Part shown: piece after piece, positions 1 through 64,000 of the stretch
Layout: every line of letters begins with the position of its first letter
Position numbering within the stretch: position 1 is the first letter of the stretch
Translations under genes and position numbers: made by a program
Notes under the pieces: model-generated
What the model was told of the DNA's origin: nothing
Database searches by the model: none
Seen by the model: the letters and a program-made list of their open reading frames with translations, nothing else
DNA from: an uncultured Treponemataceae bacterium
GTDB lineage: Bacteria; Spirochaetota; Spirochaetia; Treponematales; UBA12059
NCBI GenBank assembly: GCA_964576835.1
Contig: CAZNXK010000002.1
Span: forward strand, 13,789-77,788
Length of the DNA stretch: 64,000 nt
Direction of reading: 5' to 3'

Positions 1-2
1 CC

Positions 3-575
3 GCGATCGCGGCGTCGAACCCCCGCACCGTTATCGTCGAGGGAAGAGCAGCCCTGGCCCTCTTCGGCTCCAGGCTCCTGCCCGCGAGCCTCGTCGACGA
101 TCAGGCCTCGCCAGCATGGCTGGCGTGCCTGGCCCTCGCCGCCCTGGCGCTCGCCATGGCGGCTGCGATCGTCGAGGATGCCGCGAGGCGACGCTCGGTC
201 GACCGCTCGAGAACAGGGCGACGCGCGAACGGGAGACTGGTCGCGGGAGTATCAAGTCAGGTCATCATGGCCGTCGTAGACAGGGACAGGATCTTCGTTC
301 CGAGCGCGGCGGCATCGACCGCGTTCGGCATCATAGCCGTCGCGGAGGGAGCACCGCCGGCCATTCCGCTCGTCGCGGCCATGGCGATCCTGGCCGTGCG
401 AGCCGGCTCGGCCATGGGATTCATGGCCGTGGAGAACTCCGCGGCGAGGCGCTTCGCCCTGATTCCGGCCGCGCCGGGCGCAGCCGATCGCTCGTATATG
501 CGAGCGGCGCTCGCCATGGCCGCCGCTATCGCCACGCCGCTCCTGCTATCCGCGGCGTTCCTGGTGCTCGCATGA
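3..575 (+). CDS. C-terminal part of a hydrophobic (probably membrane) protein; 5' end lies outside the window
   Basis: Frame 3 is open from nt 3 to the TGA at 573-575. Ala/Leu-rich hydrophobic stretches are present (AWLACLALAALALAMAAAIV, AIATPLLLSAAFLVLA). No family recognised. Confidence 0.4.
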   Translation, partial: AIAASNPRTVIVEGRAALALFGSRLLPASLVDDQASPAWLACLALAALALAMAAAIVEDAARRRSVDRSRTGRRANGRLVAGVSSQVIMAVVDRDRIFVPSAAASTAFGIIAVAEGAPPAIPLVAAMAILAVRAGSAMGFMAVENSAARRFALIPAAPGAADRSYMRAALAMAAAIATPLLLSAAFLVLA

Positions 576-591
576 AACCGGCAACAATCCC

Positions 592-1227
592 TTACCGGTA
601 GCTGTAAACGCCATTTTCATTAACATGCATCTTTACGTGCCAATCGAAGGCGATATCCAGTATCGTACGATCGGGGCGTCCCTCCAGGATACGCTTCGCG
701 AGCTCGACTCGATGCCGGCTGATGTACTGCCGAAAGTTAGTCCCCAGATGGCTGATGAGGGCTCAACCCCAGCTCTCGCTCGGTTGAGGCAGGGACAGCA
801 TGCTATCCGTGAATAGCTTCCTCTCCGCCCTGAGGTAGTCCAGCCGCTCGACGACCTTGGCCGTATCCAGTCCGGCTAGCTTGGTGGAGCGCAGATATTT
901 CTCCGCTCCCTTGGCGCCATCCGGCGCCGTGGCGATCTCTCCGGGGGGAAAGAGGGCGGGACTGCTCTTCTGGAAGAAGTACAGGGGATAATACAGGTAG
1001 AGTATCCAAGGCCGATCCATGTACAGTCCCAGGGACTGCGCGAGGTAATCGAGGACCGCGAGGCCGAAGGAGAGGCCTATGGCGGCGGTGACTTCATGAA
1101 CCCACGCCTCGGGTTCCCTATACCATCGTAACATATGGTCCTTCGAGAGCCACGTCCTCAGGGTCTCGATATGCACATCGGCAAACGGTATGAGCCGTAG
1201 CTCGGTCGGGAGGCTCCCTGTCATCAT
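592..1227 (-). pseudogene. AraC/XylS-family HTH regulator remnant interrupted by an in-frame TGA
   Basis: The 154-aa ORF (763..1227) starts in an ATGA overlap with the GH2 stop. Reading through its TGA (763-765) in the same frame gives ALISHLGTNFRQYISRHRVELAKRILEGRPDRTILDIAFDWHVKMHVNENGVYSYR*. This matches the AraC second HTH pattern (S.L.r.F+...s...Y+...R+..A..LL......I.dIA...) but is about 9 aa short before the terminal YR. Confidence 0.4.
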
Positions 1228-3122
1228 CCTCTCCGGGTTGTAGCCTGCGAGCCGCCCGAGAGCGCGGCGAAAGCGGCGTACAAATCGTCGTTCAGGGCGC
1301 GCACGACGTCCGCGTCGAATTTGAGGATCTTCCGGTCATAGGTATAGAAGCCGTTGCTCTCTATCTCGACGTCGGACACCTGTGTATAGACGGCGGCGCG
1401 GAGGCCGCGCTCGACCAACGGAATGAGCTGATCGCGGATGAGGCTCGAGTAGCCGGCCAGCAGGGATTCCTCATCGTCGTAGAAGCGGTAGCCGAAGCGG
1501 CTATCGTCGTCCCACATGTGGCCGGGGACCGCCAGGTTGTAGCCGCCGAACTCGGATAAAAAATACGGCCTGCGATCGCGGCGAGGCGGCTTCCTTAGCC
1601 TGACGATGTAGGTATGGCGGCTCCGAAAGTCGCCGCCGCCCTGGTCGAACCATCCTGAGACGGCGTCGACGAGGCGCGTCCCGTCCAGCGCGCGGAGGCT
1701 CCGAACGACCCGCTCCGACTCGAACTGGCCCCACGACTCGTTGAAGACCGTCCACATGAGTATTGACGGATGGCAACGGAGCAGGGCGACCGCGCCGGCG
1801 AGGTCAGCCTCGAATTCCTCCCTATTAACAGCGTCCGATCGTCCCGCGCGCGAGAGGGCCCTGGCGGAGCGATCCTCCGAGCCGAGGCCCAGCACCATGG
1901 CGGCGCCGACCTTCAGGTTACCCGCCGCGCGGTTGACGCCGCCTGAGACGGCGTCCTGTATCACTAGCATGCCCAGGCGATCGGCGTGCCAGTAGAATCG
2001 CCTGGACTCCACCTTGATGTGCTTTCGGAGGCCGTTGAAGCCGAGCGCCTTCATAGCCTCGATGTCGAAGAGCAGGGCCTCGTCGGACGGCGCCGTCAGT
2101 CCGCTCTCGGGCCAGTAACCCTGGTCGAGCGGGGCGTTGAGGAAGATAGGCTTCCCGTTGAGCCTGATGGTCGGCAGGGCGCCGGGTTGGGCCCCGGGGA
2201 TGGGGCCGAGGTCCACGATCCTCAAGGCGAAGTACGAGCTGACGGCGTCGACGGGGTCGTCCACTCCGCCGGCCTCGCCTGCACCGGAGCCCGCTATCTC
2301 CGCGCGGAAGGAGTACAGGTAGGGGTCCTCCGGCGACCACGGCCGACCCTGACCGACGGGTACGGCTATGGGCTCGCCTGAGCGACCGAGGAATTCAGCC
2401 TCCGCGCCGCCGGGCAGCGCGACGACGAGGCGGACCGTGGCCGGCTTCTCGCACACGACGACGATCGAGGCCCCGCTTAGGCCGGGCTTGGCGTCCGCCC
2501 TGAGCCCGACGATGGCGTTATCCGGGGGCAGGGGCTCGAGCCAGACCGACTGCCAGATACCGCTCGTGGCCGTATAGAGTATGCCTGCCGGGCGCAGCGC
2601 CTGCTTACCCCGTTGCTGGAGGCCCGAGTCGCTCGGGTCGCGCACCGCGACGACTATCTCGCGCCCGGGCGATCCGCTAGCAGCCGGGGGTAGCAGGAAG
2701 CCGAAGGGCAGGTAGCCGCCGCGATGCTCCCCGACGAGGCGGCCGTCGACGAATACGGCGGCCTCGTAATCGACGGCCTCGAAGCGAAGTGCGACGCGCC
2801 TACCCGCCCAGGCCGCCGGTACGATGACCGATCGCCTGTACCACAGCGTCTCTTCAGGCGACAGCGCCTTGCCGACGCCCGACAGGGCCGTCTCCAACGC
2901 GAAGGGCACGACTATGCGGCCGTCCCACGCGGCGGGAAACGGCTCGGCGGAGAGCGCTTTGGCGTTCGACGGTCGCGTCGCGTACTCCCAATGCCCATTG
3001 AGCGATAGCCATTCGGGCCTCGCGAGCTCGGGTCTGGGGTATTCGGGCAAGAGCGACGCGGCATCGACTCGCTCGCCCCAAGGCGAGGAGATTCTCGAGG
3101 GAGCTAGCCGGTTCGGTTCCAT
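1224..3122 (-). CDS. Glycoside hydrolase family 2 (beta-galactosidase/beta-glucuronidase/mannosidase-like)
   Basis: 632 aa. The N-terminal sugar-binding region has SLNGHWEYA. The TIM-barrel region has NGKPIFLNAPLDQGYWPESG...EAMKALGFNGLRKH and the acid/base motif WTVFNESWG. Confidence 0.85.
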   Translation of the reverse strand: MEPNRLAPSRISSPWGERVDAASLLPEYPRPELARPEWLSLNGHWEYATRPSNAKALSAEPFPAAWDGRIVVPFALETALSGVGKALSPEETLWYRRSVIVPAAWAGRRVALRFEAVDYEAAVFVDGRLVGEHRGGYLPFGFLLPPAASGSPGREIVVAVRDPSDSGLQQRGKQALRPAGILYTATSGIWQSVWLEPLPPDNAIVGLRADAKPGLSGASIVVVCEKPATVRLVVALPGGAEAEFLGRSGEPIAVPVGQGRPWSPEDPYLYSFRAEIAGSGAGEAGGVDDPVDAVSSYFALRIVDLGPIPGAQPGALPTIRLNGKPIFLNAPLDQGYWPESGLTAPSDEALLFDIEAMKALGFNGLRKHIKVESRRFYWHADRLGMLVIQDAVSGGVNRAAGNLKVGAAMVLGLGSEDRSARALSRAGRSDAVNREEFEADLAGAVALLRCHPSILMWTVFNESWGQFESERVVRSLRALDGTRLVDAVSGWFDQGGGDFRSRHTYIVRLRKPPRRDRRPYFLSEFGGYNLAVPGHMWDDDSRFGYRFYDDEESLLAGYSSLIRDQLIPLVERGLRAAVYTQVSDVEIESNGFYTYDRKILKFDADVVRALNDDLYAAFAALSGGSQATTRRG

Positions 3123-3204
3123 GGTTCCTAGTCCTTCCTTGAGGGCCTTTAGTGTTGCCGATATACTAGCACGATCCCTGGCGAGCGAGCGGAGAGCCTA
3201 TCCA

Positions 3205-4140
3205 GTGAAGAACGAGCGCCTTATGGCCATGATCGATTGCCTGCTCCGCGACGGTCGAGTGACCGCGGCCGAGCTATCGCGCCGCTTCGAGGTCTCCGTA
3301 AGAACTATCTACCGCGATATCGATTCGCTCGGCATGGCCGGCGTACCCATAGTCGCCGAATCGGGCTCCGGCGGCGGCTACCTGATCGATCCCGCCTGTC
3401 GCGTCGACAGGAGCTTTTTATCCAAAGACGAGATAGCCGATTTATCGGCCTTCCTACGCGGCATGCCCGAAGCGCTCAAGGACGACAATATCGAGCGCTC
3501 CCTCGGCAAGATAGCGTCCCTCGGGCCCCGCCGACCGTCCGGCGACGCGGAGGGAGCGGCGCTTCCGCCCCCGCTCATCTCGGCTATCTCGCCATGGGGA
3601 GCGCCCGGCCCCAATCCGCTGACGGTCATGGCCCTCCGCCGTGCCATCGCCGACAGGCGCATAGCCGCGTTCGAGTACGTCGACGCCGAGGGCCGCCGGA
3701 GCGAGCGTACGGTGGAGCCGTTCAGCATAGTGATAGGCGGCGCCGTCTGGTACCTGCACGCGTTCTGCAGGCTACGCTCGGAATGGCGCCTCTTCAAGCT
3801 ATCGAGGATGAGCTCGCTCCGTGCATGCACCGAGCGCTACGACCCGGTTGCCCGCCTGCCCGCGCCGCGCCCGTTCGGCGCATGGAACGAGACCCTGATC
3901 GATATAACGATGGCAGCCTCGCCCGTGATAGCGGGCATGGTCGACGAAGCGTTGCCGGGGTCGGCGTACGGCTCCCTCGACGACGGATCGACGCTCTTCT
4001 CGTTCAGGTACCCGGAAGGGGATTTCCTGCTGAGGTTCCTCCTGTCGTTCGGGCCGGGAATACGGATACTGAGGCCCGAGGGCCTCCGTACCTCGCTCCG
4101 GGATGCCTCGTGCGCGATCGCTGACGCGAACTGTCAGTGA
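3205..4140 (+). CDS. YafY-family transcriptional regulator (HTH + WYL domain)
   Basis: N-terminal sequence is VKNERLMAMIDCLLRDGRVTAAELSRRFEVSVRTIYRDIDSLGMAGVPIV (DeoR-like HTH). The central part has EPFSIVIGGAVWYLHAFC (WYL-type). The start is ambiguous: GTG 3205 or ATG 3223. The 5' part of track ORF 2824..4140 overlaps GH2 antisense and is not used. Confidence 0.85.
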   Translation: MKNERLMAMIDCLLRDGRVTAAELSRRFEVSVRTIYRDIDSLGMAGVPIVAESGSGGGYLIDPACRVDRSFLSKDEIADLSAFLRGMPEALKDDNIERSLGKIASLGPRRPSGDAEGAALPPPLISAISPWGAPGPNPLTVMALRRAIADRRIAAFEYVDAEGRRSERTVEPFSIVIGGAVWYLHAFCRLRSEWRLFKLSRMSSLRACTERYDPVARLPAPRPFGAWNETLIDITMAASPVIAGMVDEALPGSAYGSLDDGSTLFSFRYPEGDFLLRFLLSFGPGIRILRPEGLRTSLRDASCAIADANCQ

Positions 4141-4183
4141 TAGGGGCTTATCATGCTCCATCACGACTTAAGGGAGCGCGACT

Positions 4184-4516
4184 ATGGAAAGACTCATCGC
4201 TTATTGCGGACTCGACTGCGCCCAGTGCCCCGGACGGATCGCCACGGTTACCAACGACGACGCGCTGCGGGCCAAGACGGCCGCCGCCTGGAAGGAATCC
4301 TTCGGGTTCCCGCTCGGGCCGGAGGCTATCAACTGCCTCGGCTGCAAGGGCGAGGGGGCCAAGATCGGCCATTGCTCGGAATGCGGCATGCGCCTCTGCG
4401 CGATTGGGCGCGGCGTCCGGGACTGCGGCGCCTGCGCCGAGTATTCGAGCTGCGCCAAGATACAGGAATTCACGGCGCAGGTGCCCGAGGCCAAGGCCAA
4501 CCTGGAATCGGCCTAG
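4184..4516 (+). CDS. DUF3795-like Cys-rich small protein
   Basis: 110 aa, with YCGLDCAQCP, CLGCKG, HCSECGMRLC and CGACAEYSSC cysteine clusters. An AAGGGAG Shine-Dalgarno lies upstream of the ATG. Confidence 0.75.
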   Translation: MERLIAYCGLDCAQCPGRIATVTNDDALRAKTAAAWKESFGFPLGPEAINCLGCKGEGAKIGHCSECGMRLCAIGRGVRDCGACAEYSSCAKIQEFTAQVPEAKANLESA

Positions 4517-4526
4517 GCTCGACGAC

Positions 4527-4552
4527 GAGGCCGGCCCCAAGGGACCGGCCTC
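4527..4552. terminator. GC-rich hairpin between convergent genes (possible bidirectional terminator)
   Basis: GAGGCCGG (4527-4534) pairs with CCGGCCTC (4545-4552). It lies between the DUF3795 stop and the glgP stop. There is no clear U-tract. Confidence 0.35.
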
Positions 4553-4571
4553 GCGCCCGCTCTCGTTACGC

Positions 4572-7109
4572 TTACGCCCACCTCACGAGGCCGGGCACGA
4601 AGGGGTGCACGAGGCCGGAGTGGCGGGGCAGGACACGCACCGCGTAGCCATGCTGGCCGGTCGCCTCGCAGGCAACCTCTACCGAATAGTCCCAAAAACC
4701 TCCCTGGGATTTGCCCGGCTTCATCTCGACGCGGACCGGATGGTTGATTTCTCCGGTACTCCCGACGGGACCATGGTACAGCTCGACGCGGATCTGATCC
4801 GGGCTCAGGGCGCCCGAGCGAACCCTGGCATCGACGCGCACGGTCTCGCCGCGTTCCATGACCGGCCTGGCCGTCGAACGCACATCCTCGACCACCACGT
4901 TCGGCCACTCCCTGCGCGCCAGCTCCAGGTAATCGGCAGTCTCCTTGGCGCCGTTGTAGCCCTTGGTCTTGAGCAGGCGGGCGTTCTCGAGCGCCGGCAG
5001 GTAGTAGCGGTTGGTGTACTCCATCAGCGTCCGGTGGAACGAGAAGTTCTTGCCGACGTCGTGGATCGACGCTTTCATCATCTTGATCCAGTCGCGGGGC
5101 AGACCGTCGCGTCCTCGTTCATAGAACGTCGGGATGATCTCGCGCTCGAGGAGATCGTACAGGGCCTTGGACTCTATCTCGTCCTGCAGCTCGGTATCGG
5201 TGTACTCCTCGCCCTTGCCGATCGCCCAGCCGCACGCCGGCGAATAGCCCTCCGCCCACCATCCGTCGAGCACCGAGCAGTTGAGGACGCCGTTCATGCC
5301 GGCCTTCATGCCGCTGGTGCCAGAGGCCTCGAGGGGTCGGCGTGGCGTGTTGAGCCAGACGTCGGAGCCCGAAGTCATGTAGCGTGCCATCGTCATGTCG
5401 TAATCCTCGAGGAAGACGATGCGGCCAGCCACGTCGTCGCGACGCGAGAAATGGACGAGTTCCTTTATGATCTCCTTGCCGGGCATGTCGTGGGGATGGG
5501 CCTTGCCGGCAAAAATGATCTGCAGCGGCCGGTCCTTGTCGGACAGGAGGCGCATTAGCCTGTCGGGGTCGGACAGGAGAAGGTTGCCGCGCTTGTAGGT
5601 CGCGAAACGGCGCGCGAAGCTGATGGTCAGCGCGGACGGAGACAGCGCGTCGTCCGCACGGGCCAGACCCTTCTCCGAGACGCCCATCCGGCGCATCTCC
5701 TTCTTGAGCCTGTCGCGGGCGAACACGACGAGGCGTTCCCGCCTGCGCTCGTGCGTGCGCCACAGCTCGTCGTCGCTTATTCGGTCAATCAGGTCCCAGG
5801 TCTCCAGGTTGGTCGGCTCTTCGGCGAAGCGCGGCCCGATGTAGCGGTCGAGCACCTCGAGCAGCGTGTACGGAATCCAGGTCCGGGGGTGAACGCCGTT
5901 CGTCACGAAACCTATCGGCACCTCGTCGGTAGTCAGTCCCGGCCAGATGGCCTTCCACATGTCGCGCGACACGTGGCCGTGAAGCTCCGAGACGCCGTTG
6001 GCGTAGGCAGACAGCCTGAGCGCGAGCACCGTCATGCAGAACAGCTCGGCATCGTCGTGCGCGCGTTCCCTGCCAAGTGCCAGGAAAAACTTCCAGTCGA
6101 AGCCGAGCTGGCCCGCCATCTGGCGGAAATACTTCTCCATCAGGTCTATGCCGAAGCGCTCGTTGCCGGCCGGTACCGGCGTATGCGTCGTGAAGATGTT
6201 CGTTGCCCACAGAGCCTGGGCGGCCTGGGCGAACGAAAGCCCCTTCTCGGCCATGACTTCGCGGATGCGCTCCAGCCCGAGGAACGCCGCATGACCCTCG
6301 TTCATGTGGGCGACGACAGGGTTGACTCCCACCGCGCGCAGGGCGCGGATCCCGCCGATGCCAAGGAGTATCTCCTGGCGTATCCTCGTCTCCTTGTCGC
6401 CTCCGTACAGCGTCGCCGTGATGGTCCTGTTGGCCGGCGCGTTCTCGTCGATGTTGGTGTCGAGAAGGTACAGCGACGACCGGCCTACCTTGACTTCCCA
6501 TACCTGGGCGACGATGTGCTCGCCTGCCATTTCCACCGTTATCTTGACGGGGTCACCCGTCTTGGTCTCGCAGCGGCGGACCGGCATGTTGTACCAGTCG
6601 TTCTCGGGGTACTCTTCCTGCTGGTAGCCGTCGGCGTTCAGCTGCTGGATGAAGTAGCCCTGCCTGTACAGCAGCCCGACGCCGACAAGGGGCAAGCCGA
6701 GGTCGGAACTCGTCTTCATGTGGTCGCCGGACAGTATGCCAAGGCCGCCGGAATAGATGGGCAGCGACGAGTCCATGCCGTATTCCATGGAGAAATACGC
6801 CACCGAGTCCTTGTAGTCGCCCTTGTACCACGGCTGGGCCTTCTTGTAGGCCTGAAACTTGCCGTAGACCTCCTTCAGGGCCGCCAGGTACGAATCATCG
6901 GCCGCCGCCGAATCGAAGCGTTCCTGCGGCACCATGCCGAGCATCTTGGCGGGATTCTGCCTGGAGTGGCTCCAGATGTCGTAATCAAGCCTGATGAAAA
7001 GCATGATCGCGTCGAAGTTCCACGATATCCAGAGGTTGTGGGCCATCTCGTCAAGGGGCGCGAGCGACTCGGGAATCTTTGGCTTTACGGTATGGGTAAG
7101 GATTTTCAT
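4572..7109 (-). CDS. glgP: Alpha-glucan (glycogen/maltodextrin) phosphorylase, GT35
   Basis: 845 aa. The N-terminus (MKILTHTVKPKIPESLAPLDEMAHNLWISWN) is typical of the alpha-glucan phosphorylase subfamily. Also present are GGLGILSGDH and the PLP-site region EASGTSGMKAGMNGVLN. Confidence 0.9.
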   Translation of the reverse strand: MKILTHTVKPKIPESLAPLDEMAHNLWISWNFDAIMLFIRLDYDIWSHSRQNPAKMLGMVPQERFDSAAADDSYLAALKEVYGKFQAYKKAQPWYKGDYKDSVAYFSMEYGMDSSLPIYSGGLGILSGDHMKTSSDLGLPLVGVGLLYRQGYFIQQLNADGYQQEEYPENDWYNMPVRRCETKTGDPVKITVEMAGEHIVAQVWEVKVGRSSLYLLDTNIDENAPANRTITATLYGGDKETRIRQEILLGIGGIRALRAVGVNPVVAHMNEGHAAFLGLERIREVMAEKGLSFAQAAQALWATNIFTTHTPVPAGNERFGIDLMEKYFRQMAGQLGFDWKFFLALGRERAHDDAELFCMTVLALRLSAYANGVSELHGHVSRDMWKAIWPGLTTDEVPIGFVTNGVHPRTWIPYTLLEVLDRYIGPRFAEEPTNLETWDLIDRISDDELWRTHERRRERLVVFARDRLKKEMRRMGVSEKGLARADDALSPSALTISFARRFATYKRGNLLLSDPDRLMRLLSDKDRPLQIIFAGKAHPHDMPGKEIIKELVHFSRRDDVAGRIVFLEDYDMTMARYMTSGSDVWLNTPRRPLEASGTSGMKAGMNGVLNCSVLDGWWAEGYSPACGWAIGKGEEYTDTELQDEIESKALYDLLEREIIPTFYERGRDGLPRDWIKMMKASIHDVGKNFSFHRTLMEYTNRYYLPALENARLLKTKGYNGAKETADYLELARREWPNVVVEDVRSTARPVMERGETVRVDARVRSGALSPDQIRVELYHGPVGSTGEINHPVRVEMKPGKSQGGFWDYSVEVACEATGQHGYAVRVLPRHSGLVHPFVPGLVRWA

Positions 7110-7168
7110 GTGGCACCACCGGTCAGGAAGCTGAGGATTGCGCTGTTGCGGGACGGCGCGTTTCAGTG

Positions 7169-7197
7169 AATGATAATCGACCGGGGACTCGGACGCA
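7169..7197 (-). promoter_or_regulatory. Candidate sigma-70-type promoter for glgP
   Basis: On the minus strand: TTGCGT (7197-7192), 17-nt spacer, TATCAT (7174-7169), about 60 nt upstream of the glgP ATG. Confidence 0.3.
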
Positions 7198-7219
7198 ACT
7201 CCGCCCGGTCAATGACCCG

Positions 7220-8026
7220 TCAGGGTATGGAATTGTCGAAATTCGAGGCTTCGATCTCGTTGAAATAACGCGCGGTACCGACTTTGAGTTCGTCGGTGGC
7301 CCGTTCATCGCAGACGACGACTACCCTGGGGTGCAGCTGGAGGCATGAGAAAGTCCACAGGTGGTTGACGCCTTCCTCGATGGCGTGACGGAGGGCGCGG
7401 GCCTTGTTGGCCCCGGACACCAGCATGAGCACCTCGCGGGCGTCCATGATGGTGCCGACGCCGACGGTCAGCGCGGTGGGAGGCACCGCATCGGGGTTGC
7501 CGCCGAAGAAACGGGAATTTACCATGCGCGTGTCGCGGGTCAGCGTCTTGACCCTCGTCCTGGATGCCAGCGACGATCCCGGCTCGTTGAACGCGATGTG
7601 TCCGTCCTCGCCGACACCGCCGACAAAGAGGTCTATTCCTCCGGCAGCCGCAATCGCCGCTTCGTAGCGGACGCATTCGGCGTCCAGGTCGGAGGCGTTG
7701 CCGTTGGGGATATTGGTATTGCCTGAGGGTATGTCTACCCCCGAAAAGAGCCTGTCACGCATGAAGCTGTGGTAGCTCTGCGGGTGGTCCTCGGGCAAGC
7801 CCACGTATTCGTCCATATTGAAGGTGACGACATTGCGGAAGGACAGGACTCCACGAGCATGCAGGGCCGCGAGACGTTCGTACAGACCCAGCGGCGAGGA
7901 GCCGGTGGGCAGTCCAAGGACGAAGTGCCTGCCAGCGAGTATTCGTCGGGCAACAAAATTGGCGGCCCACTCGGAGACCGCGTCGTAATCTTTGCGGATT
8001 ATCAGTCGCACGTTCGTTCCCTTCAT
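7220..8026 (-). CDS. nagB: Glucosamine-6-phosphate deaminase
   Basis: 268 aa, with [23 protein letters not shown] and [16 protein letters not shown], the classical NagB motifs. Confidence 0.9.
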
Positions 8027-8046
8027 GGGCCGGGCCGCGAGGCCCT

Positions 8047-9168
8047 CTAGCCCAACTTATTCAAGACGAAGCTGCCGCCGATCATCGTGGCGAGCACGGA
8101 AAATTCCTTGTCGAAGACGACCAGGTCGGCCTCGTAGCCGGGGACGAGAAGGCCACGCTTGCCGAGCCCAATGATGCGCGCGGGGTTGCTCGCCGCCATC
8201 CCGACGGCTGCCTCGACGGGCACGCCCCATTGAGCAAGGTTGCGCACGCCGCCTATCATCGTCAGGCACGAACCCGCGATGACGCCGTCGCTCTTCCGGT
8301 GGAAAAGCCCGTCGTCGAGCACGACCTCCTCGCGGTTGGCGAACAGCGGGCAACGTTCCTGCTCGGTGGGCTTGAGCGCGTCGGTGACGAGGACGACCTT
8401 GCTCTGCGGCTTGTCCCGCAACAGGAGCCGTATAAGGTCCGGGTGGACATGCCTGCCGTCGGCGATTATCTCGCAGGAGAGTTCCGGGTTGATGAGTATG
8501 GCGCCGACCGCGCCCGGGTCTCGGTGGTGCAGGCGGCTCATCGCGTTGAAGAAGTGCGTCGAATGGAGGATGCCCGCCTGCATGCCCTCCATCATGTTCT
8601 CATAGGTCGCGTCGGTATGGCCTGCCTGGAGCAGTATGTTGCGCGACAGGCAGTACAGTGCGAGCTCCCGCATGCCCTTGAGCTCAGGCGCGACGGTCAT
8701 ATTGGTTATATGGCCCCGGCCCGCCTGCCACAATCGCCCCATCACCTCGGAATCGACAGGGCGGACGAAGTCGGGGTTCTGCACGCCGAGCCGAGCCAGG
8801 GATATGAACGGCCCCTCGAGGTGGACACCCATCACCCGGGCACCGGTCTCCCGGCCCATCGCATCGACGCACGCGCCTATCGCCAGCTCCATGTCCCCCA
8901 GTTCCATCGGGTATATCGTCGGGCAGAATGCCGTGACGCCCCGCGCGCCGAGGTGCTCCGACATCGCCATGATGGCGTCGACCGAGAGGTCCTCGGTACC
9001 GTAGCCCGCGAAGCCGTGGATGTGCGTATCGATGAAGCCTGGCGCAAGATACGCCTCGCCGGCATCGTATATCCCGGCGTCCGGAGGGAAAGCCTTCTGG
9101 GCAAAACGCTTCTCCGAAAAGACATCGACAAGCTTGCCATCCTCGACGAGGACGGCGCAACGCTCCAT
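8047..9168 (-). CDS. nagA: N-acetylglucosamine-6-phosphate deacetylase
   Basis: 373 aa. Shows the amidohydrolase signature [13 protein letters not shown], plus HLEGPFIS and AGHTDATY. It sits 20 nt upstream of nagB on the same strand. Confidence 0.9.
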
Positions 9169-9383
9169 CCTGGCGTACCCGGTAAGTAGCGTGGCATTGT
9201 GGATGCAGATGATGGGCGTATCACACCTCCGTCAATGTGCCGAGGATTACGCGTCGGTTCGCGCGGGTCGACAACGCAGTATACCCGAAAGCGCGCCGGA
9301 CGGCTGGCTGTTCGGTGTCGATGGCGGAGGAAGGCGACACGCAAGCCGGGCCCTTTCGTCTAGGCCGCGAACTGTCACGCTGC

Positions 9384-11204
9384 CTACTTGTTCTTCCCGA
9401 AAAGGTTCCTGATGGCTCCGACGAGCCCCTTGGGCTTGTTGCCGGAATCGGGCGCTTTCGGGGATCCGGGCCGGGCTGAGCCTGGCGGTACCGCGGAGGC
9501 CGATCCATCGCGGGGCACGTTCCTGCGACCATCGGGCCTCGGGCCGTTTCGAGACCTGCCGCCCTCGCTATTGCCTGCCTTGCCAGCACTAGCCTTGCCC
9601 GAGTTGACTGCTCCCGAGCCGTAACGTTCACGGTACAGGCGGAGGCGTTCCTCCATGCTCACCGAATAGGGATCGGACAGGCGGGCGCCGCCGGACTTGC
9701 CCCTGGAACCCCGTCTCTGCCTGCTGCCTTGCTTTGAAGCCTGGGCTTCGCGGGAAGACACATCGTCGCGCTGTCTCGGCGCCTCCGGCCTTTCCTGCCT
9801 CGGCGAACCCTTCGCCGCGGTCTTCACGGGCTTGGGAGCCGAACCCTTCCGCGCCCGATTTCCCCGACCACGTTTTTTGGAAGGAACATCATGATCCTCC
9901 AAGGCGGGTTTCGCGTCGCTCAAGGCTCCGCCTCCGGTTATCGCGGCGATGTCGGCCTGTATTGCACGGGCATAGCGGCCATCATACTGACCGCCCCTGT
10001 CGCGCCTGTCATCGTCGTTCCGCCTGCCGTTCCCGCGATCGCCCCCGCCTGAGTCGGGGCTCCTCCTGACGCTCCTGTCGTCCGGCCTCGTGGAAGCAAA
10101 GACCGTCTCGACGGGCGCCATCATCGACTGGTCCGGAGCGACAGCTCCGAGCGAGGCGCCGAGCGCGCGTTCTATCGCCGGGATTCCGAACGAGTAACGC
10201 TCGCAGGCGAAATTGTAGACTCTGGCCCCCGGCTTCAAGGAGTCGAGGTGCCCGAGCCTGGTCAGGTATGGCTCGGCTTCGAGCGGGAGATCCCAGTTGA
10301 CGACTGTTGCCGCCCAGCCTCCCGCCAGCCCGTCGGCGCCTTCGTCGGTCATGACGAGGGCCTCGAATTCGCCGGCTTTCACCGATTCCAGGACCGCTTT
10401 TTTCCTGGGCAGGTTGCCGAGGATGTATTCCACACGCATGCCGGCGGCCCGAAGCCGCCGCATGGCATCCTCCGCGGTACCCCGCACATCACAGAAAACC
10501 GCGAGCGGCCTCGTCGTATTCGACTTCATGATACCGAGCAGCAGACGGAGCTTGTCCTCGGCGGAGACCAGATATGTCACGCTCTGTGCCGACCTGGAAC
10601 GCTCTCCCTCGGCTTCGAGTTCCAGTTCTTCAAAGTCGCCGGCAAGGTCCCGCGCGATCGCCCGGCCGGCGGGGTGGAGGTCTGAGGAAAAAGCCACGAC
10701 CCTGCGCGACGACGTCGAAGGTCCCAGCGCCCTGCGCAGCATGGCGGCGCTTGCGGCATCGGCCATGGCGTCGAGGTCGCTCAGCGCGACAAGCTCGAAG
10801 CCCCGCGAGTCGAGCGTGCCCGCGGCCGAGCGCGAGGCGATGGCGTCGATGGAACCTATCAGGGTGTCGGTCTCGTCGGCAACGCTGTCACGCCCTATCG
10901 TCGAGCACCTCAAGCCGGCCCGTCCGCCCACGGCGTCGAACGCTTCCTTGAGTCCAGCCACGTCGCGGTCGGCCGGCGCCACGACGAGTGCCTTGAGACC
11001 GGGTTCGCCGGCGAGCCGGTCCGCTATCGCGGCCATCAGCACCGGATAGCGGGCGGCCCCGAGCTTGACGCGGGCCACTACGCCGCCGGTCCGGATGCTT
11101 TCCGACAGCCCGGCCGCGACTCTTGCCGGCTGACCAGGGCATATCATTTCAAGCGCGGACTTGATGCGCTCGTCGAATGCAGTATTTTCATTTTCCATAA
11201 GCAA
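9384..11204 (-). CDS. DEAD-box-helicase-like protein with degenerate catalytic motifs and a long Arg/Gly/Ser-rich C-terminal tail
   Basis: 606 aa with a two-RecA-like layout. Motif I is VKLGAARYP, the DEAD position is SDLD, SAT is SSD, motif V is TDEGADGLA and motif VI is TRLGHLDS. The last ~220 aa are low-complexity (RRNDDDRRDRGG, SRQRRGSRGKSGG). Confidence 0.75.
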   Translation of the reverse strand: MLMENENTAFDERIKSALEMICPGQPARVAAGLSESIRTGGVVARVKLGAARYPVLMAAIADRLAGEPGLKALVVAPADRDVAGLKEAFDAVGGRAGLRCSTIGRDSVADETDTLIGSIDAIASRSAAGTLDSRGFELVALSDLDAMADAASAAMLRRALGPSTSSRRVVAFSSDLHPAGRAIARDLAGDFEELELEAEGERSRSAQSVTYLVSAEDKLRLLLGIMKSNTTRPLAVFCDVRGTAEDAMRRLRAAGMRVEYILGNLPRKKAVLESVKAGEFEALVMTDEGADGLAGGWAATVVNWDLPLEAEPYLTRLGHLDSLKPGARVYNFACERYSFGIPAIERALGASLGAVAPDQSMMAPVETVFASTRPDDRSVRRSPDSGGGDRGNGRRNDDDRRDRGGQYDGRYARAIQADIAAITGGGALSDAKPALEDHDVPSKKRGRGNRARKGSAPKPVKTAAKGSPRQERPEAPRQRDDVSSREAQASKQGSRQRRGSRGKSGGARLSDPYSVSMEERLRLYRERYGSGAVNSGKASAGKAGNSEGGRSRNGPRPDGRRNVPRDGSASAVPPGSARPGSPKAPDSGNKPKGLVGAIRNLFGKNK

Positions 11205-11364
11205 TCCCGTCGTATGTATGGTTCGCAGTGCCTTTCAGGCCTACGGTTCGTATCGATGCAATTCAAATCACACTATACAACGTGGATACTCCGTTGTGAA
11301 GGCGGTGCGGCACCCTCGGCCGGGTGGTATTGCCCAGCGGGGCGATGATGATTAGAGTCGAACC

Positions 11365-12174
11365 ATGAAGAGGCTCATGGTGGCATCGATGATCGCGACA
11401 AGTCTGACCCTCGTCGCATGCGGCGGCGGTTCCGCGGACACGGGAGAGGCTCCGAGTGCGATGGCACGCGACGACGCCCGCATGTCAGCGGCGTTACGGG
11501 CTCTGGCTGTCTTGCCGCCCGATGTCGCTGCCCGCTCCGAGGCGGCCATCCGTGCCGAGCCTGACCGGTTCTTCACGCTGCTCGGCGCAGCGCTCGATGA
11601 ATCGAAGGCTGCCGGCGACCTCCTCATCCCGGTCGACAAGGAGCGTGCGCTTCCTCCGGGTTTCGAACCAGCCGACCTTGTATCGCTCAATGACTATCCG
11701 TTTGCAGTATCGCGCCGGGACCTGCGGCTCAGGAAGCCAGTCATGGCCGCCGCTCTCGAGATGAGCAAAGCCGCGAGTCTGGACGGGGTCTCGCTGCTGT
11801 TCTCGTCGTCATACCGCTCCTGGGCATACCAGGACGGGCTGTTCAAGCGCTACGCGGCTCAATACGGAGAGTCGGAGGCGGCGCGGTTTTCGGCAAGGCC
11901 GGGAACATCCCAGCACCAGCTGGGTACGGCCATCGACTTCGGCAGCATCGACGACGCGTTCGCGGCCACGAAGGCGGGCGAATGGCTGGCGGCCAACGCC
12001 TGGCGCTTCGGCTTCTCCCTTTCCTACCCCAAGGGGGGCGAGGCCATTACCGGCTATGTCTGGGAAAGCTGGCACTACCGCTATGTTACAAAGGCTGGAG
12101 CGGAGCTGGAGCGCGTATGGTTCGGAGGCGTCCAGCGCTACCTGCTGGACTTCATCGCCACATGGAATGGCTAG
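11365..12174 (+). CDS. M15-family D-alanyl-D-alanine carboxypeptidase (VanY-like) lipoprotein
   Basis: Signal peptide with lipobox MKRLMVASMIATSLTLVAC. Also SSYRSWAYQ, SARPGTSQHQLGTAIDF and WESWHYRY, the zinc-binding H/D/H pattern of VanY/M15B. Confidence 0.85.
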   Translation: MKRLMVASMIATSLTLVACGGGSADTGEAPSAMARDDARMSAALRALAVLPPDVAARSEAAIRAEPDRFFTLLGAALDESKAAGDLLIPVDKERALPPGFEPADLVSLNDYPFAVSRRDLRLRKPVMAAALEMSKAASLDGVSLLFSSSYRSWAYQDGLFKRYAAQYGESEAARFSARPGTSQHQLGTAIDFGSIDDAFAATKAGEWLAANAWRFGFSLSYPKGGEAITGYVWESWHYRYVTKAGAELERVWFGGVQRYLLDFIATWNG

Positions 12175-12255
12175 CCCGGATATCTCACACCTTGCCGCAA
12201 ATTTATAGCAAGTCATTGTGTTGTAGTAAAATGCGGCAAGGCCCGCATAATCGGG

Positions 12256-13782
12256 CTAGTACTTCGACGCCGGCGTTTCCCGTTGCTTGATCGATTCCTG
12301 CCTGAAGCCTTCGCCGAACTGTTCGACGGTTCTGGCGAACTGCTTGTCGCTCAAGAAACCATAATCCTGCAGCACCAGCGACTCTATCTGGTCCCAGGCC
12401 ATGCTTCCCGTTTCGTACTCGCAGAAGACGTTGGCCAGGTAGACCGCAAAGACGACGTCCTTGAAGTCGGTGGTCATCAGCGCTGGCTCATGGTGGAAAC
12501 GTATTGCGGCGACGAGTGACTCGGGAAAATTCCACTTCTCGGCGACCCGCGCGCCGATCTCCGAATGGTTCATGCCCCCGGCCAGATCCTCGAAGGTGCC
12601 CCTTTCGATACCCTTGGCATCGCAGAACGCCTTGATGTGATCGAGCAATTCAGGGTGAACCGACGAGAAGATGATTTTGCCCATATCGTGGAGCATGCCG
12701 CCGACGTAGGCGTCGTCCTGGAGAGCCCTGTTGCCCGGCTTGAAATTCTTGGCCAGGTTGTAGGCGTAGTAGGCGCAACGGTAGCTGTGGTCCCACAGCA
12801 CCTTCTGGTCGAGGCCCCGCTGGCTCGCCAGGATCTTCTGGGATCCGTATGAGAACAGCAGGTTCTTGATGCCCCGGAGTCCGACGAGCTTGACGGCATC
12901 GACGATGTTGTCTACGCGCCTTGGCAGCATGAACTGCGCGGAGTTGACAAGCTTGAGAAGGTCGGCGGTCATCGCCGGGTCGGTCGAGATGTTCCTTGCA
13001 ATGTCGACCATCTCGCTCTTCGGGTCGGCGATCAGGCGCTGGATTGTCAGTATGTTGTCCGGGAAATGCGGCAGGCTGGTGATCTGCCTGACAAGCTCGT
13101 CGGTCAGCGCCGACAGGCTCTCGATTTTCGCAGCGGCGACCGGCACGTTGATGCGGGCCACGGTCTCGCCGTTGTCGGTATGGATGTCGAAGCAATCTTC
13201 GTCCAGGCTCATCTTCTTGAGCATGAGGACGAGGATGACGAGACCCAGCCCCGCACCTTCGGACGCGTCAAGGACCTGTGACATCGCCTCTTCCAGGGTT
13301 TCGTACTTGCGCGAGTGGGCCAGCTTGTCCTGTATCCGCAGATATTCCGTCCTCGTCAACTCGACGTTGTTGCGGACCTCGAGGATGACGTTCGAGCCAC
13401 GGGCCTGGAATATTATCTTGATATAATACTGTCTCTCTTTTTGCTTCTGCAGGTAGAAGGCGAGATTCTCCATCGTATCAGCCTTGAAGGAACGCATTCC
13501 TTCCTCGTACTCGGACGGATCCTTGAGATCGAGGCCTTTCGTTTCGAAATAGACGCGCTTGGTATTGGCCTTCTTCGCGTTCACCGCCAGTTCCCGAAGG
13601 CAGTAGACGAGATAGTCTTTGATCCTTGCCTGCCCGAGTTCGCCGAGGAACACCTCGAGGACCTCTTCTATATAGACTTCTATCTCGTGTGGAAGGGTGT
13701 AGGTGGTGATCGTCAGCGGAATCGCGCTGTGCGCCGCCTTCTTGATCTTCGTTACGTCTACGACCAGCTCGTTACCTGCCAT
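12256..13782 (-). CDS. HDOD-domain signalling protein with N-terminal GHKL (HATPase-like) module
   Basis: 508 aa. The N-terminal part has an N-box-like ELAVNAKKAN and a G2-like SEGAGLGLVIL. The C-terminal half has LPHFPDNILTIQRLIADP...DPAMTADLLKLVNSAQF and HD residues (LHDMGKIIF), typical of HDOD. Confidence 0.85.
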   Translation of the reverse strand: MAGNELVVDVTKIKKAAHSAIPLTITTYTLPHEIEVYIEEVLEVFLGELGQARIKDYLVYCLRELAVNAKKANTKRVYFETKGLDLKDPSEYEEGMRSFKADTMENLAFYLQKQKERQYYIKIIFQARGSNVILEVRNNVELTRTEYLRIQDKLAHSRKYETLEEAMSQVLDASEGAGLGLVILVLMLKKMSLDEDCFDIHTDNGETVARINVPVAAAKIESLSALTDELVRQITSLPHFPDNILTIQRLIADPKSEMVDIARNISTDPAMTADLLKLVNSAQFMLPRRVDNIVDAVKLVGLRGIKNLLFSYGSQKILASQRGLDQKVLWDHSYRCAYYAYNLAKNFKPGNRALQDDAYVGGMLHDMGKIIFSSVHPELLDHIKAFCDAKGIERGTFEDLAGGMNHSEIGARVAEKWNFPESLVAAIRFHHEPALMTTDFKDVVFAVYLANVFCEYETGSMAWDQIESLVLQDYGFLSDKQFARTVEQFGEGFRQESIKQRETPASKY

Positions 13783-13963
13783 CGTGTATCTCCAACTTTC
13801 AGAATCATATCAATGTTACTGCATACATTACTTTATCCGGCCATCGTACGCAACTGCCTTGCGGCGAAACCCGGATCAACAAATCTCGTCGCATCCAGTT
13901 ATTCGTTCCATTGTCGATAATTTTCTATTGACATACAAGAATAACTGGTCGAATTTTCAACCC

Positions 13964-15142
13964 ATGAAAACAGTGCTGATAGTCGATGCGAACGAAGACG
14001 ATCGAAAGACCGCCATGGCCCTGTTGGCGGTCAGATACGAAGTCCGATCGTGCGCAACAGTAGCGGATGCCATCGAGCTGGCAAGGGGAAGAAAGCCGGA
14101 CGCCCTGGTCATAGACATCGCCTGCAGCCGCATCGACGGGAACTACGATCCGCTTGGAGTCGCGGCCCTCATCGAGCCCAGGGCCGGGATCATCTGCACC
14201 GCCTCGATGAGCACCGCCATAGATTATGCCAGACACCGCGGAGTCTCCGGCTATGTCGAGAAACCGTACCGCGCGGAACCCCTGTATGCGGCGGTGCGTC
14301 TGGCTTCGGCAGAATCGGCCGCCGGCCTGGAGGCCATATGGTCCCATAAATACGGATCATGCCTGCATGCCGGGAGCTCCAGGGGAGGCGGACTCATCGG
14401 CGACTGCGAAGCGCTCAAGGAGGTGGCCCGGCGGATAGCCCTGTACGCCGCGCACGACGCGCCGGTGCTGATACTCGGGGAGAGCGGCACCGGCAAGGAA
14501 CTGGCCGCCGCCGCGATACACCAGGCGTCCAGACGGTCGTCGGGCAGGTTCCTCCCGGTGGACTGCGCCGCCATACCGGAGACGCTCGCGGAAAGCCACT
14601 TGTTCGGCACTGTGAAAGGCGCATTCACCGGAGCGCTCGATTCGAAGGGAGTATTCGAGTCGGCCTGCGGCGGAACGGTATTCCTCGACGAGATAGGGGA
14701 GCTGTCGATGACGGTGCAGGCGAAATTCCTCCGGACGGTGGAGACCGGCACAGGCGCACGCGTCGGGGCAGTCGATCCCGTCGACTACGACATCCGCATC
14801 CTCTCGGCGACCAACGCGCCGCTTTTCGGAGACAGCACGCATTTCCGGCCGGAACTCGTCCACAGGATTAATACGCTCGTGCTCAGGATGCCTGCGCTGA
14901 GGGACCACAAGGAAGACATCCCGATACTCGCCGAGTCGTTCATCGAGGAATTCAGCCCTGGCAAACGCATAACGAGGAGTGCCATGTCCAAGCTGGCAGC
15001 GTGGGATTGGCCGGGAAATGTCAGGGAACTCAGGAACGCCGTCTGCCGCGCCACCGTCATGTCGGGCGGGAACCACGAGATCCGGCCCGTCGACATAGAA
15101 TTCGACGGCGCCGAGGCTCCCTGGCAAGCATCGCTGTTCTGA
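13964..15142 (+). CDS. Sigma-54-dependent response regulator (receiver + AAA+), lacking a C-terminal HTH DNA-binding domain
   Basis: The receiver has MKTVLIVDANEDD...DALVIDI...YVEKPY. The AAA+ domain has Walker A GESGTGKE, the sigma-54 contact loop GAFTGA, Walker B GGTVFLDEIGEL and WPGNVRELRNAV. The protein ends ~30 aa after GNVREL (…IEFDGAEAPWQASLF*), with no Fis-type HTH. The ATG at 13964 is chosen inside track ORF 13703..15142. Confidence 0.9.
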   Translation: MKTVLIVDANEDDRKTAMALLAVRYEVRSCATVADAIELARGRKPDALVIDIACSRIDGNYDPLGVAALIEPRAGIICTASMSTAIDYARHRGVSGYVEKPYRAEPLYAAVRLASAESAAGLEAIWSHKYGSCLHAGSSRGGGLIGDCEALKEVARRIALYAAHDAPVLILGESGTGKELAAAAIHQASRRSSGRFLPVDCAAIPETLAESHLFGTVKGAFTGALDSKGVFESACGGTVFLDEIGELSMTVQAKFLRTVETGTGARVGAVDPVDYDIRILSATNAPLFGDSTHFRPELVHRINTLVLRMPALRDHKEDIPILAESFIEEFSPGKRITRSAMSKLAAWDWPGNVRELRNAVCRATVMSGGNHEIRPVDIEFDGAEAPWQASLF

Positions 15143-15607
15143 TCAGAAGATCGGGCGAAGCGAAATCACGTTCAGGTACACGTCTCTGGCTCCGTCGGGC
15201 GAGATCCGAATGGATGGGTCCCGGGCAATGACTACGGTTCTCCTGCCTGAGGATCCTTCGAGGAATTCACGGAAGACGCTTCCCTTGAACACGAGATAGA
15301 CGCGGTGCAGGAGTATCTTCGACGTTCCGACCCACTCGCCTTCGAGGAACTCCACGACCGCTTCAAAGGGTTCATCGCTGGAGACGGTCGGGTGCGACAG
15401 CGTGCCGAACAGCAGGACGGCGGTATCGCCGGAATATTCGGCCAAGCCGGCCCGATCGTCCGCGCTGGCTATCTCCGCTAGCCTGGCTATGCCGACGCGC
15501 AGGTCCATTCGTCCTACGAAGGTGCTTTCTCCGAGCGGAGCTCCTTGCGCGGCCGCCGCCGATGCTAAAGCGACAGCCACCACGGTCGCGCAGAACAATC
15601 TTTTCAT
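15143..15607 (-). CDS. Secreted hypothetical protein
   Basis: 154 aa with signal peptide MKRLFCATVVAVALASAAAAQG. No family recognised. Its stop abuts the stop of the convergent EBP gene. Confidence 0.6.
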   Translation of the reverse strand: MKRLFCATVVAVALASAAAAQGAPLGESTFVGRMDLRVGIARLAEIASADDRAGLAEYSGDTAVLLFGTLSHPTVSSDEPFEAVVEFLEGEWVGTSKILLHRVYLVFKGSVFREFLEGSSGRRTVVIARDPSIRISPDGARDVYLNVISLRPIF

Positions 15608-15723
15608 GCAACCCTCCGTCGAGCCTCCCTGGCAAGCTGCTGAAAAACTCGATGCTTTTCAACATCCTGCCAGGCAATTGCTTGAAAACCTACGGTTTTC
15701 TTAGCAAATGCAACATTAAGGTA

Positions 15724-15757
15724 GTGTTGAAAAAACCGCTTTCGGCTTTTTCAACAC
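15724..15757 (-). terminator. Rho-independent-type terminator downstream of trmJ (symmetric, possibly bidirectional)
   Basis: GTGTTGAAAAAACCG (15724-15738), loop CTTT, CGGCTTTTTCAACAC (15743-15757). The 15-bp stem has one mismatch and A/T runs inside the arms. It lies ~50 nt after the trmJ stop. Confidence 0.55.
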
Positions 15758-15807
15758 CCTATTTGAAGAAGGTTCGACCCAAAGCGTACTATCGACGGGT
15801 GTCGCGG

Positions 15808-16539
15808 TCAAGGAGCCGCAAGAGGCAATGAGCCAAGCTTGAGGAAGAGCGACGAAAAGCGTTCCAGCTCGGATTCCGACAGCGCCGCCCGCGCCGCGAC
15901 GCTCCGTATGAAGGATTCGGCCTCCGGCCGCCCTGCCATCTTGTAGAAGCCAGCCGCCTGCAGCGCGTCCGCTATATCCCTGGCCGCCCGCTGGGTAGAA
16001 GAGCGAGGCGCGGCCAGCCTTGACACGGCAGCCGGTTCCCCGGCAAGCAGGGCCTTGCGGACTTCCCAGCAGGCAATCTGCACGGCGTGCGAGAGGTTGA
16101 GCGACGGGAACAAGCCGGAAGTGGCTATGCCGACGGCTTCGTCGCACAGCTCCAGTTCGGCGTCCGAGAGTCCGTCGCGCTCGTTGCCGAACACCAGCGC
16201 GGCAGGAGCGCAACCGCGCCCGGCGAGCATCGCCGAAAAACCTTCCAGAGCTACGTTTTCCTTGCGGCGCTGTCCGACGCGGCGGGTGAATCCGGCTGCC
16301 AGCGAAAAACCCGCGAGCGCTGACCGCAATGTCGTGTGGCGCTCAGCCGATTCGAACACGTCCCAGGCCTGGAGCGCGTGGGTCCTGACGGCGACATCGT
16401 CGTAACAGGGGCAGTCGGCAAGCACCAACCTGGTGAAACCCATGGCTTTCATGGCCCTGCAGGCAGAGCCGACGTTGATGGAACCTTCGACGCGACAGAG
16501 TACGACCGCTACTGCTCCAGGCGCGGTATCATCACCCAT
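15808..16539 (-). CDS. trmJ: SpoU/TrmH-family tRNA 2'-O-methyltransferase, TrmJ-like
   Basis: 243 aa. INVGSACRAMKAMGFTRLVL, ALVFGNERDGLSDAEL and PSLNLSHAVQIACWE align with E. coli TrmJ motifs (GNMGSVARAMKTMGL, ALVFGRERVGLTNEEL, SSLNLAMAVQVIAYE). Confidence 0.8.
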   Translation of the reverse strand: MGDDTAPGAVAVVLCRVEGSINVGSACRAMKAMGFTRLVLADCPCYDDVAVRTHALQAWDVFESAERHTTLRSALAGFSLAAGFTRRVGQRRKENVALEGFSAMLAGRGCAPAALVFGNERDGLSDAELELCDEAVGIATSGLFPSLNLSHAVQIACWEVRKALLAGEPAAVSRLAAPRSSTQRAARDIADALQAAGFYKMAGRPEAESFIRSVAARAALSESELERFSSLFLKLGSLPLAAP

Positions 16540-16604
16540 ACTGCGGTCCTCCGTATCGGCCGTCTCCGACGGCGAGGTTTACTCGGCGCGACGGTGCGAC
16601 TATA

Positions 16605-17375
16605 GTGTATGGCGCCATGGAGAACAACACGGAAACGCTCGCAAGCCACGGACTCGCCGGACTCCGTTCGCTGATAGTCGGAGGCTCGGGCGGCATCGGC
16701 TACGCTATTGCGAGGGCCGCCGCTACCGCCAATGCCATAGTCACGCTGCACGGGCATGACCCGGAGCGGCTGGCCAGGAAAGCGCTCAGCCTGCGGGAAC
16801 TCGGCGCCGAGGTATCGACGATTTGCGCGGACCTGTCGGGTGGCGAGGCGCCGGAAGCCCTGCTCGAAGCCGCCCGGTCGAGCGATGTCGTCGTCATGGC
16901 CTACGGGCCTTTTGTCTACAAGACGCTCTCCTTGACCGAGGCGGCAGACTGGCGGCTGGCGGCGCTTGCCTGCCTGGCCCTGCCCGGCATGATCGCCTCG
17001 GCGGCGGCCGTCTCCATGGCAGGACGGGGTTTTGGCCGGATACTCCTCTTCGGAGGCACAAGGACTGACGCCATCCGCGGCTTCAAGTCGAACGCGGCCT
17101 ACGCGGCGGCCAAGACGGGGCTCGGCGTCGTCGCCAAGTCGATAGCGGTCGAATTCGGCCCGCTTGGCGTCTCGTGCGCCGTACTCTGCCCTGGTTTCAT
17201 CGATACCGAATACCTGGATCCGTCGACGAGAAGCCGTCTCGAGACGGCGTCCCCAAGGGGCGGCCTCATCCCGGTTTCAGAAATTGCCGGCCTCGCTGCA
17301 TACCTTGTTTCGGGCGGCATGGATCTTTCGAACGGCGCAATTATCGTTGCCGACCGGGGACTCTATGCGCTATGA
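16605..17375 (+). CDS. Short-chain dehydrogenase/reductase (SDR) family oxidoreductase
   Basis: Has GGSGGIGYAIA (cofactor-binding Gly motif) and NAAYAAAKTGL (YxxxK). Track start is GTG 16605; the alternative ATG at 16617 is equally plausible. Confidence 0.8.
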   Translation: MYGAMENNTETLASHGLAGLRSLIVGGSGGIGYAIARAAATANAIVTLHGHDPERLARKALSLRELGAEVSTICADLSGGEAPEALLEAARSSDVVVMAYGPFVYKTLSLTEAADWRLAALACLALPGMIASAAAVSMAGRGFGRILLFGGTRTDAIRGFKSNAAYAAAKTGLGVVAKSIAVEFGPLGVSCAVLCPGFIDTEYLDPSTRSRLETASPRGGLIPVSEIAGLAAYLVSGGMDLSNGAIIVADRGLYAL

Positions 17376-17472
17376 TTGCTTACTGTCCGAATGGGACTTT
17401 AAAAAGCGACCGGAATAGCCGAAAATATCGTCGAATGCCTGCAGAAATGCGTCTTGTGGTTTCACTATCGAT

Positions 17473-17501
17473 TTGACAAGGCATTGACGACAGCCTATGA
17501 T
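17473..17501 (+). promoter_or_regulatory. Candidate sigma-70-type promoter of the STAS-YbjN-PspA operon
   Basis: TTGACA (17473-17478), 17-nt spacer, TATGAT (17496-17501). A second overlapping pair, TTGACG-17-TAGAAT, follows. It lies ~55 nt upstream of the ATG at 17559, which has a GGAAGAGGAG RBS. Confidence 0.45.
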
Positions 17502-17558
17502 CGTCTTAGAATCGACGGCTGGCTATAGAAAAGTGCGCTCGAATGGAAGAGGAGTACC

Positions 17559-18110
17559 ATGGCAAATAATGATATCGTTCCTGGCTTCGACGACGAAAAG
17601 GACGATAGCCTGAAAATCCGGCTCCAAAAAATCGATCACGTTGACAACTGCCTGGCTCTTTTCCTGACAGGCTATATCGATACGTACAATTCGAATTTCT
17701 TCCAGAAACGTGTCGGGAAAGCCATAGACGGCGGTTTTTCACGCCTCATCTTCAATTGCGGTGGCCTCAACTACGTATCGTCTACCGGAATAGGCTCCTT
17801 CACGGCATTCCTTAAGGCGGTCAAGCCACGAGGCGGAGACATCGTCTTGCTCGAGATACAGCCAAAGGTCTACGAGGTATTCCAGCTCCTCGGGTTCTCG
17901 CAGTTCTTCAACATCAAGGACAATCTCGAAGAAGCCACGGCGTATTTCCACCAGGGTTCGCAGGTCAGTTCCCAGACCGTTTTCCCCAAGATTTTCTCGT
18001 GTCCGATATGCACCAAGAAGCTGAAAGCAGCCAAGCCCGGACGTTTCCGCTGCTCGGAGTGCAAGACCATCCTGGCAATAGACAACTCGGGGCAGGTTTT
18101 CCTGGGGTGA
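17559..18110 (+). CDS. STAS-domain protein (anti-sigma-factor-antagonist-like) with C-terminal zinc ribbon
   Basis: 183 aa with a SpoIIAA-like core (LIFNCGGLNYVSSTGIGSFTAFLKAVKPRGGDIVLLEIQPKVYEVFQLLGF). The C-terminus is CPICTKK...FRCSECKT, a CxxC...CxxC pattern. Confidence 0.85.
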   Translation: MANNDIVPGFDDEKDDSLKIRLQKIDHVDNCLALFLTGYIDTYNSNFFQKRVGKAIDGGFSRLIFNCGGLNYVSSTGIGSFTAFLKAVKPRGGDIVLLEIQPKVYEVFQLLGFSQFFNIKDNLEEATAYFHQGSQVSSQTVFPKIFSCPICTKKLKAAKPGRFRCSECKTILAIDNSGQVFLG

Positions 18111-18159
18111 TCCGGGCAGCGCACCACGCAGAGCTCCAATTCGCGACGAGGAGGAACCA

Positions 18160-18543
18160 ATGGCGGGTATGACCAAAATCGAGTCGTATCTCATGGATCT
18201 GGACATCTCCTATCAGGAAGTATCGCCGAGCGCTTTCTACATCGACGACGATGCCAAGGGCCTCCCGGGCATCACCGTGACGCTCGACGAGCCCATAGTG
18301 ATCGTACGGGCCAAAGTCATGGTACTCCCTTCCGCAAGGCGAAACGAGCTTTTCGAGAAGCTGCTCCGCCTCAACGGTACCGACATGGTGCACGGCGCGT
18401 ACGGGCTTGACGGCAACGACATCGTCCTCATCGATACGCTTGAATACGACACGATGGACAAGCCGGAATTCGAAGCGGCCCTCGATTCGATAGGGCTGGC
18501 CCTGTCCAGACATTACGACGTCCTCGGCGCGTTCCGGGGCTGA
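18160..18543 (+). CDS. YbjN / T3SS-chaperone-like small acidic protein (putative)
   Basis: 127 aa with a GAGGAGG RBS. The assignment rests on the pattern IESYLMDLDISYQEV...ELFEKLLRLNGTDMVHGAYGLDGNDIVLIDTLEYD, which resembles YbjN/CesT-fold proteins. This is by eye only. Confidence 0.6.
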   Translation: MAGMTKIESYLMDLDISYQEVSPSAFYIDDDAKGLPGITVTLDEPIVIVRAKVMVLPSARRNELFEKLLRLNGTDMVHGAYGLDGNDIVLIDTLEYDTMDKPEFEAALDSIGLALSRHYDVLGAFRG

Positions 18544-18563
18544 TCCACAGGAGGCTTACGACC

Positions 18564-19271
18564 ATGGGAGTATTCGACAGGCTGAAGACGGTTCTATCGT
18601 CAAATATCAACGATATGATCAACAAGGCCGAAAACCCCGAGAAGATGCTCAACCAGCTGGTCATCGACATGAACCAGCAGATGATCGATTCGAAGAAGGC
18701 CGTCGCCATGGCGATAGCCGACGAGAAGAAGCTGGAACGGGATCTCGTTGAGCAGAAGCGGCTTTCAGAGGACTGGGAACGCAAGGCGGTGATCGCCGTC
18801 AAGGCAGCCCGGGACGACCTGGCCAAGGAAGCGTTGCTGCGGAAGCAGGAAGCCGAGACGTACTACCTCCAGCTCAAGCCGCAATGGGAGGGCCAGAAAG
18901 CCTCGGTCGAGAAACTCAAGGACACCCTCAGGCAGCTCCAGAACAAAATCGACGAAGCGTCCCGCAAGAAAAACATACTGTTGGCTCGGGCAAAACGGGC
19001 GGAGGCCCAGCAGAAAATCCAGTCGACGCTGGCGAGCGTGTCGGGCAACACCAGCGCCTTTGATACTTTCGACCGCATGGCAAAGAAGGTCGATGAACTC
19101 GAAGCCCGGGCCGACGCGCAGGCCGAACTCGCGGACCTGTCCCAGTCTTCGTCGCTCGACAAGGAATTCGCCAAGCTCGAATCATCCGGCGCCGGAGCCG
19201 ACATGCTTCTTGAAGACCTCAAGCGCAAGATGATAGGCGACGGATCCACGGAACCGGCTGGCCAGGCGTAG
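18564..19271 (+). CDS. pspA: PspA/IM30 family protein (phage shock protein A-like)
   Basis: 235 aa. The canonical N-terminus is MGVFDRLKTVLSSNINDMINKAENPEKMLNQLVIDMNQQM, followed by long coiled-coil heptads. An AGGAGG RBS is present. Confidence 0.9.
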   Translation: MGVFDRLKTVLSSNINDMINKAENPEKMLNQLVIDMNQQMIDSKKAVAMAIADEKKLERDLVEQKRLSEDWERKAVIAVKAARDDLAKEALLRKQEAETYYLQLKPQWEGQKASVEKLKDTLRQLQNKIDEASRKKNILLARAKRAEAQQKIQSTLASVSGNTSAFDTFDRMAKKVDELEARADAQAELADLSQSSSLDKEFAKLESSGAGADMLLEDLKRKMIGDGSTEPAGQA

Positions 19272-19274
19272 GCA

Positions 19275-19877
19275 ATGCGCCTCCTCTTCGTTGGTGACGA
19301 AGAGGAATACGACAAGGCGGCAACAAGCAGGGAGGACGGATCGCCGTTCTCCCTTTTCTTTTGCGAACGCCCTCCGTCCGGTTCCGGCCGTGACTTCGAC
19401 GCTACCATCGTACCCGCCCTCCGGTTCCTGTCATGGCCCGAGGATCTGGCCCCAGGCATGGTCATAGCCAGCGGCCCTGCCGGCATGGCGTGGGAATGCT
19501 TCGATTCAGGCTGTGATGACTACATCAGGGAGCCATGGACTGAGGCTGAACTACAGGCCCGGGTCCTGGCTCACTCTGGAAGCCGGCTCGAGCTTGAACG
19601 GGGACTGCTGATCGTCGACAAGGGACGACTGTACGGCCCCCGCGGTTCGGCACGTCTTTCCGGCTCAATGCGCGGAATGCTGGTCCTGTTGTCAGGAAAC
19701 AGGGGCCATTCAGTGCCCAGGGCTGCCATCGCCGCGGTAGCCGAACCGGTTCCGGCGGGCGGCAGGGCCATAGACATGCGCATAGCCAGGCTGCGCTCGC
19801 TGCTGCGCGAGGTTGGCGCCCCGGAAATGGCTGACAGGCTCCGTTGCGAACATGGCGGATACCGATTTATTAGTTGA
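19275..19877 (+). CDS. OmpR/PhoB-type winged-helix protein with degenerate (pseudo-)receiver domain
   Basis: 200 aa. The C-terminus is Trans_reg_C-like (LSGSMRGMLVLLSGNRGHSVPRAAI...IDMRIARLRSLL...GGYRF). The N-terminus has receiver-like ends (MRLLFVGDEEE, CDDYIREPWTEAELQARV), but the expected phospho-acceptor position reads FDATIVPAL. It starts 3 nt after the pspA stop. Confidence 0.7.
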   Translation: MRLLFVGDEEEYDKAATSREDGSPFSLFFCERPPSGSGRDFDATIVPALRFLSWPEDLAPGMVIASGPAGMAWECFDSGCDDYIREPWTEAELQARVLAHSGSRLELERGLLIVDKGRLYGPRGSARLSGSMRGMLVLLSGNRGHSVPRAAIAAVAEPVPAGGRAIDMRIARLRSLLREVGAPEMADRLRCEHGGYRFIS

Positions 19878-20219
19878 CATTCCAGACTTTACTGGTTCTT
19901 GTCCAAGACTGTGGATAACCTGTTCATTGTTTGTGACGACTTTGCACTGAACGAAAAAGATCGTATAAAAAAAGGCACATATCTGTATACTTTTGGCACA
20001 AATTTCGACAACTCATTTTATTTCTTTTTGATATAAGTATTTGCATTTTCGAATATGGAATTATTTTAGAACATGGCTCACCGAAGCTCCAAAAGCTCAA
20101 AAAACGACAGTGACGGAATCAACATGCTCATGTGGACAACTTGTGCAAAAAGAAATGAATGACGAGAGGTTATGCCATCTGGCTTGTCAAGTGCCATATC
20201 GCGTGCTACTGTTTGACCG
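19878..20219. promoter_or_regulatory. AT-rich 342-bp intergenic island with DnaA-box-like 9-mers and a partial sigma-54 -24 element
   Basis: TGTGGATAA (19910-19918) is the perfect complement of TTATCCACA. TGTGGACAA (20131-20139) is the complement of TTGTCCACA. Weaker boxes are TTGTCCAAG (19899-19907) and TTGTGCAAA (20141-20149). A very AT-rich run spans ~20013-20075. TGGCAC-N5-TCGA lies at 19994-20008. Confidence 0.4.
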
Positions 20220-20906
20220 ATGAAAAATCTGCCCCGGGTAATCGTCCGTTTCATCTCCACCTTCCTTGTCGCGGGAATATGCATTTCTGCAGTCTGGATG
20301 ACGGAAGCGCTGCTCGGCAGTCATGAAACCAGCTTCATACCGGCAATTCTCGGACTCGCCGTTGCTGCGATACCGGCAGCGGTCGTCGTTGCGGTATTCT
20401 TGCTGTTTTTTATCATGAACAGGCTTTATTCCTCGCGTCTCTTTGGATACCCCGTCATCATTTCGCTTGCGCTGCTGGCACTTGGCGGCCCCGCCCTCAT
20501 CGTGCGTTTCATCGATCTGCCGCAGTCCCTCCGGGCCGAAGCGTTGCCGCTTGCCTACCGCCCGGTCGCGGCCTGGTTCAATGAAACGGCGCGAGCGCCC
20601 TGGCCCGAGTTCGCTGCCGGGCTGGCCTCATTCGCCGCTTTATCGTCCGCATTCTGGGGAATCACGCGCCTCTCGAGGAGCAGGCCCATCATGGGAGCCT
20701 TTCTTGCTCCAAATGGCGTGTTGGCAGTCCTGTACCTGTTTTCAATCTACCTCTCCGGCCCGGCGGACGCGGCGTTCTCGCTAGCCGGACTCTCCTTGCC
20801 GCGCGTCTTGTCGACAGCCGCGCTCGCCGCCGCAAGCGCGCTGGCCCTCATCATCGCGGATGCGTTGATAGCCAGGAAGCCAGAGGGGGGCCGTCTCCAT
20901 GGCTGA
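20220..20906 (+). CDS. Polytopic membrane protein, hypothetical
   Basis: 228 aa with about six hydrophobic segments (FISTFLVAGICISAVW, AILGLAVAAIPAAVVVAVFLLFFI, VIISLALLALGGPALIV and others). No family recognised. Confidence 0.6.
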   Translation: MKNLPRVIVRFISTFLVAGICISAVWMTEALLGSHETSFIPAILGLAVAAIPAAVVVAVFLLFFIMNRLYSSRLFGYPVIISLALLALGGPALIVRFIDLPQSLRAEALPLAYRPVAAWFNETARAPWPEFAAGLASFAALSSAFWGITRLSRSRPIMGAFLAPNGVLAVLYLFSIYLSGPADAAFSLAGLSLPRVLSTAALAAASALALIIADALIARKPEGGRLHG

Positions 20907-22575
20907 GCGAAAAACGGGTTTCATGGGAGTCGCAGTCTCCCTGCTTGCGCTGGCATATTTGGGAGGGTTCGCCGTAGCCCTCGCCTCCATAGGAAAATCG
21001 GGAGTACTCTACAGGTTCGCCATACCGTGGGAATCGACCCGCGCGTTGCTGTACCTGGCGGCCTGGGCCCCTGCCATCCTGCTCGTGGCGTCCGCGATAG
21101 CGATGGAGTCGTCCGATGCCGTCGACGGCTTCTCCGAGGCGGCCTATGGAGTGCTGACGCCTGCACTGGTTCTAGCAACCATAATCTCCATTTTCTATCT
21201 TCTCGTCGTGCCGCGTCTCCAGGAGAACTCGAATCGCTACGAGAGCCAGAGCGCCCTTTTTACCGTTTCACTCGAGCTCGCCGAGACCGCGCTGCGCTCT
21301 GGTGCCCTCGATGCGGCCGAGCGGAACCTGCGGGCATGCGCTGCGATCGACGCGCGTGACGAGCGGTACATGGCGCTCAACGACCGCGTGCAGTCGGCGC
21401 TGGTCAAGGCTGACGCAGCGGAAGCGGATGCCGCCGCGCGACTGGCTCTGGGGCAGGCACGTGAAACCGCTTCGTCCTGGGCCACAGGCAACCGTTTCTA
21501 CCTTGAAGCGCTCAAAGCCAGGGATGAAGGCCGCGTCTTCGATGCCCATTATCTCGCCAAGCGGTCGTTCGCCATCTATTCAAAGCGCCCGGAAGTCAAA
21601 CGGCTCGTCGATGAAACCTGGCGCGCGCTCGGACAGTTAAGCCCGTCCGCGGAAGAACTCAACGCGGCCGCGTATTACGGTCGCAAGCTTGAAGGATACA
21701 CGCGCTTCCAGGAAGGTGATTACCTGGAAGCATACCGGATCTATTCCGAGCTGGCGCTCGAAGACCGTGATGACGTCGATGCCAAGACCTGGCTTGCCAG
21801 GAGCGCTGACGCGTTGTCGACCATCGCCTTCTTCATCGAGGAGGACGAGCACGCGTTCTCACGTTCGGACGAGCGGGCATTCTCGATGGCGGTATCCGGT
21901 TCGGGAGACTGGACCGTGCGGCTCAGCGCATCACGAGCCGCCATCTCGGACGATGCAGTCTATTTCAGGGACTTGGTCTTGACGAGGAGCGGCGCAGAGC
22001 CGCTGACTGTCAGCGCCCCGTTTGCCAGGCTGCACGGAAACCTGCTGGTGCTCAAGGCGGTCAACAGGCTCGACGCCAGAATTCTTGGCAGCCCGAGATA
22101 CGATTCGGGCGCGCCCGGCAACGCGCAGAGGCTTCCGTTCGACCAGAACGACGCAGCCACCGTCCTGAGACTGTCCGGCGATCCGGCGGATGTGCCGCTG
22201 GCGCTGCTGGCGACAGGTATCGACGACGCGGAGCGCTTCGGCCTGGAAGCCGAGCCGCTGCGGACGGAACTGGCCAGCCGCGCGGCCTACCCGTTCTCGG
22301 TCCTGATGCTGGCGCTCATCGGCGCAGGCCTGGGCGTCAGGTTCAAGCCTACCGAGAAGCCTGGCGCCACCATGAAGTACCTGACCGCGCCGATCCTCGT
22401 GGCGCTCGCCATCGGGCCGCTCCGCATGGTCGCCGGCGTTGCGTTGATCGCTGCCCGCGGCGTCGCGGCGCTCGTTCCCGGCTCAATGCTCCTGCCTGCC
22501 TGGCTGGGTTTCCTGGGCCTGTGCGTCGCGGCCAGCCTGCTCGTCGCCGCGCGCATCGCCGGCTCGTCGCGCTGA
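20899..22575 (+). CDS. Membrane protein with 3+3 transmembrane topology around a large soluble insert (LptF/LptG-like topology, tentative)
   Basis: 558 aa, with an 8-nt overlap with the upstream gene. It has three N-terminal and three C-terminal hydrophobic helices. The centre is helical and TPR-like (YLEALKARDEGRVFDAHYLAKRSFAIY, YGRKLEGYTRFQEGDYLEAYRIYSELA), followed by a beta-rich part. Confidence 0.65.
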   Translation: MAERKTGFMGVAVSLLALAYLGGFAVALASIGKSGVLYRFAIPWESTRALLYLAAWAPAILLVASAIAMESSDAVDGFSEAAYGVLTPALVLATIISIFYLLVVPRLQENSNRYESQSALFTVSLELAETALRSGALDAAERNLRACAAIDARDERYMALNDRVQSALVKADAAEADAAARLALGQARETASSWATGNRFYLEALKARDEGRVFDAHYLAKRSFAIYSKRPEVKRLVDETWRALGQLSPSAEELNAAAYYGRKLEGYTRFQEGDYLEAYRIYSELALEDRDDVDAKTWLARSADALSTIAFFIEEDEHAFSRSDERAFSMAVSGSGDWTVRLSASRAAISDDAVYFRDLVLTRSGAEPLTVSAPFARLHGNLLVLKAVNRLDARILGSPRYDSGAPGNAQRLPFDQNDAATVLRLSGDPADVPLALLATGIDDAERFGLEAEPLRTELASRAAYPFSVLMLALIGAGLGVRFKPTEKPGATMKYLTAPILVALAIGPLRMVAGVALIAARGVAALVPGSMLLPAWLGFLGLCVAASLLVAARIAGSSR

Positions 22576-22592
22576 GCGGCTCCAGTCGCCGG

Positions 22593-23873
22593 CTATTCGT
22601 CGAGCCGCTCGATCCTTGCGCCGAGAACCTGGAGTCGCTCGGCGATGCGCTCGTAACCTCGTTCTATCTGGTAGACGTTCTTGATGGTGCTGACGCCTTC
22701 CGCGCACAGAGCCGCGATCACGAGGGCCATGCCAGCCCTGACGTCGGGCGACGTCAGCGAGTCACCCTGCAGCCTGGCCGGGCCAGAAACCACGGCACGG
22801 TGCGGATCGCACAGCACTATCCGCGCGCCCATTCCGATGAGCTTGTCCACCCAGAACATCCTCGATTCGAACATCTTCTCGTGGATGAGTATCGTGCCTT
22901 CTACCTGCGTCGCGACGACGGTCATGATGGAGGTAAGGTCAGGAGGGAAGCCGGGCCAGGGGGCGTCATCTATCTTCGGGATCTGGCCACCGAGGTCCGA
23001 GACGACGCGCATCGTCTGGCCGGGATGCACCGACAGGTCGCTTCCTTCCAGGCTCCAGGCTATGCCGAGCCGGCCGAAGGCGAGCTTCATCATTCGGAGG
23101 TCCGCGGGAATTACGCCTTCCACCACCAGATCGCCTCGCGTCACGGCGGCAAGTCCTATGAACGAGCCTATCTCCATGTAATCGGGACCTATCGTGAAAT
23201 CCGCCCCATGGAGCGACTGTGCTCCTTCTACCGCCAGGATATTGGAGCCAATGCCGGAAATGCCGGCTCCCATGGCGTTGAGCAGCCTGCAGACGTCCTG
23301 GACGTGCGGCTCGCTCGCAGCGTTGCCTATGACGGTACGGCCTTCCGCAATCGACGCGGCCATCACCGCGTTCTCCGTAGCCGTCACCGACGCCTCGTCG
23401 AGGAAAATATCGGAGCCCTTGAGCTTGTTGGCCGTGAACTGGAAGGCGCCATCGACCTCGATGCGCGCGCCTAACTCCTCGAGCGCCAGGAAATGGGTGT
23501 CAAGGCGTCGGCGGCCTATCACGTCGCCACCGGGCGGAGGCAGCGTCACCTTGCCGAACCTGGCCAGGAGCGGCCCTGCGAACAATATCGAAGCGCGGAC
23601 CTTGGCCGCGAGCCCGGCGGGTATGTCCGCCCCCTTGACGCCTGAGCCGTCGATCCTCCAGGCATTCCGGTCCAGCCTCTCGACGCCAGCGCCCAGGGCG
23701 CGGCATATGTCGAGCATCACGAGGACATCCTCGATCTCGGGAATGTTCCGCAGGGTAACCGGCTCTTCCGAAAGGAGGGAAGCCGCGATGCACGGCAATG
23801 CGGCATTCTTGTTGCCGCTCGCGCGGATCCTGCCCTTGAGCGGATGACCACCTTCGATACGGTATTGGTACAT
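22593..23873 (-). CDS. murA: UDP-N-acetylglucosamine 1-carboxyvinyltransferase
   Basis: 426 aa, with the N-terminus GGHPLKGRIRASGNKNAALPCIAASLL. The length and EPSP-synthase-fold repeats are typical of MurA. Confidence 0.92.
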   Translation of the reverse strand: MYQYRIEGGHPLKGRIRASGNKNAALPCIAASLLSEEPVTLRNIPEIEDVLVMLDICRALGAGVERLDRNAWRIDGSGVKGADIPAGLAAKVRASILFAGPLLARFGKVTLPPPGGDVIGRRRLDTHFLALEELGARIEVDGAFQFTANKLKGSDIFLDEASVTATENAVMAASIAEGRTVIGNAASEPHVQDVCRLLNAMGAGISGIGSNILAVEGAQSLHGADFTIGPDYMEIGSFIGLAAVTRGDLVVEGVIPADLRMMKLAFGRLGIAWSLEGSDLSVHPGQTMRVVSDLGGQIPKIDDAPWPGFPPDLTSIMTVVATQVEGTILIHEKMFESRMFWVDKLIGMGARIVLCDPHRAVVSGPARLQGDSLTSPDVRAGMALVIAALCAEGVSTIKNVYQIERGYERIAERLQVLGARIERLDE

Positions 23874-24026
23874 GATGGCATCCTATCGGGGCCGTCGATT
23901 GTCGTCAACGCCGTACGCGATGCGGCCGCCTGGTCGAAGCCGTTTGACCCGGAACTCATTGGGCACTACCTTTGTCGGACGGGCATGTGCACCGGCGCGC
24001 GCGGCCCCAAGCCACAAGGAGGCTCC

Positions 24027-25790
24027 ATGTCGATACAGAGAGTGAAACCGGTTCCAAGTGATATCGAGATCGCACAGGCCGCGACAATACGCCCGATCGT
24101 CCAGGTAGCCGCGAAGTATGGAATAGAAGAAGACTGCATCGATCACTTCGGCAAGTACAAAGCCAAGGTACGCCTCGAGTTCCTTAAAAAAAACGAAAAC
24201 CTGCCAAAACGGGCAAAATACATCGATGTCACGGCAATTACCCCGACTCCGCTGGGCGAGGGCAAGACGACCACGACCGTGGGACTGACCCAGGGCCTTG
24301 GCCGCTTGGGCAAACTAGCCATAGCCGCCATCCGCCAGCCGTCCATGGGACCAACCTTCGGCATCAAGGGCGGCGCCGCGGGCGGCGGCTACAGCCAGAT
24401 CGTCCCGATGGAGGATTTCAACTTGCACCTTACCGGCGACATTCATGCCGTCGCCGCCGCGCACAACCTCTGCGCGGCCGGACTCGACGCCAGGATGTAC
24501 CATGAAGGCCGCTGGTCTGATTCCTTCTTCGAGAAACAGGGAATGAAAAAACTCGACATCGATCCGTACCAGGTGCTGTGGCGCCGCGTCGTCGACATGA
24601 ACGACAGGCCGCTCCGCAACATCGTTCTTGGAGTCGGAGGCGTCGACAACGGCCCACTCCGCCAGAGCGGCTTCGACATAGCAGTAGCCAGCGAAGTGAT
24701 GGCCATCCTGGCGCTCGCCAAGGACCTTGGCGATCTCCGGGCGCGCATGGGAAAGATAATCCTCGCGATAGACAGGCAGGGCAAGGCGGTAACCACCGAG
24801 GACCTGGGCATTGCCGGGGCGATGACCATCCTGCTCAAGGACGCCATCAAGCCGAACATCCTGCAGACGCTGGAGGAACAGCTGGCATTCGTCCATGCCG
24901 GTCCGTTCGCCAACATAGCGCACGGAAACTCGTCGGTTGTTGCCGACATCATCGCTACCAAGATAGGCGATTACGTCGTCACCGAAAGCGGCTTCGGCGC
25001 CGACATGGGTTTCGAGAAATTCGTCGACATCAAGTGCCGGACGAGCGGCCTCTTCCCCGACGCGGCTGTCATCGTCGTTACGGTCAGGGCGCTCAAGATG
25101 CACGGCGGAGGACCGAAGGTATCGCCTGGCAAGCCGCTCGCGAAAGCGTACGTCGAAGAGAACGTCGAATTGGTCAAGCAAGGGCTGCCGAACATGATCG
25201 CCCACCTCGGCATAGTCAGGAAATTCGGGGTACCGTCGGTCGTCGCGATAAACGCCTTCCCGACGGATACCGAAGCCGAATGGGGCGTCATCAAGGAAGC
25301 CGCCATCAAGGCAGGCGCGACCGCTGCCGTCGTCACCAGGAACTGGGCAGAGGGCGGAGACGGCGCGGTAGAGCTTGCCGAAGCCGTCGTAAAGGCTGCC
25401 GAGCGGCCGAGCAGCGTCGAGCCCTTTTATCCGCTTGACCTGTCCATCAAGGAAAAGATCGAGAGAATCGCGCGCGAGGTCTACGGAGCGGAACACGTCG
25501 CGTACTCCGCCGAAGCCGACAAGGCGATAGACAAATTCGGTGAACTCGGGTTCGAACGCCTGCCGATATGCATGGCCAAGACGCAATACTCGCTGTCGCA
25601 CGATCCGGCGGTCAAGGGAGCGCCGAAGGGCTTCATCTTCCCGGTCAACGACGTGCGCATCGCGGCGGGCGCCGGCTTCATCTACCCGCTGTCGGGGGAA
25701 ATCAACACCATGCCAGGCCTGTCAAGCAAGCCGGGGTACATGGGCATGGACATAGACACCGACACCGGCCGCATCATCGGCTTGTCCTGA
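24027..25790 (+). CDS. fhs: Formate--tetrahydrofolate ligase
   Basis: Has MSIQRVKPVPSDIEIAQAA...ITPTPLGEGKTTTTVGL (P-loop) and PICMAKTQYSLSHD. AAGGAGG lies 5 nt upstream of the ATG at 24027, so the track ORF start at 23844 is rejected. Confidence 0.92.
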   Translation: MSIQRVKPVPSDIEIAQAATIRPIVQVAAKYGIEEDCIDHFGKYKAKVRLEFLKKNENLPKRAKYIDVTAITPTPLGEGKTTTTVGLTQGLGRLGKLAIAAIRQPSMGPTFGIKGGAAGGGYSQIVPMEDFNLHLTGDIHAVAAAHNLCAAGLDARMYHEGRWSDSFFEKQGMKKLDIDPYQVLWRRVVDMNDRPLRNIVLGVGGVDNGPLRQSGFDIAVASEVMAILALAKDLGDLRARMGKIILAIDRQGKAVTTEDLGIAGAMTILLKDAIKPNILQTLEEQLAFVHAGPFANIAHGNSSVVADIIATKIGDYVVTESGFGADMGFEKFVDIKCRTSGLFPDAAVIVVTVRALKMHGGGPKVSPGKPLAKAYVEENVELVKQGLPNMIAHLGIVRKFGVPSVVAINAFPTDTEAEWGVIKEAAIKAGATAAVVTRNWAEGGDGAVELAEAVVKAAERPSSVEPFYPLDLSIKEKIERIAREVYGAEHVAYSAEADKAIDKFGELGFERLPICMAKTQYSLSHDPAVKGAPKGFIFPVNDVRIAAGAGFIYPLSGEINTMPGLSSKPGYMGMDIDTDTGRIIGLS

Positions 25791-25802
25791 TACGAAATAA
25801 GA

Positions 25803-25923
25803 CCGTGGAGGCACGGAGTCAGGACATGCATGGAGAGTGGATGAAGGAATTCGAGCATGATGAAGTAGTTCTGATCCTGAACTTTCATTCTCTCAATCTT
25901 TGCACTTCTTCTCCGTGTCTCTC
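25803..25923. repeat. MITE-like intergenic repeat, copy A (shorter/degenerate)
   Basis: Runs CCGTGGAGGCACGGAG ... ATGGAGAGTGGATGAAGGAAT ... CTTTCATTCTCTC ... CTTCTTCTCCGTGTCTCTC. It has the same block order as copy B at 27065-27213 and lower GC than the flanks. It lies between the convergent fhs and polyprenyl synthase genes. Confidence 0.6.
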
Positions 25924-26045
25924 TTTCATTATTTTCTGGTATTTTTTATGTAACCCAAGAGGCGGTCGAGGAGGATTTTCGGGTCGATTCCTGCAAGGGT
26001 GATGCAGCAGGCCAGTTCTGCCCGGCATTCAAGGCGTGATCCGCC

Positions 26046-27008
26046 TCAGGATTTGCGCGACAAGAGTCGTTCTACCGTGGTGTGCAGGTCGTCGCGGGCG
26101 CTTCCCTTCGGCAACCTGGAGAGTTCCCTCATAGCCCGACCGGTATACGCTGACGCCAGGGCCTTGGCTGAATCCAGTGCGCCTGATTCCCTGACAGCCT
26201 CGACTATCGCCGCTACCGCTTCGTCATCAGGCTTGGTCGCTCCCAGACGTAGCAGGATGCGCGCAGGGTCCGCTCGCATCGCAAGGATCAGCGGCAACGT
26301 GCAGAGCCCCTCGCGTACATCCTTGGCCACTGGCTTTCGCATGTCGCATGGATTTGACTCATAATCCAGCACGTCGTCCATGATCTGAAAGGCCATGCCT
26401 GCGGCGTATCCCGCCCGGGTCAAGGCCGCGATATTGGCGGGGGAGGCCCTGGTCTCCACGGCGCCGGCGCGAAGGGCCAGCGAGAACAGCGCTGCGGTCT
26501 TGCCTGCGATCTTGCGCAGGTAATTACGTTTGCTCCTTGGCCACTTGAACCGATCAAGGTCCTGATGTATCTCTTCCGAGCACAAGGCGCCTATCAGGGC
26601 TGCCAGGAGTCTCGCGTTGCCGGGGCTGGAACTGTCAGAAGCGAGCCTGAAGCAGCGCGAGAACAGCCAGTCGCCCGCGAGGACCGCCTCTTTCGGCGAA
26701 TACAGGGAATGTATCGTCGGGATGCCGCGCCTGGTATCCGCCTCGTCGATGACGTCATCGTGGATGAGTGTCGCGATGTGCAGGAGCTCTATGGCGGCGG
26801 CGAGGTCCGTGAGGTCCCTGGGACGCTTGCCGAATCGTCCCGCCATGATGAGGAAGGCTGGCCTGAGCATCTTGCCGTTGGCGTCGATGAGTCGCTCAAC
26901 CGCTGCGGCAAGCGGGAATCGATCCGAGCCGACCACGGACTTCATGCGTCCGCGGACCGCGTCAAGCCTTGCCGGGATATCGGGGATGCCGTTCCAGAAA
27001 TCTGTCAT
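26046..27008 (-). CDS. Polyprenyl diphosphate synthase (trans-IPPS; IspB/HepT-like)
   Basis: 320 aa. First Asp-rich motif LIHDDVIDEADTRRG; second motif FQIMDDVLD. Confidence 0.88.
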   Translation of the reverse strand: MTDFWNGIPDIPARLDAVRGRMKSVVGSDRFPLAAAVERLIDANGKMLRPAFLIMAGRFGKRPRDLTDLAAAIELLHIATLIHDDVIDEADTRRGIPTIHSLYSPKEAVLAGDWLFSRCFRLASDSSSPGNARLLAALIGALCSEEIHQDLDRFKWPRSKRNYLRKIAGKTAALFSLALRAGAVETRASPANIAALTRAGYAAGMAFQIMDDVLDYESNPCDMRKPVAKDVREGLCTLPLILAMRADPARILLRLGATKPDDEAVAAIVEAVRESGALDSAKALASAYTGRAMRELSRLPKGSARDDLHTTVERLLSRKS

Positions 27009-27064
27009 CGTCTATTCGGCTCGTTTCACTGGTCTTGGTTCGCAAGTCACTACCAAAAGGCGAA

Positions 27065-27213
27065 CCACGGAGACACGGAGGCACGGAGAAATACAAAAAT
27101 GGAAGGAATGGATGTCTGGGGGTAGTGCACAGACCACCATAACTCATACATCTTTCATCTTCTCTGTCTATTGTCTCTTCTGCGCATTGCTCCGTGTCTC
27201 CGTGCCTCCGTGG
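27065..27213. repeat. MITE-like intergenic repeat, copy B, with 24-bp terminal inverted repeats
   Basis: The left end CCACGGAGACACGGAGGCACGGAG (27065-27088) and the right end CTCCGTGTCTCCGTGCCTCCGTGG (27190-27213) are complementary at 22 of 24 positions. Each end is three tandem CACGGAGN octamers. The interior has ATGGAAGGAATGGATG and CTTTCATCTTCTC blocks, as in copy A. Confidence 0.7.
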
Positions 27214-27243
27214 CAATAATTCCTGTGCTAGTTATGCTTTCGA

Positions 27244-29220
27244 TTACTTCGTCGGGTCGTCGGCGTAGAAGTGCCACTTGCGGGCAACCTTCGTTCCGTT
27301 CCACCACTTCTTGAACATCGGCACGCTCCAGTAGTCCATGCCGAACGAGCGTCCGGCGCCGCCGAGCATCAGGATGCCGGCGAACACGAACCAGAGCTGG
27401 TCCCAGGCAAACATGCCTGACAGCGTGAAGATGACGCACATCGCCATGCTCGCCATGGCCGCCCACCAGGTGAAGAACCCTCCGAACAGCGCAAGTCCGA
27501 TGCCGATCTCCATTACAACGATCATCGCCTGGAAACCCTGATACGGGAGGTAGGCGAAAATACCGTCCATGAAGGTCGTGCGGAACCAGGTGCTGATGAC
27601 GCCGTTGAAATCGAATATCGGCTTTGTCAGGTCCCATATCTTGCCGAATGCGCGGGTAGCGGTGTCGGCCACGGCGGTAGCGGCCTCCGCGACTGGTTCT
27701 GCCCAATCGCCGGAAGCGGCACTGACAGCCTCTGTCACGGTTTCAGCTGCGGCGCCCCAGTCGCCCTCGGCGCTGGCCGCGCTTACCGCTTCTACAGCCT
27801 TCATGCCAGCCTGGGTCACGCCTGAACTGAACATCCACCCGCTCTTGGAGCCGGCAGACCATGCGAGCCATCCCTCGCCTATCTTGTTCACGCCTTCCAT
27901 CACCCACATGAGGCCGAGCCACATGCGCAGGAGGAGCGGCCAGTAGCCCCTGACCTTCCAGGTAGCGAAGCCTCCGATGAACGAACGGCGGTCCTTGATG
28001 TCGAGGAACTCGTGCTTGATGTACTCCCAGACCTGGTTGATGCCCGCGATGTTCAGGAGGTACCACACGTTGATCATGTGTTTCATCGCAAGCGCGATGA
28101 AACCGCTGCTCTTCATGCCGCCGGCGTTGGCCACGCCGTAGCGTCCGCCTATCGACACCATGAAACCGTGGAAATTGGACTTGAACTGGTGGCGCTCCGC
28201 GCTGCCTTCAATATCAGCGATGATGTTCCTGGCGGCGACTTCGGCGGTCTGGTGCGCGCCTTCCACTATCTGCGGAACGGGTTTGCCGTTCTCGAGGAAG
28301 AAGGAGTTGTCGCCGACCACGTAGAGGAAGGGGTAGTCGGGGCTCTTCATCTCCGCGTCGACCTGGAGCCGGCCGCGGCCCCTCTCGCCCTTGGTCACTT
28401 CAAGGCCCGCGGCAAACGAACTGCCCTTGACGCCGCAGGTCCAGATGAAGGTGTCGGTCTCGACGACCGTGCCGTCCTTGAGCATGACCTTGCCGGGCTC
28501 GGCTCCGGTGATGGAAGCGTTGAGCAGGACCTCGCAACCCTTCCTGGAAAGGTATTCTTCGGCTTTCACCCTGAGCGGCTCTTCGAGTATGGGGAGGATG
28601 GACGGCAGGGCCTCGATGTTGACGACGCGGGTCTCGGCACGGTCGATGTAGTGCTTGCGGCACATCGCGTCGCGGAACTCGAGAAGTTCGCCTATCATCT
28701 CGATGCCGGTGAATCCTGCACCGGCGACGGTGAAGGTGAGCATCCTCTTGCGGGCTGCGGGATCGGTCTCCTCGGCGGCGCGAGCGAATATATCCTCGAC
28801 GTGGTGGCGGATCCTCATCGCGTCGTCGAACGACCAGAGGCTGAACGAGTTGTCCTTGACCCCGGGAATGTTGAAGTACTCGGGCTCTCCGCCGGCTCCG
28901 ACGATGATGTAGTCGAAATCGTAGCCGCGGGCCTTTCCGACGGCCTTCCTGGCCTTGAAATCGACTGACTGGATGTCGTCGAGCACGACGTCTATCCGCT
29001 TGGCCCCGAAAATCTTCCTGAAATTGACCTGCACCGATTCCGGCTCGGTGCGCCATCCGGCGACCTCGTGGAGCTCGGTCATGAGCGTATGGAAAGGCTT
29101 CCTGTCGACCAGGGTAATCTCTACGTTCCGGTCCTTCCTGAAATGCTTTTCAAGGATCTTCCCCGCCCAGACGCCGCCGTAGCCGCCCCCGAGTATCAGT
29201 ATCTTCTTGGTCTCGGCCAT
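27244..29220 (-). CDS. Type II NADH dehydrogenase-like FAD/NAD(P) oxidoreductase fused to a C-terminal DoxX-like membrane domain
   Basis: Has KKILILGGGYGGVWAG and FTVAGAGFTGIE dinucleotide-binding motifs. The C-terminal ~230 aa are hydrophobic (DoxX-like) and interrupted by an Ala-rich internal repeat (VEAVSAASAEGDW / TEAVSAASGDW). The ATG at 29220 is preferred over 29271 because AAGGAG lies 5 nt upstream. Confidence 0.85.
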   Translation of the reverse strand: MAETKKILILGGGYGGVWAGKILEKHFRKDRNVEITLVDRKPFHTLMTELHEVAGWRTEPESVQVNFRKIFGAKRIDVVLDDIQSVDFKARKAVGKARGYDFDYIIVGAGGEPEYFNIPGVKDNSFSLWSFDDAMRIRHHVEDIFARAAEETDPAARKRMLTFTVAGAGFTGIEMIGELLEFRDAMCRKHYIDRAETRVVNIEALPSILPILEEPLRVKAEEYLSRKGCEVLLNASITGAEPGKVMLKDGTVVETDTFIWTCGVKGSSFAAGLEVTKGERGRGRLQVDAEMKSPDYPFLYVVGDNSFFLENGKPVPQIVEGAHQTAEVAARNIIADIEGSAERHQFKSNFHGFMVSIGGRYGVANAGGMKSSGFIALAMKHMINVWYLLNIAGINQVWEYIKHEFLDIKDRRSFIGGFATWKVRGYWPLLLRMWLGLMWVMEGVNKIGEGWLAWSAGSKSGWMFSSGVTQAGMKAVEAVSAASAEGDWGAAAETVTEAVSAASGDWAEPVAEAATAVADTATRAFGKIWDLTKPIFDFNGVISTWFRTTFMDGIFAYLPYQGFQAMIVVMEIGIGLALFGGFFTWWAAMASMAMCVIFTLSGMFAWDQLWFVFAGILMLGGAGRSFGMDYWSVPMFKKWWNGTKVARKWHFYADDPTK

Positions 29221-29487
29221 ATGTTCTCCTTGAGCCGTGTCATGGACCGGCGCGTCGTCGTTCGCCGGCATCGGAGTCTACTCGCCGTCCCGCCAATCTG
29301 GCAGGCAACACGAGATTCCATGATTGCAGATTTTGGACATTGCGATTGTGCCGTCTTCCATTGCCTGCGTCAAGGTCGAAATCTATATATACCTAAATAT
29401 AGTAAGTTTTCTATAGAATCCAGTCCCGATGAATGCCTTGACCCGGGAAGCCACAGGCCATTACATTTATAAGACAGAGGAGAATCC

Positions 29488-29715
29488 ATGCCAGATCTAG
29501 CGAGCGTTCAGAAAGCCATACAGGATGTTCGGCCTTCACTGCAGGCCGACGGTGGCGATATAGAACTTGTTTCGGTTTCGGAAGACGGAAAAGTAACGGT
29601 CAGGCTCAAGGGCGCGTGCGGCTCCTGCCCGATGGCCATCATGACGCTCAAGCAGGGCGTCGAGGCTTATCTAAAAAAAGTGGTTCCAGAGGTTACCGAG
29701 GTCGTCCAGGGCTGA
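29488..29715 (+). CDS. NifU C-terminal-domain (Nfu-type) Fe-S cluster protein
   Basis: 75 aa, with IQDVRPSLQADGGDIELVSVSEDGKVTVRLKGACGSCPMAIMTLK (CxxC motif). A GAGGAG RBS is present. Confidence 0.85.
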   Translation: MPDLASVQKAIQDVRPSLQADGGDIELVSVSEDGKVTVRLKGACGSCPMAIMTLKQGVEAYLKKVVPEVTEVVQG

Positions 29716-29724
29716 AAGCATACG

Positions 29725-29747
29725 GGAAAACCGGCCAGGCCCGGCTT
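29725..29747 (-). terminator. Candidate terminator of the cheR-cheB-small ORF transcript
   Basis: The minus strand reads GCCGGGCCTGGCCGG followed by TTTTCCC, a GC hairpin with one bulge plus a U-run. It lies ~35 nt after the stop at 29781. Confidence 0.4.
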
Positions 29748-29780
29748 CCCCGCTTCCGCTTTCAGTCGCCAGAGCCCTTT

Positions 29781-29939
29781 TCAGCGTATCCCGTCATCGC
29801 AGGCCTCGTCCGAGTCCCTGTTCCTCGCCGCTTCGGCGACATGAGGTTTGTCGCAGGGAGGCAGGGTCTCGCTCTTTCGATCACGATCCTTTTCAAGCGT
29901 GTTCCTGGGATCTGTTCCAGCCTTCTCCTTTGTTGCCAT
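29781..29939 (-). CDS. Small hypothetical protein (52 aa), charged
   Basis: Sequence MATKEKAGTDPRNTLEKDRDRKSETLPPCDKPHVAEAARNRDSDEACDDGIR. An AAGGAGG RBS lies 5 nt upstream of the ATG at 29939. The longer track ORF to 30140 would overlap cheB. Confidence 0.35.
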   Translation of the reverse strand: MATKEKAGTDPRNTLEKDRDRKSETLPPCDKPHVAEAARNRDSDEACDDGIR

Positions 29940-30015
29940 ATGAACCTCCTTGAATACTACCAATAAGGTAATAGATGCCTGGACCATAGACAAGCAGACA
30001 AAGAGAATACCGTTA

Positions 30016-31143
30016 CTAGCGCTTCTCCATGGCAAGCGTGGAGATGCGCTCGGCCATGCGCCCGAGAGAAACCTGCTCCATGACATTTCCCATTTCGAAC
30101 GCCACCTTGGGCATGCCGTAGACGACGCTCGACCTTTCATCCTGGCCCAGCGTCAGGCCGCCCTCGCGATAGATCGAACCCAGTTCCCGGGCGCCATCCT
30201 TGCCCATTCCCGTCATGATGACCGCCAGCGCGTTGTTGCCGTACTCCCTGGCGACGCTCCTGAACAGTACATCGGCGCTTGGCCTGTGGCCATTTTCGGT
30301 GGGTTCCTGGTTGACACGGACCACGCTCGCCAGGGGCCGCCTCTCGACTACGATATGCCAGTCACCCGGGGCGATGAGCACCCGGCCTGGCTTGAGGATG
30401 TCTCCGTCGGCAGCTTCCTTGACTTCGAGGGGGCAGATGCGGTCAAGACTGGCGGCAAATTCCTCGGTAAAGCCGGCCGGCATGTGCTGTACGACGACGA
30501 CGGGCCGGCCCAGCTCGGGTGATATCTTCGCAAACACCTCGCGGAGGGCATTCGGGCCGCCAGTGGAGATGCCGATGACGACTAGCTCGGTACGACCCGG
30601 CGAGCGGACTGGCCGGATAGGGACAGCCCTCGCTTCGTCCCTGGGGACTGCCCTGGGTTCATCACGGACAGGTTCGAACATCCGTTCAGGGGTCTCGAAG
30701 CTGTAGCGCTGCGGTTCCTTGCCCTTTTCGCGCTGATACTGGGAACCGTAGGCCGCGAGCATCCTGGACAGCTCGCCAGCGACCATATGGATGTCCGACG
30801 ATACCGAACCTGATGGCTTGGTGATAAAGTCAGACGCTCCGAGCGACAGCGCTTCCATCGTCACCTGCGCGCCGCGCTTGGCTACGCTCGACAGGATGAC
30901 CACCGGTATTTCTATGCCGAGGCGCTTCCGCTCCTTGAGGAATTCGATGCCGTTCATCTCCGGCATCTCTATGTCAAGCACGATGACATCGGGCTGGCAT
31001 CGCGGGATCTTCTGCAGTGCGAACACCCCGTTCATGGCCTTGTCGGCTGTCTTGAGACCGGGTGTGGAGTCGATGATCCTGGAGATCAGGTTTCGCATCA
31101 AGGCGGAATCGTCGACTACGAGCACAGAGATTGGATCGGGCAC
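30016..31143 (-). CDS. cheB: Chemotaxis response regulator protein-glutamate methylesterase
   Basis: Receiver ISVLVVDDSALMR...DVIVLDIEMPEMNG plus a CheB methylesterase domain (VVIGISTGGPNAL, VVQHMPAGFT, ITGMGKDG). GTG start with a GGAGGAA RBS. Confidence 0.92.
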   Translation of the reverse strand: MPDPISVLVVDDSALMRNLISRIIDSTPGLKTADKAMNGVFALQKIPRCQPDVIVLDIEMPEMNGIEFLKERKRLGIEIPVVILSSVAKRGAQVTMEALSLGASDFITKPSGSVSSDIHMVAGELSRMLAAYGSQYQREKGKEPQRYSFETPERMFEPVRDEPRAVPRDEARAVPIRPVRSPGRTELVVIGISTGGPNALREVFAKISPELGRPVVVVQHMPAGFTEEFAASLDRICPLEVKEAADGDILKPGRVLIAPGDWHIVVERRPLASVVRVNQEPTENGHRPSADVLFRSVAREYGNNALAVIMTGMGKDGARELGSIYREGGLTLGQDERSSVVYGMPKVAFEMGNVMEQVSLGRMAERISTLAMEKR

Positions 31144-31161
31144 GTCATTCCTCCGCTTCGA

Positions 31162-31971
31162 TCAGATGGATTTCTTGTAGAAGCAGGCCCAATCGGTCTT
31201 GACGAACTCGAACTTCGTATTCATGCCGAAAAGCGATTCGGAATGCCCGATGAAAAGGAAGGACTTGGGAGCCATGGCTTCCCAGAATCGCTCGATCGTC
31301 GCCTTCTGGGCCGCTTCATCAAAGTAGATCAGTACATTCCGGCAGAATACCACGTCAAGGTTCCTTTGTCCTGAATCATTCTTGAGGTTGTGGTAGTCAA
31401 ACCGTATGGTCTTCTTGATGTCATCCTTGATCTGGTAGCCGTTCGGGCGCTTTTCGAAATATTTCGGCAGGTACGAATCGGGGATGCCTTGTATGCGGGT
31501 CTCCGGGTAGAAACCCTCCTTGCCGACCATGAGCGACTTGAGGCTGATGTCGCTCGCCGTCAGCTCCGCGTTCCACCCCATGGGAAGTATTTCCTTGAGC
31601 AGCATCGCAATGGTGTAGGGCTCCTCCCCGGTCGAGCAGCCAGCGCTCCAGACGCGCACCTTGCGTTCCGCATGCCTCAGTTTGAGGAGTTCAGGCACGA
31701 CGAAGTGCTCTATGGCGTCGAAATGCGCCTGGTTGCGGAAGAAGCGCGTCAGGTTTGTGGTGACCGAGTCGAGCAGGACCTTGAGCTCTTCCTTGTCCCT
31801 TATGAGAATGGCAAAATATTCCTGAGGTGTCTGGAGTTTCTTGTCCCGGAGGCGTTCGCGTAGCCGGCTTTCCAGTATCGACCGGTTGGTTGCGGAGAAG
31901 TGTATGCCGCTTTCATCATAGATGAGCTTGCGGTAGAGTTCGAAATCGGAATCCGCTAAAAAATCGGCCAT
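31162..31971 (-). CDS. cheR: Chemotaxis protein methyltransferase
   Basis: Has FELYRKLIYDESGIHF, TNLTRFFRN, VRVWSAGCSTGEEPYTIAM and VFCRNVLIYFD. The ATG at 31971 (GGAGAGG RBS) is preferred to the GTG at 31989. Confidence 0.9.
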   Translation of the reverse strand: MADFLADSDFELYRKLIYDESGIHFSATNRSILESRLRERLRDKKLQTPQEYFAILIRDKEELKVLLDSVTTNLTRFFRNQAHFDAIEHFVVPELLKLRHAERKVRVWSAGCSTGEEPYTIAMLLKEILPMGWNAELTASDISLKSLMVGKEGFYPETRIQGIPDSYLPKYFEKRPNGYQIKDDIKKTIRFDYHNLKNDSGQRNLDVVFCRNVLIYFDEAAQKATIERFWEAMAPKSFLFIGHSESLFGMNTKFEFVKTDWACFYKKSI

Positions 31972-32116
31972 TCGTCCGCCTCTCCGCACAGCATTTTTTT
32001 AGGAGCATGAGCCACACTCCACCCGAAAGAAGTCTAGTGCCCCGAATTCTCCACTGTCAATAGAAGGCAGGGGCCGGATAGTTGACGGTCGGCTCGGCAA
32101 TGAGGATAGTATTGAT

Positions 32117-33625
32117 ATGATTGATCATAACGATCGCGGTCGTGACCGCACAGCATGGAGCGTCGTAGCACTGATTACCGTGTTCTGCGCGGCGCTCTCG
32201 TTCAGCGTACCCGCCGCCTATGCGCAGGACGCCAAGGCTGAAAGCCAGCGCTATTTCTCGATATTCCAGAGCGCCTTCAACTTCATTCTGGAGAACTACG
32301 TCGACACCGTCGACCCGAAAGCGCTGTACGAAGGCGCGATGCAGGGAATGTTCGACTCGCTCGGGGATCCGTACTCGGTCTTCCTCACTGACGCGATGAT
32401 GAACGACCTGAACGACACGACGACCGGACGTTTTGGCGGCATCGGACTGTACATATCCAAGCCACTGCCCGACCCCAAACTGCCTGAGCGCCGTCTGTAC
32501 GTCGAGATAGTCTCCCCGATAGAAGATACTCCGGGCTGGCGGGCGGGCATCATGCCCGGTGACCAGATAACCCACATAGACGGGGAGACCACCGAACCGC
32601 TGTCGATGGACGAAGTACTCAAGCGGCTCCGCGGCGAACCTGGTTCGACGGTGACCATAACGATACTGAGGGGGACGGGGCTGGTCTTCGACGAGAAGGT
32701 CACCAGGGCGATGATAGAAGTGCCGACGGTCAAGCGCGCGATGCTGCCAAACGGTGTCGGCTACCTTCGTATAATAGAATTTACCCCGCAGACAATTTCC
32801 AGGGTCAGGGAGTCTATCGACTGGTTCGCAGCGCAGCGCTACAAGTCGCTGATCGTGGACCTCCGGAACAACCCGGGCGGTCTTTTGCAGTCGGTCATAC
32901 AGGTGGCGGACCTGTTCCTGGAGCAGGGCGTCATCGTGTCGACGAAGTCGAGAAACCGCTACGAAAACGCGGTCTACCAGGCCAAGCCCGATTTGCTCGT
33001 GCCCGCCGGAATGCGCGTGGTGGTCATGATAAACCGTGGTTCGGCCAGCGCGTCGGAGATCCTCGCCGGGGCGCTCAAGGACCAGAAGCGGGCTTACCTG
33101 GTAGGCGAAAAGAGCTATGGCAAGGGATCGGTACAGCAGGTGCTGCCGCTTGGGGACACAGGCTTCAAGCTGACGATGTCCAGGTACTACACGCCAAGCG
33201 ACGCGAACATCGACAAGGTCGGCATAGCGCCTGACCTTTCCGTCAAGGAACCGGAACTGACGCCCGATGAAGAAGCGTCGCTGTCGAGCCTTATCGAGCG
33301 GGACGTGTTCGGAGCCTTCGCGGCCGCCAATCCCAACGCCTCGCCGCAACAGATTGACCAGTACGTGACGGGACTCCGCTCGGCCGGCTCGCCGGTTTCC
33401 GCGCGGGTGCTCAAGAAAATGCTGCGCAACCAGCTCGAGCGCACCTCTATTGGCCCGATATTCGATCTGGACTATGACCTGCAGCTGAACGCGGCGATCA
33501 AGGTCCTTGCCGACGAACAATTTCCGTCGCTCATCTCCGAAGCGCCGTCGGTCAAGGATCTGCAGACGGCGCTCGCCGAAAAGATACCCGCCGACAAGGC
33601 GGTAACCTCGGCTTCCGGCAAATAA
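32117..33625 (+). CDS. S41-family C-terminal processing peptidase (Ctp/Prc-like)
   Basis: 502 aa with a signal/anchor WSVVALITVFCAALSFSVPAAYA. It has a PDZ region (GGIGLYI...GDQITHIDGE) and catalytic region INRGSASASEILAGALKD...GEKSYGKGSVQ. Confidence 0.9.
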   Translation: MIDHNDRGRDRTAWSVVALITVFCAALSFSVPAAYAQDAKAESQRYFSIFQSAFNFILENYVDTVDPKALYEGAMQGMFDSLGDPYSVFLTDAMMNDLNDTTTGRFGGIGLYISKPLPDPKLPERRLYVEIVSPIEDTPGWRAGIMPGDQITHIDGETTEPLSMDEVLKRLRGEPGSTVTITILRGTGLVFDEKVTRAMIEVPTVKRAMLPNGVGYLRIIEFTPQTISRVRESIDWFAAQRYKSLIVDLRNNPGGLLQSVIQVADLFLEQGVIVSTKSRNRYENAVYQAKPDLLVPAGMRVVVMINRGSASASEILAGALKDQKRAYLVGEKSYGKGSVQQVLPLGDTGFKLTMSRYYTPSDANIDKVGIAPDLSVKEPELTPDEEASLSSLIERDVFGAFAAANPNASPQQIDQYVTGLRSAGSPVSARVLKKMLRNQLERTSIGPIFDLDYDLQLNAAIKVLADEQFPSLISEAPSVKDLQTALAEKIPADKAVTSASGK

Positions 33626-33639
33626 GCGCCAGGCGGAAC

Positions 33640-34491
33640 GTGCGGCAGTTCGTGTTGCCAGGCTCGTGGGACGGCGGTCCGTCCTGCGAGCTGTCCGGTC
33701 GCGAGGCGCGGAGGCTGAGCTCGGTCCTCCGCTTGTCTCCGGGCGACGGGTTTCCGGCAGTCGGCGCGGACGGGTCGCCGTATTCCTGTACCATAGTGGC
33801 CGCCGGCCGCGATTCGGTCACCCTGTCCGTACAGTCCGCGGACAGGCAGGCGAACGGCTACATGCCGGACATCAGGGCCACCCGAGTCAGCGCCGCAGCG
33901 GCTGGTTGCGCGGTCCAGGCGGCTGGAGCCTCGCCGGAGCTCCGCGCCATGCCCCGGCTCATCCTCGCCGTGGCCATCCTCAAGGGCTCCAGGCTCGACG
34001 ACGTGGCGCGGGCCGCCACCGAGGCCGGCGTCTCGGTGATACTGCCGCTCGTCACCGCCAGGTCGGTCCCCGCCGGACACGCGGGCGGCAGACTCGACCG
34101 CCTGCGGCGCATCGTCGCCGAGGCCAGGGGGCAATCAGGATCAGCAGCTCCGACGCGGATAGTCGACCCTCTCACCATCCCGGAGCTGATCTCCGCATTC
34201 CCGCCCGGCGACGGACGGCGGATAGGCCTGTTCTTCCACGAGGCTCCCCTTGCGCAGGCTTCGATCCATCGCTATTGTACCGGAATACCGGACGAAATCA
34301 TCGCGTGCGTGGGTCCCGAAGGGGGTTTCGACGAACGCGAGATCAGCGCCCTCATGGCGGGCGGATTCAAGCCCGCATGGCTCGGACCGACGGTTCTGCG
34401 CGCCGAGACGGCCGCCGTTTTCGCCGTTGCTTCGCTGCGCATCGTCTGCCTGGAGCGTTCCTCATGGTCAATGACCGAGTCAAGAGAATAA
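33640..34491 (+). CDS. rsmE: 16S rRNA (uracil1498-N3)-methyltransferase
   Basis: 283 aa with a GTG start. The C-terminal SPOUT knot motifs are VGPEGGFDEREI and LGPTVLRAETAAV. Confidence 0.85.
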   Translation: MRQFVLPGSWDGGPSCELSGREARRLSSVLRLSPGDGFPAVGADGSPYSCTIVAAGRDSVTLSVQSADRQANGYMPDIRATRVSAAAAGCAVQAAGASPELRAMPRLILAVAILKGSRLDDVARAATEAGVSVILPLVTARSVPAGHAGGRLDRLRRIVAEARGQSGSAAPTRIVDPLTIPELISAFPPGDGRRIGLFFHEAPLAQASIHRYCTGIPDEIIACVGPEGGFDEREISALMAGGFKPAWLGPTVLRAETAAVFAVASLRIVCLERSSWSMTESRE

Positions 34492-35210
34492 GCGTCCTCA
34501 AGGTGCCAGTCGACGTCGTGGCGCCGGATGACCTCGAAGAAGTCATCAAGGCGATGTACACCGACGGGAAAAACCATCAGATCGTCCTGCTTTCGGCAAC
34601 CGATCTGATGAGGGCACGGCGGTCCGGCGAGTTCAGGACGATGGTCGCCGGAGCCAGCCTCGTCATCCCGATATCGCTATCGATAGTAAAGGCCGCCCGG
34701 TTCCTCAAGCGGCCCATCCCTGTCCGCTACGAGCCCTTCGACTTCATCGTGCAGGTTCTGTCCATTCTGGAGCGGTGGGGAAAATCAGCCTACCTCTTCG
34801 GAGGCAACCCCAAAGGGCTCGCCAAGGCGTCGAAAAACATCAAGTCGACCTTCCCCGGGCTTCACGTCGTCGGTGGCCATTCAGCAAGGTTCCCCAAGAA
34901 CTTCCACCCCAAGATCGTCGAAGCCATCAGGAAAGCGACGCCGACCCTTTTGCTGCTCGGCAAGGGCGTTCCCGGCGCCGAACGATGGATTCCGCGCAAT
35001 ATGAAGCATTTCAACTCGGGAATCCAGCTCTGGTGTTCCGACGTCTTCGATGTCTTCGCGGAGCGCAAGAGCAGACCCCCGGCGGCGCTGTTCGCACGGG
35101 GTCTCGAATGGCTATACTACATAAAGAGCAGACCATGGATAGCGTTCCGGGTCTTCACGGCGATGCGGTTCAAGGTCATCAGCCTGTGGTATCGTCTGCG
35201 GAGGCTATGA
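34464..35210 (+). CDS. WecB/TagA/CpsF-family (GT26) glycosyltransferase
   Basis: 248 aa, with ISVLKVPVDVVAPDDLEEVI, YLFGGNPKGLAKASKNIKSTFPGLHVVG and LLLLGKGVPGAERWI. Only the 3' part of track ORF 33666..35210 is used; its 5' part is an Arg-rich alternative frame of rsmE. Confidence 0.8.
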   Translation: MVNDRVKRISVLKVPVDVVAPDDLEEVIKAMYTDGKNHQIVLLSATDLMRARRSGEFRTMVAGASLVIPISLSIVKAARFLKRPIPVRYEPFDFIVQVLSILERWGKSAYLFGGNPKGLAKASKNIKSTFPGLHVVGGHSARFPKNFHPKIVEAIRKATPTLLLLGKGVPGAERWIPRNMKHFNSGIQLWCSDVFDVFAERKSRPPAALFARGLEWLYYIKSRPWIAFRVFTAMRFKVISLWYRLRRL

Positions 35211-35256
35211 CGCTGACTTCCACCAGTCCCAGTCCGGCATTTCCCAGGAGGCAAGC

Positions 35257-36159
35257 ATGAAACGAACATGGATTTCCGTAGCTGCAGCAACGCTCGCGGC
35301 GATGGCGGCACTCGTGGTGTCGTGCGTATCGCAACCTGTCCCGTCGGAAACGGTCGGGGAAACGGTGGATGCGGACTCGTCGGCCACGACCTGGGAGAAG
35401 GTCCGCAAGGAACGCGTCGAGGAATACAAGACGCCGGTTGTCCTGAAGGAAACCGTCCGCTTCGCCGACGGACTCGTCGACAGGGTCGTGTCGTACTCGT
35501 ATGACGACGGGTACAGGCACTTGCTGTCGACGGTTGCCAGGAAGCCTTCTTTGATGGATCCCATCGAGCGCGTCACGTACGACTATCGTGACGGCGTACT
35601 CGTCGGCAAGTCCACGTTCGACCCCGACGGCGCCCTGTCTTCGAAGAGCGACTACTCCTACCTCGATGGTCACCTCGTCCGCGAGATTATTCTCGACGGC
35701 AAGGGTACGGTCCAGTCATCCTCGGAATGGACCTGGGATGGCGGACGCAAGTCTTCCTGGCGCGTCCTGTCGGCCACCGGTCTGGCGCTCGCCAGGACCG
35801 ATTACTTCTACGAAGGCGATTCGCTCGCCAGCGCAAAACTGCTCGGCGGCGCAGGCAACTCCAAAGGAACGATAGAATACGTCTACGGCGAAGGCGACAC
35901 GCTCCTGGCTGTCAAGTATCTGGACGCGGCAGGCGGGCTGGATGGCCGCATCGAATACTCGCTGAAGGATGGTCTGATCGCACAGGAGAGCGTGTACCGC
36001 GCAGACGGCCGTCTCGAGCGCCGCCTGTCCTACGAGTACGGCCCCGATGGCGCCCTCGTGAGGAGAACCCTGGCCGACTCCTCTGGCCAGGCGCGCGAGA
36101 CTGTCGTTTATGAAAACGCGTACCGCATCGATACGCGCATCATCGAATACTACGAATAG
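35257..36159 (+). CDS. Lipoprotein with YD-like repeats
   Basis: Lipobox MKRTWISVAAATLAAMAALVVSC. Repeated Y-x-Y-x-D/G-G motifs are present (YSYDDGY, YDYRDGVL, YSYLDGHL, YVYGEGDTL, YEYGPDGAL). Confidence 0.7.
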   Translation: MKRTWISVAAATLAAMAALVVSCVSQPVPSETVGETVDADSSATTWEKVRKERVEEYKTPVVLKETVRFADGLVDRVVSYSYDDGYRHLLSTVARKPSLMDPIERVTYDYRDGVLVGKSTFDPDGALSSKSDYSYLDGHLVREIILDGKGTVQSSSEWTWDGGRKSSWRVLSATGLALARTDYFYEGDSLASAKLLGGAGNSKGTIEYVYGEGDTLLAVKYLDAAGGLDGRIEYSLKDGLIAQESVYRADGRLERRLSYEYGPDGALVRRTLADSSGQARETVVYENAYRIDTRIIEYYE

Positions 36160-36201
36160 AGGACGTTGCCCCAGGGGCGTTGTCCCGCAAAAAGGAAGAA
36201 T

Positions 36202-37371
36202 ATGAGCAAATACAGGACTACCATACTAGCCGCGGCGTTGCTGTTCGCGGCATCGTCTGCCTTTGCCGACGACGCCGTCAGGACCTACGGCCGCGTCCTG
36301 GCAGAAGCCGGGACGGTAGAGCAGAAATACGCCATCGCGACGAGCATTGCCGCGCTCAACGATCCCGACGCGGCCCGGTACGTCGCCGATGCCCTTGATT
36401 GGGCTCTCGCGACCCGCGGCTCCAGCAAGACCGGCCCCGAACGGGAAATTTACGAACGTCTTTCAAGGACACTGCTCAAGTTGCTTGGCGATTGGCGCTA
36501 CACGAATGCGGCGTCTTCTGTCATGAGGGCCGTCGATGATTCGCCCGATCCGCTGACCAAGGCGGAAGCGCTGATAGCCCTGGGCTCGATGCGTGCCGTG
36601 GAGTATGCCGAACGGGTCTCGCTCCTGCTCCGCGACATGAACAACGATCCTGCGGCCGATCGTGACGCCGGCGAGAAGATAGCCTACGGCTGCGTGCTGG
36701 CACTTGAACGGATGCGCTCTCCCGTGGGATTCTCGCCGCTTTTCTTCGCCAGCGAGGGCTGGTACTCAAAGCGCGTCCGCGACCAGGCAGAACGGAGCCT
36801 TCCGCTGATACTCGAGGACCCGAGCGATGCGGTCATCGCGATCCTGTCGGTGGAGACACCGCCGCGGATGATCAGGGCTCTCGCGCTCGAGCTTCGCTCT
36901 GCGGCACCCGCGGCCGGCAAGCGCCGGGTCGCGTCCATGGCTCTTGCGCGCGGCATAGCGTCATTGCCAAGGTTCAAGACCGAAGCGAACCAGCTTTCCG
37001 AGCTGCGTGTGATGGCCATGAACGCGCTCGCCGCAATGGGACCGGGCGACGGCTCGCTGGCATCGAACTTTACCGAGGCTTACCGAATAGGGCCGACCGA
37101 CGAGCGCCTCGTCGCGCTCAAGGCGATGGGCGCCGACAGGACCGCCCCCTCGGCGCTGGCGCTGCGCGACATCATCCTCGACCTCAACTCGGCCCAGCTC
37201 GCGGGAGTCGTCGACGAGACCAGGAACGCGCTGATGCGCGCCGCCTTGCAGAACGCCGCGATCAACGCAAGCAAGGAACTGGCCCCGGCGATCCAGACCG
37301 TGCTGATCAACTCAGGCTGGTCGGGCGGCGTGCTCACGCTTGCGAGCGCCGCGCAGAAAGCCCTCCAGTGA
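36202..37371 (+). CDS. Secreted alpha-helical (HEAT/ARM-like) repeat protein, hypothetical
   Basis: Signal peptide MSKYRTTILAAALLFAASSAFA. The body is Ala/Leu-rich helical repeats. The ATG at 36202 is chosen inside track ORF 36166..37371. Confidence 0.65.
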   Translation: MSKYRTTILAAALLFAASSAFADDAVRTYGRVLAEAGTVEQKYAIATSIAALNDPDAARYVADALDWALATRGSSKTGPEREIYERLSRTLLKLLGDWRYTNAASSVMRAVDDSPDPLTKAEALIALGSMRAVEYAERVSLLLRDMNNDPAADRDAGEKIAYGCVLALERMRSPVGFSPLFFASEGWYSKRVRDQAERSLPLILEDPSDAVIAILSVETPPRMIRALALELRSAAPAAGKRRVASMALARGIASLPRFKTEANQLSELRVMAMNALAAMGPGDGSLASNFTEAYRIGPTDERLVALKAMGADRTAPSALALRDIILDLNSAQLAGVVDETRNALMRAALQNAAINASKELAPAIQTVLINSGWSGGVLTLASAAQKALQ

Positions 37372-38489
37372 GCAGCCTCAAAACCCGCCGCCACACCCTG
37401 GCCGCCTCGCTTGCTTCGGGTCGCATCGCGATGGCCATGTTCGAGGACACTGAAGGACGACGGGATCCTTCAATACGCTATTTCACGGGCCACCCAGGCG
37501 ACGCGCTGCTTTTCATCGCCGCCGACGGCCGCTCCCTCCTCGTCCCATGGGACGTGAACATGGCCGCGACGATGGCCGATGTCGATGACACGGTCGCGTA
37601 CACCGATTTCAAGCGAAGCCCGTTCGCCGCCATGGCCGGAGCCATAGAGCGGTTGGGAATAGAGGCCGGCTCTGTCATCGACCTGCCCTCGGTCACGCCC
37701 TACCCCATGTACGTGGACTATGTCGAAGCCTGCCCTGACCACGATTTCCGCTGTACCGAAGACGGCGAGGCGAAGTTCGCCTCTTCGATGCGCGCGGTCA
37801 AGGACGCCGACGAATTGGCCGTCTACCGCGCCGTCTCGTCCATCACCGACACGGCCATGGACGAGATTGAAGCAGGGGTTCGCTCCGGTCGCCTGGCCAC
37901 AGAGACCGATGTGGCTCTTTTCATCGAGCGTTTCCTAAGGGAACATGGTTGCGAAGCAGCCGGCTTCGAGACGCTCGCCGCCGGCCCGTCAAGGAGCTTC
38001 GGCATTCACGCGTTTCCAGCCTACACCGCAGCCGCCTTCGCGACCGAGGGCATGTCCATCCTCGATTTCGGCCTTTGCTACAAGGGTTACACCTCAGACG
38101 TCACGATGACCTTCGTCCGGGGACCCGTGGCGGGCAAGCGCGCCGAGATGATAGGCCTGGTCAAGCAGGCGCACCGGGAAGCCATCGCCGCATGCCGCCC
38201 AGGCGCCAGGAGCATGGACGTGGCAGCCATCGCCGACGCCATCTTCGCCGCGAAGGGCTATGCGATGCCGCACGCGCTCGGCCACGGCGTGGGCCTCGAG
38301 GCGCACGAGGCTCCGGCGGTGCGCAATCGCGAGGACAACGATTGGGTGCTCGCACCTGGCCACATCATCACGATAGAACCGGGACTCTACGATCCTTCGG
38401 CCGGCGGCGTCCGCCTCGAGGACGACGTGCTCATCACCGAGTCCGGCGCGGAAGTGCTGACGCACGCGAGGATAGTCGAACTGGGTTGA
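37368..38489 (+). CDS. M24-family Xaa-Pro aminopeptidase/dipeptidase
   Basis: Has YTSDVTMTF, HALGHGVGLEAHEAP and GGVRLEDDVLIT metal-ligand motifs. The GTG start overlaps the upstream stop. Confidence 0.88.
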   Translation: MSSLKTRRHTLAASLASGRIAMAMFEDTEGRRDPSIRYFTGHPGDALLFIAADGRSLLVPWDVNMAATMADVDDTVAYTDFKRSPFAAMAGAIERLGIEAGSVIDLPSVTPYPMYVDYVEACPDHDFRCTEDGEAKFASSMRAVKDADELAVYRAVSSITDTAMDEIEAGVRSGRLATETDVALFIERFLREHGCEAAGFETLAAGPSRSFGIHAFPAYTAAAFATEGMSILDFGLCYKGYTSDVTMTFVRGPVAGKRAEMIGLVKQAHREAIAACRPGARSMDVAAIADAIFAAKGYAMPHALGHGVGLEAHEAPAVRNREDNDWVLAPGHIITIEPGLYDPSAGGVRLEDDVLITESGAEVLTHARIVELG

Positions 38490-38501
38490 TTCATGGCCTG
38501 G

Positions 38502-39515
38502 CTACAGCCGCGCCGCAGTCCAGGCAAGGGTCCTGCCGGCGGCGAGCGGCGTGACGCCGTCCAGCGCTGCCGGCACGGTCCATGGCGTGCGCGACAAGGC
38601 GAGCCGCCCCTGGTTGTACGGCAGGCCGTAGAACCGCGCGCCGTTCTCCGACACGAAGGCCTCGAGGCGGTCGAGCCGCCCGGCGTCCTCGAAGGCGGCG
38701 GCGAGCAGGCTCATGGCGACGGGCGCTGAATAGCAGCCAGCGGCGCCGCCTGCCTTGGCCGCGGGCGGATGCGGTGCGCTGTCGCTGCCGAAGAAGAAGC
38801 GGGGCGAGCCCGCGGCCAGGACAAGCGCCTCGCGGTCCCTGGCGCTTTTCAGCACAGGCCTGCAGAAATACGATGGATCCAGCCTGTCACCGATCATGTC
38901 GTCGATGGTGTACGACAGATGATGGGCGCTGATGGTCGCGGCGACCCGTTCGGGCCAACCCAGGACCGCGTCCACCGCGGTTGCCGTCGACAGGTGTTCT
39001 ACCACTATCCTGATCCCTGGATGACTCGCAAGCAACCTGTCCACGGTCGGCAGGAAGGCCGTCTCGCGCTCCAGCGCCGGAACCAGCGGATCCTCGGCAT
39101 GCACCGACAGCACGAGGCCCGCAGCCTCCATCGCGACGAGTTCGACGGCGACGCTGCCCGGGTCGGGAATGCCGTCCGAGGAGTTCGTCGTCGCACCGGC
39201 CGGATAGTACTTGCCCGCCTTGGCTCCCGCCGCCGCGCAGGCGAATACGGCGTCGCGCCCCATGCCGGGGACCAGCTTGAAGCTCATCACCGGCTCGGCA
39301 ACCAGGCCCGACGCGGCCACGGCCGCGACCAGCGCCCGTCGGTAGTCGTCCATCGAGGCAGCTGTGGCAAGCGGCGGAACGACGTTGGGCATCGCGAGGA
39401 AGCGGCCGAAATGCGCTGCTGTCCTCGCCACGTAGGCCGCCATGGCCGGTCCCTGGCGCATGTGGACATGGAAATCGTCTGGAAGGCGTATCACGAGATC
39501 AGCCACCGAAGGCAA
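38502..39515 (-). CDS. pyrC: Dihydroorotase (E. coli-type, class II)
   Basis: LPDDFHVHMRQG, AMPNVVPP and KYYPAGATTNSSDGI align with E. coli PyrC (RPDDWHLHLRDG, VMPNLAPP, KLYPANATTNSSHGV). Confidence 0.88.
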   Translation of the reverse strand: MPSVADLVIRLPDDFHVHMRQGPAMAAYVARTAAHFGRFLAMPNVVPPLATAASMDDYRRALVAAVAASGLVAEPVMSFKLVPGMGRDAVFACAAAGAKAGKYYPAGATTNSSDGIPDPGSVAVELVAMEAAGLVLSVHAEDPLVPALERETAFLPTVDRLLASHPGIRIVVEHLSTATAVDAVLGWPERVAATISAHHLSYTIDDMIGDRLDPSYFCRPVLKSARDREALVLAAGSPRFFFGSDSAPHPPAAKAGGAAGCYSAPVAMSLLAAAFEDAGRLDRLEAFVSENGARFYGLPYNQGRLALSRTPWTVPAALDGVTPLAAGRTLAWTAARL

Positions 39516-41121
39516 ACTCCACGATGGAAACGTCGTCGTCGAACAGGGCTTTGGACGACAGTCCGCGCACCGAGTCGACGATGCGTTTTATCGGCGACAG
39601 GCAGGCTGGCGATACCAGGCACTCGCGGTGATGCGCCTCGAGGAGAGTCATGAATTCCTCCCAGGCCAGTATGGTTCCCGCCTTGGTCCTGACCTCGAAG
39701 AGTCCATCGCTGAAAAGGTACAGGTTGGAATCGGGATCGATCAGCTGATCGAATTCGCCGAAGCTCGCCGCCTCGTCGACGCCTATCACCGGTCCGTCGC
39801 CAGCAAGCTCGATGACCGAGCCGCCTGCCCCGACAAGGATGGCGGGCGGGCTTCCTGCGCTCGCGTAGCGGAGCTGCCTCGTGGACGAGTCGTACACGCC
39901 GTACCATATCGTGAAGAACATGTTGTTCTGGTCCTCGATGCGGAACGACCTGTTGAGCTTCGAGAGCACCGACGACGGCGACGAGTAGTCGACCCCGCCG
40001 AGCGACAGGCTGCGCAGCATGTTCATGATGGTCACGGACAGCAGCGCGGCCTGGATTCCGTGCCCGCTGACGTCGAGAAGGTACAGCGCAAGTCGCTTGT
40101 CGTCGATGGCGTGGTAGAAGAAGCAATCTCCCCCGAGGCTCAGGGATGGTATGAATTCCCAATCGGCGGCCACGCCCTGCCAGCGGAGCCGCTTGGGCAG
40201 TAGGCTCCTGACATACTCTGCGGCATCGCGCAGTTCGCCGGCCAGGCGTTGCTGGGTCTCGATGAGACGGCGGAGCGCCTCGTCATTCTCGCGCTTGTAC
40301 GCCTTCTTTTCGAGGAGGCTGTCGATGCGGGCCTTGAGTATCAGGGGATTGAAGTCCCGCGGCATGTAATCCTCGGCGCCGAGCTCGAGGCAACGGGCCA
40401 TGGAAGCGGGGTCGTCGAGCGCTGAAACCACGATGGTCGACATGTCGCGGAGCCTCGGGTCGTCATGGATGGCCTCGAGGAACTGGTAGCCGTTCATGCC
40501 GGGCATCATCACGTCGAGGACGACGATGTCGAACGGCGCCTCGGACAGTATCGAGAAGGCCTCGTTGCCGTTGGCCGCCTGGCAGACGACGTGTCCCTGC
40601 CGTTCGAGATGCCTCGAAAGAATCTCCCGGTTGAACGGGTCGTCGTCCACGACGAGAATGCGCCCGGAGACGCGGCGGACTTCCGGCTGGCTGGCGGCAC
40701 GGCTCAAGGAAGACGGATCGGTATCGATGGTCGAGAAGGCGTCGGCGCCTTCGAACAGGTCTGAAAGCGCGTTTGCCGCTTCGTGGACCTTGTGGATGTC
40801 CTCGAGCGCCTTGGTGCCGGCGGGCGATACGCGCCTTGCCGACTGGACAAGCGAGACGAGTTCATAGATGTGCTCGTAGACCTGCATGCGGAGCGCATTG
40901 GATGGTTCCGAACCGTCGAGGATCGAGGCCAGGTACGCCAGCACCGGTTGCCGGAGGGCTATCGCGGCCGCGCCTATGGCCCTGAAGCTTGCGCTGAGTT
41001 CCGGTGCCGTCAGCGTGCCCGAATCGCCGGCCAGCAACTCCCCGAACCCGACGACATGATTGAGTATGGTCCTCGCCTCGTGGCGGAACCGTGCCCGCAC
41101 GTCGTCGTCTTTTCCGTTCAT
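39499..41121 (-). CDS. Response regulator fused to a PP2C/SpoIIE-type phosphatase, with an N-terminal HisKA/HPt-like helical domain
   Basis: 540 aa. The N-terminus FRHEARTILNHVVGFGELL is H-box-like. The receiver is RILVVDDDPFNRE...DIVVLDVMMPGMNG. The PP2C part has GGDCFFYHAIDDKRLALYLLDVSGHGIQAA and LYLFSDGL. Its 3' end overlaps the pyrC start by 17 nt. Confidence 0.88.
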   Translation of the reverse strand: MNGKDDDVRARFRHEARTILNHVVGFGELLAGDSGTLTAPELSASFRAIGAAAIALRQPVLAYLASILDGSEPSNALRMQVYEHIYELVSLVQSARRVSPAGTKALEDIHKVHEAANALSDLFEGADAFSTIDTDPSSLSRAASQPEVRRVSGRILVVDDDPFNREILSRHLERQGHVVCQAANGNEAFSILSEAPFDIVVLDVMMPGMNGYQFLEAIHDDPRLRDMSTIVVSALDDPASMARCLELGAEDYMPRDFNPLILKARIDSLLEKKAYKRENDEALRRLIETQQRLAGELRDAAEYVRSLLPKRLRWQGVAADWEFIPSLSLGGDCFFYHAIDDKRLALYLLDVSGHGIQAALLSVTIMNMLRSLSLGGVDYSSPSSVLSKLNRSFRIEDQNNMFFTIWYGVYDSSTRQLRYASAGSPPAILVGAGGSVIELAGDGPVIGVDEAASFGEFDQLIDPDSNLYLFSDGLFEVRTKAGTILAWEEFMTLLEAHHRECLVSPACLSPIKRIVDSVRGLSSKALFDDDVSIVEFAFGG

Positions 41122-41133
41122 GATGCTGTAATC

Positions 41134-41268
41134 CTAGCTTTTCTCCGCGTGTTCTTCCGCATATTTCCTGAATTCCTCTTCGGACATGGTATCTGCGTAC
41201 AGGGGATACAGCGCCTCGACAAGCTCGTCCAGGGACGGAAATTTCGCACCGTCCAGCTTATACGTCAT
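41134..41268 (-). CDS. Possible 44-aa ORF upstream of the RR-PP2C gene
   Basis: Sequence MTYKLDGAKFPSLDELVEALYPLYADTMSEEEFRKYAEEHAEKS. GGGAGTGA lies upstream of the ATG at 41268, and the stop is 12 nt before the next start. It is below the track's length cut-off. Confidence 0.3.
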   Translation of the reverse strand: MTYKLDGAKFPSLDELVEALYPLYADTMSEEEFRKYAEEHAEKS

Positions 41269-41368
41269 TTCCGTCACTCCCACGACTCACTCTGCGGGAA
41301 TCGTTCAAGCATCCTAGCCTAAGGTAACGCTTTTGGCAACAAACGGCGCGAAGGAGGAGCGCTCTTCC

Positions 41369-41397
41369 TTGATGCTGCCGCCACGCTTGCGTATACT
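41369..41397 (+). promoter_or_regulatory. Candidate sigma-70-type promoter giving a leaderless CDF transcript
   Basis: TTGATG (41369-41374), 17 nt, TATACT (41392-41397). The ATG at 41404 lies 6 nt after the -10 hexamer. Confidence 0.35.
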
Positions 41398-41403
41398 CGT
41401 CCG

Positions 41404-42324
41404 ATGGATCGAAACAACATCATCAGGCAGGCAGCCGGCTTCAGCCTTGTCGGAAACGCCATCCTGGCTTCAAGCAAGATAGTAGTCGGATTCCTGGCAG
41501 GTTCACTCGCGGTCGTCGGCGATGGCATCGACTCGTCTACCGACGTAGTGATATCCATCGTCGCCCTGGCCGCATCGACAATCATTTCCAAGCCATCGGA
41601 CAAGGAACACCCATACGGACACGCCAGGGCGGAAACCACAGCGACGACCATCCTGGCCTTCTTCATATTCTTCGCAGGAGCCCAGCTCTTCCTGTCGACT
41701 ATCCATACGCTGCGGGAAGGTGCCGTCAGGGAAATTCCCGGCACGTTCGCAATCTGGGTGACCCTCGGCTCCATCATCGGCAAGCTGCTGCTTGCGTGGT
41801 CGCAGGAGAGCGCCGGGAAGAAAACCGGTTCGACCATGCTCCAGGCCAACGCGAAGAACATGCGCAACGACGTGATCATTTCCGCCAGCGTATTGGTCGG
41901 CCTGGCGCTGACGCAGATCCTCCGTGCCCCGGTAGCGGATTCGATAGTCGCGCTGTTCGTCGGCGTCTGGGTCATGAAATCCGCAGTCGGCATATTCAGC
42001 GAGGCGAACGACGAGATAATGGACGGCAAGGCTGATCCAGCCCTGTACCGGGCCATATTCGAGGCCGTCAGGATGGTACCTGGCGCAGGAAATCCCCACC
42101 GCGCACGCGTTCGGAAACTGGCATCCCTGTATGACATCGACCTTGACATCGAGATCGACGGGCGCATGACCGTCCGCGAAGCGCACGAAATTGCCCAGGC
42201 GGTCGAGGTCGCCATCAAGGATCGCATTTTCGGAGTCTATGATATCGTGGTCCATGTGGAGCCGGCCGGCGGGGGCGAGCACGAGGAGCAGTACGGCCTC
42301 AACGAGAAACGCCTCGACGAATAA
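41404..42324 (+). CDS. Cation diffusion facilitator (CDF) family divalent-metal exporter
   Basis: 306 aa. Shows the signature SLAVVGDGIDSSTDVV...HPYGHARAE, six hydrophobic helices and a C-terminal cytoplasmic domain (DLDIEIDGRMTVREAHEIA). Confidence 0.88.
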   Translation: MDRNNIIRQAAGFSLVGNAILASSKIVVGFLAGSLAVVGDGIDSSTDVVISIVALAASTIISKPSDKEHPYGHARAETTATTILAFFIFFAGAQLFLSTIHTLREGAVREIPGTFAIWVTLGSIIGKLLLAWSQESAGKKTGSTMLQANAKNMRNDVIISASVLVGLALTQILRAPVADSIVALFVGVWVMKSAVGIFSEANDEIMDGKADPALYRAIFEAVRMVPGAGNPHRARVRKLASLYDIDLDIEIDGRMTVREAHEIAQAVEVAIKDRIFGVYDIVVHVEPAGGGEHEEQYGLNEKRLDE

Positions 42325-42336
42325 ACAATTGCCATC

Positions 42337-43758
42337 ATGGGGATAGCCGTACCTGCCAGTTTCGATATTCCGACGCTCAGCCTGGCCCTGACCATAGTGC
42401 ACCTTGGCAGTGCCTTGTTCGCCTGCCTGCTATTCGCGTATCACCGCTCGTTTCCCGGCGCCAGGCTCTGGATCCTCGGCCAGTTCCTGCTGACGACAGG
42501 CGCGCTGGGCGTCACGATGCAGTCGCTCGGGCTGCCATATTCGACGCTGGGAGTATCGAACGTCGCCCTGCTGGCCAGCGTCGTTGTCATGGGCAACGCG
42601 ATCTGGTTGTTCCGCTTCGGTGGCGGATTCCCTTTCTGGATGTATGCGGTGATACCCCTGGGCATCATCGCATGGTATGCCCGTGCCGGGACCACGACAG
42701 GATTTCAGGTCTTGGCCTTTTCAGGTAGCCTTTGTGTGCTCTCAGGCTCGGTCGCGGCGATGCTCCTGGCCTGGCGCAACGTTCCGTTCGCCAGCGTTTA
42801 CAGGATAGCGTCCATTCCTTTCATTATAACATCGCTTGTAGGGTTCTCCAGAGCGACAGGCGCGGTTCTGGGAAGGCTGCCGCTGACCATATCGGAAACC
42901 GGGGCGATGGGCGCGGTCGAATACATGGTCGGGCTCATTGTCGCTTTCTTCAACCTGTTCGGATACTTCCTGCTGTCGTCGGCGAAGGCCGGGCAGGAAC
43001 TCGAAGCCCGGGAAGCGGAAATCAGGCAGCACAACGACGAGCTGGTCGAGACGGTCGCAACCAAGGACGCGCTGATCGCCGTCATTGGGCACGACCTGCG
43101 TGCACCGGCCTGGAGCGCCGCGCACTATGTCCGCAGCCACCTCGTCGATTTCGACGGCGACCTTAACTCCAAGCGCGAGAAAATCGAAACCCTCGCCGAA
43201 GGCCTCGAAAGAATCTCGGGGCTGCTCGATTCGTTGCTGGAATGGGCTCTCTGCGCCTCCGGGCGGATGAAACTGGAGTCCAGCCCCATCTCGGCAGGAG
43301 AACTGATAGCGGAAGCGGCAACGGATCTCGGGTCGGTGGCCGCCGTCAAACGCGTATCGATCGAAGCGCCGACAGGCGATGGCATCATCGCGGGGGACAG
43401 GCGCGCCTTGGCGACCGTGTTCAGGAACCTCCTTTCCAACGCGGTCAAATATTCGAAGGAAGGTTCGTCGGTACGGACGGTGATTGAACAGAAATGCGAG
43501 CCACACGATGGCCAGCGCCTTACCGTCGTCGTCGAGGACGATGGTGTCGGTATGAAGCCGGAGCAACTGGCCGCGTTGTTCATGCCGGGGAGAACCATCC
43601 TCACGCTCGGTACTGCCGATGAGCAGGGCAAGGGATTCGGCCTGGCCATAAGCAAGCTGTTCGTCGAGGCCATGGGTGGAACGATGCGTGTGGAGAGCCA
43701 CTTGGGTCAGGGCAGCCGGTTTGTGCTTGATTTTCCCGTTTCCGGCTCCAAGGAATGA
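42337..43758 (+). CDS. Sensor histidine kinase with polytopic membrane N-terminal domain
   Basis: 473 aa with about 6-7 TM helices. It has a coiled coil, the H-box LIAVIGHDLRAPA, the N-box FRNLLSNAVKYS, and G-boxes VEDDGVGM and GFGLAISK. No response regulator is adjacent. Confidence 0.88.
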   Translation: MGIAVPASFDIPTLSLALTIVHLGSALFACLLFAYHRSFPGARLWILGQFLLTTGALGVTMQSLGLPYSTLGVSNVALLASVVVMGNAIWLFRFGGGFPFWMYAVIPLGIIAWYARAGTTTGFQVLAFSGSLCVLSGSVAAMLLAWRNVPFASVYRIASIPFIITSLVGFSRATGAVLGRLPLTISETGAMGAVEYMVGLIVAFFNLFGYFLLSSAKAGQELEAREAEIRQHNDELVETVATKDALIAVIGHDLRAPAWSAAHYVRSHLVDFDGDLNSKREKIETLAEGLERISGLLDSLLEWALCASGRMKLESSPISAGELIAEAATDLGSVAAVKRVSIEAPTGDGIIAGDRRALATVFRNLLSNAVKYSKEGSSVRTVIEQKCEPHDGQRLTVVVEDDGVGMKPEQLAALFMPGRTILTLGTADEQGKGFGLAISKLFVEAMGGTMRVESHLGQGSRFVLDFPVSGSKE

Positions 43759-43888
43759 GAATATTTTTCACAATTGCCATCACCGGGCAAGAACAGCGCT
43801 TCACGCTCCCTATCGACCAGCGTGTCTAATTGATTGGCGTATATCAAATTAAAAATTCATATTCTCTTTTAGGCAAATATTTTTCATT

Positions 43889-43904
43889 TGGCACGATCCC
43901 TGCA
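43889..43904 (+). promoter_or_regulatory. Sigma-54 (-24/-12) promoter
   Basis: TGGCACGATCCCTGCA differs from the consensus TGGCACG-N4-TTGCW at one position. GG is at 43890-43891, GC at 43902-43903, and the spacing is exact. It lies in an AT-rich spacer 75 nt upstream of the ATG at 43978. Confidence 0.6.
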
Positions 43905-43977
43905 TAGTAATAGATGCCGACTAAATGCGGCCGTCGCCATTCAGGGCGACGATACAGTGGATCTAGAGGAGTCTATC

Positions 43978-44430
43978 ATGAAGCGAATCGCAATCGTATT
44001 CATCGTCGCGCTGGCCGCGGTCGCGGCAGTATCGGCACAGGGTTTCGGAGGCGGCTTCGGGCCGATGGGACAGGGTCAGCAGGCGTTCCAGTCGCAGGTT
44101 CCGCAGGTCGTTTCGACGATCGAAGGCAAGCTGTCGCTCGTACAGGGCCACCCGGCCATGGTCCTCAAGGACAAGACCTATTTCGTGCAGTTGCCGATGC
44201 AGCTGTACGGCTTCATCGACGGCCTCAAGGAAGGCGCTTCCGTCAAGCTCTCGGGCTACGAGCTCGCCATCCCCTACGCAGTCAACAGCTACTTCTTCCG
44301 CGTCACCACGCTGGGGATAGGAGCGAAGAGCTATGACCTGTCGGAGTTCACAGGCGGCATGATGGGCGGCCGCAGTGGCATGATGGGCGGCCGCGGTGGT
44401 TTCGACCGCAGTGGCACGGGCCGCTGGTAA
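43978..44430 (+). CDS. Small secreted Gly/Met-rich protein (possible periplasmic stress or metal-binding protein)
   Basis: 150 aa with signal peptide MKRIAIVFIVALAAVAAVSAQG. It has Gly-rich N- and C-terminal tails (GFGGGFGPMGQGQQ; GGMMGGRSGMMGGRGGFDRSG) around a beta-rich core. An AGAGGAG RBS is present. Confidence 0.7.
   Translation: MKRIAIVFIVALAAVAAVSAQGFGGGFGPMGQGQQAFQSQVPQVVSTIEGKLSLVQGHPAMVLKDKTYFVQLPMQLYGFIDGLKEGASVKLSGYELAIPYAVNSYFFRVTTLGIGAKSYDLSEFTGGMMGGRSGMMGGRGGFDRSGTGRW
44356..44397 (+). repeat. 21-nt tandem duplication inside the Gly/Met-rich gene
   Basis: GGCATGATGGGCGGCCGC occurs at 44356-44373 and again, with 18/18 identity, at 44377-44394. It encodes GMMGGR twice. Confidence 0.8.
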
Positions 44431-44458
44431 GCGGATCCCGGGCAAAGCCCCGCGCTTG

Positions 44459-44500
44459 GACGTCCCGGTTGCCGACAGGCATCCGGGACGTCTTTTCATT
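44459..44500 (+). terminator. Rho-independent terminator
   Basis: GACGTCCCGG (44459-44468) pairs perfectly with CCGGGACGTC (44483-44492) and is followed by TTTTCATTT. It lies 29 nt after the stop. Confidence 0.7.
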
Positions 44501-44594
44501 TATGGCCTGTCTTTCCTATGGATACATCCTTATCTTGACCAAATGCCGTGCTGCGGGTATCCTGCCTTTACTCCTCCCATCAAAGGCGCACGCG

Positions 44595-45872
44595 ATGAAT
44601 TATTCAGACCCGACGAAGCTAGGTCTCTTGGCCTGCCCAGGAGGCGAGCGTTTCGCGGAACAAGTCGTCCGTCGCCTCGCCACCATCTACCGGCATCGTT
44701 TCGAGCGCAAGGTCCAGGTGATGGCCGACCGCTACCACATTTCCAGGGAACTGGTCACCCGCAAGATCAACTTCGCCAATGATGTTCATTCGTCTCTCCT
44801 GACCATCCCCGGGAACGTCAACGAGTACCGGGCGCCGCGGTTCAAGGTCAACGCTCACTATACCTGGTTCCCCAACGGAGAGGTGAAAGCCGAGATACTC
44901 GATTCGGTGCGCGGCAAAGACCTGTACATCTTCCAGGACGTCGAGAACCGCCAGCCGTGCAAGTTCAACGACGGACGGGACGAACGCATCCTGTCGGTCA
45001 ACGACCATATCTTCAACCTGCTCGTCACAGTCGATGCCGCTATCCAGGCAGGCGCCGAGCGCATCACCCTCGTGATGCCCGCCTATCCCTATTCGAGGCA
45101 GCACAAGAAAAAAGGCCGCGAAGGGCTGACGGCTGCCAGGCTCGGACAGATTTTCGAGAATTACGGCATCTCCCGCATCATCACCCTCGACATTCACTCG
45201 CGTGAAATAGAGAACTGCTTCAACAAGCTGCGCCTCGAAAACCTGCACGCCTCGTACCAGGTCATAGAGAAGCTCGCCGGCATCATAGACGTCAGCGACG
45301 AGAACCTCGTCGTGCTGTCCCCTGACACGGGAGCGGTCGACCGTAACAAGTTCTATGCGAGCACGCTACAGAAACCGCTTGCCCTGCTGTACAAGGAGCG
45401 CGACTACTCCAAGGTGACCAAGGACGCCAACGACTCGAACATCACGGAAATGAAGTTGCTCGGCGACATCCGCGGCAAGATGGTCTTCATGGCCGACGAC
45501 ATGCTCGGCACCGGAGGCACCCTCCTCAAGGCGATGAGCTACCTCAAGGACCAGGGCGCGACAAAGGTGATCTGCGCCGTATCGCTGCCCCTGTTTTCGG
45601 CGACCGCCATCGACGACTTCGACAAGGCGTACCGCGAGGGATTGTTCTTCAGGATCATCGGCACCAACGCGGTACACCACAACGAATTGCTCAAGAAGGA
45701 ATGGTACATCGAGGCCGACGTGACCACGCTGTTCGCGCAGATCATATCCCTCCTGCACCATAGCCGCAGCCTGTCGCCGATGCTCGACAACCGCGCGATC
45801 ATCGCCAAGAAGATAAACAAGACGATGGCCGCGCAGGCTACCCACGCGCACCAGCCGTCCCTCCCGCTCTGA
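44595..45872 (+). CDS. prs: Ribose-phosphate pyrophosphokinase (long-form PRPP synthetase)
   Basis: Has LVMPAYPYSRQHKK, ITLDIHS and the PRPP-binding loop VFMADDMLGTGGTL. The ATG at 44595 is chosen. A candidate promoter TTGACC-17-TATCCT lies at 44535-44563. Confidence 0.85.
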   Translation: MNYSDPTKLGLLACPGGERFAEQVVRRLATIYRHRFERKVQVMADRYHISRELVTRKINFANDVHSSLLTIPGNVNEYRAPRFKVNAHYTWFPNGEVKAEILDSVRGKDLYIFQDVENRQPCKFNDGRDERILSVNDHIFNLLVTVDAAIQAGAERITLVMPAYPYSRQHKKKGREGLTAARLGQIFENYGISRIITLDIHSREIENCFNKLRLENLHASYQVIEKLAGIIDVSDENLVVLSPDTGAVDRNKFYASTLQKPLALLYKERDYSKVTKDANDSNITEMKLLGDIRGKMVFMADDMLGTGGTLLKAMSYLKDQGATKVICAVSLPLFSATAIDDFDKAYREGLFFRIIGTNAVHHNELLKKEWYIEADVTTLFAQIISLLHHSRSLSPMLDNRAIIAKKINKTMAAQATHAHQPSLPL

Positions 45873-45874
45873 AC

Positions 45875-46564
45875 GTGACCCTCTACCGGCTACCGGAGCG
45901 TATAGGCGCTTTTCTCCTGGATATTGACGGCACGATGTACACGAATGACGCGTACGTACGATTCCAGTCGGAAATCCTGATCGCCGAACTGGCGCGGATC
46001 CGCGGCGTGCCGTACGAATCGGCGGCCGCGGAGGTGGAGCGCGTCCGGGCCGGGTACGCCGTTGCGCACGGCGGCGCGGCGACCAGCCTTGGCAACTCGA
46101 TGGCGTCCCTCGGAATCGACATAGCCGCCAGCGTCGAATTGCGGCGCCGGCTGATAGATCCGTCCAGTTTCCTTTCGGCCGACCCCGAGCTTCGCCGGGC
46201 GCTTGCCGCCCTCGCCGCGGATCCCTCAGGCGCAGGGAATACGGCCTCGCTTCTCGCGGTCACCAACAATCCCCGCTCGGTCGGCGAGGCCACGCTGGAA
46301 GCGCTCGGCGTCCGCGACCTCTTCCTGCGCGTCATCGGCCTCGACGATACCATGCTGTCCAAGCCGGCGCCGGAACCGTACCTGCTGGCCGCCTCCGTCG
46401 CCGGGCTCGATCCAGCCTCATGCGTCTCTATTGGCGACCGCTACGACGTCGACCTTGCCGTGCCTCTGGAAATCGGCATGGGCGCAATCCTCGTCGACGG
46501 TGTAGAAGATGTATACGCTCTACCAGCCGCACTCGCTTCATTGCATCGATCCGCCGCGAAATAG
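45875..46564 (+). CDS. HAD-superfamily hydrolase
   Basis: Motif I is FLLDIDGTMY (DxDGT), motif II LLAVTNN and motif IV SIGDRYDVDL. GTG start 3 nt after the prs stop. Confidence 0.8.
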   Translation: MTLYRLPERIGAFLLDIDGTMYTNDAYVRFQSEILIAELARIRGVPYESAAAEVERVRAGYAVAHGGAATSLGNSMASLGIDIAASVELRRRLIDPSSFLSADPELRRALAALAADPSGAGNTASLLAVTNNPRSVGEATLEALGVRDLFLRVIGLDDTMLSKPAPEPYLLAASVAGLDPASCVSIGDRYDVDLAVPLEIGMGAILVDGVEDVYALPAALASLHRSAAK

Positions 46565-46646
46565 GCGTTTATGCATTCTGGCCGCACCGCAGGAAACCTC
46601 TTCGATCCCGTGAAATCAAGGAAGTCCCCGATGCCCCCCTCGAACA

Positions 46647-46749
46647 GGACCCGAAAGGGTCCGTAAGCCCGAAGTTAAGCGGCGAGCGCGTAGCGCGAGA
46701 CCGCTTGAATTCGGGTCGGCAAATGCGGCCCCAAGGGTCCGCATTTGCC
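46647..46749. other. Array of three consecutive strong hairpins in a convergent spacer (terminator(s) or structured RNA)
   Basis: H1 is GGACCC-GAAA-GGGTCC (46647-46662, GNRA loop). H2 is CCCGAAGTTAAGCGG...CCGCTTGAATTCGGG (46668-46715, 13/15 bp with an apical CGCG-TAG-CGCG). H3 is GGCAAATGCGGCCCC-AA-GGGTCCGCATTTGCC (46718-46749) and abuts the Na/Pi gene stop. Confidence 0.45.
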
Positions 46750-48401
46750 TATTTGAGCTCCCGGAGGGCGTGCGCTACACCATAGGCATGGTCGCCGATC
46801 TTTTCGATATGTCTGACAACGTCCATGAACAGGAGTTCCGACTTGACGTCGGCGCCGGTCTGCAGGCGCTTCCTCGACTTTTTCCTGAGGGTGCTGCGGA
46901 AGTCGTCTATCTTGTCCTCAAGCTCCCCGGCTACCGCCAGCTCTTCCTCGCTGATGTTCCGGTTGATGTTCTCCTGGACAAAACGGAGGAAATCCTCGAC
47001 GAGCAGCGTGTAGGGTACGAGGCTGTCTATCTCGGCCTTGTCGAGCGCGAGCTTGCGCGTCGTGGCCTTTTCCAGGAGCAGCACGAGGCTGAAACAGTCA
47101 TCGGTAACGTCCTCGAGGTCGACGACCATGCGCAGCATGATGCCTATCTCGCGCTGGCTGTTGGCGCTCAGATCGTGGCCCGCGCAGTCAAGCAGGAACC
47201 GCGACAGCTCGTCGCGCATCTGGTCGGCGTAGTCTTCCATCGACGTGAACGACTCCACCTCCTCCGTCAGGTCATCAGGCCTGAGCCTGAGTAATTCCCG
47301 CCAGCGGCCGAACATGGTATTGCAAAGCCCTGCCATGTCGGATATTTCCTTCTGCGCGCGCATCAGGTTGAGCTCCGGGCTGTTCATCAGGGGAGCCGCG
47401 ATGTATTCGAGCTTGTGTGGCAAGGCGTCTTCGCCCGGCCTCGGCTTGATGAAATGCGATACCAAGCCGGCGAAACGTGCAGTGAAGGGAGCGAACAGCA
47501 TCGCGTTGACAAGGTTGAAGACCGTATGCATCATCGCGATGTGCTGGGCTATTGTCGAACCGCCCGCGAGCAGGTTGACCAGCGACAGGAAGGGTTTGAA
47601 CAGGATCACCGCCCACACTGAACCGAAAACATTGAAGAGGATGTGTATCCATGCGGCGCGTCTGGCATTCGTCCTCGCGCCGATGGACGCGAGGAACGCG
47701 TCGATGGTCGTGCCGATATTGCAGCCGAGCACCAGGCCGGCTGCCATCTCGAAACCGATGACGCCTTCCACCGCGAGCGTAATGACGATTGCGGTCGATG
47801 CGCTCGACGAGTGCACCAGAACGGTCAGGATGGTACCGGTCGCCACGGCGATCAGGATTGAAAGGATTCCTAGATCCGATACGCTGGCCAGAAAACGGAC
47901 GATATCCGCGGATGGCCTGGGGATCGCGTGGGCAAGGAAATCCAGGCCCAGGAACAGGAGCCCGAAACCGATAGCCGTCTCGCCGTAGTCCCGCAGTCGC
48001 GATTTCTGGCTGGAGCTCATCATCATGATGAAGCCGAGCCCTATCATAGGCAGCGCCAGCGCCGAGATCTGGAATTTGAAGCCGATGAGCGACACTATCC
48101 ACGCGGTGACCGTCGTGCCGATGTTGGCTCCGAAAATCACGCCCGCTGACTGGACGACAGTCAGGAGGCCGGCATTGACGAAGGACACGACCATGACGGT
48201 GGTGGCAGACGACGACTGGATGATCGCGGTTATGCCCAGACCCGTCAACAGTGCCTTGAACGTATTACCGGTCATCAGGTTGAGTGTGCGCTTCAGTCCG
48301 TCTCCGGCGGCGCGCTGTATCCCGTCCGACAATATCTTCATGCCGTACAGGAACAGCCCCAGCGAGCCGACGAGTTCTATCAGTATCAGTGCGGTTTTCA
48401 T
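46749..48401 (-). CDS. Na+/phosphate cotransporter family protein with C-terminal PhoU-like domain
   Basis: 550 aa with duplicated Na_Pi_cotrans motifs (QSSSATTVM...GANIGTT; HSSSASTAIV...GCNIGTT). The C-terminal helical part has RHIEKIGDHAYGVAHAL (PhoU-like). Confidence 0.88.
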   Translation of the reverse strand: MKTALILIELVGSLGLFLYGMKILSDGIQRAAGDGLKRTLNLMTGNTFKALLTGLGITAIIQSSSATTVMVVSFVNAGLLTVVQSAGVIFGANIGTTVTAWIVSLIGFKFQISALALPMIGLGFIMMMSSSQKSRLRDYGETAIGFGLLFLGLDFLAHAIPRPSADIVRFLASVSDLGILSILIAVATGTILTVLVHSSSASTAIVITLAVEGVIGFEMAAGLVLGCNIGTTIDAFLASIGARTNARRAAWIHILFNVFGSVWAVILFKPFLSLVNLLAGGSTIAQHIAMMHTVFNLVNAMLFAPFTARFAGLVSHFIKPRPGEDALPHKLEYIAAPLMNSPELNLMRAQKEISDMAGLCNTMFGRWRELLRLRPDDLTEEVESFTSMEDYADQMRDELSRFLLDCAGHDLSANSQREIGIMLRMVVDLEDVTDDCFSLVLLLEKATTRKLALDKAEIDSLVPYTLLVEDFLRFVQENINRNISEEELAVAGELEDKIDDFRSTLRKKSRKRLQTGADVKSELLFMDVVRHIEKIGDHAYGVAHALRELK

Positions 48402-48489
48402 TGGCTACCTTATAGCGCAGAATCGCCGAAGTTGGAAAGACCGTATGCGAGCCTGTCTGTTTGACGCCGGGACGCGGTATACTCGAGGC

Positions 48490-49308
48490 ATGAATTTCAA
48501 TCGATTTGCCTTGTTCACCACGGTGGCTCTCGCGGCTGTCATGGCCACGGTCCCGGCTACCGCGACTCCATCGGCCTCCGCGCCGCTTGCCTCCTGGATC
48601 GACCCGGCCATCGCCGCCAGGCTTCTCGCCGGCGAAGCGATGCGGGCATCGTCTGCGGGCAGGTCGGCGGCGCCTTCACTTGCGCCCAGGCACCCTTCCG
48701 CCGCCAGCGCGGGCGCCGCCCTCGCGGCAGAAGCCCCGGACGTGATAGTCGAGGCTCTGTTCCTGTGGAAAAAGCCGCGCGCAGTCGAAACCGCGGCAGG
48801 GGCGCTCGCTGTCTACAACGTACTCAGGGCTGTTGGCAGCCTGCAGGGCCTGGAATACTGGTCCGCAAGCAGGGGTCGTATGAGGCTGCTGTACGAATAT
48901 TCGAGCCTGATCGCCGGGCTGGATGACCCGACGCCGGTCCGTGACACGCGACTTCCGGCATTGCCGGCGAATGCCGAAACCCTCTTCGCGAGGCAGAAGG
49001 ACCTGTCGTTCGGCGACAACATCTACAGGGTATCGCTGTCGACCGGGCCAGGCTACACCGCCCAGCACTCGACCAACCTGACGGGCATGCGCTATGGCAT
49101 AGTGCCGGTAGCCGCGCCCGGCGTGGTAAACGTACGACTCCTCGTCATCGATGTCGACGAGGGGCTGATATTCTACACAATTTCGAGCGCAAAGGCCGCG
49201 GTATTGCCCGGTATCAGGGCAAAACTGGAATCGTCTTTCGGCAACCGGGCCGAAGCCGTGTACAGCTGGTTCTCCCGTGAGCTCGCGAAAGCCTGGCCCG
49301 CACGCTGA
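48490..49308 (+). CDS. Secreted hypothetical protein
   Basis: 272 aa with signal peptide MNFNRFALFTTVALAAVMATVPATA. The ATG at 48490 is chosen within track ORF 48025..49308, whose upstream part is antisense to the transporter. TATACT lies 6 nt upstream of the ATG. Confidence 0.6.
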   Translation: MNFNRFALFTTVALAAVMATVPATATPSASAPLASWIDPAIAARLLAGEAMRASSAGRSAAPSLAPRHPSAASAGAALAAEAPDVIVEALFLWKKPRAVETAAGALAVYNVLRAVGSLQGLEYWSASRGRMRLLYEYSSLIAGLDDPTPVRDTRLPALPANAETLFARQKDLSFGDNIYRVSLSTGPGYTAQHSTNLTGMRYGIVPVAAPGVVNVRLLVIDVDEGLIFYTISSAKAAVLPGIRAKLESSFGNRAEAVYSWFSRELAKAWPAR

Positions 49309-49341
49309 CGGTCGCCGGCGGGTGACCGGAGACGACGGAGA

Positions 49342-51000
49342 CTATATCAGCGGTTCGACGTCCGCGGCCTCATCCAGCGCTGCGCCCGGTGCGGCCGGAT
49401 ACCCGGGAGCGTCCGCCATCGGCGGCGCGGCCACCGAGTCGGCCGGCTTGATGAACGCGAAGTTTTTCATGATACGCACGAAGGTGTCGGTCTTGCGGCG
49501 GCTTTCATTCAGCGTCGCGAGAATTTCCTTGTTGCGGACGCCTCCAAGGCTTCTGATGTTGGTCACGAGTTCCGGGCTCGGCTTTTTGTAATCCGCCAGG
49601 AGTTCTCCGAGCGTCTCGGACAGCATCTGGAACAAGCCCGTCTCGTCCTCGCAGATCTCGCGCGCCTTGTAATTGATCTCGTCCACTATCTTGGACAGGA
49701 ACGGCATGATGTCCTTCCCGTGTCTCATCTCCTCGACATAGCGCCTGACCGCGGGCACGCTTACCCGGGTATTGCCCTTGAGGCCTTCCTCGAATGAATC
49801 GATGCGGCCTCCGGTCCTGTCGCACTGGTACAGGATGTTCGCGAGGCTGTTCTGGAAATTCTTGCTGTCGAAATAGCCCTCGACCAGGATCTTCTTTACG
49901 GTTTCCTTGATCTGCGTTTCGAAAACGCCCCTGACGAAGGTCTTGAGTATTCCCATGGGCTTGACGTGGGTAAATCCGCTGGGACTCTCGCGCCTGAGGT
50001 ACGAGTCATTGTCCTCGTTGTATCCATCGAGCGCCAGCACCTCGGTTCCGCCGAACAAGTCCTGTATGTCCATCGAGACGGCATTCTCGTGCCGCTCCCG
50101 CAGGAGGCGCTCGCGGTCGCGCTCGTACTGCGTGACCAGGCGTTTGCGGTATTCGTCGATATAGTCGACTCGTTCACGGCGCAGGTCCGGTTCGTGGATG
50201 GGATCGCGCTTGGTCAGGCGGATGAGGGCAAGCAGGTTGTCGCTCGACAGCCGGTAGAGGAGGATCTTGTTGAGTGTCGAAAAGAGCTTGGTGATCTTCC
50301 CCGCCTGGCTGGCCGCGGTGGCAGGAGCATGCCGCTCGAAGACGCGCATCGTCTTGGCCAACAGCGGTTCCGAGAACGAGAATCCGATGAGAAGGTAATA
50401 TGCGTCTATGAGTTCCGGGAGAACCTGCTCGCCGTCGCAGGCCTGGAAATCCGGTCTGTAGCGCGAATCGTCGATGCTGGCGCCAGGATCGAAGAAACCG
50501 AGCATACGCTCCCAGTCATGCCTGCATACCTCGATGAATCGGCTGACCTCGTGGAGGTCTATGTTCAGAGTCCCGTTCGACAGATAATCGACACTCTTGA
50601 GGAAACGCAGGAAATCGCGGCCGATGGCCTCCTGCTCCTCGTCTTCCTTGACGGCATTCTCTATCCGTGCCTTCATTCCGTCGTAGACGAAGCTTTCCTT
50701 CCTGACCAGTTCGTCGGCAGGCAACTCCAGGTCGATGAGATAATCGAAGTACCGTCGGGAAACACGCAGGTCGGGGTGCGCGAGCGTCCTGTCGGCCAGG
50801 TCCATGAGCGGTTTCAGCGCCTGGCAGAAAAGGTACAGATCCTGCGCGAAGCCCGGCATGACGAGGTTGTTCTTGAAGCGGTAATACGGCGGCTTTATAT
50901 GCGCGACGATGGAATAAATGCGCTTGAGTTCGCCTTTTGCGCCAACGTCGAAGCCGAGGAGTCCGCGGAAAAAGCCTATCACGGCTTGAAGGATGCCCAT
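49342..51000 (-). CDS. Large conserved-looking hypothetical protein (552 aa), cytoplasmic, helical
   Basis: Long ORF with coding-like composition. The N-terminus is amphipathic (MGILQAVIGFFRGLLGF) and the C-terminal tail is acidic and Pro/Ala-rich. No motif recognised. Confidence 0.75.
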   Translation of the reverse strand: MGILQAVIGFFRGLLGFDVGAKGELKRIYSIVAHIKPPYYRFKNNLVMPGFAQDLYLFCQALKPLMDLADRTLAHPDLRVSRRYFDYLIDLELPADELVRKESFVYDGMKARIENAVKEDEEQEAIGRDFLRFLKSVDYLSNGTLNIDLHEVSRFIEVCRHDWERMLGFFDPGASIDDSRYRPDFQACDGEQVLPELIDAYYLLIGFSFSEPLLAKTMRVFERHAPATAASQAGKITKLFSTLNKILLYRLSSDNLLALIRLTKRDPIHEPDLRRERVDYIDEYRKRLVTQYERDRERLLRERHENAVSMDIQDLFGGTEVLALDGYNEDNDSYLRRESPSGFTHVKPMGILKTFVRGVFETQIKETVKKILVEGYFDSKNFQNSLANILYQCDRTGGRIDSFEEGLKGNTRVSVPAVRRYVEEMRHGKDIMPFLSKIVDEINYKAREICEDETGLFQMLSETLGELLADYKKPSPELVTNIRSLGGVRNKEILATLNESRRKTDTFVRIMKNFAFIKPADSVAAPPMADAPGYPAAPGAALDEAADVEPLI

Positions 51001-51050
51001 TGGCGTTTATTCTATGTCAGGAAGGCCGCAGGAGCAAGCGCCGGGCAAGG

Positions 51051-51530
51051 CTACGCCCTTTTCGCTTCCATGAACAGGTAGTCGTCGCCGCGCCCCGCCT
51101 CGCCACGGTAAAATCCGGCACGAGCGGCACCGGTCAAAAGGGACCGGTGCGCATAGACAGGAGCGCCTGTCGCTACGGCCAGCGCAAGCGCGTCCGATGG
51201 CCGGACATCGCGCGTCCAGGTCCGCAGGCCCTTGCCGTATTCCATCCTGGCCAGGAAGCCATCCTCGTCGGTTCCATACAGACCGTAGAGTTCGACGCGG
51301 CGTATAGACAGGCCTTGCTCCCTTAAAACCTGCGCCATGAGGTCGTGGGTCAGTGGTCTGGGTGTCGAGATCCCCTCGAGTTCAAGAAGGATGGCACCGG
51401 CCTCCGCCGCTCCGACGGCGATGCAGCATTCGCCGGGTCCGCATTCTTCCTCGAGGATGACGACAGGGGCGGCTTCCTCGGATGGCATGGCCACTCCCTT
51501 GACTCGGACACGCAGCATATCTTCATTCAT
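51051..51530 (-). CDS. Bifunctional nuclease (BFN/DUF151) family protein
   Basis: 159 aa, with PVVILEEECG...IAVGAAEAGAILLELEGISTPRPLTHDLM...VRPSDALALAVATGAPVY, the typical BFN domain pattern. Confidence 0.85.
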   Translation of the reverse strand: MNEDMLRVRVKGVAMPSEEAAPVVILEEECGPGECCIAVGAAEAGAILLELEGISTPRPLTHDLMAQVLREQGLSIRRVELYGLYGTDEDGFLARMEYGKGLRTWTRDVRPSDALALAVATGAPVYAHRSLLTGAARAGFYRGEAGRGDDYLFMEAKRA

Positions 51531-51624
51531 GAAAATTAGTATATTCCATAAACTTGGTAATTCATGCCAAATCGAGCTCTTCCTTGACTACCGCGCAAGC
51601 CCGCGAGTACACTTCCTTTCGATC

Positions 51625-52074
51625 ATGAGGCGTATACCACTGTATTTCATATGCGCGGGCATCGAGCTCGCCCGATACTTCTCGCTTGTCCAGGCTGCCG
51701 GATCTTTCGCGGCAGCTTCGCCGTCGGCACCCCAGGTGCTCCGCCTCGTCGCGTCGCCGAACGCCCTGTTCGCCGTCGCCTTCTTCTTCCTCGGCTTCGA
51801 CGGCGATAGATACGACTCGTACCGACCCCTGCTGATAGTGGGCAAGCTGGTCGTCCTGTTTTCAGGCATCATGGCCCTTCCGCGGCTGTTCGGCCTCGGC
51901 GGTTCGCCCGAGCCATCCATGGCCGCGACCTTCACGATACTCGGCATCGCCGTATGGGACGCGGCATCGGTGGCGATTCTCTGGTTCAAGCGCCGCCCGA
52001 CTCCCGCCGGCGGCGCGGCGCCGGCCGAGGGACAGCCTGCCGCGAGCGAACCGGAACTCGTGGAGCTCGACTGA
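51625..52074 (+). CDS. Small membrane protein, hypothetical
   Basis: 149 aa with 3-4 hydrophobic segments (ALFAVAFFFLGF, LLIVGKLVVLFSGIMAL, TFTILGIAVWDAASVAILWF). It ends 1 nt before the MinD/ParA start. The ATG at 51625 is chosen inside track ORF 51337..52074. Confidence 0.55.
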   Translation: MRRIPLYFICAGIELARYFSLVQAAGSFAAASPSAPQVLRLVASPNALFAVAFFFLGFDGDRYDSYRPLLIVGKLVVLFSGIMALPRLFGLGGSPEPSMAATFTILGIAVWDAASVAILWFKRRPTPAGGAAPAEGQPAASEPELVELD

Positions 52075-52075
52075 C

Positions 52076-53221
52076 ATGCGGATATTACCGGTCGCCAGCG
52101 GCAAGGGCGGTGTCGGAAAGTCGCTCGTCTGCGCCAACCTGTCGATAGCCCTGGCACAGGCCGGCAAGCGGGTCGTGCTTGCCGACCTCGACCTGGGCTC
52201 ATCGAACCTGCACCTGATGCTCGGCTTCAACGTTCCAAGGCACGGGCTCGGAACCTACCTGTCGGGGGCCAAGGTGCGCTTCGACGACATCATCTACGAT
52301 ACCGATTACCAGAACCTGCGGTTCATACCCGGAGACGCGGAAATACCAGGGCTCGCCAATATCTCCTACAGGCAGAAGACCCAGCTGGCCAGGCATCTCA
52401 TCGCCATCGAAGACACCGACTACCTGGTGCTCGACCTCGGCGCCGGTACCGGCTCGAACATCCTCGACTTCTTCCTTCTGTCCGGCAGAGGGCTCCTCGT
52501 CACGGCACCGACGCTGCCGGCCACGCTCAACGCATACCTGTTCCTCAAGAACGCGGTCTTCAGGCTGATGTGGGACAGCTTCAAACCCCGCTCGAAAGCC
52601 CGCGCCTTGCTGGAGTCGCTGAAGAAAGACGGAGCGTCGCTCCAGCGGGCATACATCCCTGAAATACTCGGCCGCGTGACCGAGATCGACCCGGCCAGCC
52701 GCTCCGCCTTCGACATGCGCATGTCCAAATTCCAGCCCCGCCTCATCCTCAACATGCTTGAGGATCCCAAGGACGCCGACAAGGCGCAGAAGATCAGGCG
52801 CTCGTGCCTGGAATACCTGGGGATGGACCTCGAGCACCTCGGCATCATCTACCGCGACGACCTCCAGGACGTGGCGCTCGGCAGCCGCATCCCCATCATC
52901 AGGTACAAGCCCCAATCGGTGCTTTCGCAGGCCATCTACCGGATAGCGGACAAGCTTGTCTCATCGGAGGGTGAGGAAGATGCCTTCCTCGACCCGGAAT
53001 ATCTGGACGACAGCTACGGCGCCGCGGACACCGAGGCCAACGTCGATTTCGAAGCCAAGATGGACTACGTCGAAGAACTGCTCTCCAGCGGCGCGCTGAC
53101 CCAGGGGGATCTTGTCGAGACGGTGCGCATGCAGCAGTACGAGATCAGCCAGCTGCGCAAGGAAAACCAGTTCCTCAAGTCGAAGATGGCCAAGGCCCTG
53201 TCCCAGGGTTTCAAGGTCTAG
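52076..53221 (+). CDS. MinD/ParA-family ATPase (FlhG/YlxH-like) with C-terminal coiled-coil extension
   Basis: Deviant Walker A ASGKGGVGKS and Walker B YLVLDLGAG. The ~120-aa C-terminal extension ends in a possible amphipathic helix, KMAKALSQGFKV. Confidence 0.88.
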   Translation: MRILPVASGKGGVGKSLVCANLSIALAQAGKRVVLADLDLGSSNLHLMLGFNVPRHGLGTYLSGAKVRFDDIIYDTDYQNLRFIPGDAEIPGLANISYRQKTQLARHLIAIEDTDYLVLDLGAGTGSNILDFFLLSGRGLLVTAPTLPATLNAYLFLKNAVFRLMWDSFKPRSKARALLESLKKDGASLQRAYIPEILGRVTEIDPASRSAFDMRMSKFQPRLILNMLEDPKDADKAQKIRRSCLEYLGMDLEHLGIIYRDDLQDVALGSRIPIIRYKPQSVLSQAIYRIADKLVSSEGEEDAFLDPEYLDDSYGAADTEANVDFEAKMDYVEELLSSGALTQGDLVETVRMQQYEISQLRKENQFLKSKMAKALSQGFKV

Positions 53222-53230
53222 GACCAGGAT

Positions 53231-56173
53231 ATGGCCGGAACCAGCGTCAAGGGTGACATGACCCTGCTCGTCGACGAACTCGGTCTCGAGGCCGCATTCC
53301 GCTTTTCGCCGTCATCAGGCGGCGCCGAATGGACGGCGGACGGGCTCGCACGGCTGCTTGCGGAAGCACGGGTTTCGGGCGTCAGCTCGCGCCGCCTCGA
53401 AGAGGTTCTTCGATCGTTCGCGCCGGCAAAGGCGCCGGTGACCGAGATCGTGGCGAAAGGCCAGGCTCCCGAGGCGGGCCTGCCCGAGGAAGCCGAATGG
53501 AATGACCTCGAGACGCCACCTGAATACAAGCCGTTCGAGGCGGAATCCATAGCGGGCGCGGCTGGACCCGAGCTGTACCGCGTACGTATCGAACGCGTCG
53601 CCAGGGAACGCACCGTAAAAAAGGCCGGAGCGTTTCCCTTCATGCCCTCGAGGGAAGAAAAAACGGTCGAGTACGAGAAGGTCGAAGTCCGCGAACCTGT
53701 CGTCGTCGATACCAGGGTCATTCGTTCGTTCTGGGTGCCGAAGGGAACCCTGGTCGCCAGGACCGCCCCGGCGCGCCCCGGCAAGCCAGGCAAGAGCGTC
53801 CAGGGCAAACCCATCCCGCCTGGCAGGGATGAAGATGCCAATTTCCACATCGGCACGGGCCTGTCACGCGAAAAAGGAGACATAGTCTCGGCCGAAGCCG
53901 GCTTCGTGCGCGTCGGGGCCAGGTGGGCCGACATTGTCCCCTTCCACTCAGGCGACTATGCCATACGTCTGTCGGGCGACAACTCCACCGTGCTCCTCGA
54001 CTACAGCCCGGGCGACAAGCGGCTCCCGCCGCCCGATGCCGCCGCCATACTCCAGGAAGCGGTCGAACTCGGTCAGTCAGTAGAAAGCCTCATCGGCATA
54101 GAAGAAACGGCATCAGCGTTGCTCAAGGCGACGAGAAGCGGGCAGGCGCTGACCGGCTACAGCCTCTCCGGCGACCGTGACGCCGCCGCGACCGTGGAAA
54201 TATCGCCTGACAAGCTCAAGGCGACGCTCAGCGTGATGAAGGGCAGGGGCAAGGGCAAGCCGCTCGAGCTGTCCATGGTCAGCGCGGCCCTGTCCGGGCA
54301 TCGACTGAAGGGCGTCAAGGTCGACAAACTCAAGGCGGACGTCCTTGCCTTTTTCAAAGGCAAGGAAACGGAACTTTTCCGGTATCCGCTGGCGGAAGGC
54401 AAGGATCCCGTCAAGGGCAAGGACCGCACGATCATGTTCGGGGTCGCGTTCCTGCCGGAAGCGCAGGGCGAGGAGTACGCGTCGGTCGCCCAGGCGGCCC
54501 CCGGGTTGTCGCGCGTTGCCAGGAGCCTCGACGAGTTTCCTGTTGCCGCCGCTACCCGGATAGCCCTCGTCAAGAAGGGCCAGGAAGTTGCCCGATTCAG
54601 CCCTCCTTCTCCCGGACAGGCAGGGACGGACGTGTACGGTACGGCGATACCCGCGGCCTACGGCAACGATCCCGCGGTCAAGGTTTTCGAGAACCTCAAA
54701 GTTTCCCCGGATTCGATGGAGAGCGAGGATGACGGTTTGCTCCTGGTAGCGGAGAATGGTAGCCAGACGCTGGCCAGGGTCCTCCCGTATAGGGACGCCA
54801 GGATCTCGGTCACCGTCGCTGGGGACGCGATGTCCGCGCGCGTGGACGTGGAGCGTAGCTACGGTCTGGGAAGGGAACTGACGCTCGAGTCGGCACAGGA
54901 AGCCTTGAAGCAGTCAGGAGTCGTGGCCGGCATCGACGTCAAGGCGCTTGCCTCGGCTCTGGCCGAGGCGCGCGGCGGCAAGCAGGCCAGCGGCCGTCAG
55001 GTTGCCCGCGGAAAGGATCCAGTACCCGCCGGCGGGTACTGGATCAACTGGATCACGAGGATAGCCAGCGGGGCCGCGGTCACCGTCCGGTCGGACGGTT
55101 CCGCCGATTACAAGAACCAGGACAGGGCGACAATAGTCGTCGAAGGCCAGCCCATCATCGAACTGCTCGCCATAGGCGTAGAGGGACAGGACGGCCTGGA
55201 CGTACTTGGAAGCGCCGTGCCTGCGCCCAAGGATCCGAATGTCGGCGAACCCCCGACCTTCGACTCGTCCATACTTGAGGAAAAGCGGGAAAATGGCGAC
55301 CGCCTCCTCAAGGCCGGCAGGAGCGGGGAGCTCCGCTTCGAGAAAAACGCCCTTGCCATAGACCAATCCTGGAAGATCAACGGGGATGTCGGACCGGCGA
55401 CCGGCAACATCCGGTTCCCTGGTCCTGTCACCGTCTCGGGTACCGTGCTCACTGGCTACGCACTTGTCGCCGGCGGCGACATACTCGTCGCCGGGTCGGT
55501 GGAAGCCGCCCTCGTTACCGCTGATGGGACGGTCAAGATCACCGAGGGCATCAAAGGCGCGAAGCGCGGGATGATCAGGGCCAGCGCGACCATAGAAGCA
55601 TCGTTCGCGGAGCAGGCAATGCTCCTTGGCGTCCAGGACATCGTACTCAAGAATTCCGCCCTGCTGTGCAACATCAAGACCAACGGCAAGCTCTCGCTGC
55701 TTGGCGACAAGGGCCACCTTATCGGAGGCCTGTGCAGGGCCAGAAAAGGCATAGAAGTACAGAACCTCGGCTCGGAGAATGGCGCAAGAACCCAGGTCTC
55801 TTTCGGACAGGACTATCTGGTCAAGGATGCCATCGAAGCGGAGGAGAAGGAGATCGAGCGCGTCAAGACGATGATACTCCAGGCCGACAAGTCGATGCGG
55901 GAGCAGGAGAAGCTCGGTTCCAACCTGGACGCCATCCGCCAGGACAAGCTCAAGCTCGTGAAGATCCTCGAAAAGCGCTCGATGCGCGTCTTCGAGCTCC
56001 GTGAAAAATTCGAAGAGCATTTCCCCGGCGAGCTTGTCGTACGGGGTTCGGCGTTCGCGGGCGTAGTCCTCGAAAGCCACAACCGCTTCCACGAACTCCG
56101 TCAGACAAAGCAGAAGGTGGCGTTCTCGTTCGACCCACAACTGGGGCGGATCGTGGAGCGACCCCTCAAATAA
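53231..56173 (+). CDS. FapA (DUF342) family protein, unusually long with internally repeated N-terminal modules
   Basis: 980 aa. The C-terminal beta-helix core is GNIRFPGPVTVSGTVLTGYALVAGGDILVAGSVEAALVTADGTVKI...NGKLSLLGDKGHLIGG, followed by a coiled coil. Upstream there are three copies of the G-x-x-G-x-x-V-x-G-x-x-I/V-P motif (GKPGKSVQGKPIPP, GQAGTDVYGTAIPA, GQDGLDVLGSAVPA). Each is preceded by FapA_N-like modules. Confidence 0.85.
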   Translation: MAGTSVKGDMTLLVDELGLEAAFRFSPSSGGAEWTADGLARLLAEARVSGVSSRRLEEVLRSFAPAKAPVTEIVAKGQAPEAGLPEEAEWNDLETPPEYKPFEAESIAGAAGPELYRVRIERVARERTVKKAGAFPFMPSREEKTVEYEKVEVREPVVVDTRVIRSFWVPKGTLVARTAPARPGKPGKSVQGKPIPPGRDEDANFHIGTGLSREKGDIVSAEAGFVRVGARWADIVPFHSGDYAIRLSGDNSTVLLDYSPGDKRLPPPDAAAILQEAVELGQSVESLIGIEETASALLKATRSGQALTGYSLSGDRDAAATVEISPDKLKATLSVMKGRGKGKPLELSMVSAALSGHRLKGVKVDKLKADVLAFFKGKETELFRYPLAEGKDPVKGKDRTIMFGVAFLPEAQGEEYASVAQAAPGLSRVARSLDEFPVAAATRIALVKKGQEVARFSPPSPGQAGTDVYGTAIPAAYGNDPAVKVFENLKVSPDSMESEDDGLLLVAENGSQTLARVLPYRDARISVTVAGDAMSARVDVERSYGLGRELTLESAQEALKQSGVVAGIDVKALASALAEARGGKQASGRQVARGKDPVPAGGYWINWITRIASGAAVTVRSDGSADYKNQDRATIVVEGQPIIELLAIGVEGQDGLDVLGSAVPAPKDPNVGEPPTFDSSILEEKRENGDRLLKAGRSGELRFEKNALAIDQSWKINGDVGPATGNIRFPGPVTVSGTVLTGYALVAGGDILVAGSVEAALVTADGTVKITEGIKGAKRGMIRASATIEASFAEQAMLLGVQDIVLKNSALLCNIKTNGKLSLLGDKGHLIGGLCRARKGIEVQNLGSENGARTQVSFGQDYLVKDAIEAEEKEIERVKTMILQADKSMREQEKLGSNLDAIRQDKLKLVKILEKRSMRVFELREKFEEHFPGELVVRGSAFAGVVLESHNRFHELRQTKQKVAFSFDPQLGRIVERPLK

Positions 56174-56201
56174 AATCAGGATTCGATGACCGGAGGTAGC
56201 C

Positions 56202-57224
56202 ATGCTCGCCGCAATACAGTTCCCCTCGTGGATCCACCCCGAGATACTGCCGTTCTTCCCGCAGTTGCCGCTTCGCTGGTACGGCCTCATGTACCTCGTC
56301 GGCTTCGGCATTACCTATCTCCTCTTCAAGTACCAGGTCAGGAAACGCAAGCTTGACTATTCCGATGACGACATCTCGGGATTTTTCCTCGCGGGCATCG
56401 TCGGGCTGATAATCGGCGCCAGGCTGCTGGGTACCCTGCTGTACGATCCCACCGGCATCTACTGGCGCAAACCCTGGCTGATATTCTGGCCGTTCGGCGA
56501 AGGCGGGCGCTTTACCGGGTTCATGGGCATGTCGTTCCACGGCGGCTTCATTGGCCTCGTCATCGGTGTCATGATGTATTCGAAACGGCTGAAGCTGGAT
56601 TTCCTTGCATGGGCTGACATGCTCGCGGTTTCGGTACCCTTGGGTTACACCTTCGGCAGACTCGGCAACTTCATCAACGGGGAGCTGTGGGGCAAGGTCA
56701 GCGCCGCGCCCTGGGCGATGGTCTTTCCGGGAGCCAAGCGTTTTCCCGCAAGCGCAGCCTGGGTCCGCGACATCGCGGAACGGGCCGGCATCGCCATCGA
56801 AGGAACGCTCGTCAACCTGCCGCGGCACCCGTCGCAGTTGTACGAGGCCTTGTTTGAAGGAATTGTCCTGTGGCTGGTTCTGTGGTTCCTGGTCAGGCCG
56901 CGCATGCCGTTCAAGGGTTTCGCCGTCGGCGCCTATGTCACCGGTTACGGAATGGTCCGCTTCGTGCTGGAATACTTCAGGGAGCCCGACGCCGACCTCG
57001 GCTACATCATCAGGCTCGGAGACCCGGCCGCGTCGATCCATCTCTACACGACGCCCCTCAATTTCTCGATGGGTCAGCTGCTCTGCTTCCTGATGATAGT
57101 GGGAGGACTCGGCTTCATCGCGATCCGCTGGCGCATCTCGAAGTCGCAGTCGTTGCTCCTTGCGGCCGCTGAGGTTGAACGTGCGAAGATCCAGAGCGCC
57201 AGAAAGAAACTGAAGAAGCGCTAG
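56202..57224 (+). CDS. lgt: Prolipoprotein diacylglyceryl transferase
   Basis: Has LRWYGLMYLVGF, FHGGFIG, GRLGNFINGELWG and HPSQLYEA, the Lgt signature motifs. It has a basic C-terminal extension. Confidence 0.9.
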   Translation: MLAAIQFPSWIHPEILPFFPQLPLRWYGLMYLVGFGITYLLFKYQVRKRKLDYSDDDISGFFLAGIVGLIIGARLLGTLLYDPTGIYWRKPWLIFWPFGEGGRFTGFMGMSFHGGFIGLVIGVMMYSKRLKLDFLAWADMLAVSVPLGYTFGRLGNFINGELWGKVSAAPWAMVFPGAKRFPASAAWVRDIAERAGIAIEGTLVNLPRHPSQLYEALFEGIVLWLVLWFLVRPRMPFKGFAVGAYVTGYGMVRFVLEYFREPDADLGYIIRLGDPAASIHLYTTPLNFSMGQLLCFLMIVGGLGFIAIRWRISKSQSLLLAAAEVERAKIQSARKKLKKR

Positions 57225-57310
57225 ACTCAAGCGCCACGTCCGCGCCGCTACCCCGAAAAAGGGCTTTCAGCAATGGCCAGAAGTGAATTCGCGCGGGGGC
57301 CCGCCTCGAC

Positions 57311-57342
57311 AAAAACAGGCTCGCTGCGCGAGTCCGTTTTTG
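57311..57342 (+). terminator. Rho-independent terminator (A-run/hairpin/T-run, potentially bidirectional)
   Basis: AAAAACA, then GGCTCGC-TGC-GCGAGTCC, then GTTTTTG. It lies ~90 nt after the lgt stop. Confidence 0.55.
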
Positions 57343-57707
57343 CCGGTCGCCCCACGCACATTTACGGAGCTGGCCTTTCCGAAAGCATCCCGAGGCGGCG
57401 CGGACGTGCCTTTCAGGTACTGCGAAGAGCTGATTCTGGAATCAAGGAATGCCGTCAGTTTTCACCAGTCAGCATGCCGTGACAGCTACCTTCGAAAAGA
57501 ACGAGCTGTCAATCCCCGCGCCGCCGAGAGTATTCCTCGGCAAAGCCATAAACGGTGAGGCGCGCGGGACGCGGCAACCCGCTGTTCACCCTGCGCCGTA
57601 CCATGCCCATCGCGCTGTGGTTATACGCAGGTAGAATTGGTATGACGCATGAGTCGGGCCGGGAAATGTTTTGAAAGGCCTGAACCGGGAAATTGCGTCG
57701 GGCGCTC

Positions 57708-57738
57708 GTGAAAATACCATCGCGCCTTGGCGCGATGG
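57708..57738 (-). terminator. Rho-independent terminator of pfk
   Basis: The minus strand reads CCATCGCGCC-AAGG-CGCGATGG (57738-57717) followed by TATTTTCAC. It starts 7 nt after the pfk stop. Confidence 0.65.
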
Positions 57739-57744
57739 ATGTGG

Positions 57745-58851
57745 CTAAATCTCGTCTCCGAAGCACGTACCCACCAACCTGGCGGTGTCCAGCATGTAAT
57801 GGTCCGACGGTATGGTCTTCGTACGGTCGGCTACCTCCGACAGGGGAATCGACGTGACCGAGGCATCCTTCATCGCGACCATCCTGCCAAAACGGCCGCG
57901 GGACAGGAGTTCGGCGGCCGCGGTCCCGAAAGTCGTCGCGAGCACGCGGTCATACGGGCTCGGCGTTCCACCACGCTGCAGGTAGCCGAGCACGGTGACG
58001 CGCGTCTCCATGCCGGTCAAAGACTGAATTTCCGCGGCGACGCGGTAGCCGATGCTCGGGTAGGTCATCTTCTCGCGGAGCCTCTTGCGCTCCTTTTTTG
58101 GCAAGGCGGCTTCTTCCCTGGAAAGCGCGCCTTCAGCGACGACCACGATCGAAAATTGTTTGCCCTCGGAACGGCGCTTCTCGATGTCGCGGGCTACGGC
58201 AGCGGAGTCATAGGGAATCTCGGGTATCAGGATGACGTCGCCGCCTCCGGCAATGCCTGCGTACAATGCCAACCAGCCGGCCTTGTGCCCCATCAGCTCT
58301 ATCACCATCACCCGGTTATGCGAATGGGCGGTCGAATGCAGGCGGTCTATCGACTCCGTGGCTATGTCGACGGCCGAATGGAAGCCGAACGTCACGTCGG
58401 TTCCCCAGATATCGTTGTCTATCGTTTTTGGAAGGCCGATGACCGGCAGGCCTTCCCTCGACAGCAGGTGGGCTGTGGTGTTTGTGCCGTTTCCGCCGAG
58501 AACGACAAGGGCGTCGAGCCTGAGCCTGGCGACCGTTTCCTTTATCTGTTCAGGTTTGTCCTGGCCGACTTCGGCGTCGGAGGTGATGCCGTCGTCGCGC
58601 CCCTTGAACGGCTTCTCGCGCGATGAGCCGAGTATCGTGCCTCCCCGCGTCAGGATGCCGGAAAAGTCGTCGGGAGACAGCACGCGCGCGTCGCCGTCGA
58701 TCAGTCCGCGGTAACCGTTGGAGATGCCGACTATTTCCATGCCGAAGACGCTGGAAGCGGCCTTGGCGACGCCCCGGATGGCCGCGTTCAGGCCCGGACA
58801 GTCTCCGCCGCTCGTCAGGATACCGAATCGCTTGACCGCGCTCGTCGCCAT
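57745..58851 (-). CDS. pfkA: 6-phosphofructokinase (phosphoryl-donor specificity uncertain)
   Basis: Has FGILTSGGDCPGLNAAIRG, LVVLGGNGT, GLPKTIDNDI and MGHKAGW. The donor determinants are mixed: GGNGT versus E. coli GGDGS, and PKTIDND versus PGTIDND. Confidence 0.9.
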   Translation of the reverse strand: MATSAVKRFGILTSGGDCPGLNAAIRGVAKAASSVFGMEIVGISNGYRGLIDGDARVLSPDDFSGILTRGGTILGSSREKPFKGRDDGITSDAEVGQDKPEQIKETVARLRLDALVVLGGNGTNTTAHLLSREGLPVIGLPKTIDNDIWGTDVTFGFHSAVDIATESIDRLHSTAHSHNRVMVIELMGHKAGWLALYAGIAGGGDVILIPEIPYDSAAVARDIEKRRSEGKQFSIVVVAEGALSREEAALPKKERKRLREKMTYPSIGYRVAAEIQSLTGMETRVTVLGYLQRGGTPSPYDRVLATTFGTAAAELLSRGRFGRMVAMKDASVTSIPLSEVADRTKTIPSDHYMLDTARLVGTCFGDEI

Positions 58852-58860
58852 GCCCGCCTC

Positions 58861-59496
58861 CTAGTTTCGCCCGAAGAGGTTCGACCGCCCCCCGAATCGC
58901 TGCACCTTGCCCTGGTCGCGGGGTGGCTCGTCCAGAGTCCTGACGGCATGCCGGGCAAGGAGGTCGGGCTGGCCCGACTCGTCGCGCACGGCGATGAACC
59001 GTACGGATCCGCAACCCACGGAGAGCACTCCCTCCGCCAAGCCAAGGAGGGCGCCAGCCGCCATCGCGCCAAGCGGTCCCCGATCCGCCTGCACGACGAC
59101 GAGGATGATGGTGCCCCCGCCGCGTTCGGCAAATCGCCTGGCGGCTTCGCGGATCAGCCCGGCCCAGCCGGCCGCCCACGACAGCGCTGCGCCTTCAAGG
59201 GCCTTTGGAGTCAAATCGACGATGCCCGTAGGATCTTCCGGTGGATCGGCGAACAGCACAAGTTCGTCCAGCGACCCGCCGAGCGCGGTCTCCGCCTCGA
59301 TGATGGCGACCCGGGCCGAAGCGAACGACAGGGGATTCCAGGGGATTGCCGGGATATCGGTCCCGGTCTCGCCCGGCGGCGAGGCGGCGCTCCCGATGGA
59401 AAGCACGGCGGTAGATCGACCCGTCACCCTCGCCTCGGACACGAACGCGTCCACGCGCTCGGAGCCGGCAGGAACAGCCAACGTTGTCTTTTTCAC
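58861..59496 (-). CDS. Hypothetical protein, SDR-fold-like with degenerate cofactor/catalytic motifs (tentative)
   Basis: 211 aa, 9 nt upstream of pfk. KKTTLAVPAGSERVDAFV sits where TGxxxGxG is expected, and GGGTIILVV is SDR-like. No YxxxK is seen. Confidence 0.55.
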   Translation of the reverse strand: MKKTTLAVPAGSERVDAFVSEARVTGRSTAVLSIGSAASPPGETGTDIPAIPWNPLSFASARVAIIEAETALGGSLDELVLFADPPEDPTGIVDLTPKALEGAALSWAAGWAGLIREAARRFAERGGGTIILVVVQADRGPLGAMAAGALLGLAEGVLSVGCGSVRFIAVRDESGQPDLLARHAVRTLDEPPRDQGKVQRFGGRSNLFGRN

Positions 59497-59569
59497 GGGC
59501 GCAGTGTACTATGGCAAACGATCGGGCGCAAGGCGGGCGCTTACGCCGGCGCCCCCGAATGGAGTCACC

Positions 59570-61216
59570 ATGAGGCTTGCGCTATGCCAGATCGACGCCA
59601 TAGTAGGCGATTTTCCGGGCAACATCGACAGGATTATCGCCGCGGTCGAGCGGGCTTCGGCCTCGTCGCCCGAGCTTGTCGTCTTCCCGGAGATGAGCCT
59701 CTGCGGGTACCCGCCAATGGACTTGCTTGACCAGCCCACGTTCGCGGAGAGGGACGAGGCGGCGTTCAGGCAGCTCCAGAAGGCGCTGCCGAAGGACATC
59801 GCCGTAGCCGTCGGCCATATAGGCAGGAACGCCTCGGGTTTCGGCAGGCCGCTGACCAACTCGCTTTCGGTGATATTCGACGGCGCCGTCGTCTTCGAGC
59901 AGGCCAAAACGCTGCTGCCGACCTATGACGTGTTCGACGAGGCGCGATACTTCGAGCCAGCCCGGGAGCGGCGGGTCTGGGAATACCGCGGCGTACGCAT
60001 CGGCTTTGCCATATGCGAGGACCTCTGGCGGGAGACAGCGCCGGTTCCCGGCATGCGCTACCCCGTCGACCCTCCGCGCGAGCTGCTCGACGCCGGAGCC
60101 GGCTTGATAATCGTCCCGTCGTCGTCACCGTACCAGATGGACAAGCTGGCCCTCCGGGTCGGTCTGTGCGCGGAGCTCGCCGTCGCCGGCTCGGTTCCGG
60201 TGGCCTACTGCAACATGGCTGGCGCCGACGACTCGCTGGTCTTCGACGGCCGCTCTTTCATGGTCGACCGCAAAGGCACGCTGGTGGCGCTCGGCGATTT
60301 CGGCGAAGGGCTCCTCGTCGTCGATACCGAGGCAAACGCTTCCGCTATCCCGGCGTTCCCAGACCGCTGGGACGAAGTCGAGCGCGCATTGGTCGAGGGG
60401 ATACGCGGCTACATGAAGAAGTGCGGTTTCCGGAAAGCCCACCTGGGACTTTCCGGCGGAATCGACTCGGCCATCGTCGCCGTGCTCGCCGCCAAGGCCA
60501 TAGGACCCGAGAACCTGACCTGCATCATGATGCCTTCACGCTTTTCGTCGTCAGGTTCGATAGACGACAGCGTCGAGCTGGCCCGCGCCCTTGGCTGCCG
60601 CCTCGAGACCGTACCGATTGAATCTCCGTTTGCCAGCTTCCTCTCGACCCTCGAGCCCCACTTCGCCGGCACGCCTTTCGGGCTGACCGAGGAGAACCTC
60701 CAGGCGAGGATACGCGGCGACATACTGATGGCCTGGTCGAACAAGTTCGATTCGATGCTGCTGACCACCGGCAACAAGAGCGAGCTGGCGGTCGGGTACT
60801 GCACGCTGTACGGAGACATGTGCGGCGCCATCGGGCCGATAGGCGACCTGCTCAAGACCGAAGTCTTCGCCCTCTGCGAGCGCATCCACGCCAGGGAAGG
60901 CATCCTGCCCAGGGCCATCATCGACAAGCCGCCATCCGCCGAATTGCGGCCTAACCAGGTCGACCAGGATTCGCTGCCGCCCTATGAACTCCTCGACGCG
61001 GTCCTTGAACTGTATATCGAAGCTGACCTGTCCGCCGACGAGATAATCTCCCGGGGCTACGACGAGGCTCTGGTGCGCCGCATCGTATCGATGACAGCCC
61101 GCGCCGAGTACAAGCGCAGGCAGGCGGCGCCGGTGCTCAAGATATCTCCGCGCGCCTTCGGGATGGGCCGACGAATGCCGATAGCCCGCGCGGTGTACGA
61201 GGCCAAGGCCCGGTGA
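59570..61216 (+). CDS. nadE: Glutamine-dependent NAD+ synthetase (nitrilase-like domain + NAD synthetase domain)
   Basis: The CN-hydrolase part has MRLALCQID...VVFPEMSLCGYPP...GFAICEDLW. The synthetase part has the PP-loop LGLSGGIDSA. The ATG at 59570 is chosen inside track ORF 58907..61216, whose 5' part is antisense to the upstream gene. Confidence 0.9.
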   Translation: MRLALCQIDAIVGDFPGNIDRIIAAVERASASSPELVVFPEMSLCGYPPMDLLDQPTFAERDEAAFRQLQKALPKDIAVAVGHIGRNASGFGRPLTNSLSVIFDGAVVFEQAKTLLPTYDVFDEARYFEPARERRVWEYRGVRIGFAICEDLWRETAPVPGMRYPVDPPRELLDAGAGLIIVPSSSPYQMDKLALRVGLCAELAVAGSVPVAYCNMAGADDSLVFDGRSFMVDRKGTLVALGDFGEGLLVVDTEANASAIPAFPDRWDEVERALVEGIRGYMKKCGFRKAHLGLSGGIDSAIVAVLAAKAIGPENLTCIMMPSRFSSSGSIDDSVELARALGCRLETVPIESPFASFLSTLEPHFAGTPFGLTEENLQARIRGDILMAWSNKFDSMLLTTGNKSELAVGYCTLYGDMCGAIGPIGDLLKTEVFALCERIHAREGILPRAIIDKPPSAELRPNQVDQDSLPPYELLDAVLELYIEADLSADEIISRGYDEALVRRIVSMTARAEYKRRQAAPVLKISPRAFGMGRRMPIARAVYEAKAR

Positions 61217-62439
61217 AGAGCCCGACTGCGGCGATCGTCCGCACCGCGCTCGCGGTCCTGGCCGCGGGAGGGCTTGTCGCGGGCGCTTTGTCCATCAAGG
61301 CCGCCGACGCTACGGCGATGGCGACGATGATAATAAAGCCCGCAGACGATGCGCCCGCCGAGGCGACGCCTGCCAGCCGAAGGGAATTCTCGGTACTGGC
61401 CTGCGGCGACATCCTCCTGGCCCGAACGCCAGGCAAGCGCGCCTCGGAATTCGGTTACCGTTTCCTTTTCGAAGGAGTCCGGGAACTCGTCTCGTCTGCC
61501 GACATCGCCTTCGCCAATCTCGAATCGCCGGCCTCATACCTCGGCGCACCCTACCCGGGCAAACCACAGAACATCACCTTCAGGGCCGATCCCGCCGCCC
61601 TCTTCGGCATAGCGTGGGCCGGCTTCGACGTGCTCTCCCTGGCCAACAACCACATGAACGACTATGGTCCCCGCGCCCTCTCCGAGACGCTCGAATTCAT
61701 CGATCTCCTGGGCATCGGTCGATGCGGAGCCGGGATGGACCTCGAGGAAGCCAGACAGCCGGCCATCGTGGTCAGGGACGGCGTCCGCTTCGCCTTCATC
61801 GCCTTCGCCGAACCGATATGGAGCGTCATCGGGGCCAAGGGCTCGCTGACCGCAAGCGCCTTGACCAGGGTCGAGGAACGGCTCCATGGCCCGCTCCCCC
61901 CGGAAAAAGCGCCGGGCAATCCCGATTCGCCATGGAACAGGGGTACCGGCGTCGCCATCGCGACCGAAGCCGACATCGTCGCCGACATCCGCAGGATCAG
62001 GGCCACGCTCGATCCCGATTACCTCTTCGTGTCGATACACTGGGGCGACGAGCAGCAACACATCCCGAATGCCTCCCAGAGGGCGATCGGCCATGCGGCA
62101 ATTGACGCCGGCGCAAGCGCCGTGCTCGGACACCACCCGCATGTCCTCCAGTCCATCGAGCGCTACGGGGATGGCCTCATCGTCTATTCGCTCGGAAATT
62201 TCGTCTTCGACATGGCCGCAAGCCATACCTACGATACGGCGGCGCTCAGGCTCGTCGTTTCGGACGGCCGCCTGCGGAGGGTGGACGTGATCCCGCTCCG
62301 CATCGGCCGCGGTTCCTACGCGCCCGCCTTGCCGCCGCCGGCCGCGGCAGAAGAAAGGCTCGAAGACCTGCGCGTCTGGTCGTCACGCCTCGGCACCGAG
62401 CTGCTCGTGGACGGCGTGTCCGGCAGCCTTGTTTTCTGA
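61213..62439 (+). CDS. CapA-family (metallophosphatase-fold, poly-gamma-glutamate-capsule-like) protein, exported
   Basis: Has ACGDILLA, ANLESP, LSLANNHMNDYG, SIHWGDEQ, GHHPHVLQ and YSLGNFVFD. An N-terminal hydrophobic anchor is present. The GTG start overlaps the nadE stop by 4 nt. Confidence 0.85.
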   Translation: MKSPTAAIVRTALAVLAAGGLVAGALSIKAADATAMATMIIKPADDAPAEATPASRREFSVLACGDILLARTPGKRASEFGYRFLFEGVRELVSSADIAFANLESPASYLGAPYPGKPQNITFRADPAALFGIAWAGFDVLSLANNHMNDYGPRALSETLEFIDLLGIGRCGAGMDLEEARQPAIVVRDGVRFAFIAFAEPIWSVIGAKGSLTASALTRVEERLHGPLPPEKAPGNPDSPWNRGTGVAIATEADIVADIRRIRATLDPDYLFVSIHWGDEQQHIPNASQRAIGHAAIDAGASAVLGHHPHVLQSIERYGDGLIVYSLGNFVFDMAASHTYDTAALRLVVSDGRLRRVDVIPLRIGRGSYAPALPPPAAAEERLEDLRVWSSRLGTELLVDGVSGSLVF

Positions 62440-62476
62440 CATTTCTTGTTCCCGGCTACCTTTGGTGCTATACTGT

Positions 62477-64000
62477 ATGGTGGTGCATGGTATGCGGACA
62501 GTCGCGGCGCGAATCACGATACTAATCCTGGGCCTCATCATGGCGGCGGTCTCGGCATGCGACATCGGGACTACCCTGTTCACCGACGAGGAACTCGACT
62601 CGATGTATGAAATCGGAGTGTCGCAGTCAGGATCTTCGATAAGCACGGGTAGCCGGATCCTCGGATCGATGCCAATCAAGCTAAGCGTCACTTCGGTCGA
62701 CGGAGCTCCGGAAGCCTCGTCCCTCGACCTCCAGCTCCTTGACGCAAACGGAAACGAAGCCTCGGCGCTGTCATTCCCGGTCGACGGAACGGCGGTCACT
62801 GCGCCGCCAGTCACCCTGCCGGAGGGTCTGGCCGATGGCTACTACCAGCTCAACGTGTCACTCCGCGACTCCGGGGGCAAGCTTCTGTCTTCCTACTCGG
62901 CGGTGATACTCGTATTTTCCGGAAGCTTGCCGGCACCCAGGCTCGCAGCCTACCCCGGCGAGCTCGTCACCGGCGGCACGACTCTACTCAAGCTCGAAGC
63001 ATACGACCTGAAGGGTCTCGATCCCTGGGTACGCTGGTCACTTGACGGTACGCTTCTTTCGGAGGGATTCATCTCCGACCATGCCGACCGTATTCCATGG
63101 CGAACCCCGGCGGCAAACGGCGTCTACATCGCGCGAGCCGAGCTTTTCCCGTTCAAGCCTCCAGCCGGATCAGACGTGCCTCCCCTGGTCAAGGCGGAAA
63201 TCCGCATGCCAGTCTCACTATCGACGGCGTTGAGCGATCCGTTTTCCCGGATAGCCGCGTGGTCGTTATTGCCGTTCGACGCTGACTTCGACGACCAGGG
63301 TCCGAGACCGCACGACGCTGAGCCCTTGGCGCTGGGCTTTCCGTACCTGGACACCTACGCGACAGGCTTCGGCTATGCGATGGGCGCGGGCGCAGGAGCG
63401 TTCTCCGCCTCTAGCCTTCTGCCCGTCATCGAATCCAGCGACCGCGTTGCGCCATTCACCGCCGTTTTCGTGCTCGCTCCGCTTAGCGCGAACCCGAAAC
63501 AGGGTTCCGGCCACCTGCTGGTCGCCTATGACGACAAAGGGGCGCGGAACCTCGAGATCGGCGTCGCCGACGGATACCCGTACGTCGGTTCAGACGGCGC
63601 CAGGGTATCGGCAAACGCCCTTATCCCGGCCGATGTCACGAGGCTGGCGGTCTCAATCGCTCCATCGAACGAAGGAGCCTCTATCTCGTTCTACATCGAC
63701 GAAAAGCCGGTCGGGACCGGTACGGTGCCAGTCAGCCTTTTCAAGGACAGCCCCGGAGCCTGCTCCATAGCAGGAGAAAACGGATATGTCGCTATTTACG
63801 ACGAGTTGCGGATCATTCCGGGTCCGTACCCGGCCTTCTACATCTCCGAAACAGCCGCCAAGGGCGCCTCGCTCGTCGCCGCGAGCGGCTTCGAAGGCGG
63901 AACGCTCGGGCCAAACATGTCGCTGCGCGGCGGATTCTCGCTTGGCGACGGCAAGCTGACGCTCCAGCCGGGTTCGTCGCTGTCCATAGGCTCCCCGGGC
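62477..64000 (+). CDS. Large lipoprotein with probable LamG/concanavalin-like domain; 3' end outside the window
   Basis: The frame is open from ATG 62477 (alternative ATG at 62492) to the window end, so it is absent from the track. Lipobox ILILGLIMAAVSAC. The later segment ASISFYIDEKPVGTG...GYVAIYDELRII is typical of LamG-type jelly rolls. Confidence 0.7.
   Translation, partial: MVVHGMRTVAARITILILGLIMAAVSACDIGTTLFTDEELDSMYEIGVSQSGSSISTGSRILGSMPIKLSVTSVDGAPEASSLDLQLLDANGNEASALSFPVDGTAVTAPPVTLPEGLADGYYQLNVSLRDSGGKLLSSYSAVILVFSGSLPAPRLAAYPGELVTGGTTLLKLEAYDLKGLDPWVRWSLDGTLLSEGFISDHADRIPWRTPAANGVYIARAELFPFKPPAGSDVPPLVKAEIRMPVSLSTALSDPFSRIAAWSLLPFDADFDDQGPRPHDAEPLALGFPYLDTYATGFGYAMGAGAGAFSASSLLPVIESSDRVAPFTAVFVLAPLSANPKQGSGHLLVAYDDKGARNLEIGVADGYPYVGSDGARVSANALIPADVTRLAVSIAPSNEGASISFYIDEKPVGTGTVPVSLFKDSPGACSIAGENGYVAIYDELRIIPGPYPAFYISETAAKGASLVAASGFEGGTLGPNMSLRGGFSLGDGKLTLQPGSSLSIGSPG

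Follow-up and report, generated by a model that had tools for sequence, protein, structure and literature searches.

The question raised by this locus is how a PspA homologue might be controlled when none of the partners usually found with it is encoded in its operon. In the 64-kb stretch of DNA from a groundwater spirochaete analysed here (hereafter, the window), pspA is the third of four genes, the others encoding a STAS domain joined to a zinc ribbon, a small CesT/Tir- and YbjN-like protein, and an OmpR/PhoB-family regulator that appears to lack the phospho-acceptor aspartate. Our preferred answer, to which we give about an even chance, is that the four genes form a lineage-specific PSP module under phosphotransfer-independent control, a mechanism that we infer from the evidence considered below.

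The four open reading frames follow one another on the plus strand with gaps of 49, 20 and 3 nt (Table 1), and both the ORF coordinates and the promoter scan agree with the original prediction, which had placed four co-directional genes with these spacings behind a single sigma-70-type promoter. Almost every one of the 82 loci compared carries a (T)TTGACA(A)-17-TAnnAT motif ahead of gene 1. A second TTGAC is present 11 nt downstream of the first in 29 loci and has its own conserved -10; in the window's clade both this TTGAC and its -10 (TAGAAT or TACAAT) are kept. Because the second TTGAC pairs with a conserved -10 of its own, we read the repeat as a tandem promoter. A role of the same direct repeat as an operator for gene 4 was also considered and seems less likely, since its presence does not track that of gene 4 (Fisher p = 0.28), and no gene 4 operator was found. 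The scan gave no internal promoter between the four genes; the sole conserved promoter of the unit is the one upstream of gene 1.

Table 1. Features of the four-gene locus and its flanks, with coordinates counted from the first nucleotide of the window.
Feature	Coordinates	Strand	Description
Candidate sigma-28 (FliA)-like element	17397..17426	+	cTTTAAAAA ... GCCGAAAAT; TAAA, then 14 nt, then GCCGAAAA
Promoter P1	17473..17501	+	sigma-70-type TTGACA-17-TATGAT; 11/12 positions matched
Promoter P2, overlapping P1	17484..17512	+	TTGACG-17-TAGAAT, 11 nt downstream of P1; 10/12 positions
Gene 1	17559-18110	+	183 aa; STAS and zinc ribbon
Gene 2	18160-18543	+	127 aa; CesT/Tir- and YbjN-like
Gene 3	18564-19271	+	235 aa; PspA/IM30 family
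Gene 4	19275-19877	+	200 aa; Asp-less OmpR/PhoB-family regulator
Intrinsic-terminator-like hairpin	19329..19364	+	11-bp stem and U tract, in the 5' coding region of gene 4
Box 1	19910..19923	+	TGTGGATAACCTGT; perfect DnaA-box 9-mer, also readable as TGTG-N7-TGTG; in the AT-rich spacer after gene 4
Box 2	20131..20144	+	TGTGGACAACTTGT; box 1 precedes it by 221 nt, and the next gene's promoter follows after about 40 nt
Downstream promoter-like site	20184..20212	+	TTGTCA-17-TACTGT, 7 nt before ATG 20220 of a membrane-protein gene; block conserved in relatives

For comparison we assembled 84 related loci, 80 of which are genome loci taken as the best matches to gene 1; relatives of gene 1 occur in at least 513 stretches of species-representative genomes. 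The full gene set stands in the same order in 54 of the 84. The CesT-like gene is absent from 11 loci and gene 4 from 10, two of these at contig ends (hence about eight), and seven loci hold only genes 1 and 4. The CesT-PspA pair is found in 64 of the 75 loci that contain PspA, and the median intergenic gaps are 46, 16.5 and 14 nt. The surrounding genes, including those for a sigma-54 activator, SpoU, an SDR protein and MurA, are also syntenic in these genomes, so that gene order alone is weaker functional evidence than it appears. The recurrence of gene order and promoter in dozens of species-level genomes is more than chance, and we take the four genes to be a true operon that has been passed down across the whole class Spirochaetia.

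The first gene is the most conserved of those compared here. As proposed earlier, it combines a STAS domain (Pfam STAS, E = 6e-22; anti-sigma factor antagonist in NCBIfam; about residues 19-132) with a C-terminal CPxC..CxxC zinc ribbon (about residues 144-182), and its first 18 residues are acidic and highly conserved. The zinc-ribbon Pfam models all remain sub-threshold; the four cysteines (C148, C151, C165 and C168) are invariant among relatives. The AF2 model resembles SpoIIAA and RsbV (Foldseek TM about 0.75), sequence matches in the PDB are TM1442 and SpoIIAA, and S75, which is invariant among the relatives and opens helix alpha3, corresponds in the alignment to the serine that is phosphorylated in TM1442 (MDSAG) and SpoIIAA (MDSSG). 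Since this phospho-serine is kept, Ser phosphorylation may still carry a signal; the earlier idea that signalling passes through protein-protein switching rather than phosphotransfer therefore stands for the His-Asp route and not for a Ser route. Identity ranges from 79 to 98% across the 84 loci, with a median of 83% against about 72% for MurA, 69% for PspA and 33% for the regulator, an apparent conservation that is inflated because the 80 genome loci are themselves the best gene 1 matches. Even so, it is about 82% in each of S. thermophila, G. caldarium and S. cellobiosiphila. It is also about 82% whether or not PspA, CesT or gene 4 adjoin. This independence from the neighbours suggests that the main partner of the STAS-ribbon protein is probably encoded outside the operon, and, taken together with the more distant STAS-ribbon relatives, which stand alone, that gene 1 may serve a different pathway.

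These observations lead to the alternative that we take most seriously, possible though in our judgment somewhat unlikely, namely that the four genes are co-transcribed and functionally separate. Gene 1 would then be a general, near-essential anti-anti-sigma factor acting on an unlinked anti-sigma factor, such as that of FlgM/sigma-28, or on an RsbW-type kinase, with CesT-PspA and gene 4 as passengers on a strong promoter. The neighbour-independent conservation exceeding that of MurA, the solitary relatives, the retained phospho-serine, and the seven loci without PspA or CesT and about eight without gene 4 would all be expected, and the Pseudomonas aeruginosa STAS protein PA3347, which binds FlgM, offers a precedent (PMC8256260). 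Also in its favour is the sequence GCCGAWA upstream of gene 1: of the 82 regions, 46 carry it on the forward strand and 4 on the reverse strand (mean 1.6 and maximum 6 in shuffled regions), and 41 of the 43 distinct copies have a T located 20 nt before them. By its likeness to the consensus, the element may be the -10 box of a sigma-28-like promoter; the extended motif has no other intergenic copy in the window, so the sigma-28 label is without corroboration there. A REC-SpoIIE (REC-PP2C) phosphatase encoded elsewhere in the window (39499-41121) is a further point for it; this gene and that of a HATPase_c protein (42337-43758) are 20 kb off, and a link of either to gene 1 would be conjectural. 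No RsbW-type kinase, PP2C phosphatase or sigma-factor gene was found in the operon or within the +/-10 kb examined in relatives, and the lack of the kinase and phosphatase in the operon tells against the module reading. However, the four genes lie close together and the scan gave no promoter between them, the 276 CesT_Tir_1 relatives of gene 2 that were retrieved all appear tied to the four-gene cluster wherever context was examined, and the pairing of genes 1 and 4 outlasts the loss of PspA, with gaps down to 4 nt. We continue with the reading of the four genes as one PSP module.

Gene 2, previously described as a small acidic chaperone-like protein, does match CesT_Tir_1 (PF22550, E = 6e-28) and YbjN (E = 5e-6) and has a pI of 4.37; its relatives at 52% identity are likewise encoded within such a four-gene cluster. 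The PspA homologue is canonical, as claimed, with a nearly full-profile match to PspA_IM30 (PF04012, E = 1.5e-52; score 178.8 bits, gathering cut-off 33.9; positions 1-216 of the 220 in the profile). In NCBIfam the PspA and LiaH models are matched with scores short of the equivalog cut-offs (80 bits against 380 for LiaH), and the N-terminus, MGVFDRLKTVLSSNINDMINKAENPEKML, looks by inspection like the usual helix alpha0 of PspA. Members of the family use that amphipathic helix to bind membranes and form ESCRT-III-like oligomers. The reported absence of PspB/C/D/F and of the Lia partners was borne out in the operon and its neighbours: the PspB and PspC Pfam families gave nothing in the operon or among the called neighbours, and LiaI/LiaF, Toastrack, the membrane partners PspM/N and LiaS/LiaR are missing from the neighbours. 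A sigma-54 promoter (TGGCAC-N5-TTGCA-like) was sought and matched in 3/82 upstream regions, compared with 1/82 on the other strand. We rejected PspF-type control on the strength of this negative scan and because the nearby sigma-54 activator, a REC-AAA+ protein 2.4 kb upstream with three other genes between, has no HTH.

Among the Pfam families expected of the four proteins, STAS, YbjN and PspA_IM30 were recovered, whereas in gene 4 Trans_reg_C stayed below its cut-off in the single-sequence search (E = 0.069, 13.7 against 26.2 bits) and Response_reg had no match. The assignment of an OmpR-type winged helix is upheld by other means: the family profile retrieves OmpR/PhoB regulators from the PDB (3q9s, E = 3e-10; 1p2f, E = 5e-9), hhalign against E. 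coli PhoB gives 97% probability, the AF2 model (pLDDT 80) matches KdpE, PrrA, DrrB and HP1043 and superposes on the PhoB effector domain with a TM of about 0.7, and PF00486 is present in several homologues. A degenerate receiver (about residues 1-101), shortened and with helix alpha2 missing in the model, precedes the winged helix (about residues 105-198). The FDATIVPAL segment, in which the acceptor Asp had been noted as missing, spans residues 41-49, with P47 at the C-terminal end of the modelled strand beta3; across 73 homologues Pro, Ser or Ala occupies the acceptor position, and none has Asp there. Because the N-terminal half of the receiver is not alignable to PhoB by sequence, this placement of the acceptor site rests on the model and on motif spacing. 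Gene 4 is thus modelled as an OmpR/PhoB-type regulator that would not be phosphorylatable at the usual site.

One may ask whether gene 4 is instead an ordinary response regulator served by an unlinked histidine kinase, through a non-canonical residue or an Asp that we have mis-aligned. The unalignable N-terminal half would allow this, as would the acidic cluster D8-E11 and D42, which are retained in the window's protein, and the Glu found at position 49 in about a quarter of homologues. We consider it very improbable, as no homologue among the 73 has an Asp at positions 46-48, the conserved-Lys position after beta5 is Glu (E86) across the family, most members of the wider family have Tyr in place of the Thr/Ser, Response_reg finds no match, and no kinase gene is found within or beside the cluster in any locus inspected.

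An additional detail may bear on how much of this regulator is made. The terminator-like hairpin in the 5' coding region of gene 4 has a folding z-score of -3.1, and 24 of the 72 loci searched have a hairpin of this kind at a distance of 73-83 nt from the start of gene 4; the same search gave 0-1/72 in six control windows and 0/70 after the gene 4 stop. The stem sequences differ between loci, with compensatory changes in 11 of 12 consensus pairs, and this is the sole conserved terminator-like element of the unit, placed after gene 3 and inside gene 4. We regard it as a candidate attenuator ending most transcripts of genes 1-3. This single element, the sole conserved promoter before gene 1, the gaps of 10-50 nt, and two distant CesT-anchored loci (L091 and L092) in which the flanking genes differ yet the same four genes are kept together make it hardly credible that the adjacency is inherited synteny only, with neither transcript nor function shared, even though in many of these genomes the collinearity takes in at least ten genes of the flanks.

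Several scans concern the surroundings of the operon. No known RNA family reached its gathering score anywhere in the window, and no tRNA gene was found; one ctRNA match fell short of the threshold (26.9 against 50 bits) and is accounted for by the terminator-like hairpin. In 66 of the 84 loci a pair of such boxes comes immediately behind the final gene of the operon. We take box 1 for a flanking element whose membership of the operon is putative, and the promoter-like site beyond box 2 marks, in the window's clade, the end of the four-gene unit. The AT-rich region with its DnaA-box-like motifs was considered as a replication origin and rejected: there are just two boxes, in direct orientation, the GC skew shows no inversion, and in G. 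caldarium the copy is found some 0.26 Mb from the beginning of its record. Association with a defence system was likewise set aside, the one PADLOC match, to LmuB (E = 0.007), being dismissed as chance.

How might such a module work? Let us suppose that PspA is the membrane-protecting effector and that the CesT-like protein is its chaperone, holding PspA soluble or delivering it. The Asp-less regulator would bind DNA without His-Asp phosphotransfer, with protein contacts and its dosage determining how active it is. The hairpin in the regulator's own 5' coding region would limit this dosage in the window's clade, and coupling of translation to that of pspA may be what allows read-through. The STAS-ribbon protein would then be the switch, set by the state of its serine or of its zinc site, and its binding partner might be one of the operon's products or else a highly conserved protein whose gene is located elsewhere. 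The protein-protein contacts, the regulator's targets and the inducing signal of the module are all conjectural at this point. A more elaborate version, which we think doubtful, has the STAS-ribbon protein directly gating the Asp-less regulator, so that a partner switch between STAS and pseudo-receiver replaces His-Asp transfer, with PspA and CesT acting as a membrane-damage sensor that titrates one of them; through the STAS protein, the state of the envelope would further be linked to a core spirochaete function, for example the sigma-28 motility regulon. Such coupling would explain both the sigma-28-like box and the conservation above MurA.

Beyond proteobacteria, firmicutes and actinobacteria little has been worked out about PSP systems, and the module would define the form of them used across Spirochaetia. 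If so, the known partners of PspA would come to include two further types, a STAS-zinc-ribbon protein and an OmpR-type regulator that works independently of phosphorylation. That gene 1 should be about 80% or more identical over 183 residues between Spirochaeta thermophila, Gracilinema and Treponema-like lineages points to an important, unstudied spirochaete switch, and a terminator inside the coding sequence of a regulator would be an uncommon means of setting the effector-to-regulator ratio.

Lastly, we need to place the locus among known systems. A CesT/Tir-PspA dyad has already been described by Ravi and co-workers (mSystems 2024, PMC11237479), for example in E. coli yjfI-yjfJ, and our locus resembles it in having a small CesT/Tir-superfamily gene immediately upstream of pspA, co-directional and 20 nt away; in both cases function is deduced from genomic context alone. 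The published dyads adjoin band-7/flotillin, AAA+ ATPase, YqiJ/YuaF, spermine-synthase or ATP-grasp genes, with three larger operon types (band-7/flotillin with AAA+, spermine-synthase 7TM, and ATP-grasp/polyamine) (PMC11237479). In contrast, none of the listed neighbour genes is present here, the domains that define the three operon types are absent from the window neighbourhood and the related loci, and the partners here are the STAS-ribbon protein and the Asp-less winged-helix regulator. STAS is absent from the text of that paper and from one of its supplements (PMC11237479), and literature searches for STAS with PspA, STAS with zinc ribbon, and spirochaete PspA did not return the arrangement. 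The suggestion that the arrangement is undescribed thus has to be divided: the CesT-PspA half is published, while the STAS-ribbon and Asp-less regulator partners are, as far as searched, undescribed.

The locus is like E. coli PspF-PspABC(DE) in pairing a PspA effector with a dedicated transcription factor, and feedback of PspA on that factor is possible. Negative regulation of PspF by PspA is reportedly a precedent. Unlike the E. coli system, it has no sigma-54 promoter, and the operon encodes neither PspB/C/D nor an AAA+ activator of the PspF type. With mycobacterial ClgR-PspA-PspM-PspN, where ClgR-PspA is also a precedent (PMC11237479), and with Bacillus LiaIH-LiaFSR it shares a lineage-specific, non-sigma-54 regulator beside pspA/liaH, but the regulator here is of the OmpR/PhoB type without acceptor Asp and has no kinase. 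Gene 1 recalls the SpoIIAA/RsbV modules in its single-domain STAS fold, closest to SpoIIAA, RsbV and TM1442, and in its retained serine, and departs from them in the fused four-Cys ribbon, the conserved acidic N-terminal tail, the lack of an adjoining RsbW-type kinase, PP2C phosphatase or sigma factor, and the conservation of about 80% or more across a bacterial class. Helicobacter pylori HP1043 and Chlamydia ChxR are phosphorylation-independent OmpR-family regulators. Gene 4 resembles them in a full-length REC-like plus winged-helix fold without acceptor chemistry or cognate kinase, and HP1043 (2hqr) and the ChxR DNA-binding domain (2m1b) are among its fold and sequence matches, at an identity of about 20% and with a shortened receiver on the side of gene 4. 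Unlike either of them, gene 4 starts 3 nt after pspA, on an mRNA with an internal terminator-like hairpin.

The four co-directional reading frames were called at exactly the positions of the original prediction, with intergenic gaps of 49, 20 and 3 nt. In Pfam searches, STAS (6e-22) was recovered for gene 1, CesT_Tir_1 (6e-28) together with the anticipated YbjN (5e-6) for gene 2, and PspA_IM30 (1.5e-52) for gene 3; of the two models expected for gene 4, Trans_reg_C was its sole match and a sub-threshold one (E = 0.069), and Response_reg gave none. The gene 2 product is acidic as described (pI 4.37). All Pfam zinc-ribbon models scored below threshold against gene 1; C148, C151, C165 and C168 are invariant among its relatives, and the AF2 model places a beta-ribbon separate from, and C-terminal to, the STAS domain, which together with the STAS match bears out the reading of this protein as a STAS domain fused to a CxxC..CxxC ribbon.

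Features of the PspA operon and its surroundings in the window
Feature	Position	Strand	Details
Sigma-54 activator	13964-15142	+	392 residues
GCCGAWA(A)T motif	17397-17426		T 20 nt upstream almost invariant
P1 promoter	TTGACA at 17473, TATGAT at 17501	+	17-nt spacing; 11/12 consensus match
P2 promoter	-10 at 17512	+	TTGACG-17-TAGAAT; overlaps P1, start 11 nt downstream
Gene 1 (STAS-ribbon)	17559-18110	+	ORF call
Gene 2 (CesT/YbjN-like)	18160-18543	+	ORF call
Gene 3 (PspA)	18564-19271	+	ORF call
Gene 4 (Asp-less regulator)	19275-19877	+	ORF call
Terminator-like hairpin	19329-19364	+	11-bp GC-rich stem, then TTTTCTTTT; z = -3.1
Post-gene 4 spacer	19878-20219		AT-rich
TGTGGATAACCTGT boxes, two	19910-19923, 20131-20144		same position in related loci L004, L007, L009, L072, L077 and others
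Promoter-like site	20184-20220		TTGTCA-17-TACTGT, conserved
murA	22593-23873	-	
Formate-tetrahydrofolate ligase	23844-25790	+	longest ORF, 648 residues
Receiver-SpoIIE (PP2C) phosphatase	39499-41121	-	
HATPase_c-only protein	42337-43758	+	473 residues

A scan for gene 1 in one genome per species confirmed at least 513 stretches, and the titles of the best 80 of these loci are all spirochaete or unclassified 'bacterium'. Among species-representative genomes, those closest to the window belong to uncultured Spirochaetes and Treponemataceae, and the exact PspA protein of the window is present on a groundwater-metagenome contig. When 84 non-redundant loci were surveyed by profile search with profiles of the four proteins, the predicted gene order 1-2-3-4 proved complete at 54; 11 loci, including that of Spirochaeta thermophila, have 1-3-4 without CesT, 10 have 1-2-3 (two being contig ends; S. 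cellobiosiphila among them), seven have 1-4 without CesT or PspA, and two are incomplete at contig ends. Median gaps across loci are 46, 16.5 and 14 nt, and genes 1 and 4 come as close as 4 nt in the 1-4 loci. Two CesT homologues of only 52% identity lie in the same four-gene cluster amid other flanking genes, and the cluster therefore moves as a unit. At least 10 flanking genes are likewise collinear in many genomes, so that synteny alone overstates the functional link among the operon genes.

A profile of the 24-member gene 4 family matched OmpR/PhoB regulators in the PDB (3q9s, 3e-10; 1p2f, 5e-9), the match beginning at helix alpha4 and taking in the winged helix, and hhalign against E. coli PhoB gave 97% probability over residues 55-200, pairing S66 with PhoB T83 and E86 with PhoB K105. 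In the AF2 model (pLDDT 80) the (beta-alpha)5 receiver is shortened and a winged helix follows it; the closest folds to this model are KdpE, PrrA, DrrB, CosR and HP1043 and the effector domains of PhoB, ChxR and GlnR, in agreement with the OmpR-type winged helix originally proposed. The FDATIVPAL stretch occupies residues 41-49, with strand beta3 of the model ending at P47, and the spacing from D42 to P47 equals that from D48 to D53 in PhoB. The N-terminal receiver half could not be aligned to PhoB by sequence, and the acceptor site is therefore placed by the model and the motif spacing; at the site so placed, all 73 homologues lack Asp (Pro in 77%, otherwise Ser or Ala), as the prediction had it for the window, and the conserved-Lys position holds Glu or Asp. 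On this model, gene 4 encodes an OmpR/PhoB-family regulator whose receiver is dead.

The terminator-like hairpin lies 55-90 nt inside gene 4. In 24 of 72 loci a like hairpin with a U tract occurs, 73-83 nt past the start of gene 4; six control windows gave 0-1 of 72, and the stretch immediately following the gene 4 stop gave 0 of 70. The stems vary in sequence, with compensatory changes at 11 of 12 consensus pairs. We suspect that in the clade of the window it is chiefly this hairpin that terminates or attenuates the gene 1-3 transcript, and gene 4 would then be produced by read-through.

The TTGACA-17-TATGAT promoter noticed originally agrees well with the consensus, and nearly all of the 82 regions upstream of gene 1 carry a promoter of its type, (T)TTGACA(A)-17-TAnnAT; a sigma-54 promoter is found in only 3 of these regions. 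The usual Psp/Lia partners are indeed missing, no PspB/C/D/F, LiaI/F or Toastrack gene having been found among the neighbouring genes. No operator for gene 4 was found, and the occurrence of a TTGAC repeat within the promoter spacer is uncorrelated with that of gene 4 (p = 0.28). The sigma-54 activator upstream consists of a weak receiver, AAA+ and lid, ends just past the lid and lacks a C-terminal HTH; it keeps its place, 2-3 kb before the operon, in other genomes as well, those of S. thermophila and Gracilinema caldarium among them. The GCCGAWA(A)T motif is strand-specific, has no second intergenic copy in the window, and can be likened to the sigma-28 (FliA) -10 box GCCGATAA. It lies mostly upstream of the sigma-70 promoter and, in the Gracilinema/Treponema group, within the 5' leader; because its placement relative to that promoter varies, it looks like an independent promoter.

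Gene 1 is the unexpected member. Its median identity to the window protein is 83% (minimum 79%), a value inflated by the choice of loci as best gene 1 matches, compared with 69% for PspA, 53% for the CesT-like protein, 45% for the upstream SDR neighbour and 33% for gene 4 (MurA, 68-88% in 5 loci); the figure of ~82% in each of S. thermophila, G. caldarium and S. cellobiosiphila is free of this inflation. Conservation extends along the full length, acidic N-terminal tail and ribbon included. The best alignments of its STAS domain are to SpoIIAA, RsbV and TM1442, whose phospho-serine is kept as S75. As the likeliest reading we propose, with roughly even confidence, that the operon is a lineage-specific PSP module, in which PspA would be the effector, the CesT-like protein its chaperone, gene 4 a transcription factor acting without phosphotransfer and limited in dose by the internal terminator, and the STAS-ribbon protein the switch. 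Gene 1 might instead work in another, highly conserved pathway and merely share a promoter with the PSP genes. Its conservation is independent of its neighbours, being ~82% in complete, CesT-less, gene 4-less and CesT- and PspA-less loci alike with no residues specific to any of these groups, and the sigma-28-like box stands 5' of it in 46 of 82 loci; both observations fit the separate pathway, the main rival, which we regard as the less likely of the two.

Searching 1.84 billion cluster representatives with gene 1 gave 181 clusters at E <= 1e-30, many of ~180 residues with the ribbon covered; STAS-ribbon proteins of this size thus form a family wider than the operon-linked gene 1. Distant relatives (43-54% identical) at two further loci, L093 (5001-5552) and L094 (5001-5549), are solitary and without PspA, one following a PAS histidine kinase and the other adjoining a YcaO/nitroreductase cluster. 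PP2C phosphatases of the receiver-SpoIIE type act on STAS proteins elsewhere; in the window, one such phosphatase and the HATPase_c-only protein flank a cation-efflux gene, and no link of either to gene 1 was found.

The post-gene 4 spacer contains two direct TGTGGATAA(C/G)(C/T)TGT copies ~221-246 nt apart, each including a perfect or near-perfect DnaA-box 9-mer. TGTG-N7-TGTG is an alternative reading of each copy, and its 11-bp period is typical of tandem winged-helix sites; between the copies lie further conserved blocks, e.g. GAAGCTCCAAAAGCTCAAAAA. In 66 of 84 spirochaete loci, gene 4-less ones included, the pair comes directly after the final gene of the operon, and it almost never occurs elsewhere or on the other strand. 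It may serve as a promoter regulated by DnaA, as a site that titrates DnaA or as an operator for some other regulator; neither its GC skew nor its position suits a replication origin. The promoter-like site ends just 7 nt before the ATG of a 228-residue membrane protein, which suggests a leaderless transcript for this gene and the next, a 558-residue LptF/LptG-like protein, a pair found 3' of the operon in almost every locus. Farther downstream, the formate-tetrahydrofolate ligase frame overlaps the murA start; relatives are called at 587 residues, and the true start is probably an internal Met (MSIQRVKP...).

Phosphorylation-independent OmpR-family regulators are a known kind, exemplified by HP1043 and ChxR. 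So is STAS partner switching, including PA3347-FlgM-sigma-28 (PMC8256260). The CesT/Tir-PspA dyad is itself a published theme (PMC11237479), and to this extent the arrangement, not recognised originally as a described one, was already known; for the four genes together, the literature searched on STAS combined with PspA, on STAS combined with a zinc ribbon and on spirochaete PspA yielded no description. The companions of the dyad in that study are band-7/flotillin, AAA+ and polyamine enzymes, all absent here; STAS and OmpR are unmentioned in its text, and STAS and Trans_reg_C are absent from one of its supplements. As far as this literature goes, what is new here is the arrangement of a STAS-ribbon protein with an Asp-less regulator, built from component kinds already known.

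Follow-up and report, generated by a model that had tools for sequence, protein, structure and literature searches.

The 64-kb stretch of Spirochaete DNA analysed here (the window) contains two intergenic palindromic elements, a complete one of 149 nt, copy B (27065-27213), and a decayed one, copy A (25803-25923). The explanation to which we give slightly better than an even chance is that A and B are independent members of a widespread non-autonomous palindromic repeat family, which in this window occupy terminator positions. The anatomy and distribution of the family, the pattern of filled and empty sites, the conservation of the cores and the in-frame copies are observations; what we infer is that the family is moved in trans by an enzyme that recognises hairpin DNA, and that A and B serve as terminators.

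Copy B lies between the gene for an NDH-2-like pyridine nucleotide-disulphide oxidoreductase fused to DoxX (27244-29271, minus strand), whose stop codon is 30 nt from B, and a polyprenyl synthase gene (26046-27008, minus strand; 320 aa). Its purine arm (27065-27088, plus strand), CCACGGAGACACGGAGGCACGGAG, consists of three CACGGAG heptamers preceded by C, A and G, respectively, and its pyrimidine arm (27190-27213, plus strand), CTCCGTGTCTCCGTGCCTCCGTGG, of three CTCCGTG heptamers followed by T, C and G. The 24-nt termini of three tandem CACGGAG-N units described in the initial annotation were thus confirmed, and they are far from chance, as the two-unit tandem pattern occurs four times in the window, always within B, against 0.07 expected from shuffles; no further tandem-unit copies beyond A and B were found within the window. 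A repeat finder returned B as the longest local inverted repeat of the 64 kb (28 nt, 89% complementary), with 93 nt between its 28-nt arms, or 101 nt between the 24-nt arms. The interior (27089-27189) contains an imperfect inner stem, ATGGAAGGAATGGATGT (27099-27115) against ACATCTTTCATCTTCTCT (27148-27165), plus an apical hairpin. The folding check proposed earlier gave a clear result, B folding far better than shuffles both as RNA (-62.8 kcal/mol, z -6.0) and as DNA (z -5.5). Directly 3′ of B on the sense (minus) strand is a T-rich tract, TTCGCCTTTTGG, inside a small hairpin, GGTTCGC...GCGAACC (27037-27066). The flanks of B, TTATTG and CAATAA, are inverted rather than direct repeats and do not form a target-site duplication. 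One exact-pattern metagenome scan matched the interior of B elsewhere only to its orthologue, and a BLAST search of B against cultured plasmids and phages gave no match, a result that is uninformative because of the low-complexity filter and host bias.

Copy A occupies a convergent junction between fhs (formate-tetrahydrofolate ligase; 23844-25790, plus strand), whose stop codon is 12 nt before A, and the side of the polyprenyl synthase gene and an mntP remnant. The true start of fhs is probably internal, because its orthologues are 587 aa long. The remnant comprises the last 29 codons of mntP (25956-26042, minus strand), 72% identical to MntP of the related genome L168, and a full mntP stands at its spot in six relatives. 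The purine arm of A (25803-25818, plus strand) begins with CCGTGGAG, which differs from CCACGGAG by two transitions, and continues with GCACGGAG, and the pyrimidine arm (25911-25923, plus strand) is CTCCGTG followed by a decayed TCTCTC. Copy A is a decayed relative of B and a weaker case than had been claimed, each arm having one perfect and one mutated unit. The T-rich tract TTTCATTATTTTCTGGTATTTTTTATG (25924-25950, plus strand) follows A on the fhs-sense strand and is mirrored, for the opposite strand, by an A-rich leader (25791-25802); the sequence after the stem is TTTCATTATTTTCTGGTATTTTTT when read on the fhs strand and TCTTATTTCG when read on the other. On its fhs-sense strand, A has a folding energy of -46.5 kcal/mol, compared with -33 kcal/mol on the other strand. 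One assembly ends where copy A begins or ends, a break of the kind that repeats cause.

The initial annotation had presented A and B as two copies of one element, placed in the same orientation and sharing an order of sequence blocks. The only thing that they have in common is the 8-nt arm motif. When A was aligned against B, the arms gave the sole significant match (score reached by 5 of 1000 shuffles), whereas the score of the interiors was reached by 232 of 1000 shuffles, so that the common block order is no better than expected of shuffled sequence. Since the interiors show no significant likeness, A and B do not represent a single MITE in two copies; we read them as two independent local members of the family. 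A shared orientation is meaningless because the element is a palindrome. The reported lower GC content held for both (0.35-0.50 against about 0.60-0.65 in the flanks).

Comparison of the two sites among related Spirochaetes indicated gain and loss. Site B is filled in six genomes (that of the window, L168, L169, L172, L173 and L174) and empty in two relatives, which have a 9-nt spacer, and it is occupied by a canonical GC hairpin plus TATTTT, an ordinary intrinsic terminator, in L171 and by another GC hairpin in one more relative. In all orthologues B can be folded over its full length into a single hairpin, with four compensated pairs. The heptamer cores hardly vary among the six filled sites; between the window and L168, they are identical at 42 of 42 positions, compared with about 67% (68 of 101 positions) in the interior (Fisher p = 2e-6), and the spacer N of the octamers varies between orthologues. 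An inversion of the B interior between its arms was considered and rejected because the alignment in the same orientation scored better. An apparently empty site in the same organism (L122) was also discarded, the difference being a run of N in the scaffold. The polyprenyl synthase gene is present in nine of nine related genomes, and the sites flanking it change independently of each other; the suggestion that A and B could mediate excision or duplication of this gene is thus unsupported.

The family is widespread, being seen in about ten phyla; its core, flanks and polarity recur in Acidobacteriota, Planctomycetota, other PVC phyla, Myxococcota, Chloroflexota, Nitrospirota and Spirochaetota. 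At least 120 genome stretches contain the motif (CACGGAGN)3, against about 0.3 expected by our own arithmetic, and so do 44 viral contig stretches of IMG/VR, P22-like phage contigs included. Further copies, whose absence had been named as part of the refuting condition, are therefore numerous outside the window. Among the matches listed, record titles assigned 45 to Acidobacteriota, 40 to Planctomycetota, seven to other PVC bacteria and five to Myxococcota, with Chloroflexota, Nitrospirota, Geobacter and others also represented, about eight phyla beyond Acidobacteriota and Planctomycetota. We counted 97 hairpins and 82 single arms. The purine arm was 5′ in 94 cases and 3′ in four, and the arms were paired with three units each in 55 of 89 hairpins; unit number per arm ranged from 1 to 7, these counts being biased because loci were chosen by one perfect three-unit arm. 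The two arms are 6 to about 380 nt apart in elements of 50-430 nt. The outer flank is TTCAC, which is the commonest in several phyla, and the stem is followed 3′ by GTGAA and then by mixed bases. Hairpins are nested, with other octamer modules inside, and the interiors are usually themselves hairpins of 7-9-nt modules; the modules seen are all Shine-Dalgarno-like or GGA-rich (GGAG, AAGGA, AGGAT). Literature searches with exact DNA strings, translations and generic terms gave no match, and intrastrand-triplex repeats, which were also considered, proved irrelevant to the octamer-armed family.

About 10% of the copies lie in frame inside real genes. Those with Pfam domains on both sides are in Lhr (two copies, L006), IleRS (L064), MnmG (L002), an MmeI-type methylase (L099), the PHP domain of DnaE2 (L030), an aminotransferase (L042), a GT4 glycosyltransferase (L141) and a PSCyt protein (L053). 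Such copies can persist inside genes because a run of three 8-mers encodes one and the same peptide, free of stops, whichever frame is used. In the verified in-gene single arms, the purine strand was the sense strand in five of five. The insert is present in homologues of DnaE2 that are 72-84% identical, and the two listed at 87% and 85% in a 200-residue comparison are without it; the empty DnaE2 DNA contains a mini-palindrome only, without target-site duplication. Separately, longest-ORF calling was seen to over-call ORFs that run through elements. Rickettsia palindromic elements (RPEs) of about 100-150 nt likewise occur both in intergenic DNA and, in frame, within unrelated housekeeping genes, where they are translated as hydrophilic loops (PMC10969869). 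The octamer-armed family, though not A or B, resembles them in being palindromic and in lying in frame inside unrelated genes with the host domains intact. RPEs, however, do not occur beyond Rickettsia and its relatives, and each of their families has its own sequence, whereas the octamer family spans phyla and is frame-neutral through its 8-nt units.

The most likely function of A and B would be that of hairpins at transcript ends (terminator or 3′-exonuclease block). Both stems are followed by T-rich tracts, the T-rich tail 3′ of the stem is present in all six filled site-B orthologues, and the sense strand folds better at site B in L168, L169 and L173; a simple terminator scanner cannot handle loops as long as these. 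In having a stem and then a T-rich tract at gene ends, they resemble intrinsic (Rho-independent) terminators and SPRITE-like repeats, from which they differ in the outer stem of B (24-28 bp), an overall length of about 150 nt and a large loop. The terminator function suggested in the initial annotation is accordingly plausible at these two sites and does not extend to the family, whose consensus has no U-tract. A terminator role is at best local, given this consensus, the gene context of the hairpins (43 co-directional, five convergent and ten divergent, from our codon-usage log-odds gene caller, which is approximate), which shows no convergent enrichment, and a family-wide advantage of the sense strand in folding that is small (25 against 15, p = 0.036) and could instead reflect a transcription-linked C-to-T bias.

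The same observations bear on the best-surviving alternative, improbable in our view, that the elements are functional RNA elements held in place by selection and not mobile, namely 3′-UTR or intercistronic hairpins serving in termination, exonuclease block or as RNase III sites, whose GGAG-rich arm might meet the ribosome or CsrA. The retention of site B with its T-rich tail in six genomes, the canonical terminator at the same spot in L171, the compensated pairs at B, the better folding of the sense strand at several orthologues and, slightly, across the family, and the Shine-Dalgarno-like or GGA-rich modules are what this explanation would lead one to expect. It does not fit the family consensus without U-tract, the ten hairpins in divergent promoter regions, the single intergenic arms, which show no bias with respect to gene orientation (17 against 18), or the in-frame genic copies, for which there is no obvious RNA role. 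Rfam, searched with the window and with five related loci at the gathering and at a permissive threshold, returned only spurious sub-threshold look-alikes of plant miRNA hairpins. The occurrence of the same sequence in distant phyla, together with close relatives that differ in whether the site is filled or empty, argues for gain and loss rather than descent. Mimicry of the 16S anti-Shine-Dalgarno by the arms, a role as CsrA sponge and a likeness of TTCACCA to tRNA 3′ ends or primer-binding sites are speculation.

Paired arms of the same kind were described in Geobacter metallireducens as 'class 2 predicted global regulator binding sites' (Gmet_I201-I222), consisting of paired triple TCTCCGTS[Y] repeats at 21 intergenic places (Aklujkar et al. 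2009, PMC2700814). The pairs are on opposite strands at variable distance, almost always at a gene 3′ end (16 co-directional, five convergent, one divergent), and were thought unique to one genome and read as putative IHF/HU sites; hairpin formation, mobility and intragenic copies were not discussed (PMC2700814). Copy B, in intergenic DNA, fits base for base, its pyrimidine arm matching three tandem TCTCCGTS[Y] repeats and its other arm their complement, while copy A has one intact unit per arm. The octamer-armed family is the same element as the class 2 sites; the differences are that the host here is a Spirochaete and that the family extends to about ten phyla, to phage contigs and to in-frame genic copies. 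That paired octamer runs are duplex sites at which an abundant DNA-binding protein (IHF/HU-like or another global regulator) binds, the inverted pairs bracketing a DNA loop or bend, is nevertheless a little less probable still than selection as RNA. The conserved 7-nt core with free spacer and the tandem and inverted pairs do resemble iterons and operators, and the core is invariant across about 20-33% neutral divergence. Successive sites with an 8-bp period would, however, fall on different helix faces, and copies occur in frame inside housekeeping genes and also in phage genomes. The arms moreover co-vary so as to keep pairing (CACAGAG/CTCTGTG in L172, while the changes in L173, L008 and L098 are compatible with G-U pairs), which a duplex site would not need, the interiors are hairpins themselves, no match to the IHF consensus was evident by eye, and one regulator would have to be conserved over about ten phyla.

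Among mobile repeats, REP/BIME/REPIN sequences are likewise dispersed extragenic palindromes without target-site duplication, often at gene ends, with mosaic clustering and roles as terminators or mRNA stabilisers. REP/BIME/REPIN sequences are mobilised by RAYT tyrosine transposases and are largely lineage-specific. The octamer-armed elements differ from them in that they are 50-430 nt long, with arms that are tandem octamers and not palindromes and a core common to several phyla, and no RAYT linkage was seen in the 64-kb window or in 8-kb loci. REPs are imperfect palindromes of 20-40 nt with GTAG or CGTC, with occasional intragenic in-frame copies, e.g. in Opitutus terrae (PMC3733652); neither tag was found at the family-consensus ends. 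The comparison to REP, ERIC or Correia repeats made in the initial annotation thus holds for dispersed, hairpin-forming, non-coding repeats and does not extend to the REP tag or to the hallmarks of MITEs, neither a target-site duplication nor a transposase gene flanked by these arms having been found in the loci examined. In bacterial MITEs (Correia/NEMIS, ERIC, RUP, Nezha), every copy has a homologous core, target-site duplications are present and a parent insertion sequence exists. The octamer-armed elements share with MITEs the lack of coding capacity and the terminal inverted repeats (24-28-nt arms, 89% complementary in B), and the hairpin-forming transcripts of MITEs affect termination and mRNA stability.

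We nonetheless consider it distinctly unlikely that the family represents classical MITEs, that is, deletion derivatives of a DDE insertion sequence with octamer runs as terminal inverted repeats. The fixed outside-to-inside polarity of the repeats and the variable interiors between common ends are in keeping with such an origin, as are the repeat-like assembly break at copy A and a G-rich core which, in three related genomes, occurs at two different sites inside CACGGAG/CACAGAG arms. No target-site duplication was found at five in-gene copies or in the DnaE2 filled/empty pair. When the 4180 ORFs of 164 loci were all clustered against one another, no protein family proved recurrent, the commonest occurring in seven of the 164 loci, and neither a full-length element bounded by arms nor a transposase between distant arm pairs was found in these loci; in L155, a 6-kb stretch between two distant arms holds only proteins without Pfam match. 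Unit number varies from 1 to 7, single arms are common, and there is no homologous core in many copies, the A and B interiors being unrelated and the B core single in the metagenome (for 64 kb of genome and one exact pattern). The MITE-like nature first assigned to A and B is therefore not supported. As no mobilising enzyme, autonomous parent or target-site duplication was found, it is only the presence/absence pattern that argues for mobility.

In cyanobacteria, the STRR heptamers and the small dispersed repeats, SDR (Mazel 1990; Elhai 2008), are reportedly found in hairpin contexts, nested in one another and suspected of mobility without a known enzyme. The octamer-armed family is like STRR and SDR in its tandem units of 7-8 nt, not divisible by three, though unit sequences differ, and cyanobacterial matches to CACGGAG are plain tandem arrays without TTCAC flank or inverted partner. 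Strict polarity, nested layering, missing target-site duplication, single arms and many unit sequences with one architecture would all follow if the arms were filler at DNA breaks, with a templated polymerase or reverse transcriptase adding an octamer run to both 3′ ends, for instance of a cleaved hairpin tip, to give an inverted repeat whose added strand runs 5′ to 3′ on each side and, after repeated breaks, nested layers; this is very unlikely and pure conjecture, as the conserved CACGGAG layer at site B is the outermost and not the innermost, and the same interiors recur together with arms. A local coincidence of low-complexity CACGGAG runs without any family has practically no probability, for although the single heptamer is not enriched in the window (13 against 11.7 expected), eight of the 13 lie in A and B, the tandem pattern is far in excess there, and hundreds of copies exist elsewhere with the same flanks and polarity.

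Under the reading of A and B as members of a mobile palindromic family, elements would either insert into small palindromes and hairpin loops or develop out of them, as a rule where genes end, their unit number being altered by slippage and whole layers being gained and lost. B would have entered the spacer between the NDH-2 and polyprenyl synthase genes in the ancestor of a subclade of these groundwater Spirochaetes, and it now stands at the spot where a relative has an ordinary intrinsic terminator; A lies at the convergent fhs junction between an A-tract and a T-tract. Identity of the 7-nt core across phyla would be hard to obtain by transposition alone and could point to a conserved binding partner. 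A wider version, which we hold only tentatively and consider rather less probable than its converse, is a pan-bacterial, modular, mobile hairpin DNA, with many 7-9-nt modules of one architecture and polarity nesting in one another's loops, spreading in a hairpin-specific manner through at least ten phyla and in phages and seeding peptide loops in essential proteins. Such a system would seed new peptide loops routinely, because the 8-nt arithmetic keeps it stop-free in every frame.

At the locus itself the outcome is modest, with two hairpins in terminator positions and a polyprenyl synthase gene that is not threatened. What is new is that a putative IHF site known from Geobacter only is now seen across phyla, in phage contigs and inside IleRS, MnmG, Lhr and DnaE2. 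For annotation, octamer repeats spawn spurious ORFs and break assemblies, and for mobile-DNA biology, the octamer-armed family fits no known mechanism of mobilisation. Its role is directly testable because G. metallireducens GS-15 is cultured and genetically tractable, with 21 annotated pairs. For protein evolution, octamer repeats readily supply inserted loops in bacteria other than Rickettsia.

The window derives from an uncultured spirochaete of groundwater: identical contigs were recovered from groundwater metagenomes, and among named homologues the nearest belongs to 'Spirochaetes bacterium GWB1_59_5'. Along the locus, genes and elements follow in the order fhs (+ strand, ending at 25790), copy A (25803-25923), a remnant of mntP consisting of its last 29 codons (25956-26042, - strand) directly after the stop codon of the polyprenyl synthase gene (26046-27008, - strand), copy B (27065-27213), and an NDH-2-like/DoxX gene (27244-29271, - strand). 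The mntP site is occupied by a whole gene of 191-192 aa in six relatives and lacks mntP in three, indicating repeated loss and/or gain at this spot. The fhs ORF as listed (23844-25790) encodes 648 aa, its Pfam match begins at residue 72 and its orthologues are called at 587 aa; the true start is probably internal, near 24027. Between copy B and the polyprenyl synthase start (27037-27066), the stretch GGTTCGYCTTTTSGTA...TACGAGCC, then GAAGCGAGCCGTATAGACGATG, is kept at the orthologous positions of the related loci L168, L169, L172 and L173, and may hold the promoter and ribosome-binding site of this gene.

The initial annotation reported two MITE-like copies of one element flanking the polyprenyl synthase gene. 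This observation was confirmed in part; its description of copy B was exact. The purine arm (27065-27088, CCACGGAGACACGGAGGCACGGAG) and the pyrimidine arm (27190-27213, CTCCGTGTCTCCGTGCCTCCGTGG) each consist of three CACGGAG-N units, and an inverted-repeat search returned copy B as the strongest local inverted repeat of the window. The pattern of two tandem units occurred four times in the 64-kb window, to which our view of the host genome is limited, always in copy B and never outside it, against 0.07 expected from shuffles. Copy B was much more stably folded than its shuffled controls, at -62.8 and -64.0 kcal/mol for the RNA of the two strands (z of about -6 to -7) and with z -5.5 for the DNA. 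Copy A, with arms CCGTGGAG-GCACGGAG / CTCCGTG-TCTCTC, is a poorer object, showing a clear gain over shuffles only for + strand RNA (-46.5 kcal/mol, z -2.9; other strand -33.0, z -1.0). Both copies are GC-poor, as had been noted, and intergenic. Their kinship holds for the arms, which alone carry the match (5/1000 shuffles), and not for the interiors, as 232 of 1000 dinucleotide shuffles scored equally well; the interiors are alike in type, with an inner purine-rich 5′ half (ATGGA/GGATG/AAGGA) opposite a pyrimidine-rich 3′ half. An independent scaffold of the same organism (L122:4037-4046, corresponding to window positions of about 25676-25803) breaks into an N run right at the outer boundary of copy A, a break typical of assembly collapse at repeats.

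Sites A and B were compared in nine related Spirochaete loci that keep the gene order. At site B, the window, L168 and L169 carry three units per arm with homologous but diverged interiors, L172 and L173 carry two (in L172 the loop is enlarged by a further G-rich insert, about 97 nt long), and L174 carries one to two; L171 has an ordinary GC hairpin with TATTTT after it, a different GC hairpin is present in L175, and in L170 and L176 the two genes are just 9 nt apart. At this site the heptamer cores are frozen: window and L168 are identical at 42/42 core positions and 68/101 interior positions (p = 2e-6), 41 of 42 core positions are invariant when L169 is included while the spacer N varies, and the DNA flanking the element is about 80% identical. 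In these three genomes the whole element folds as a single hairpin with four compensated pairs, and in the genomes with a filled site B the stem has a T-rich tail (TTCGYCTTTTSG) after it. Site A is even more fluid, with CACGGAG arms around an unrelated G-rich core in L168, CACAGAG/CTCTGTG arms, a two-sided compensated change, in L172, mixed units in L171, hairpins of quite different modules in L169, L173 and L176, a plain hairpin of 16 bp ahead of T5 in L170, a separate short GC hairpin in L174, and nothing in L175. The suggestion that the two copies mediate excision or duplication of the polyprenyl synthase gene is unsupported, as the gene is kept in all compared genomes. A second repeat family, G-rich and about 110 nt long, contains the hairpins GGGGGTATCCCCC and CTGGGGGCAGATCCCCCAG and lies within CACGGAG/CACAGAG arms at sites A and B of different relatives (L168:5048-5261, L172:5048-5242, L172:3265-3500, L174:3304-3500), in opposite orientations in L168 and L172; it had no Rfam match and does not occur in the window.

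Further copies, which the initial annotation had proposed to seek, were abundant elsewhere. CACGGAGNCACGGAGNCACGGAG matched at least 120 genome stretches (one genome per species) against about 0.3 expected by chance, as calculated from 596 Gb, two strands and 21 fixed bases. Assigned by record title, the matches listed comprised Acidobacteriota (45), Planctomycetota (40), other PVC (7), Myxococcota (5), Cyanobacteria (4), Chloroflexota, Nitrospirota, Geobacter and Actinomycetota (3 each) and a few from other groups, and those listed from IMG/VR added 44 stretches, some being P22-like phage contigs. Planctomycetota, Acidobacteriota, Myxococcota and the viral set all had TTCAC as their commonest outer 5-mer; on the inner side the flank was A-rich, and the spacer N was a purine in most units. 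The cyanobacterial and actinobacterial matches are plain tandem arrays without these flanks, and therefore probably a different thing.

Loci were collected by requiring one perfect three-unit arm, leaving the partner arm unselected; the 165 sources yielded 97 hairpin elements (48-433 nt) and 82 single arms. Polarity was strict, the purine arm preceding the pyrimidine arm 94 times and following it 4 times, and of the 89 hairpins in which one arm had three or more units, 55 were 3/3. Interiors were unrelated between loci, but were themselves hairpins of other tandem 7-9-nt modules (CACGAAGG, CACAGAGG, CACAAAGG, ACAGGATG, CGCAGAT and others), giving nested 'Russian doll' structures. Other trains or nests of 7-9-nt modules, including CACAAAGG, GTGATCG, CGCAGAG, ACAGGATG, CACTGAT, GATCGGGA and GCCAAGG, were seen in the same intergenic regions (L052:6232-6350, L073:3573-3850, L044:3224-3420, L088:3750-3840 and others); unit lengths of 7 and 8 nt, neither divisible by three, predominate among them. 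Whole elements may also be tandemly repeated (L098:4604-4820, L013:83-338), with three copies head to tail at spacings of about 95-100 nt in a Pirellulaceae MAG. No protein family recurred beside the elements when the neighbours of the collected loci were compared.

About one in ten elements lay inside long ORFs that carried coding signal on either side of the element; for the foreign loci, gene contexts were taken from an approximate purpose-built gene caller. Pfam domains were intact around the insert in Lhr helicase (two inserts), IleRS, MnmG, an MmeI-type methylase, the PHP domain of DnaE2, a Nostoc aminotransferase, a GT4 glycosyltransferase, a planctomycete PSCyt protein and a phage capsid fusion. 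Such persistence is explained by three 8-mers making 24 nt, or 8 codons, stop-free in all frames: the purine strand reads in every frame as a rotation of H-G-(G/D)-T-E-(A/T)-R-R and the other strand as L-R-(A/V)-S-V-(P/S)-P-C. Intergenic elements had 3.24 of 6 frames open versus 2.24 in shuffles, and the hydrophilic purine strand was the sense strand in 5/5 Pfam-verified single-arm inserts. In Acidobacteria the DnaE2 site is a hot spot: variants of the insert are present in homologues at 72-84% identity and absent from the two listed at 87% and 85% identity (200-residue comparison). The empty DNA contains only the mini-palindrome GTTTAC-TAC-GTAAC, and this filled/empty pair showed no target-site duplication. 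One PHP-domain position (L030:3696-3789, L178, L179, proteins P0121-P0216) holds a CACGGAG/CACAGAG hairpin, another module (NQQSTI...) or nothing, depending on the homologue.

The elements are gained, lost and replaced at palindromic positions that stay fixed, have a fixed outside-to-inside polarity, nest, and are spread across phyla and phages. These features all fit a non-autonomous palindromic repeat, the most likely identity of the family, and we infer that its elements are mobile. The MITE-like reading was partly right, in pointing to a palindromic repeat family, but neither a target-site duplication nor a parent insertion sequence was found in the loci compared, and the homologous core of MITEs is also lacking there. 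The elements likewise lack the GTAG or CGTC tag and the 20-40 nt length of REPs, and share in-frame insertion with RPEs; in general character the family stands nearer to REP/REPIN and RPE than it does to classical MITEs.

A role at transcript ends is reasonable at the window locus, since L171 has a terminator at the position of copy B, both A and B have T-rich tails, and the better-folding strand corresponds to the transcript of the adjacent upstream gene (in A and in L171-A, L168-B, L169-B and L173-B). Across the whole family the case for such a role is weak: the consensus has no U-tract, some hairpins lie in divergent spacers, single arms show no orientation bias relative to genes, and the family-wide sense-strand folding advantage is small (25 vs 15, p = 0.036) and could be mutational.

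The genome paper of G. metallireducens (Aklujkar et al. 2009, PMC2700814) lists 21 paired sites and one unpaired site, all made of three tandem copies of a repeat whose consensus is TCTCCGTS[Y]; paired sites lie on opposite strands, a variable distance apart. The paper annotates them as putative IHF-binding sites and describes them as unique to this genome. These paired sites are the element described here, which is therefore of a kind already known. Sister class 1 paired sites of that genome (GTTGCTYN x4) have IS110-family ISGme8/9 inserted at a fixed distance (PMC2700814, supplementary file 5); IS110 elements target REPs likewise. Our literature searches found no paper on the family's cross-phylum spread, hairpin covariation, nesting or in-frame intragenic copies. 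For the flanked polyprenyl synthase gene the finding is ordinary; behind it lies a repeat family that spans phyla and is under-described.

Follow-up and report, generated by a model that had tools for sequence, protein, structure and literature searches.

The locus described here is a conserved spirochaete operon whose core consists of an ATPase gene and a gene for a FapA-family protein with three FapA_N modules, usually preceded by a gene for a small protein with four transmembrane segments (4-TM) and followed by lgt. We analyzed it within a 64-kb stretch of DNA (the window). Our preferred reading, to which we assign a probability of about 0.5, is that the ATPase and the FapA protein are paralogous to the flhG-fapA pair of flagella, have moved out of the flagellar operon and would work as a MinCD-style membrane switch and scaffold. 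By analogy, the operon would most likely place some cell structure. A first-pass annotation of the same DNA had suggested a positional or scaffolding role, and this suggestion would fit both the FlhG/MinD type of the ATPase and the precedent of the FapA family.

The four genes lie on the forward strand (Table 1) and are separated by 1, 9 and 28 nt, a layout that had been noted in the first pass and that a direct reading of the sequence coordinates confirms. The promoter candidate suits the start of an operon, with the gene at 51051-51530 diverging from it; it is the sole match to the consensus in 7 kb, although evidence for it is weak because shuffled sequences average 1.1 matches. Evidence for the terminator-like hairpin is also weak, since the region holds 10 such matches against 5.8 expected. 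The next gene after the hairpin, encoding PFK (57745-58851), is on the opposite strand, and the flanks comprise Na/Pi transporter, DUF6675, DUF5312, nuclease, PFK and NadE genes.

Table 1. Features of the operon and its signals, in window coordinates.
Feature	Position	Strand	Description
Sigma-70-like promoter candidate	51584..51613	+	TTGACT-18-TACACT; consensus scan; immediately 5' of first gene
Small membrane protein ORF	51625..52074	+	149 aa, about 4 hydrophobic segments
ATPase gene	52076..53221	+	381-aa FlhG/MinD-type P-loop ATPase; spirochaete-specific clade of 380-381 aa
Deviant Walker A	52100..52123	+	GKGGVGKS, signature Lys10, Lys15; sequence read as SGKGGVGKS
Clade-specific helical insertion in ATPase core	52568..52735	+	about aa 165-220, about 55-60 aa
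ATPase C-terminal extension	52964..53218	+	85 aa; acidic linker, then conserved helices, predicted amphipathic ...FLKxKLAKAxxQGFxx end
FapA-family (DUF342) gene	53231..56173	+	980 aa, three FapA_N modules
FapA_N module 1	53246..54016	+	aa 6-262, split by about 70-aa insertion; motif GKPGKSVQGKPIP at aa 184
Helical linker	54017..54145	+	aa 263-305; AF2 helices 270-279, 290-303
FapA_N module 2	54146..54793	+	aa 306-521; motif GQAGTDVYGTAIP at aa 462
FapA_N module 3	54794..55366	+	aa 522-712, copy of full canonical length; motif GQDGLDVLGSAVP at aa 652
FapA core	55367..56170	+	beta-solenoid aa 713-860, antiparallel helical hairpin 862-927, C-terminal beta unit 934-978
lgt	56202..57224	+	prolipoprotein diacylglyceryl transferase, 340 aa; TIGR00544, Pfam LGT
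Terminator-like hairpin then T-run	57318..57334	+	consensus scan; 3' of lgt

The FapA-family protein carries both Pfam domains of its family. Over its whole length FapA_N (PF20250) scores 202.7 bits in five stretches, against a gathering threshold of 27, and the FapA beta-solenoid (PF03961) scores 173.3 bits at aa 715-968, against 31. Scanning the protein in pieces located one FapA_N copy in two parts (aa 14-90 and 169-227), a second at about 300-507 and a third at 525-706, the last of which covers all profile positions (1-178 of 178). Excised modules 1, 2 and 3 scored 54.7, 78-79 and 85.1 bits. When sub-alignments from 30 family members were compared by hhalign, module 1 matched module 2 with a probability of 98.6%, module 2 matched module 3 with 99.1% (E 8.6e-19) and module 1 matched module 3 with 96.3%, while none of the modules matched the core. 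The six frames of the window contain G..G..V.G..[IV]P at three places and no more, one in each module of this protein; 20,000 shuffles of the protein gave a mean of 0.0006 matches. The three motif-bearing, FapA_N-like modules proposed in the first pass are therefore genuine repeats and not unrelated filler. No DNA-level repeat was found among them, and the triplication is ancient.

Canonical FapA combines one FapA_N with one FapA domain; the window protein has three FapA_N modules and about twice the usual length. The earlier statement that the motif normally occurs once holds for canonical FapA, but triplication is not unique, as other FapA proteins contain 5-12 matched FapA_N stretches. Four of these come from metagenomes (P0204, 2204 aa; P0205, 1481 aa; P0314, 1800 aa; P0335, 1775 aa) and share with the window protein a tandem array of FapA_N N-terminal to a single FapA beta-solenoid, differing in the number of modules and in length and falling outside the clade of about 980 aa. 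Within the orthologues the number also varies, and P0397 has two modules, without module 1.

The AF2 model (pLDDT 85.5) consists of three alpha/beta modules, a beta-helix, a helical hairpin and a C-terminal beta unit. In the first pass a single beta-helix core and a coiled coil had been described; the protein has one FapA beta-solenoid with a helical hairpin after it. The core, with pLDDT mostly >90, is the best-conserved part of the protein, its mean pairwise identity being 0.56-0.58 versus 0.35-0.51 for the modules. The lowest value belongs to the mid region of module 2 (0.35) and the second lowest to the linker (0.38).

We observed remote likenesses of this core to two other families. MinC_C (PF03775) reached 11.8 bits (E 0.25) in the window protein and 23.2 bits (6.9e-5) in P0378, both below the gathering threshold of 33.2; sub-threshold matches recurred in 8 of 22 family cores at E<=0.1 (best 5.9e-4), which places MinC_C second in frequency among the Pfam matches of the cores. 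The best PDB profile match was likewise a MinC, 4v02_C, at a non-significant E of 0.33. This similarity could reflect generic beta-helix periodicity. The second likeness, to Bactofilin (PF04519), raises the possibility that the solenoid core forms a membrane-associated filament or patch whose assembly is regulated by the ATPase and which the FapA_N modules decorate. In Myxococcus, ParA-like ATPases are tethered to bactofilin scaffolds, and the succession of beta-helix and helical hairpin in the AF2 model would agree with such a polymer, as would the weak Bactofilin matches (14.5-15.2 bits, E 0.025-0.044). However, only 1 of 22 cores gave a match, at 15 bits against a gathering threshold of 27.9, and Foldseek found no significant neighbour of the FapA model in the PDB. 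We thus consider a bactofilin-like polymer improbable.

The partner ATPase matches the ParA/CbiA/AAA_31 families of Pfam and is nearest to FlhG/FleN and MinD. By sequence, its best PDB match is archaeal MinD (1.6e-19), with FleN at 8e-18; by structure, Foldseek ranks FlhG 4rz3 best (2e-15, TMt 0.86), then FleN, then MinD. The curated MinD families score far under their cut-offs, with 91.3 bits against 201.75 for minD_arch (TIGR01969) and 62.4 against 212.9 for minD_bact (TIGR01968). At E<=1e-10 the ATPase has 4257 homologues, the best 120 of which are all 379-401 aa long. As had been described, the protein carries a deviant Walker A with the signature lysine: both K10 and K15 are present, and across 22 family members residues 8-16 do not vary.

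Three further features set the ATPase apart. Its N-terminus reads MRILPVASGKGG and cannot be extended, because the ORF begins at the first start codon past an in-frame stop. The N-terminal DQAxxLR enhancer helix, the FlhG feature that activates FlhF (PMC12826062), is absent, and no DQA occurs anywhere in the ATPase sequence; the protein therefore cannot act on FlhF as FlhG does, and it is not FlhG proper. Next, the MinD alignment runs from 160 to 250 in the query against 161 to 189 in MinD, revealing an insertion that AF2 folds into helices at 174-184, 186-191, 194-204 and 206-218 and in which L182, D185, G186, L189, Y193, P195, I197, D205 and P206 are invariant in the family. Finally, the C-terminal tail, which had been put at 120 aa, extends about 85 aa (297-381) beyond the MinD-like core. 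Its motif LLxSGALTxGDLxETVxxQQFEIxQLRKENxFLKxKLAKAxxQGF is conserved over 71 sequences, while AF2 places helices at 317-337 and 343-376 with low pLDDT, after an acidic linker of low confidence. The hydrophobic moment of the tail peaks in its last 14 residues (muH 0.43-0.48), which fits a predicted amphipathic helix. Since this C-terminal helix also has many invariant polar residues (Q353, E356, E363, K368, K370 and Q377), a protein-binding surface is at least as likely as a lipid-binding helix.

These properties bear on whether the pair could regulate the division site, replacing or supplementing MinCD, with the ATPase as MinD and the FapA protein as MinC; the solenoid would then bind the ATPase and the FapA_N modules would act on FtsZ or the divisome. 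The MinD-like N-terminus without FlhG extension, the archaeal MinD as best sequence match, the recurrence of sub-threshold MinC_C in the cores and the absence of minC and minE from the operon and flanks examined would all suit this scenario. It is nevertheless unlikely in our view: the ATPase falls well short of the curated MinD cut-offs and has FlhG/FleN as its nearest structures, the FapA protein has no MinC_N-like domain, and no cell-division genes adjoin the operon.

The first gene encodes a protein with an acidic C-terminal tail after its hydrophobic segments and has no match to a Pfam or NCBIfam family. Nearly all of about 70 related loci carry a small ORF (about 135-175 aa, 2-4 hydrophobic segments) that abuts the ATPase gene, its end falling -4 to +8 nt from the ATPase start, so that the frames overlap or abut. 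Sequence conservation among these proteins is weak, yet they have in common E..R in TM1, a loop D..RY..YRPL..GK and an Asp in the middle of TM4. The ORF is missing in Alkalispirochaeta alkalica, and it is a dispensable neighbour of the ATPase-FapA pair.

Across cultured and uncultured Spirochaetota, the architecture of about 980 aa was found in 71 clusters with identity down to 34%, and 330 species genomes carry a relative. The FapA proteins of about 980 aa form a clade of their own, restricted to this phylum. In 68 of 69 loci (median gap 14 nt; FapA identity 36-74%) the gene immediately 5' of the FapA gene is that of the ATPase, and in 63 of 70 (median gap 35 nt) the one immediately 3' of it is lgt. 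Together with the small ORF, the genes are thus recurrent neighbours elsewhere. Mean identity is higher for the ATPase (69%) than for the FapA protein (49%). The four-gene order is repeated on a Treponema sp. contig at 37% identity, and the order ATPase-FapA-lgt also occurs in the cultured A. alkalica, whose FapA orthologue bears the RefSeq name 'flagellar assembly protein A'.

Could this association be mere operon inertia, with the FapA protein acting independently of the ATPase? At two loci, L069 and L081, no ATPase gene adjoins the one for the FapA protein, and both lgt and the small ORF are dispensable neighbours. In contrast, the adjacency and short gaps of the ATPase-FapA pair persist despite FapA divergence to 36% identity and reshuffled flanking genes, and the pairing is kept even where a 735-aa two-module orthologue occupies the same operon. 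We regard a lack of functional coupling as very improbable.

The identity of lgt is clear (227.4 bits for TIGR00544, whose cut-off is 118.9; 213.5 for Pfam LGT, whose cut-off is 24.9). The first-pass annotation had coupled the system to lgt and to the small membrane protein; their adjacency is indeed frequent, but at 7 of 70 loci unrelated genes take the place of lgt, and A. alkalica lacks the small protein. The system need not be functionally tied to lipoprotein maturation, because the ATPase-FapA pair is near-invariant and persists where lgt is replaced. If the lgt link were functional, the ATPase/FapA scaffold and the 4-TM protein would organize or regulate lipoprotein maturation or a related envelope process. 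The frequent position of lgt downstream agrees with this, as do lnt, convergent to lgt in A. alkalica, and the genes for a peptidase (S41, CtpB-like) and a glycosyltransferase (WecG) that lie upstream in two related loci (L083, L084) and, in the window, 16-20 kb upstream. Lgt is, however, a universal housekeeping enzyme that functions in other bacteria without such partners, and the literature searched contained no role for FapA or MinD-type proteins in lipoprotein processing. We therefore doubt such an organizer and would rather regard lgt as a housekeeping gene that is carried along in the transcript.

Borrelia burgdorferi offers a possible counterpart that would also speak for an envelope link. 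The literature, citing Sultan et al. (2010), reports co-transcription of bb0360-bb0364 (a hypothetical gene, an ATP-binding protein, lgt, pdeA and bb0364), including the ATP-binding protein bb0361 with lgt (bb0362). The first three genes, beginning with a small hypothetical gene, follow the window order minus the FapA gene, a likeness of gene order alone. Between bb0361 and bb0362 the literature reports no gene of the FapA family, and the canonical fapA is bb0267.

The favoured derivation from a flagellar flhG-fapA pair rests on the comparison with FapA/DUF342 and FlhG/FleN. With Vibrio vulnificus FapA, a flagellar assembly factor recruited to the pole, and with B. burgdorferi BB0267, the window protein shares both Pfam domains, the C-terminal beta-solenoid with helical hairpin, and a gene near that of a FlhG/MinD-type ATPase. 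In flagellar operons, canonical fapA and flhG are one or two genes apart (as are bb0267 and bb0269), whereas the window gene lies outside a flagellar operon, lacks the context of fliA, flgV, flhG and flhF, and has a partner ATPase without the FlhG enhancer helix. With FlhG/FleN (4rz2/4rz3, 5j1j) the ATPase has in common the nearest fold, the deviant Walker A and a FapA-family gene nearby, and its conserved C-terminus may likewise be amphipathic; it differs in lacking the DQAxxLR helix and in having the helical insertion and the C-terminal extension. Its immediate flanks (about 46.7-62.4 kb) contain neither flhF nor another flagellar gene, flagellar genes adjoin the operon in none of the roughly 85 loci examined, L082-L084 among them, and no SRP-type GTPase that could indicate flhF pairing was found in the window ORFs scanned or in related-locus flanks. 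The closest motility-related genes, cheB and cheR, lie about 20 kb upstream; the organism therefore has chemotaxis genes and is likely motile. MinD-MinC (4v02, 6riq) provides a second parallel, a MinD-type ATPase that starts at the P-loop strand and a partner with a right-handed beta-helix, but the window ATPase and the FapA core fall short of the MinD cut-offs and the MinC_C threshold, respectively, and there is neither MinC_N nor MinE, three FapA_N modules forming the N-terminal part instead. No paper characterizing this ATPase-FapA system was found in the literature searched.

Our model of a membrane switch and scaffold proposes that ATP binding would dimerize the ATPase through the deviant Walker A, a step that the invariant motif and the fold imply. 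The dimer may then reside at the inner membrane via the conserved, predicted amphipathic C-terminal helix, the 4-TM protein, or both. There it would recruit the FapA protein by its beta-solenoid and hairpin core, as MinD binds the beta-helical C-domain of MinC; we infer this step because of the near-invariant adjacency of the two genes and the remote MinC_C resemblance. The three FapA_N modules could serve as a multivalent adaptor for client proteins, and ATP hydrolysis, by analogy, would free the complex and so confine it in space. The most probable clients would be pole- or septum-proximal structures such as periplasmic-flagellar motors.

More speculatively, and with rather low confidence, we hypothesize a lineage-specific spirochaete system analogous to MinCD, in which the ATPase has its C-terminal helix and a 4-TM protein of its own as anchors and drives a FapA adaptor whose tandem FapA_N modules set client-binding valency (2 or 3 here, up to about 10 in other bacteria). 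FapA_N arrays would then be an unrecognized class of modular scaffold, and the operon would control the placement of division, motors or envelope machinery along a very long cell.

How spirochaetes place subpolar periplasmic flagellar motors and division sites in their long, thin cells is incompletely understood. The operon, widespread and strongly conserved in Spirochaetota, is a candidate for a second switch of the FlhG/MinD type, one that would be coupled to a multivalent FapA protein. FapA_N modules, which come in arrays of 2 to 10 or more, would point to a modular scaffold architecture that is absent from the papers found. For the poorly understood FapA family, this suggests a general idea, that its members may be MinC-like partners of MinD/FlhG ATPases. 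If Borrelia bb0360-bb0361 are orthologues, the system would be open to study in a genetically tractable pathogen.

The 980-aa FapA protein encoded by the third gene of the operon carries three tandem FapA_N modules ahead of a single C-terminal core. Pfam matched FapA_N in five stretches (202.7 bits) and the FapA beta-solenoid over aa 715-968 (173.3 bits), and scanning of excised pieces resolved three FapA_N copies (modules 1 to 3; see the table). In profile-profile comparisons of blocks from 30 family members, module 1 matched module 2 at 98.6% probability, module 2 matched module 3 at 99.1% and module 1 matched module 3 at 96.3%; none of them matched the core. The aligned modules share 22 invariant columns, including a G-x-x-G-x-x-V-x-G-x-x-x-P hairpin. 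When the pattern G..G..V.G..[IV]P was counted in all six frames of the 64-kb window, its only three occurrences fell within the FapA protein, at aa 184, 462 and 652, against a mean of 0.0006 per shuffle of the protein. The internal triplication proposed in the first-pass annotation is thus borne out by Pfam on pieces, profile comparison and motif count. It is also old, because the modules share only 22-31% identity and the gene contains no DNA-level repeat, which rules out a recent duplication as its source.

Modelling with AlphaFold2 from the family alignment (mean pLDDT 85.5, pTM 0.38) placed three alpha/beta modules at residues 1-262, 306-521 and 522-712, with a short helical linker (263-305) separating modules 1 and 2. 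After module 3, the model has a core made up of a beta-helix (713-860), a C-terminal beta unit and, between the two, a long antiparallel hairpin of helices (862-927). This core is the most conserved part of the protein, with a mean pairwise identity of 0.56-0.58 compared with 0.35-0.51 for the modules. Foldseek returned nothing significant for the model in the PDB (best E 0.18), its non-significant local matches being weak ones to Rrp4, bL27 and seryl-tRNA-synthetase arms. The family profile matched no PDB sequence at E<=1, and NCBIfam holds no model matching either the FapA protein or the small membrane protein.

The number of modules is not fixed. In one lineage (locus L084), the operon comprises a 130-aa ORF, a gene for a 378-aa ATPase, a gene for a 735-aa FapA orthologue (P0397; L084:8001-10208) and lgt. 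P0397 is collinear with window residues 268-979 only and therefore lacks module 1, so module number varies within the orthologous operon. Beyond the clade of about 980 aa, FapA proteins of 1081-2204 aa from metagenomes have a single C-terminal FapA domain preceded by 5-12 Pfam stretches of FapA_N. Given this variation, tandem FapA_N repetition is a general property of the FapA family, of which the window triplication is one conserved instance. Representative-library matches of 1180-2204 aa with such arrays, far longer than that of the window protein, are P0204, P0205, P0265, P0270, P0314 and P0335, one of them labelled only 'bacterium'. Another architecture is found in P0398 (619 aa), which has an N-terminal Jag_N domain, then one FapA_N and one FapA domain.

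In the window, the four genes are separated by gaps of 1, 9 and 28 nt, as read directly from the sequence. Genes on the opposite strand lie on both flanks, so the four genes form a self-contained co-directional block. Rfam found no RNA element in 50900-57800, which includes this block. Long antisense ORFs overlapping the FapA gene and lgt, among them one of 465 aa (54914-56311, -) and one of 354 aa (56166-57230, -; GC3 only 0.56), were rejected as high-GC artefacts.

Coordinates of the operon, its flanks and the FapA_N copies (window positions, or residues of the 980-aa protein where marked aa)
Feature	Position	Strand or place	Remark
Hydrophobic small protein, 149 aa	51625-52074	+	ORF
ATPase, 381 aa	52076-53221	+	ORF
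FapA protein, 980 aa	53231-56173	+	ORF
Lgt, 340 aa	56202-57224	+	ORF
Promoter-like site	51584-51613	5' of first gene	consensus match, weak
Terminator-like hairpin	57318-57334	3' of lgt	consensus match, weak
Bifunctional-nuclease-domain protein	51051-51530	opposite to operon	upstream flank
Phosphofructokinase	57745-58851	opposite to operon	downstream flank
FapA_N copy 1	aa 14-90 + 169-227		split by insertion; scan of excised pieces
FapA_N copy 2	about aa 300-507		scan of excised pieces
FapA_N copy 3	aa 525-706		full-length match; scan of excised pieces

Further upstream lie a 552-aa protein with DUF5312 only (49342-51000, -; 42.8 bits) and, adjoining it, a 275-aa DUF6675 protein with a signal peptide (48481-49308, +). 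Only the closest relatives (loci L001-L010, L013 and L031) keep the DUF5312 and nuclease-domain genes upstream of the operon. Partner-switching or stress-type regulators are scattered through the window (17559-19271, +; 39499-41121, -; 42337-43758, +), the set comprising a STAS-domain protein, a CesT_Tir_1/YbjN-like protein beside PspA/IM30, a response-regulator-SpoIIE phosphatase and an HATPase_c kinase. Three ORFs (9384-11204, -; 35257-37371, +; 38502-39515, -; 300-606 aa) resemble genes in their codon-position GC but have no Pfam match at E<=1e-5.

Protein searches with the long FapA gave 71 clusters, nearly all of 960-1030 aa and all with FapA_N and FapA, with identity down to 34%; the source organisms that are named are all spirochaetes. 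When the three-module profile was used for an exhaustive HMM search, many clusters formed at 50% identity had a length of about 950-1000 aa and three matched stretches each. Scanning one genome per GTDB species, we found a relative in 330 species. The best 80 of these 330 loci are all from Spirochaetota, carry the labels Treponemataceae, Rectinemataceae, Breznakiellaceae, Spirochaetaceae and Gracilinema caldarium, and are nearly all full-length, a few being cut by contig ends. Among the matches listed from these loci and the protein searches, the only named species are Alkalispirochaeta alkalica and G. caldarium.

Within these best 80 loci, the ATPase gene lies immediately 5' of the FapA gene in 68 of the 69 assessable cases (median gap 14 nt), and lgt immediately 3' of it in 63 of the 70 assessable ones (median gap 35 nt). 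At almost all of them, the ATPase start is preceded by a small ORF (about 135-175 aa, 2-4 hydrophobic segments) whose end lies within -4 to +8 nt of it. An Acyl_transf_3 match on one homologue of this ORF (E 2e-4) was judged compositional and rejected. The ATPase is the best conserved product (mean identity 69%), followed by Lgt (62%) and the FapA protein (49%). The identical four-gene order was called on a Treponema sp. contig at a FapA identity of 37%. The cultured A. alkalica keeps the order ATPase-FapA-lgt, with the RefSeq product name 'flagellar assembly protein A' for its FapA protein, and has no small membrane ORF before the ATPase gene at this locus (L083). Unrelated genes take the place of lgt at seven loci. 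Thus, the survey identifies the ATPase-FapA pair as the invariant core of the operon, with the small membrane protein and lgt as frequent but losable companions. That mere operon inertia keeps the genes together is unlikely, because the 68/69 adjacency persists across deep divergence. A functional tie to lipoprotein maturation would fit the frequent lgt linkage and the presence of lnt nearby in one genome, but 10% of loci no longer have lgt in the operon. That genome is A. alkalica, where a convergent lnt (LNT_N + CN_hydrolase, 725 aa) comes after lgt (L083:9979-13183), placing two lipoprotein-maturation genes together beside the ATPase-FapA pair.

Two family members have no adjacent ATPase gene. 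One (L081:571-3501, 34% identity) has opposite-strand flanks that include a single-domain response regulator; the other (L069:5902-8922, 39% identity) has an LD-carboxypeptidase-like gene upstream and still has lgt downstream. Genes for an S41 CtpB-like peptidase and a WecG-family glycosyltransferase are located 16-20 kb upstream of the operon in the window (32117-35210, +). Both families recur immediately upstream of it in L083 and L084, a hint that the wider neighbourhood is conserved in part.

The ATPase has a deviant Walker A, SGKGGVGKS (K10, K15), that is invariant in its family, as are the switch Asp residues and the Walker B region. Its closest solved relatives by sequence are archaeal MinD (1.6e-19) and FleN/FlhG (1e-16 to 8e-18), and the best Foldseek matches of its AlphaFold2 model (core pLDDT about 80-90) are FlhG 4rz3 (2e-15, TMt 0.86) and FleN, then MinD. 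It scores below the curated MinD cut-offs (62 bits vs 213, 91 bits vs 202). What defines FlhG is an enhancer helix at its N-terminus that bears a DQAxxLR motif and activates FlhF (PMC12826062). In contrast, the window ATPase lacks this helix and starts at the P-loop strand, with no room for an N-terminal extension, and we therefore rejected its assignment as FlhG proper. Two additions are specific to its clade: a conserved helical insertion (about aa 165-220) and a C-terminal extension consisting of an acidic linker and then the conserved LLxSGALTxGDLxETVxxQQFEIxQLRKENxFLKxKLAKAxxQGF. This extension measures 85 aa, so the 120-aa tail of the first-pass annotation was an overestimate. The membrane-targeting helix suggested there agrees with the hydrophobic moment, which peaks in the last 14 residues of the tail; however, the many invariant polar residues of the C-terminal helix would fit a protein-binding helix equally well. 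An HTH_19 match on the tail (E 0.2, weak) was judged compositional and rejected.

The C-terminal domain of MinC is a beta-helix that binds MinD. Sub-threshold matches to this domain were obtained for 8/22 long-FapA cores (best 5.9e-4) and, at 6.9e-5, also sub-threshold, for the A. alkalica FapA protein; the core profile matched only MinC in the PDB (Aquifex MinCD complex), at a non-significant E of 0.33. We favour, by analogy, a MinCD-style mechanism for the ATPase-FapA pair, because the core is the most conserved part of the protein and its likeness to the MinC domain, although sub-threshold, is recurrent. On ATP-dependent dimerisation, the ATPase would settle on the membrane, held by its tail, by the small 4-TM protein or by the two together, and would then recruit the FapA core as a dimer. 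The three FapA_N modules may serve as a multivalent adaptor, presumably towards a cargo, and ATP hydrolysis would reset the system. In this scheme, protein anatomy and gene linkage are established by the sequence data; interaction, membrane binding and cargo are inferred. Alternatively, the pair could have a division-site role as a replacement for MinCD, or the FapA protein could form a bactofilin-like polymer, for which there was a very weak signal.

Flagellar operons have canonical fapA at a distance of one or two genes from flhG, as with bb0267 (fapA) and bb0269 (flhG) of Borrelia, and FapA of Vibrio vulnificus is a flagellar assembly factor recruited to the pole. The window pair is a similar pairing but lies outside a flagellar cluster, and the flanks of the operon are free of flagellar genes in every locus examined. 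It looks like a paralogous copy of the flhG-fapA module that left the flagellar cluster. The source organism itself has a chemotaxis system and is probably motile, since cheB (response regulator + methylesterase) and cheR lie side by side in the window (30016-31989, -).

The domains and the ATPase superfamily are already known, and databases label the proteins 'FapA family' or 'flagellar assembly protein A'. In the searched literature, neither long FapA proteins nor the ATPase-FapA operon are characterised. Three findings are absent from it: that the tri-modular FapA architecture is conserved, that it is paired almost obligately with a distinct clade of FlhG/MinD-like ATPases outside flagellar operons, and that FapA_N arrays occur more widely. 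The tri-modular FapA operon is a solid observation, its proposed function is drawn by analogy, and the ATPase-FapA system, uncharacterised in that literature, is widespread. According to a paper citing Sultan et al. 2010, Borrelia bb0360 (hypothetical), bb0361 (ATP-binding protein), bb0362 (lgt), bb0363 (pdeA) and bb0364 were reported to be co-transcribed; as described there, the gene order is that of the window operon except for the FapA gene. If bb0360 and bb0361 are orthologous to the window genes, that report would provide experimental support for ATPase-lgt co-transcription in a spirochaete.
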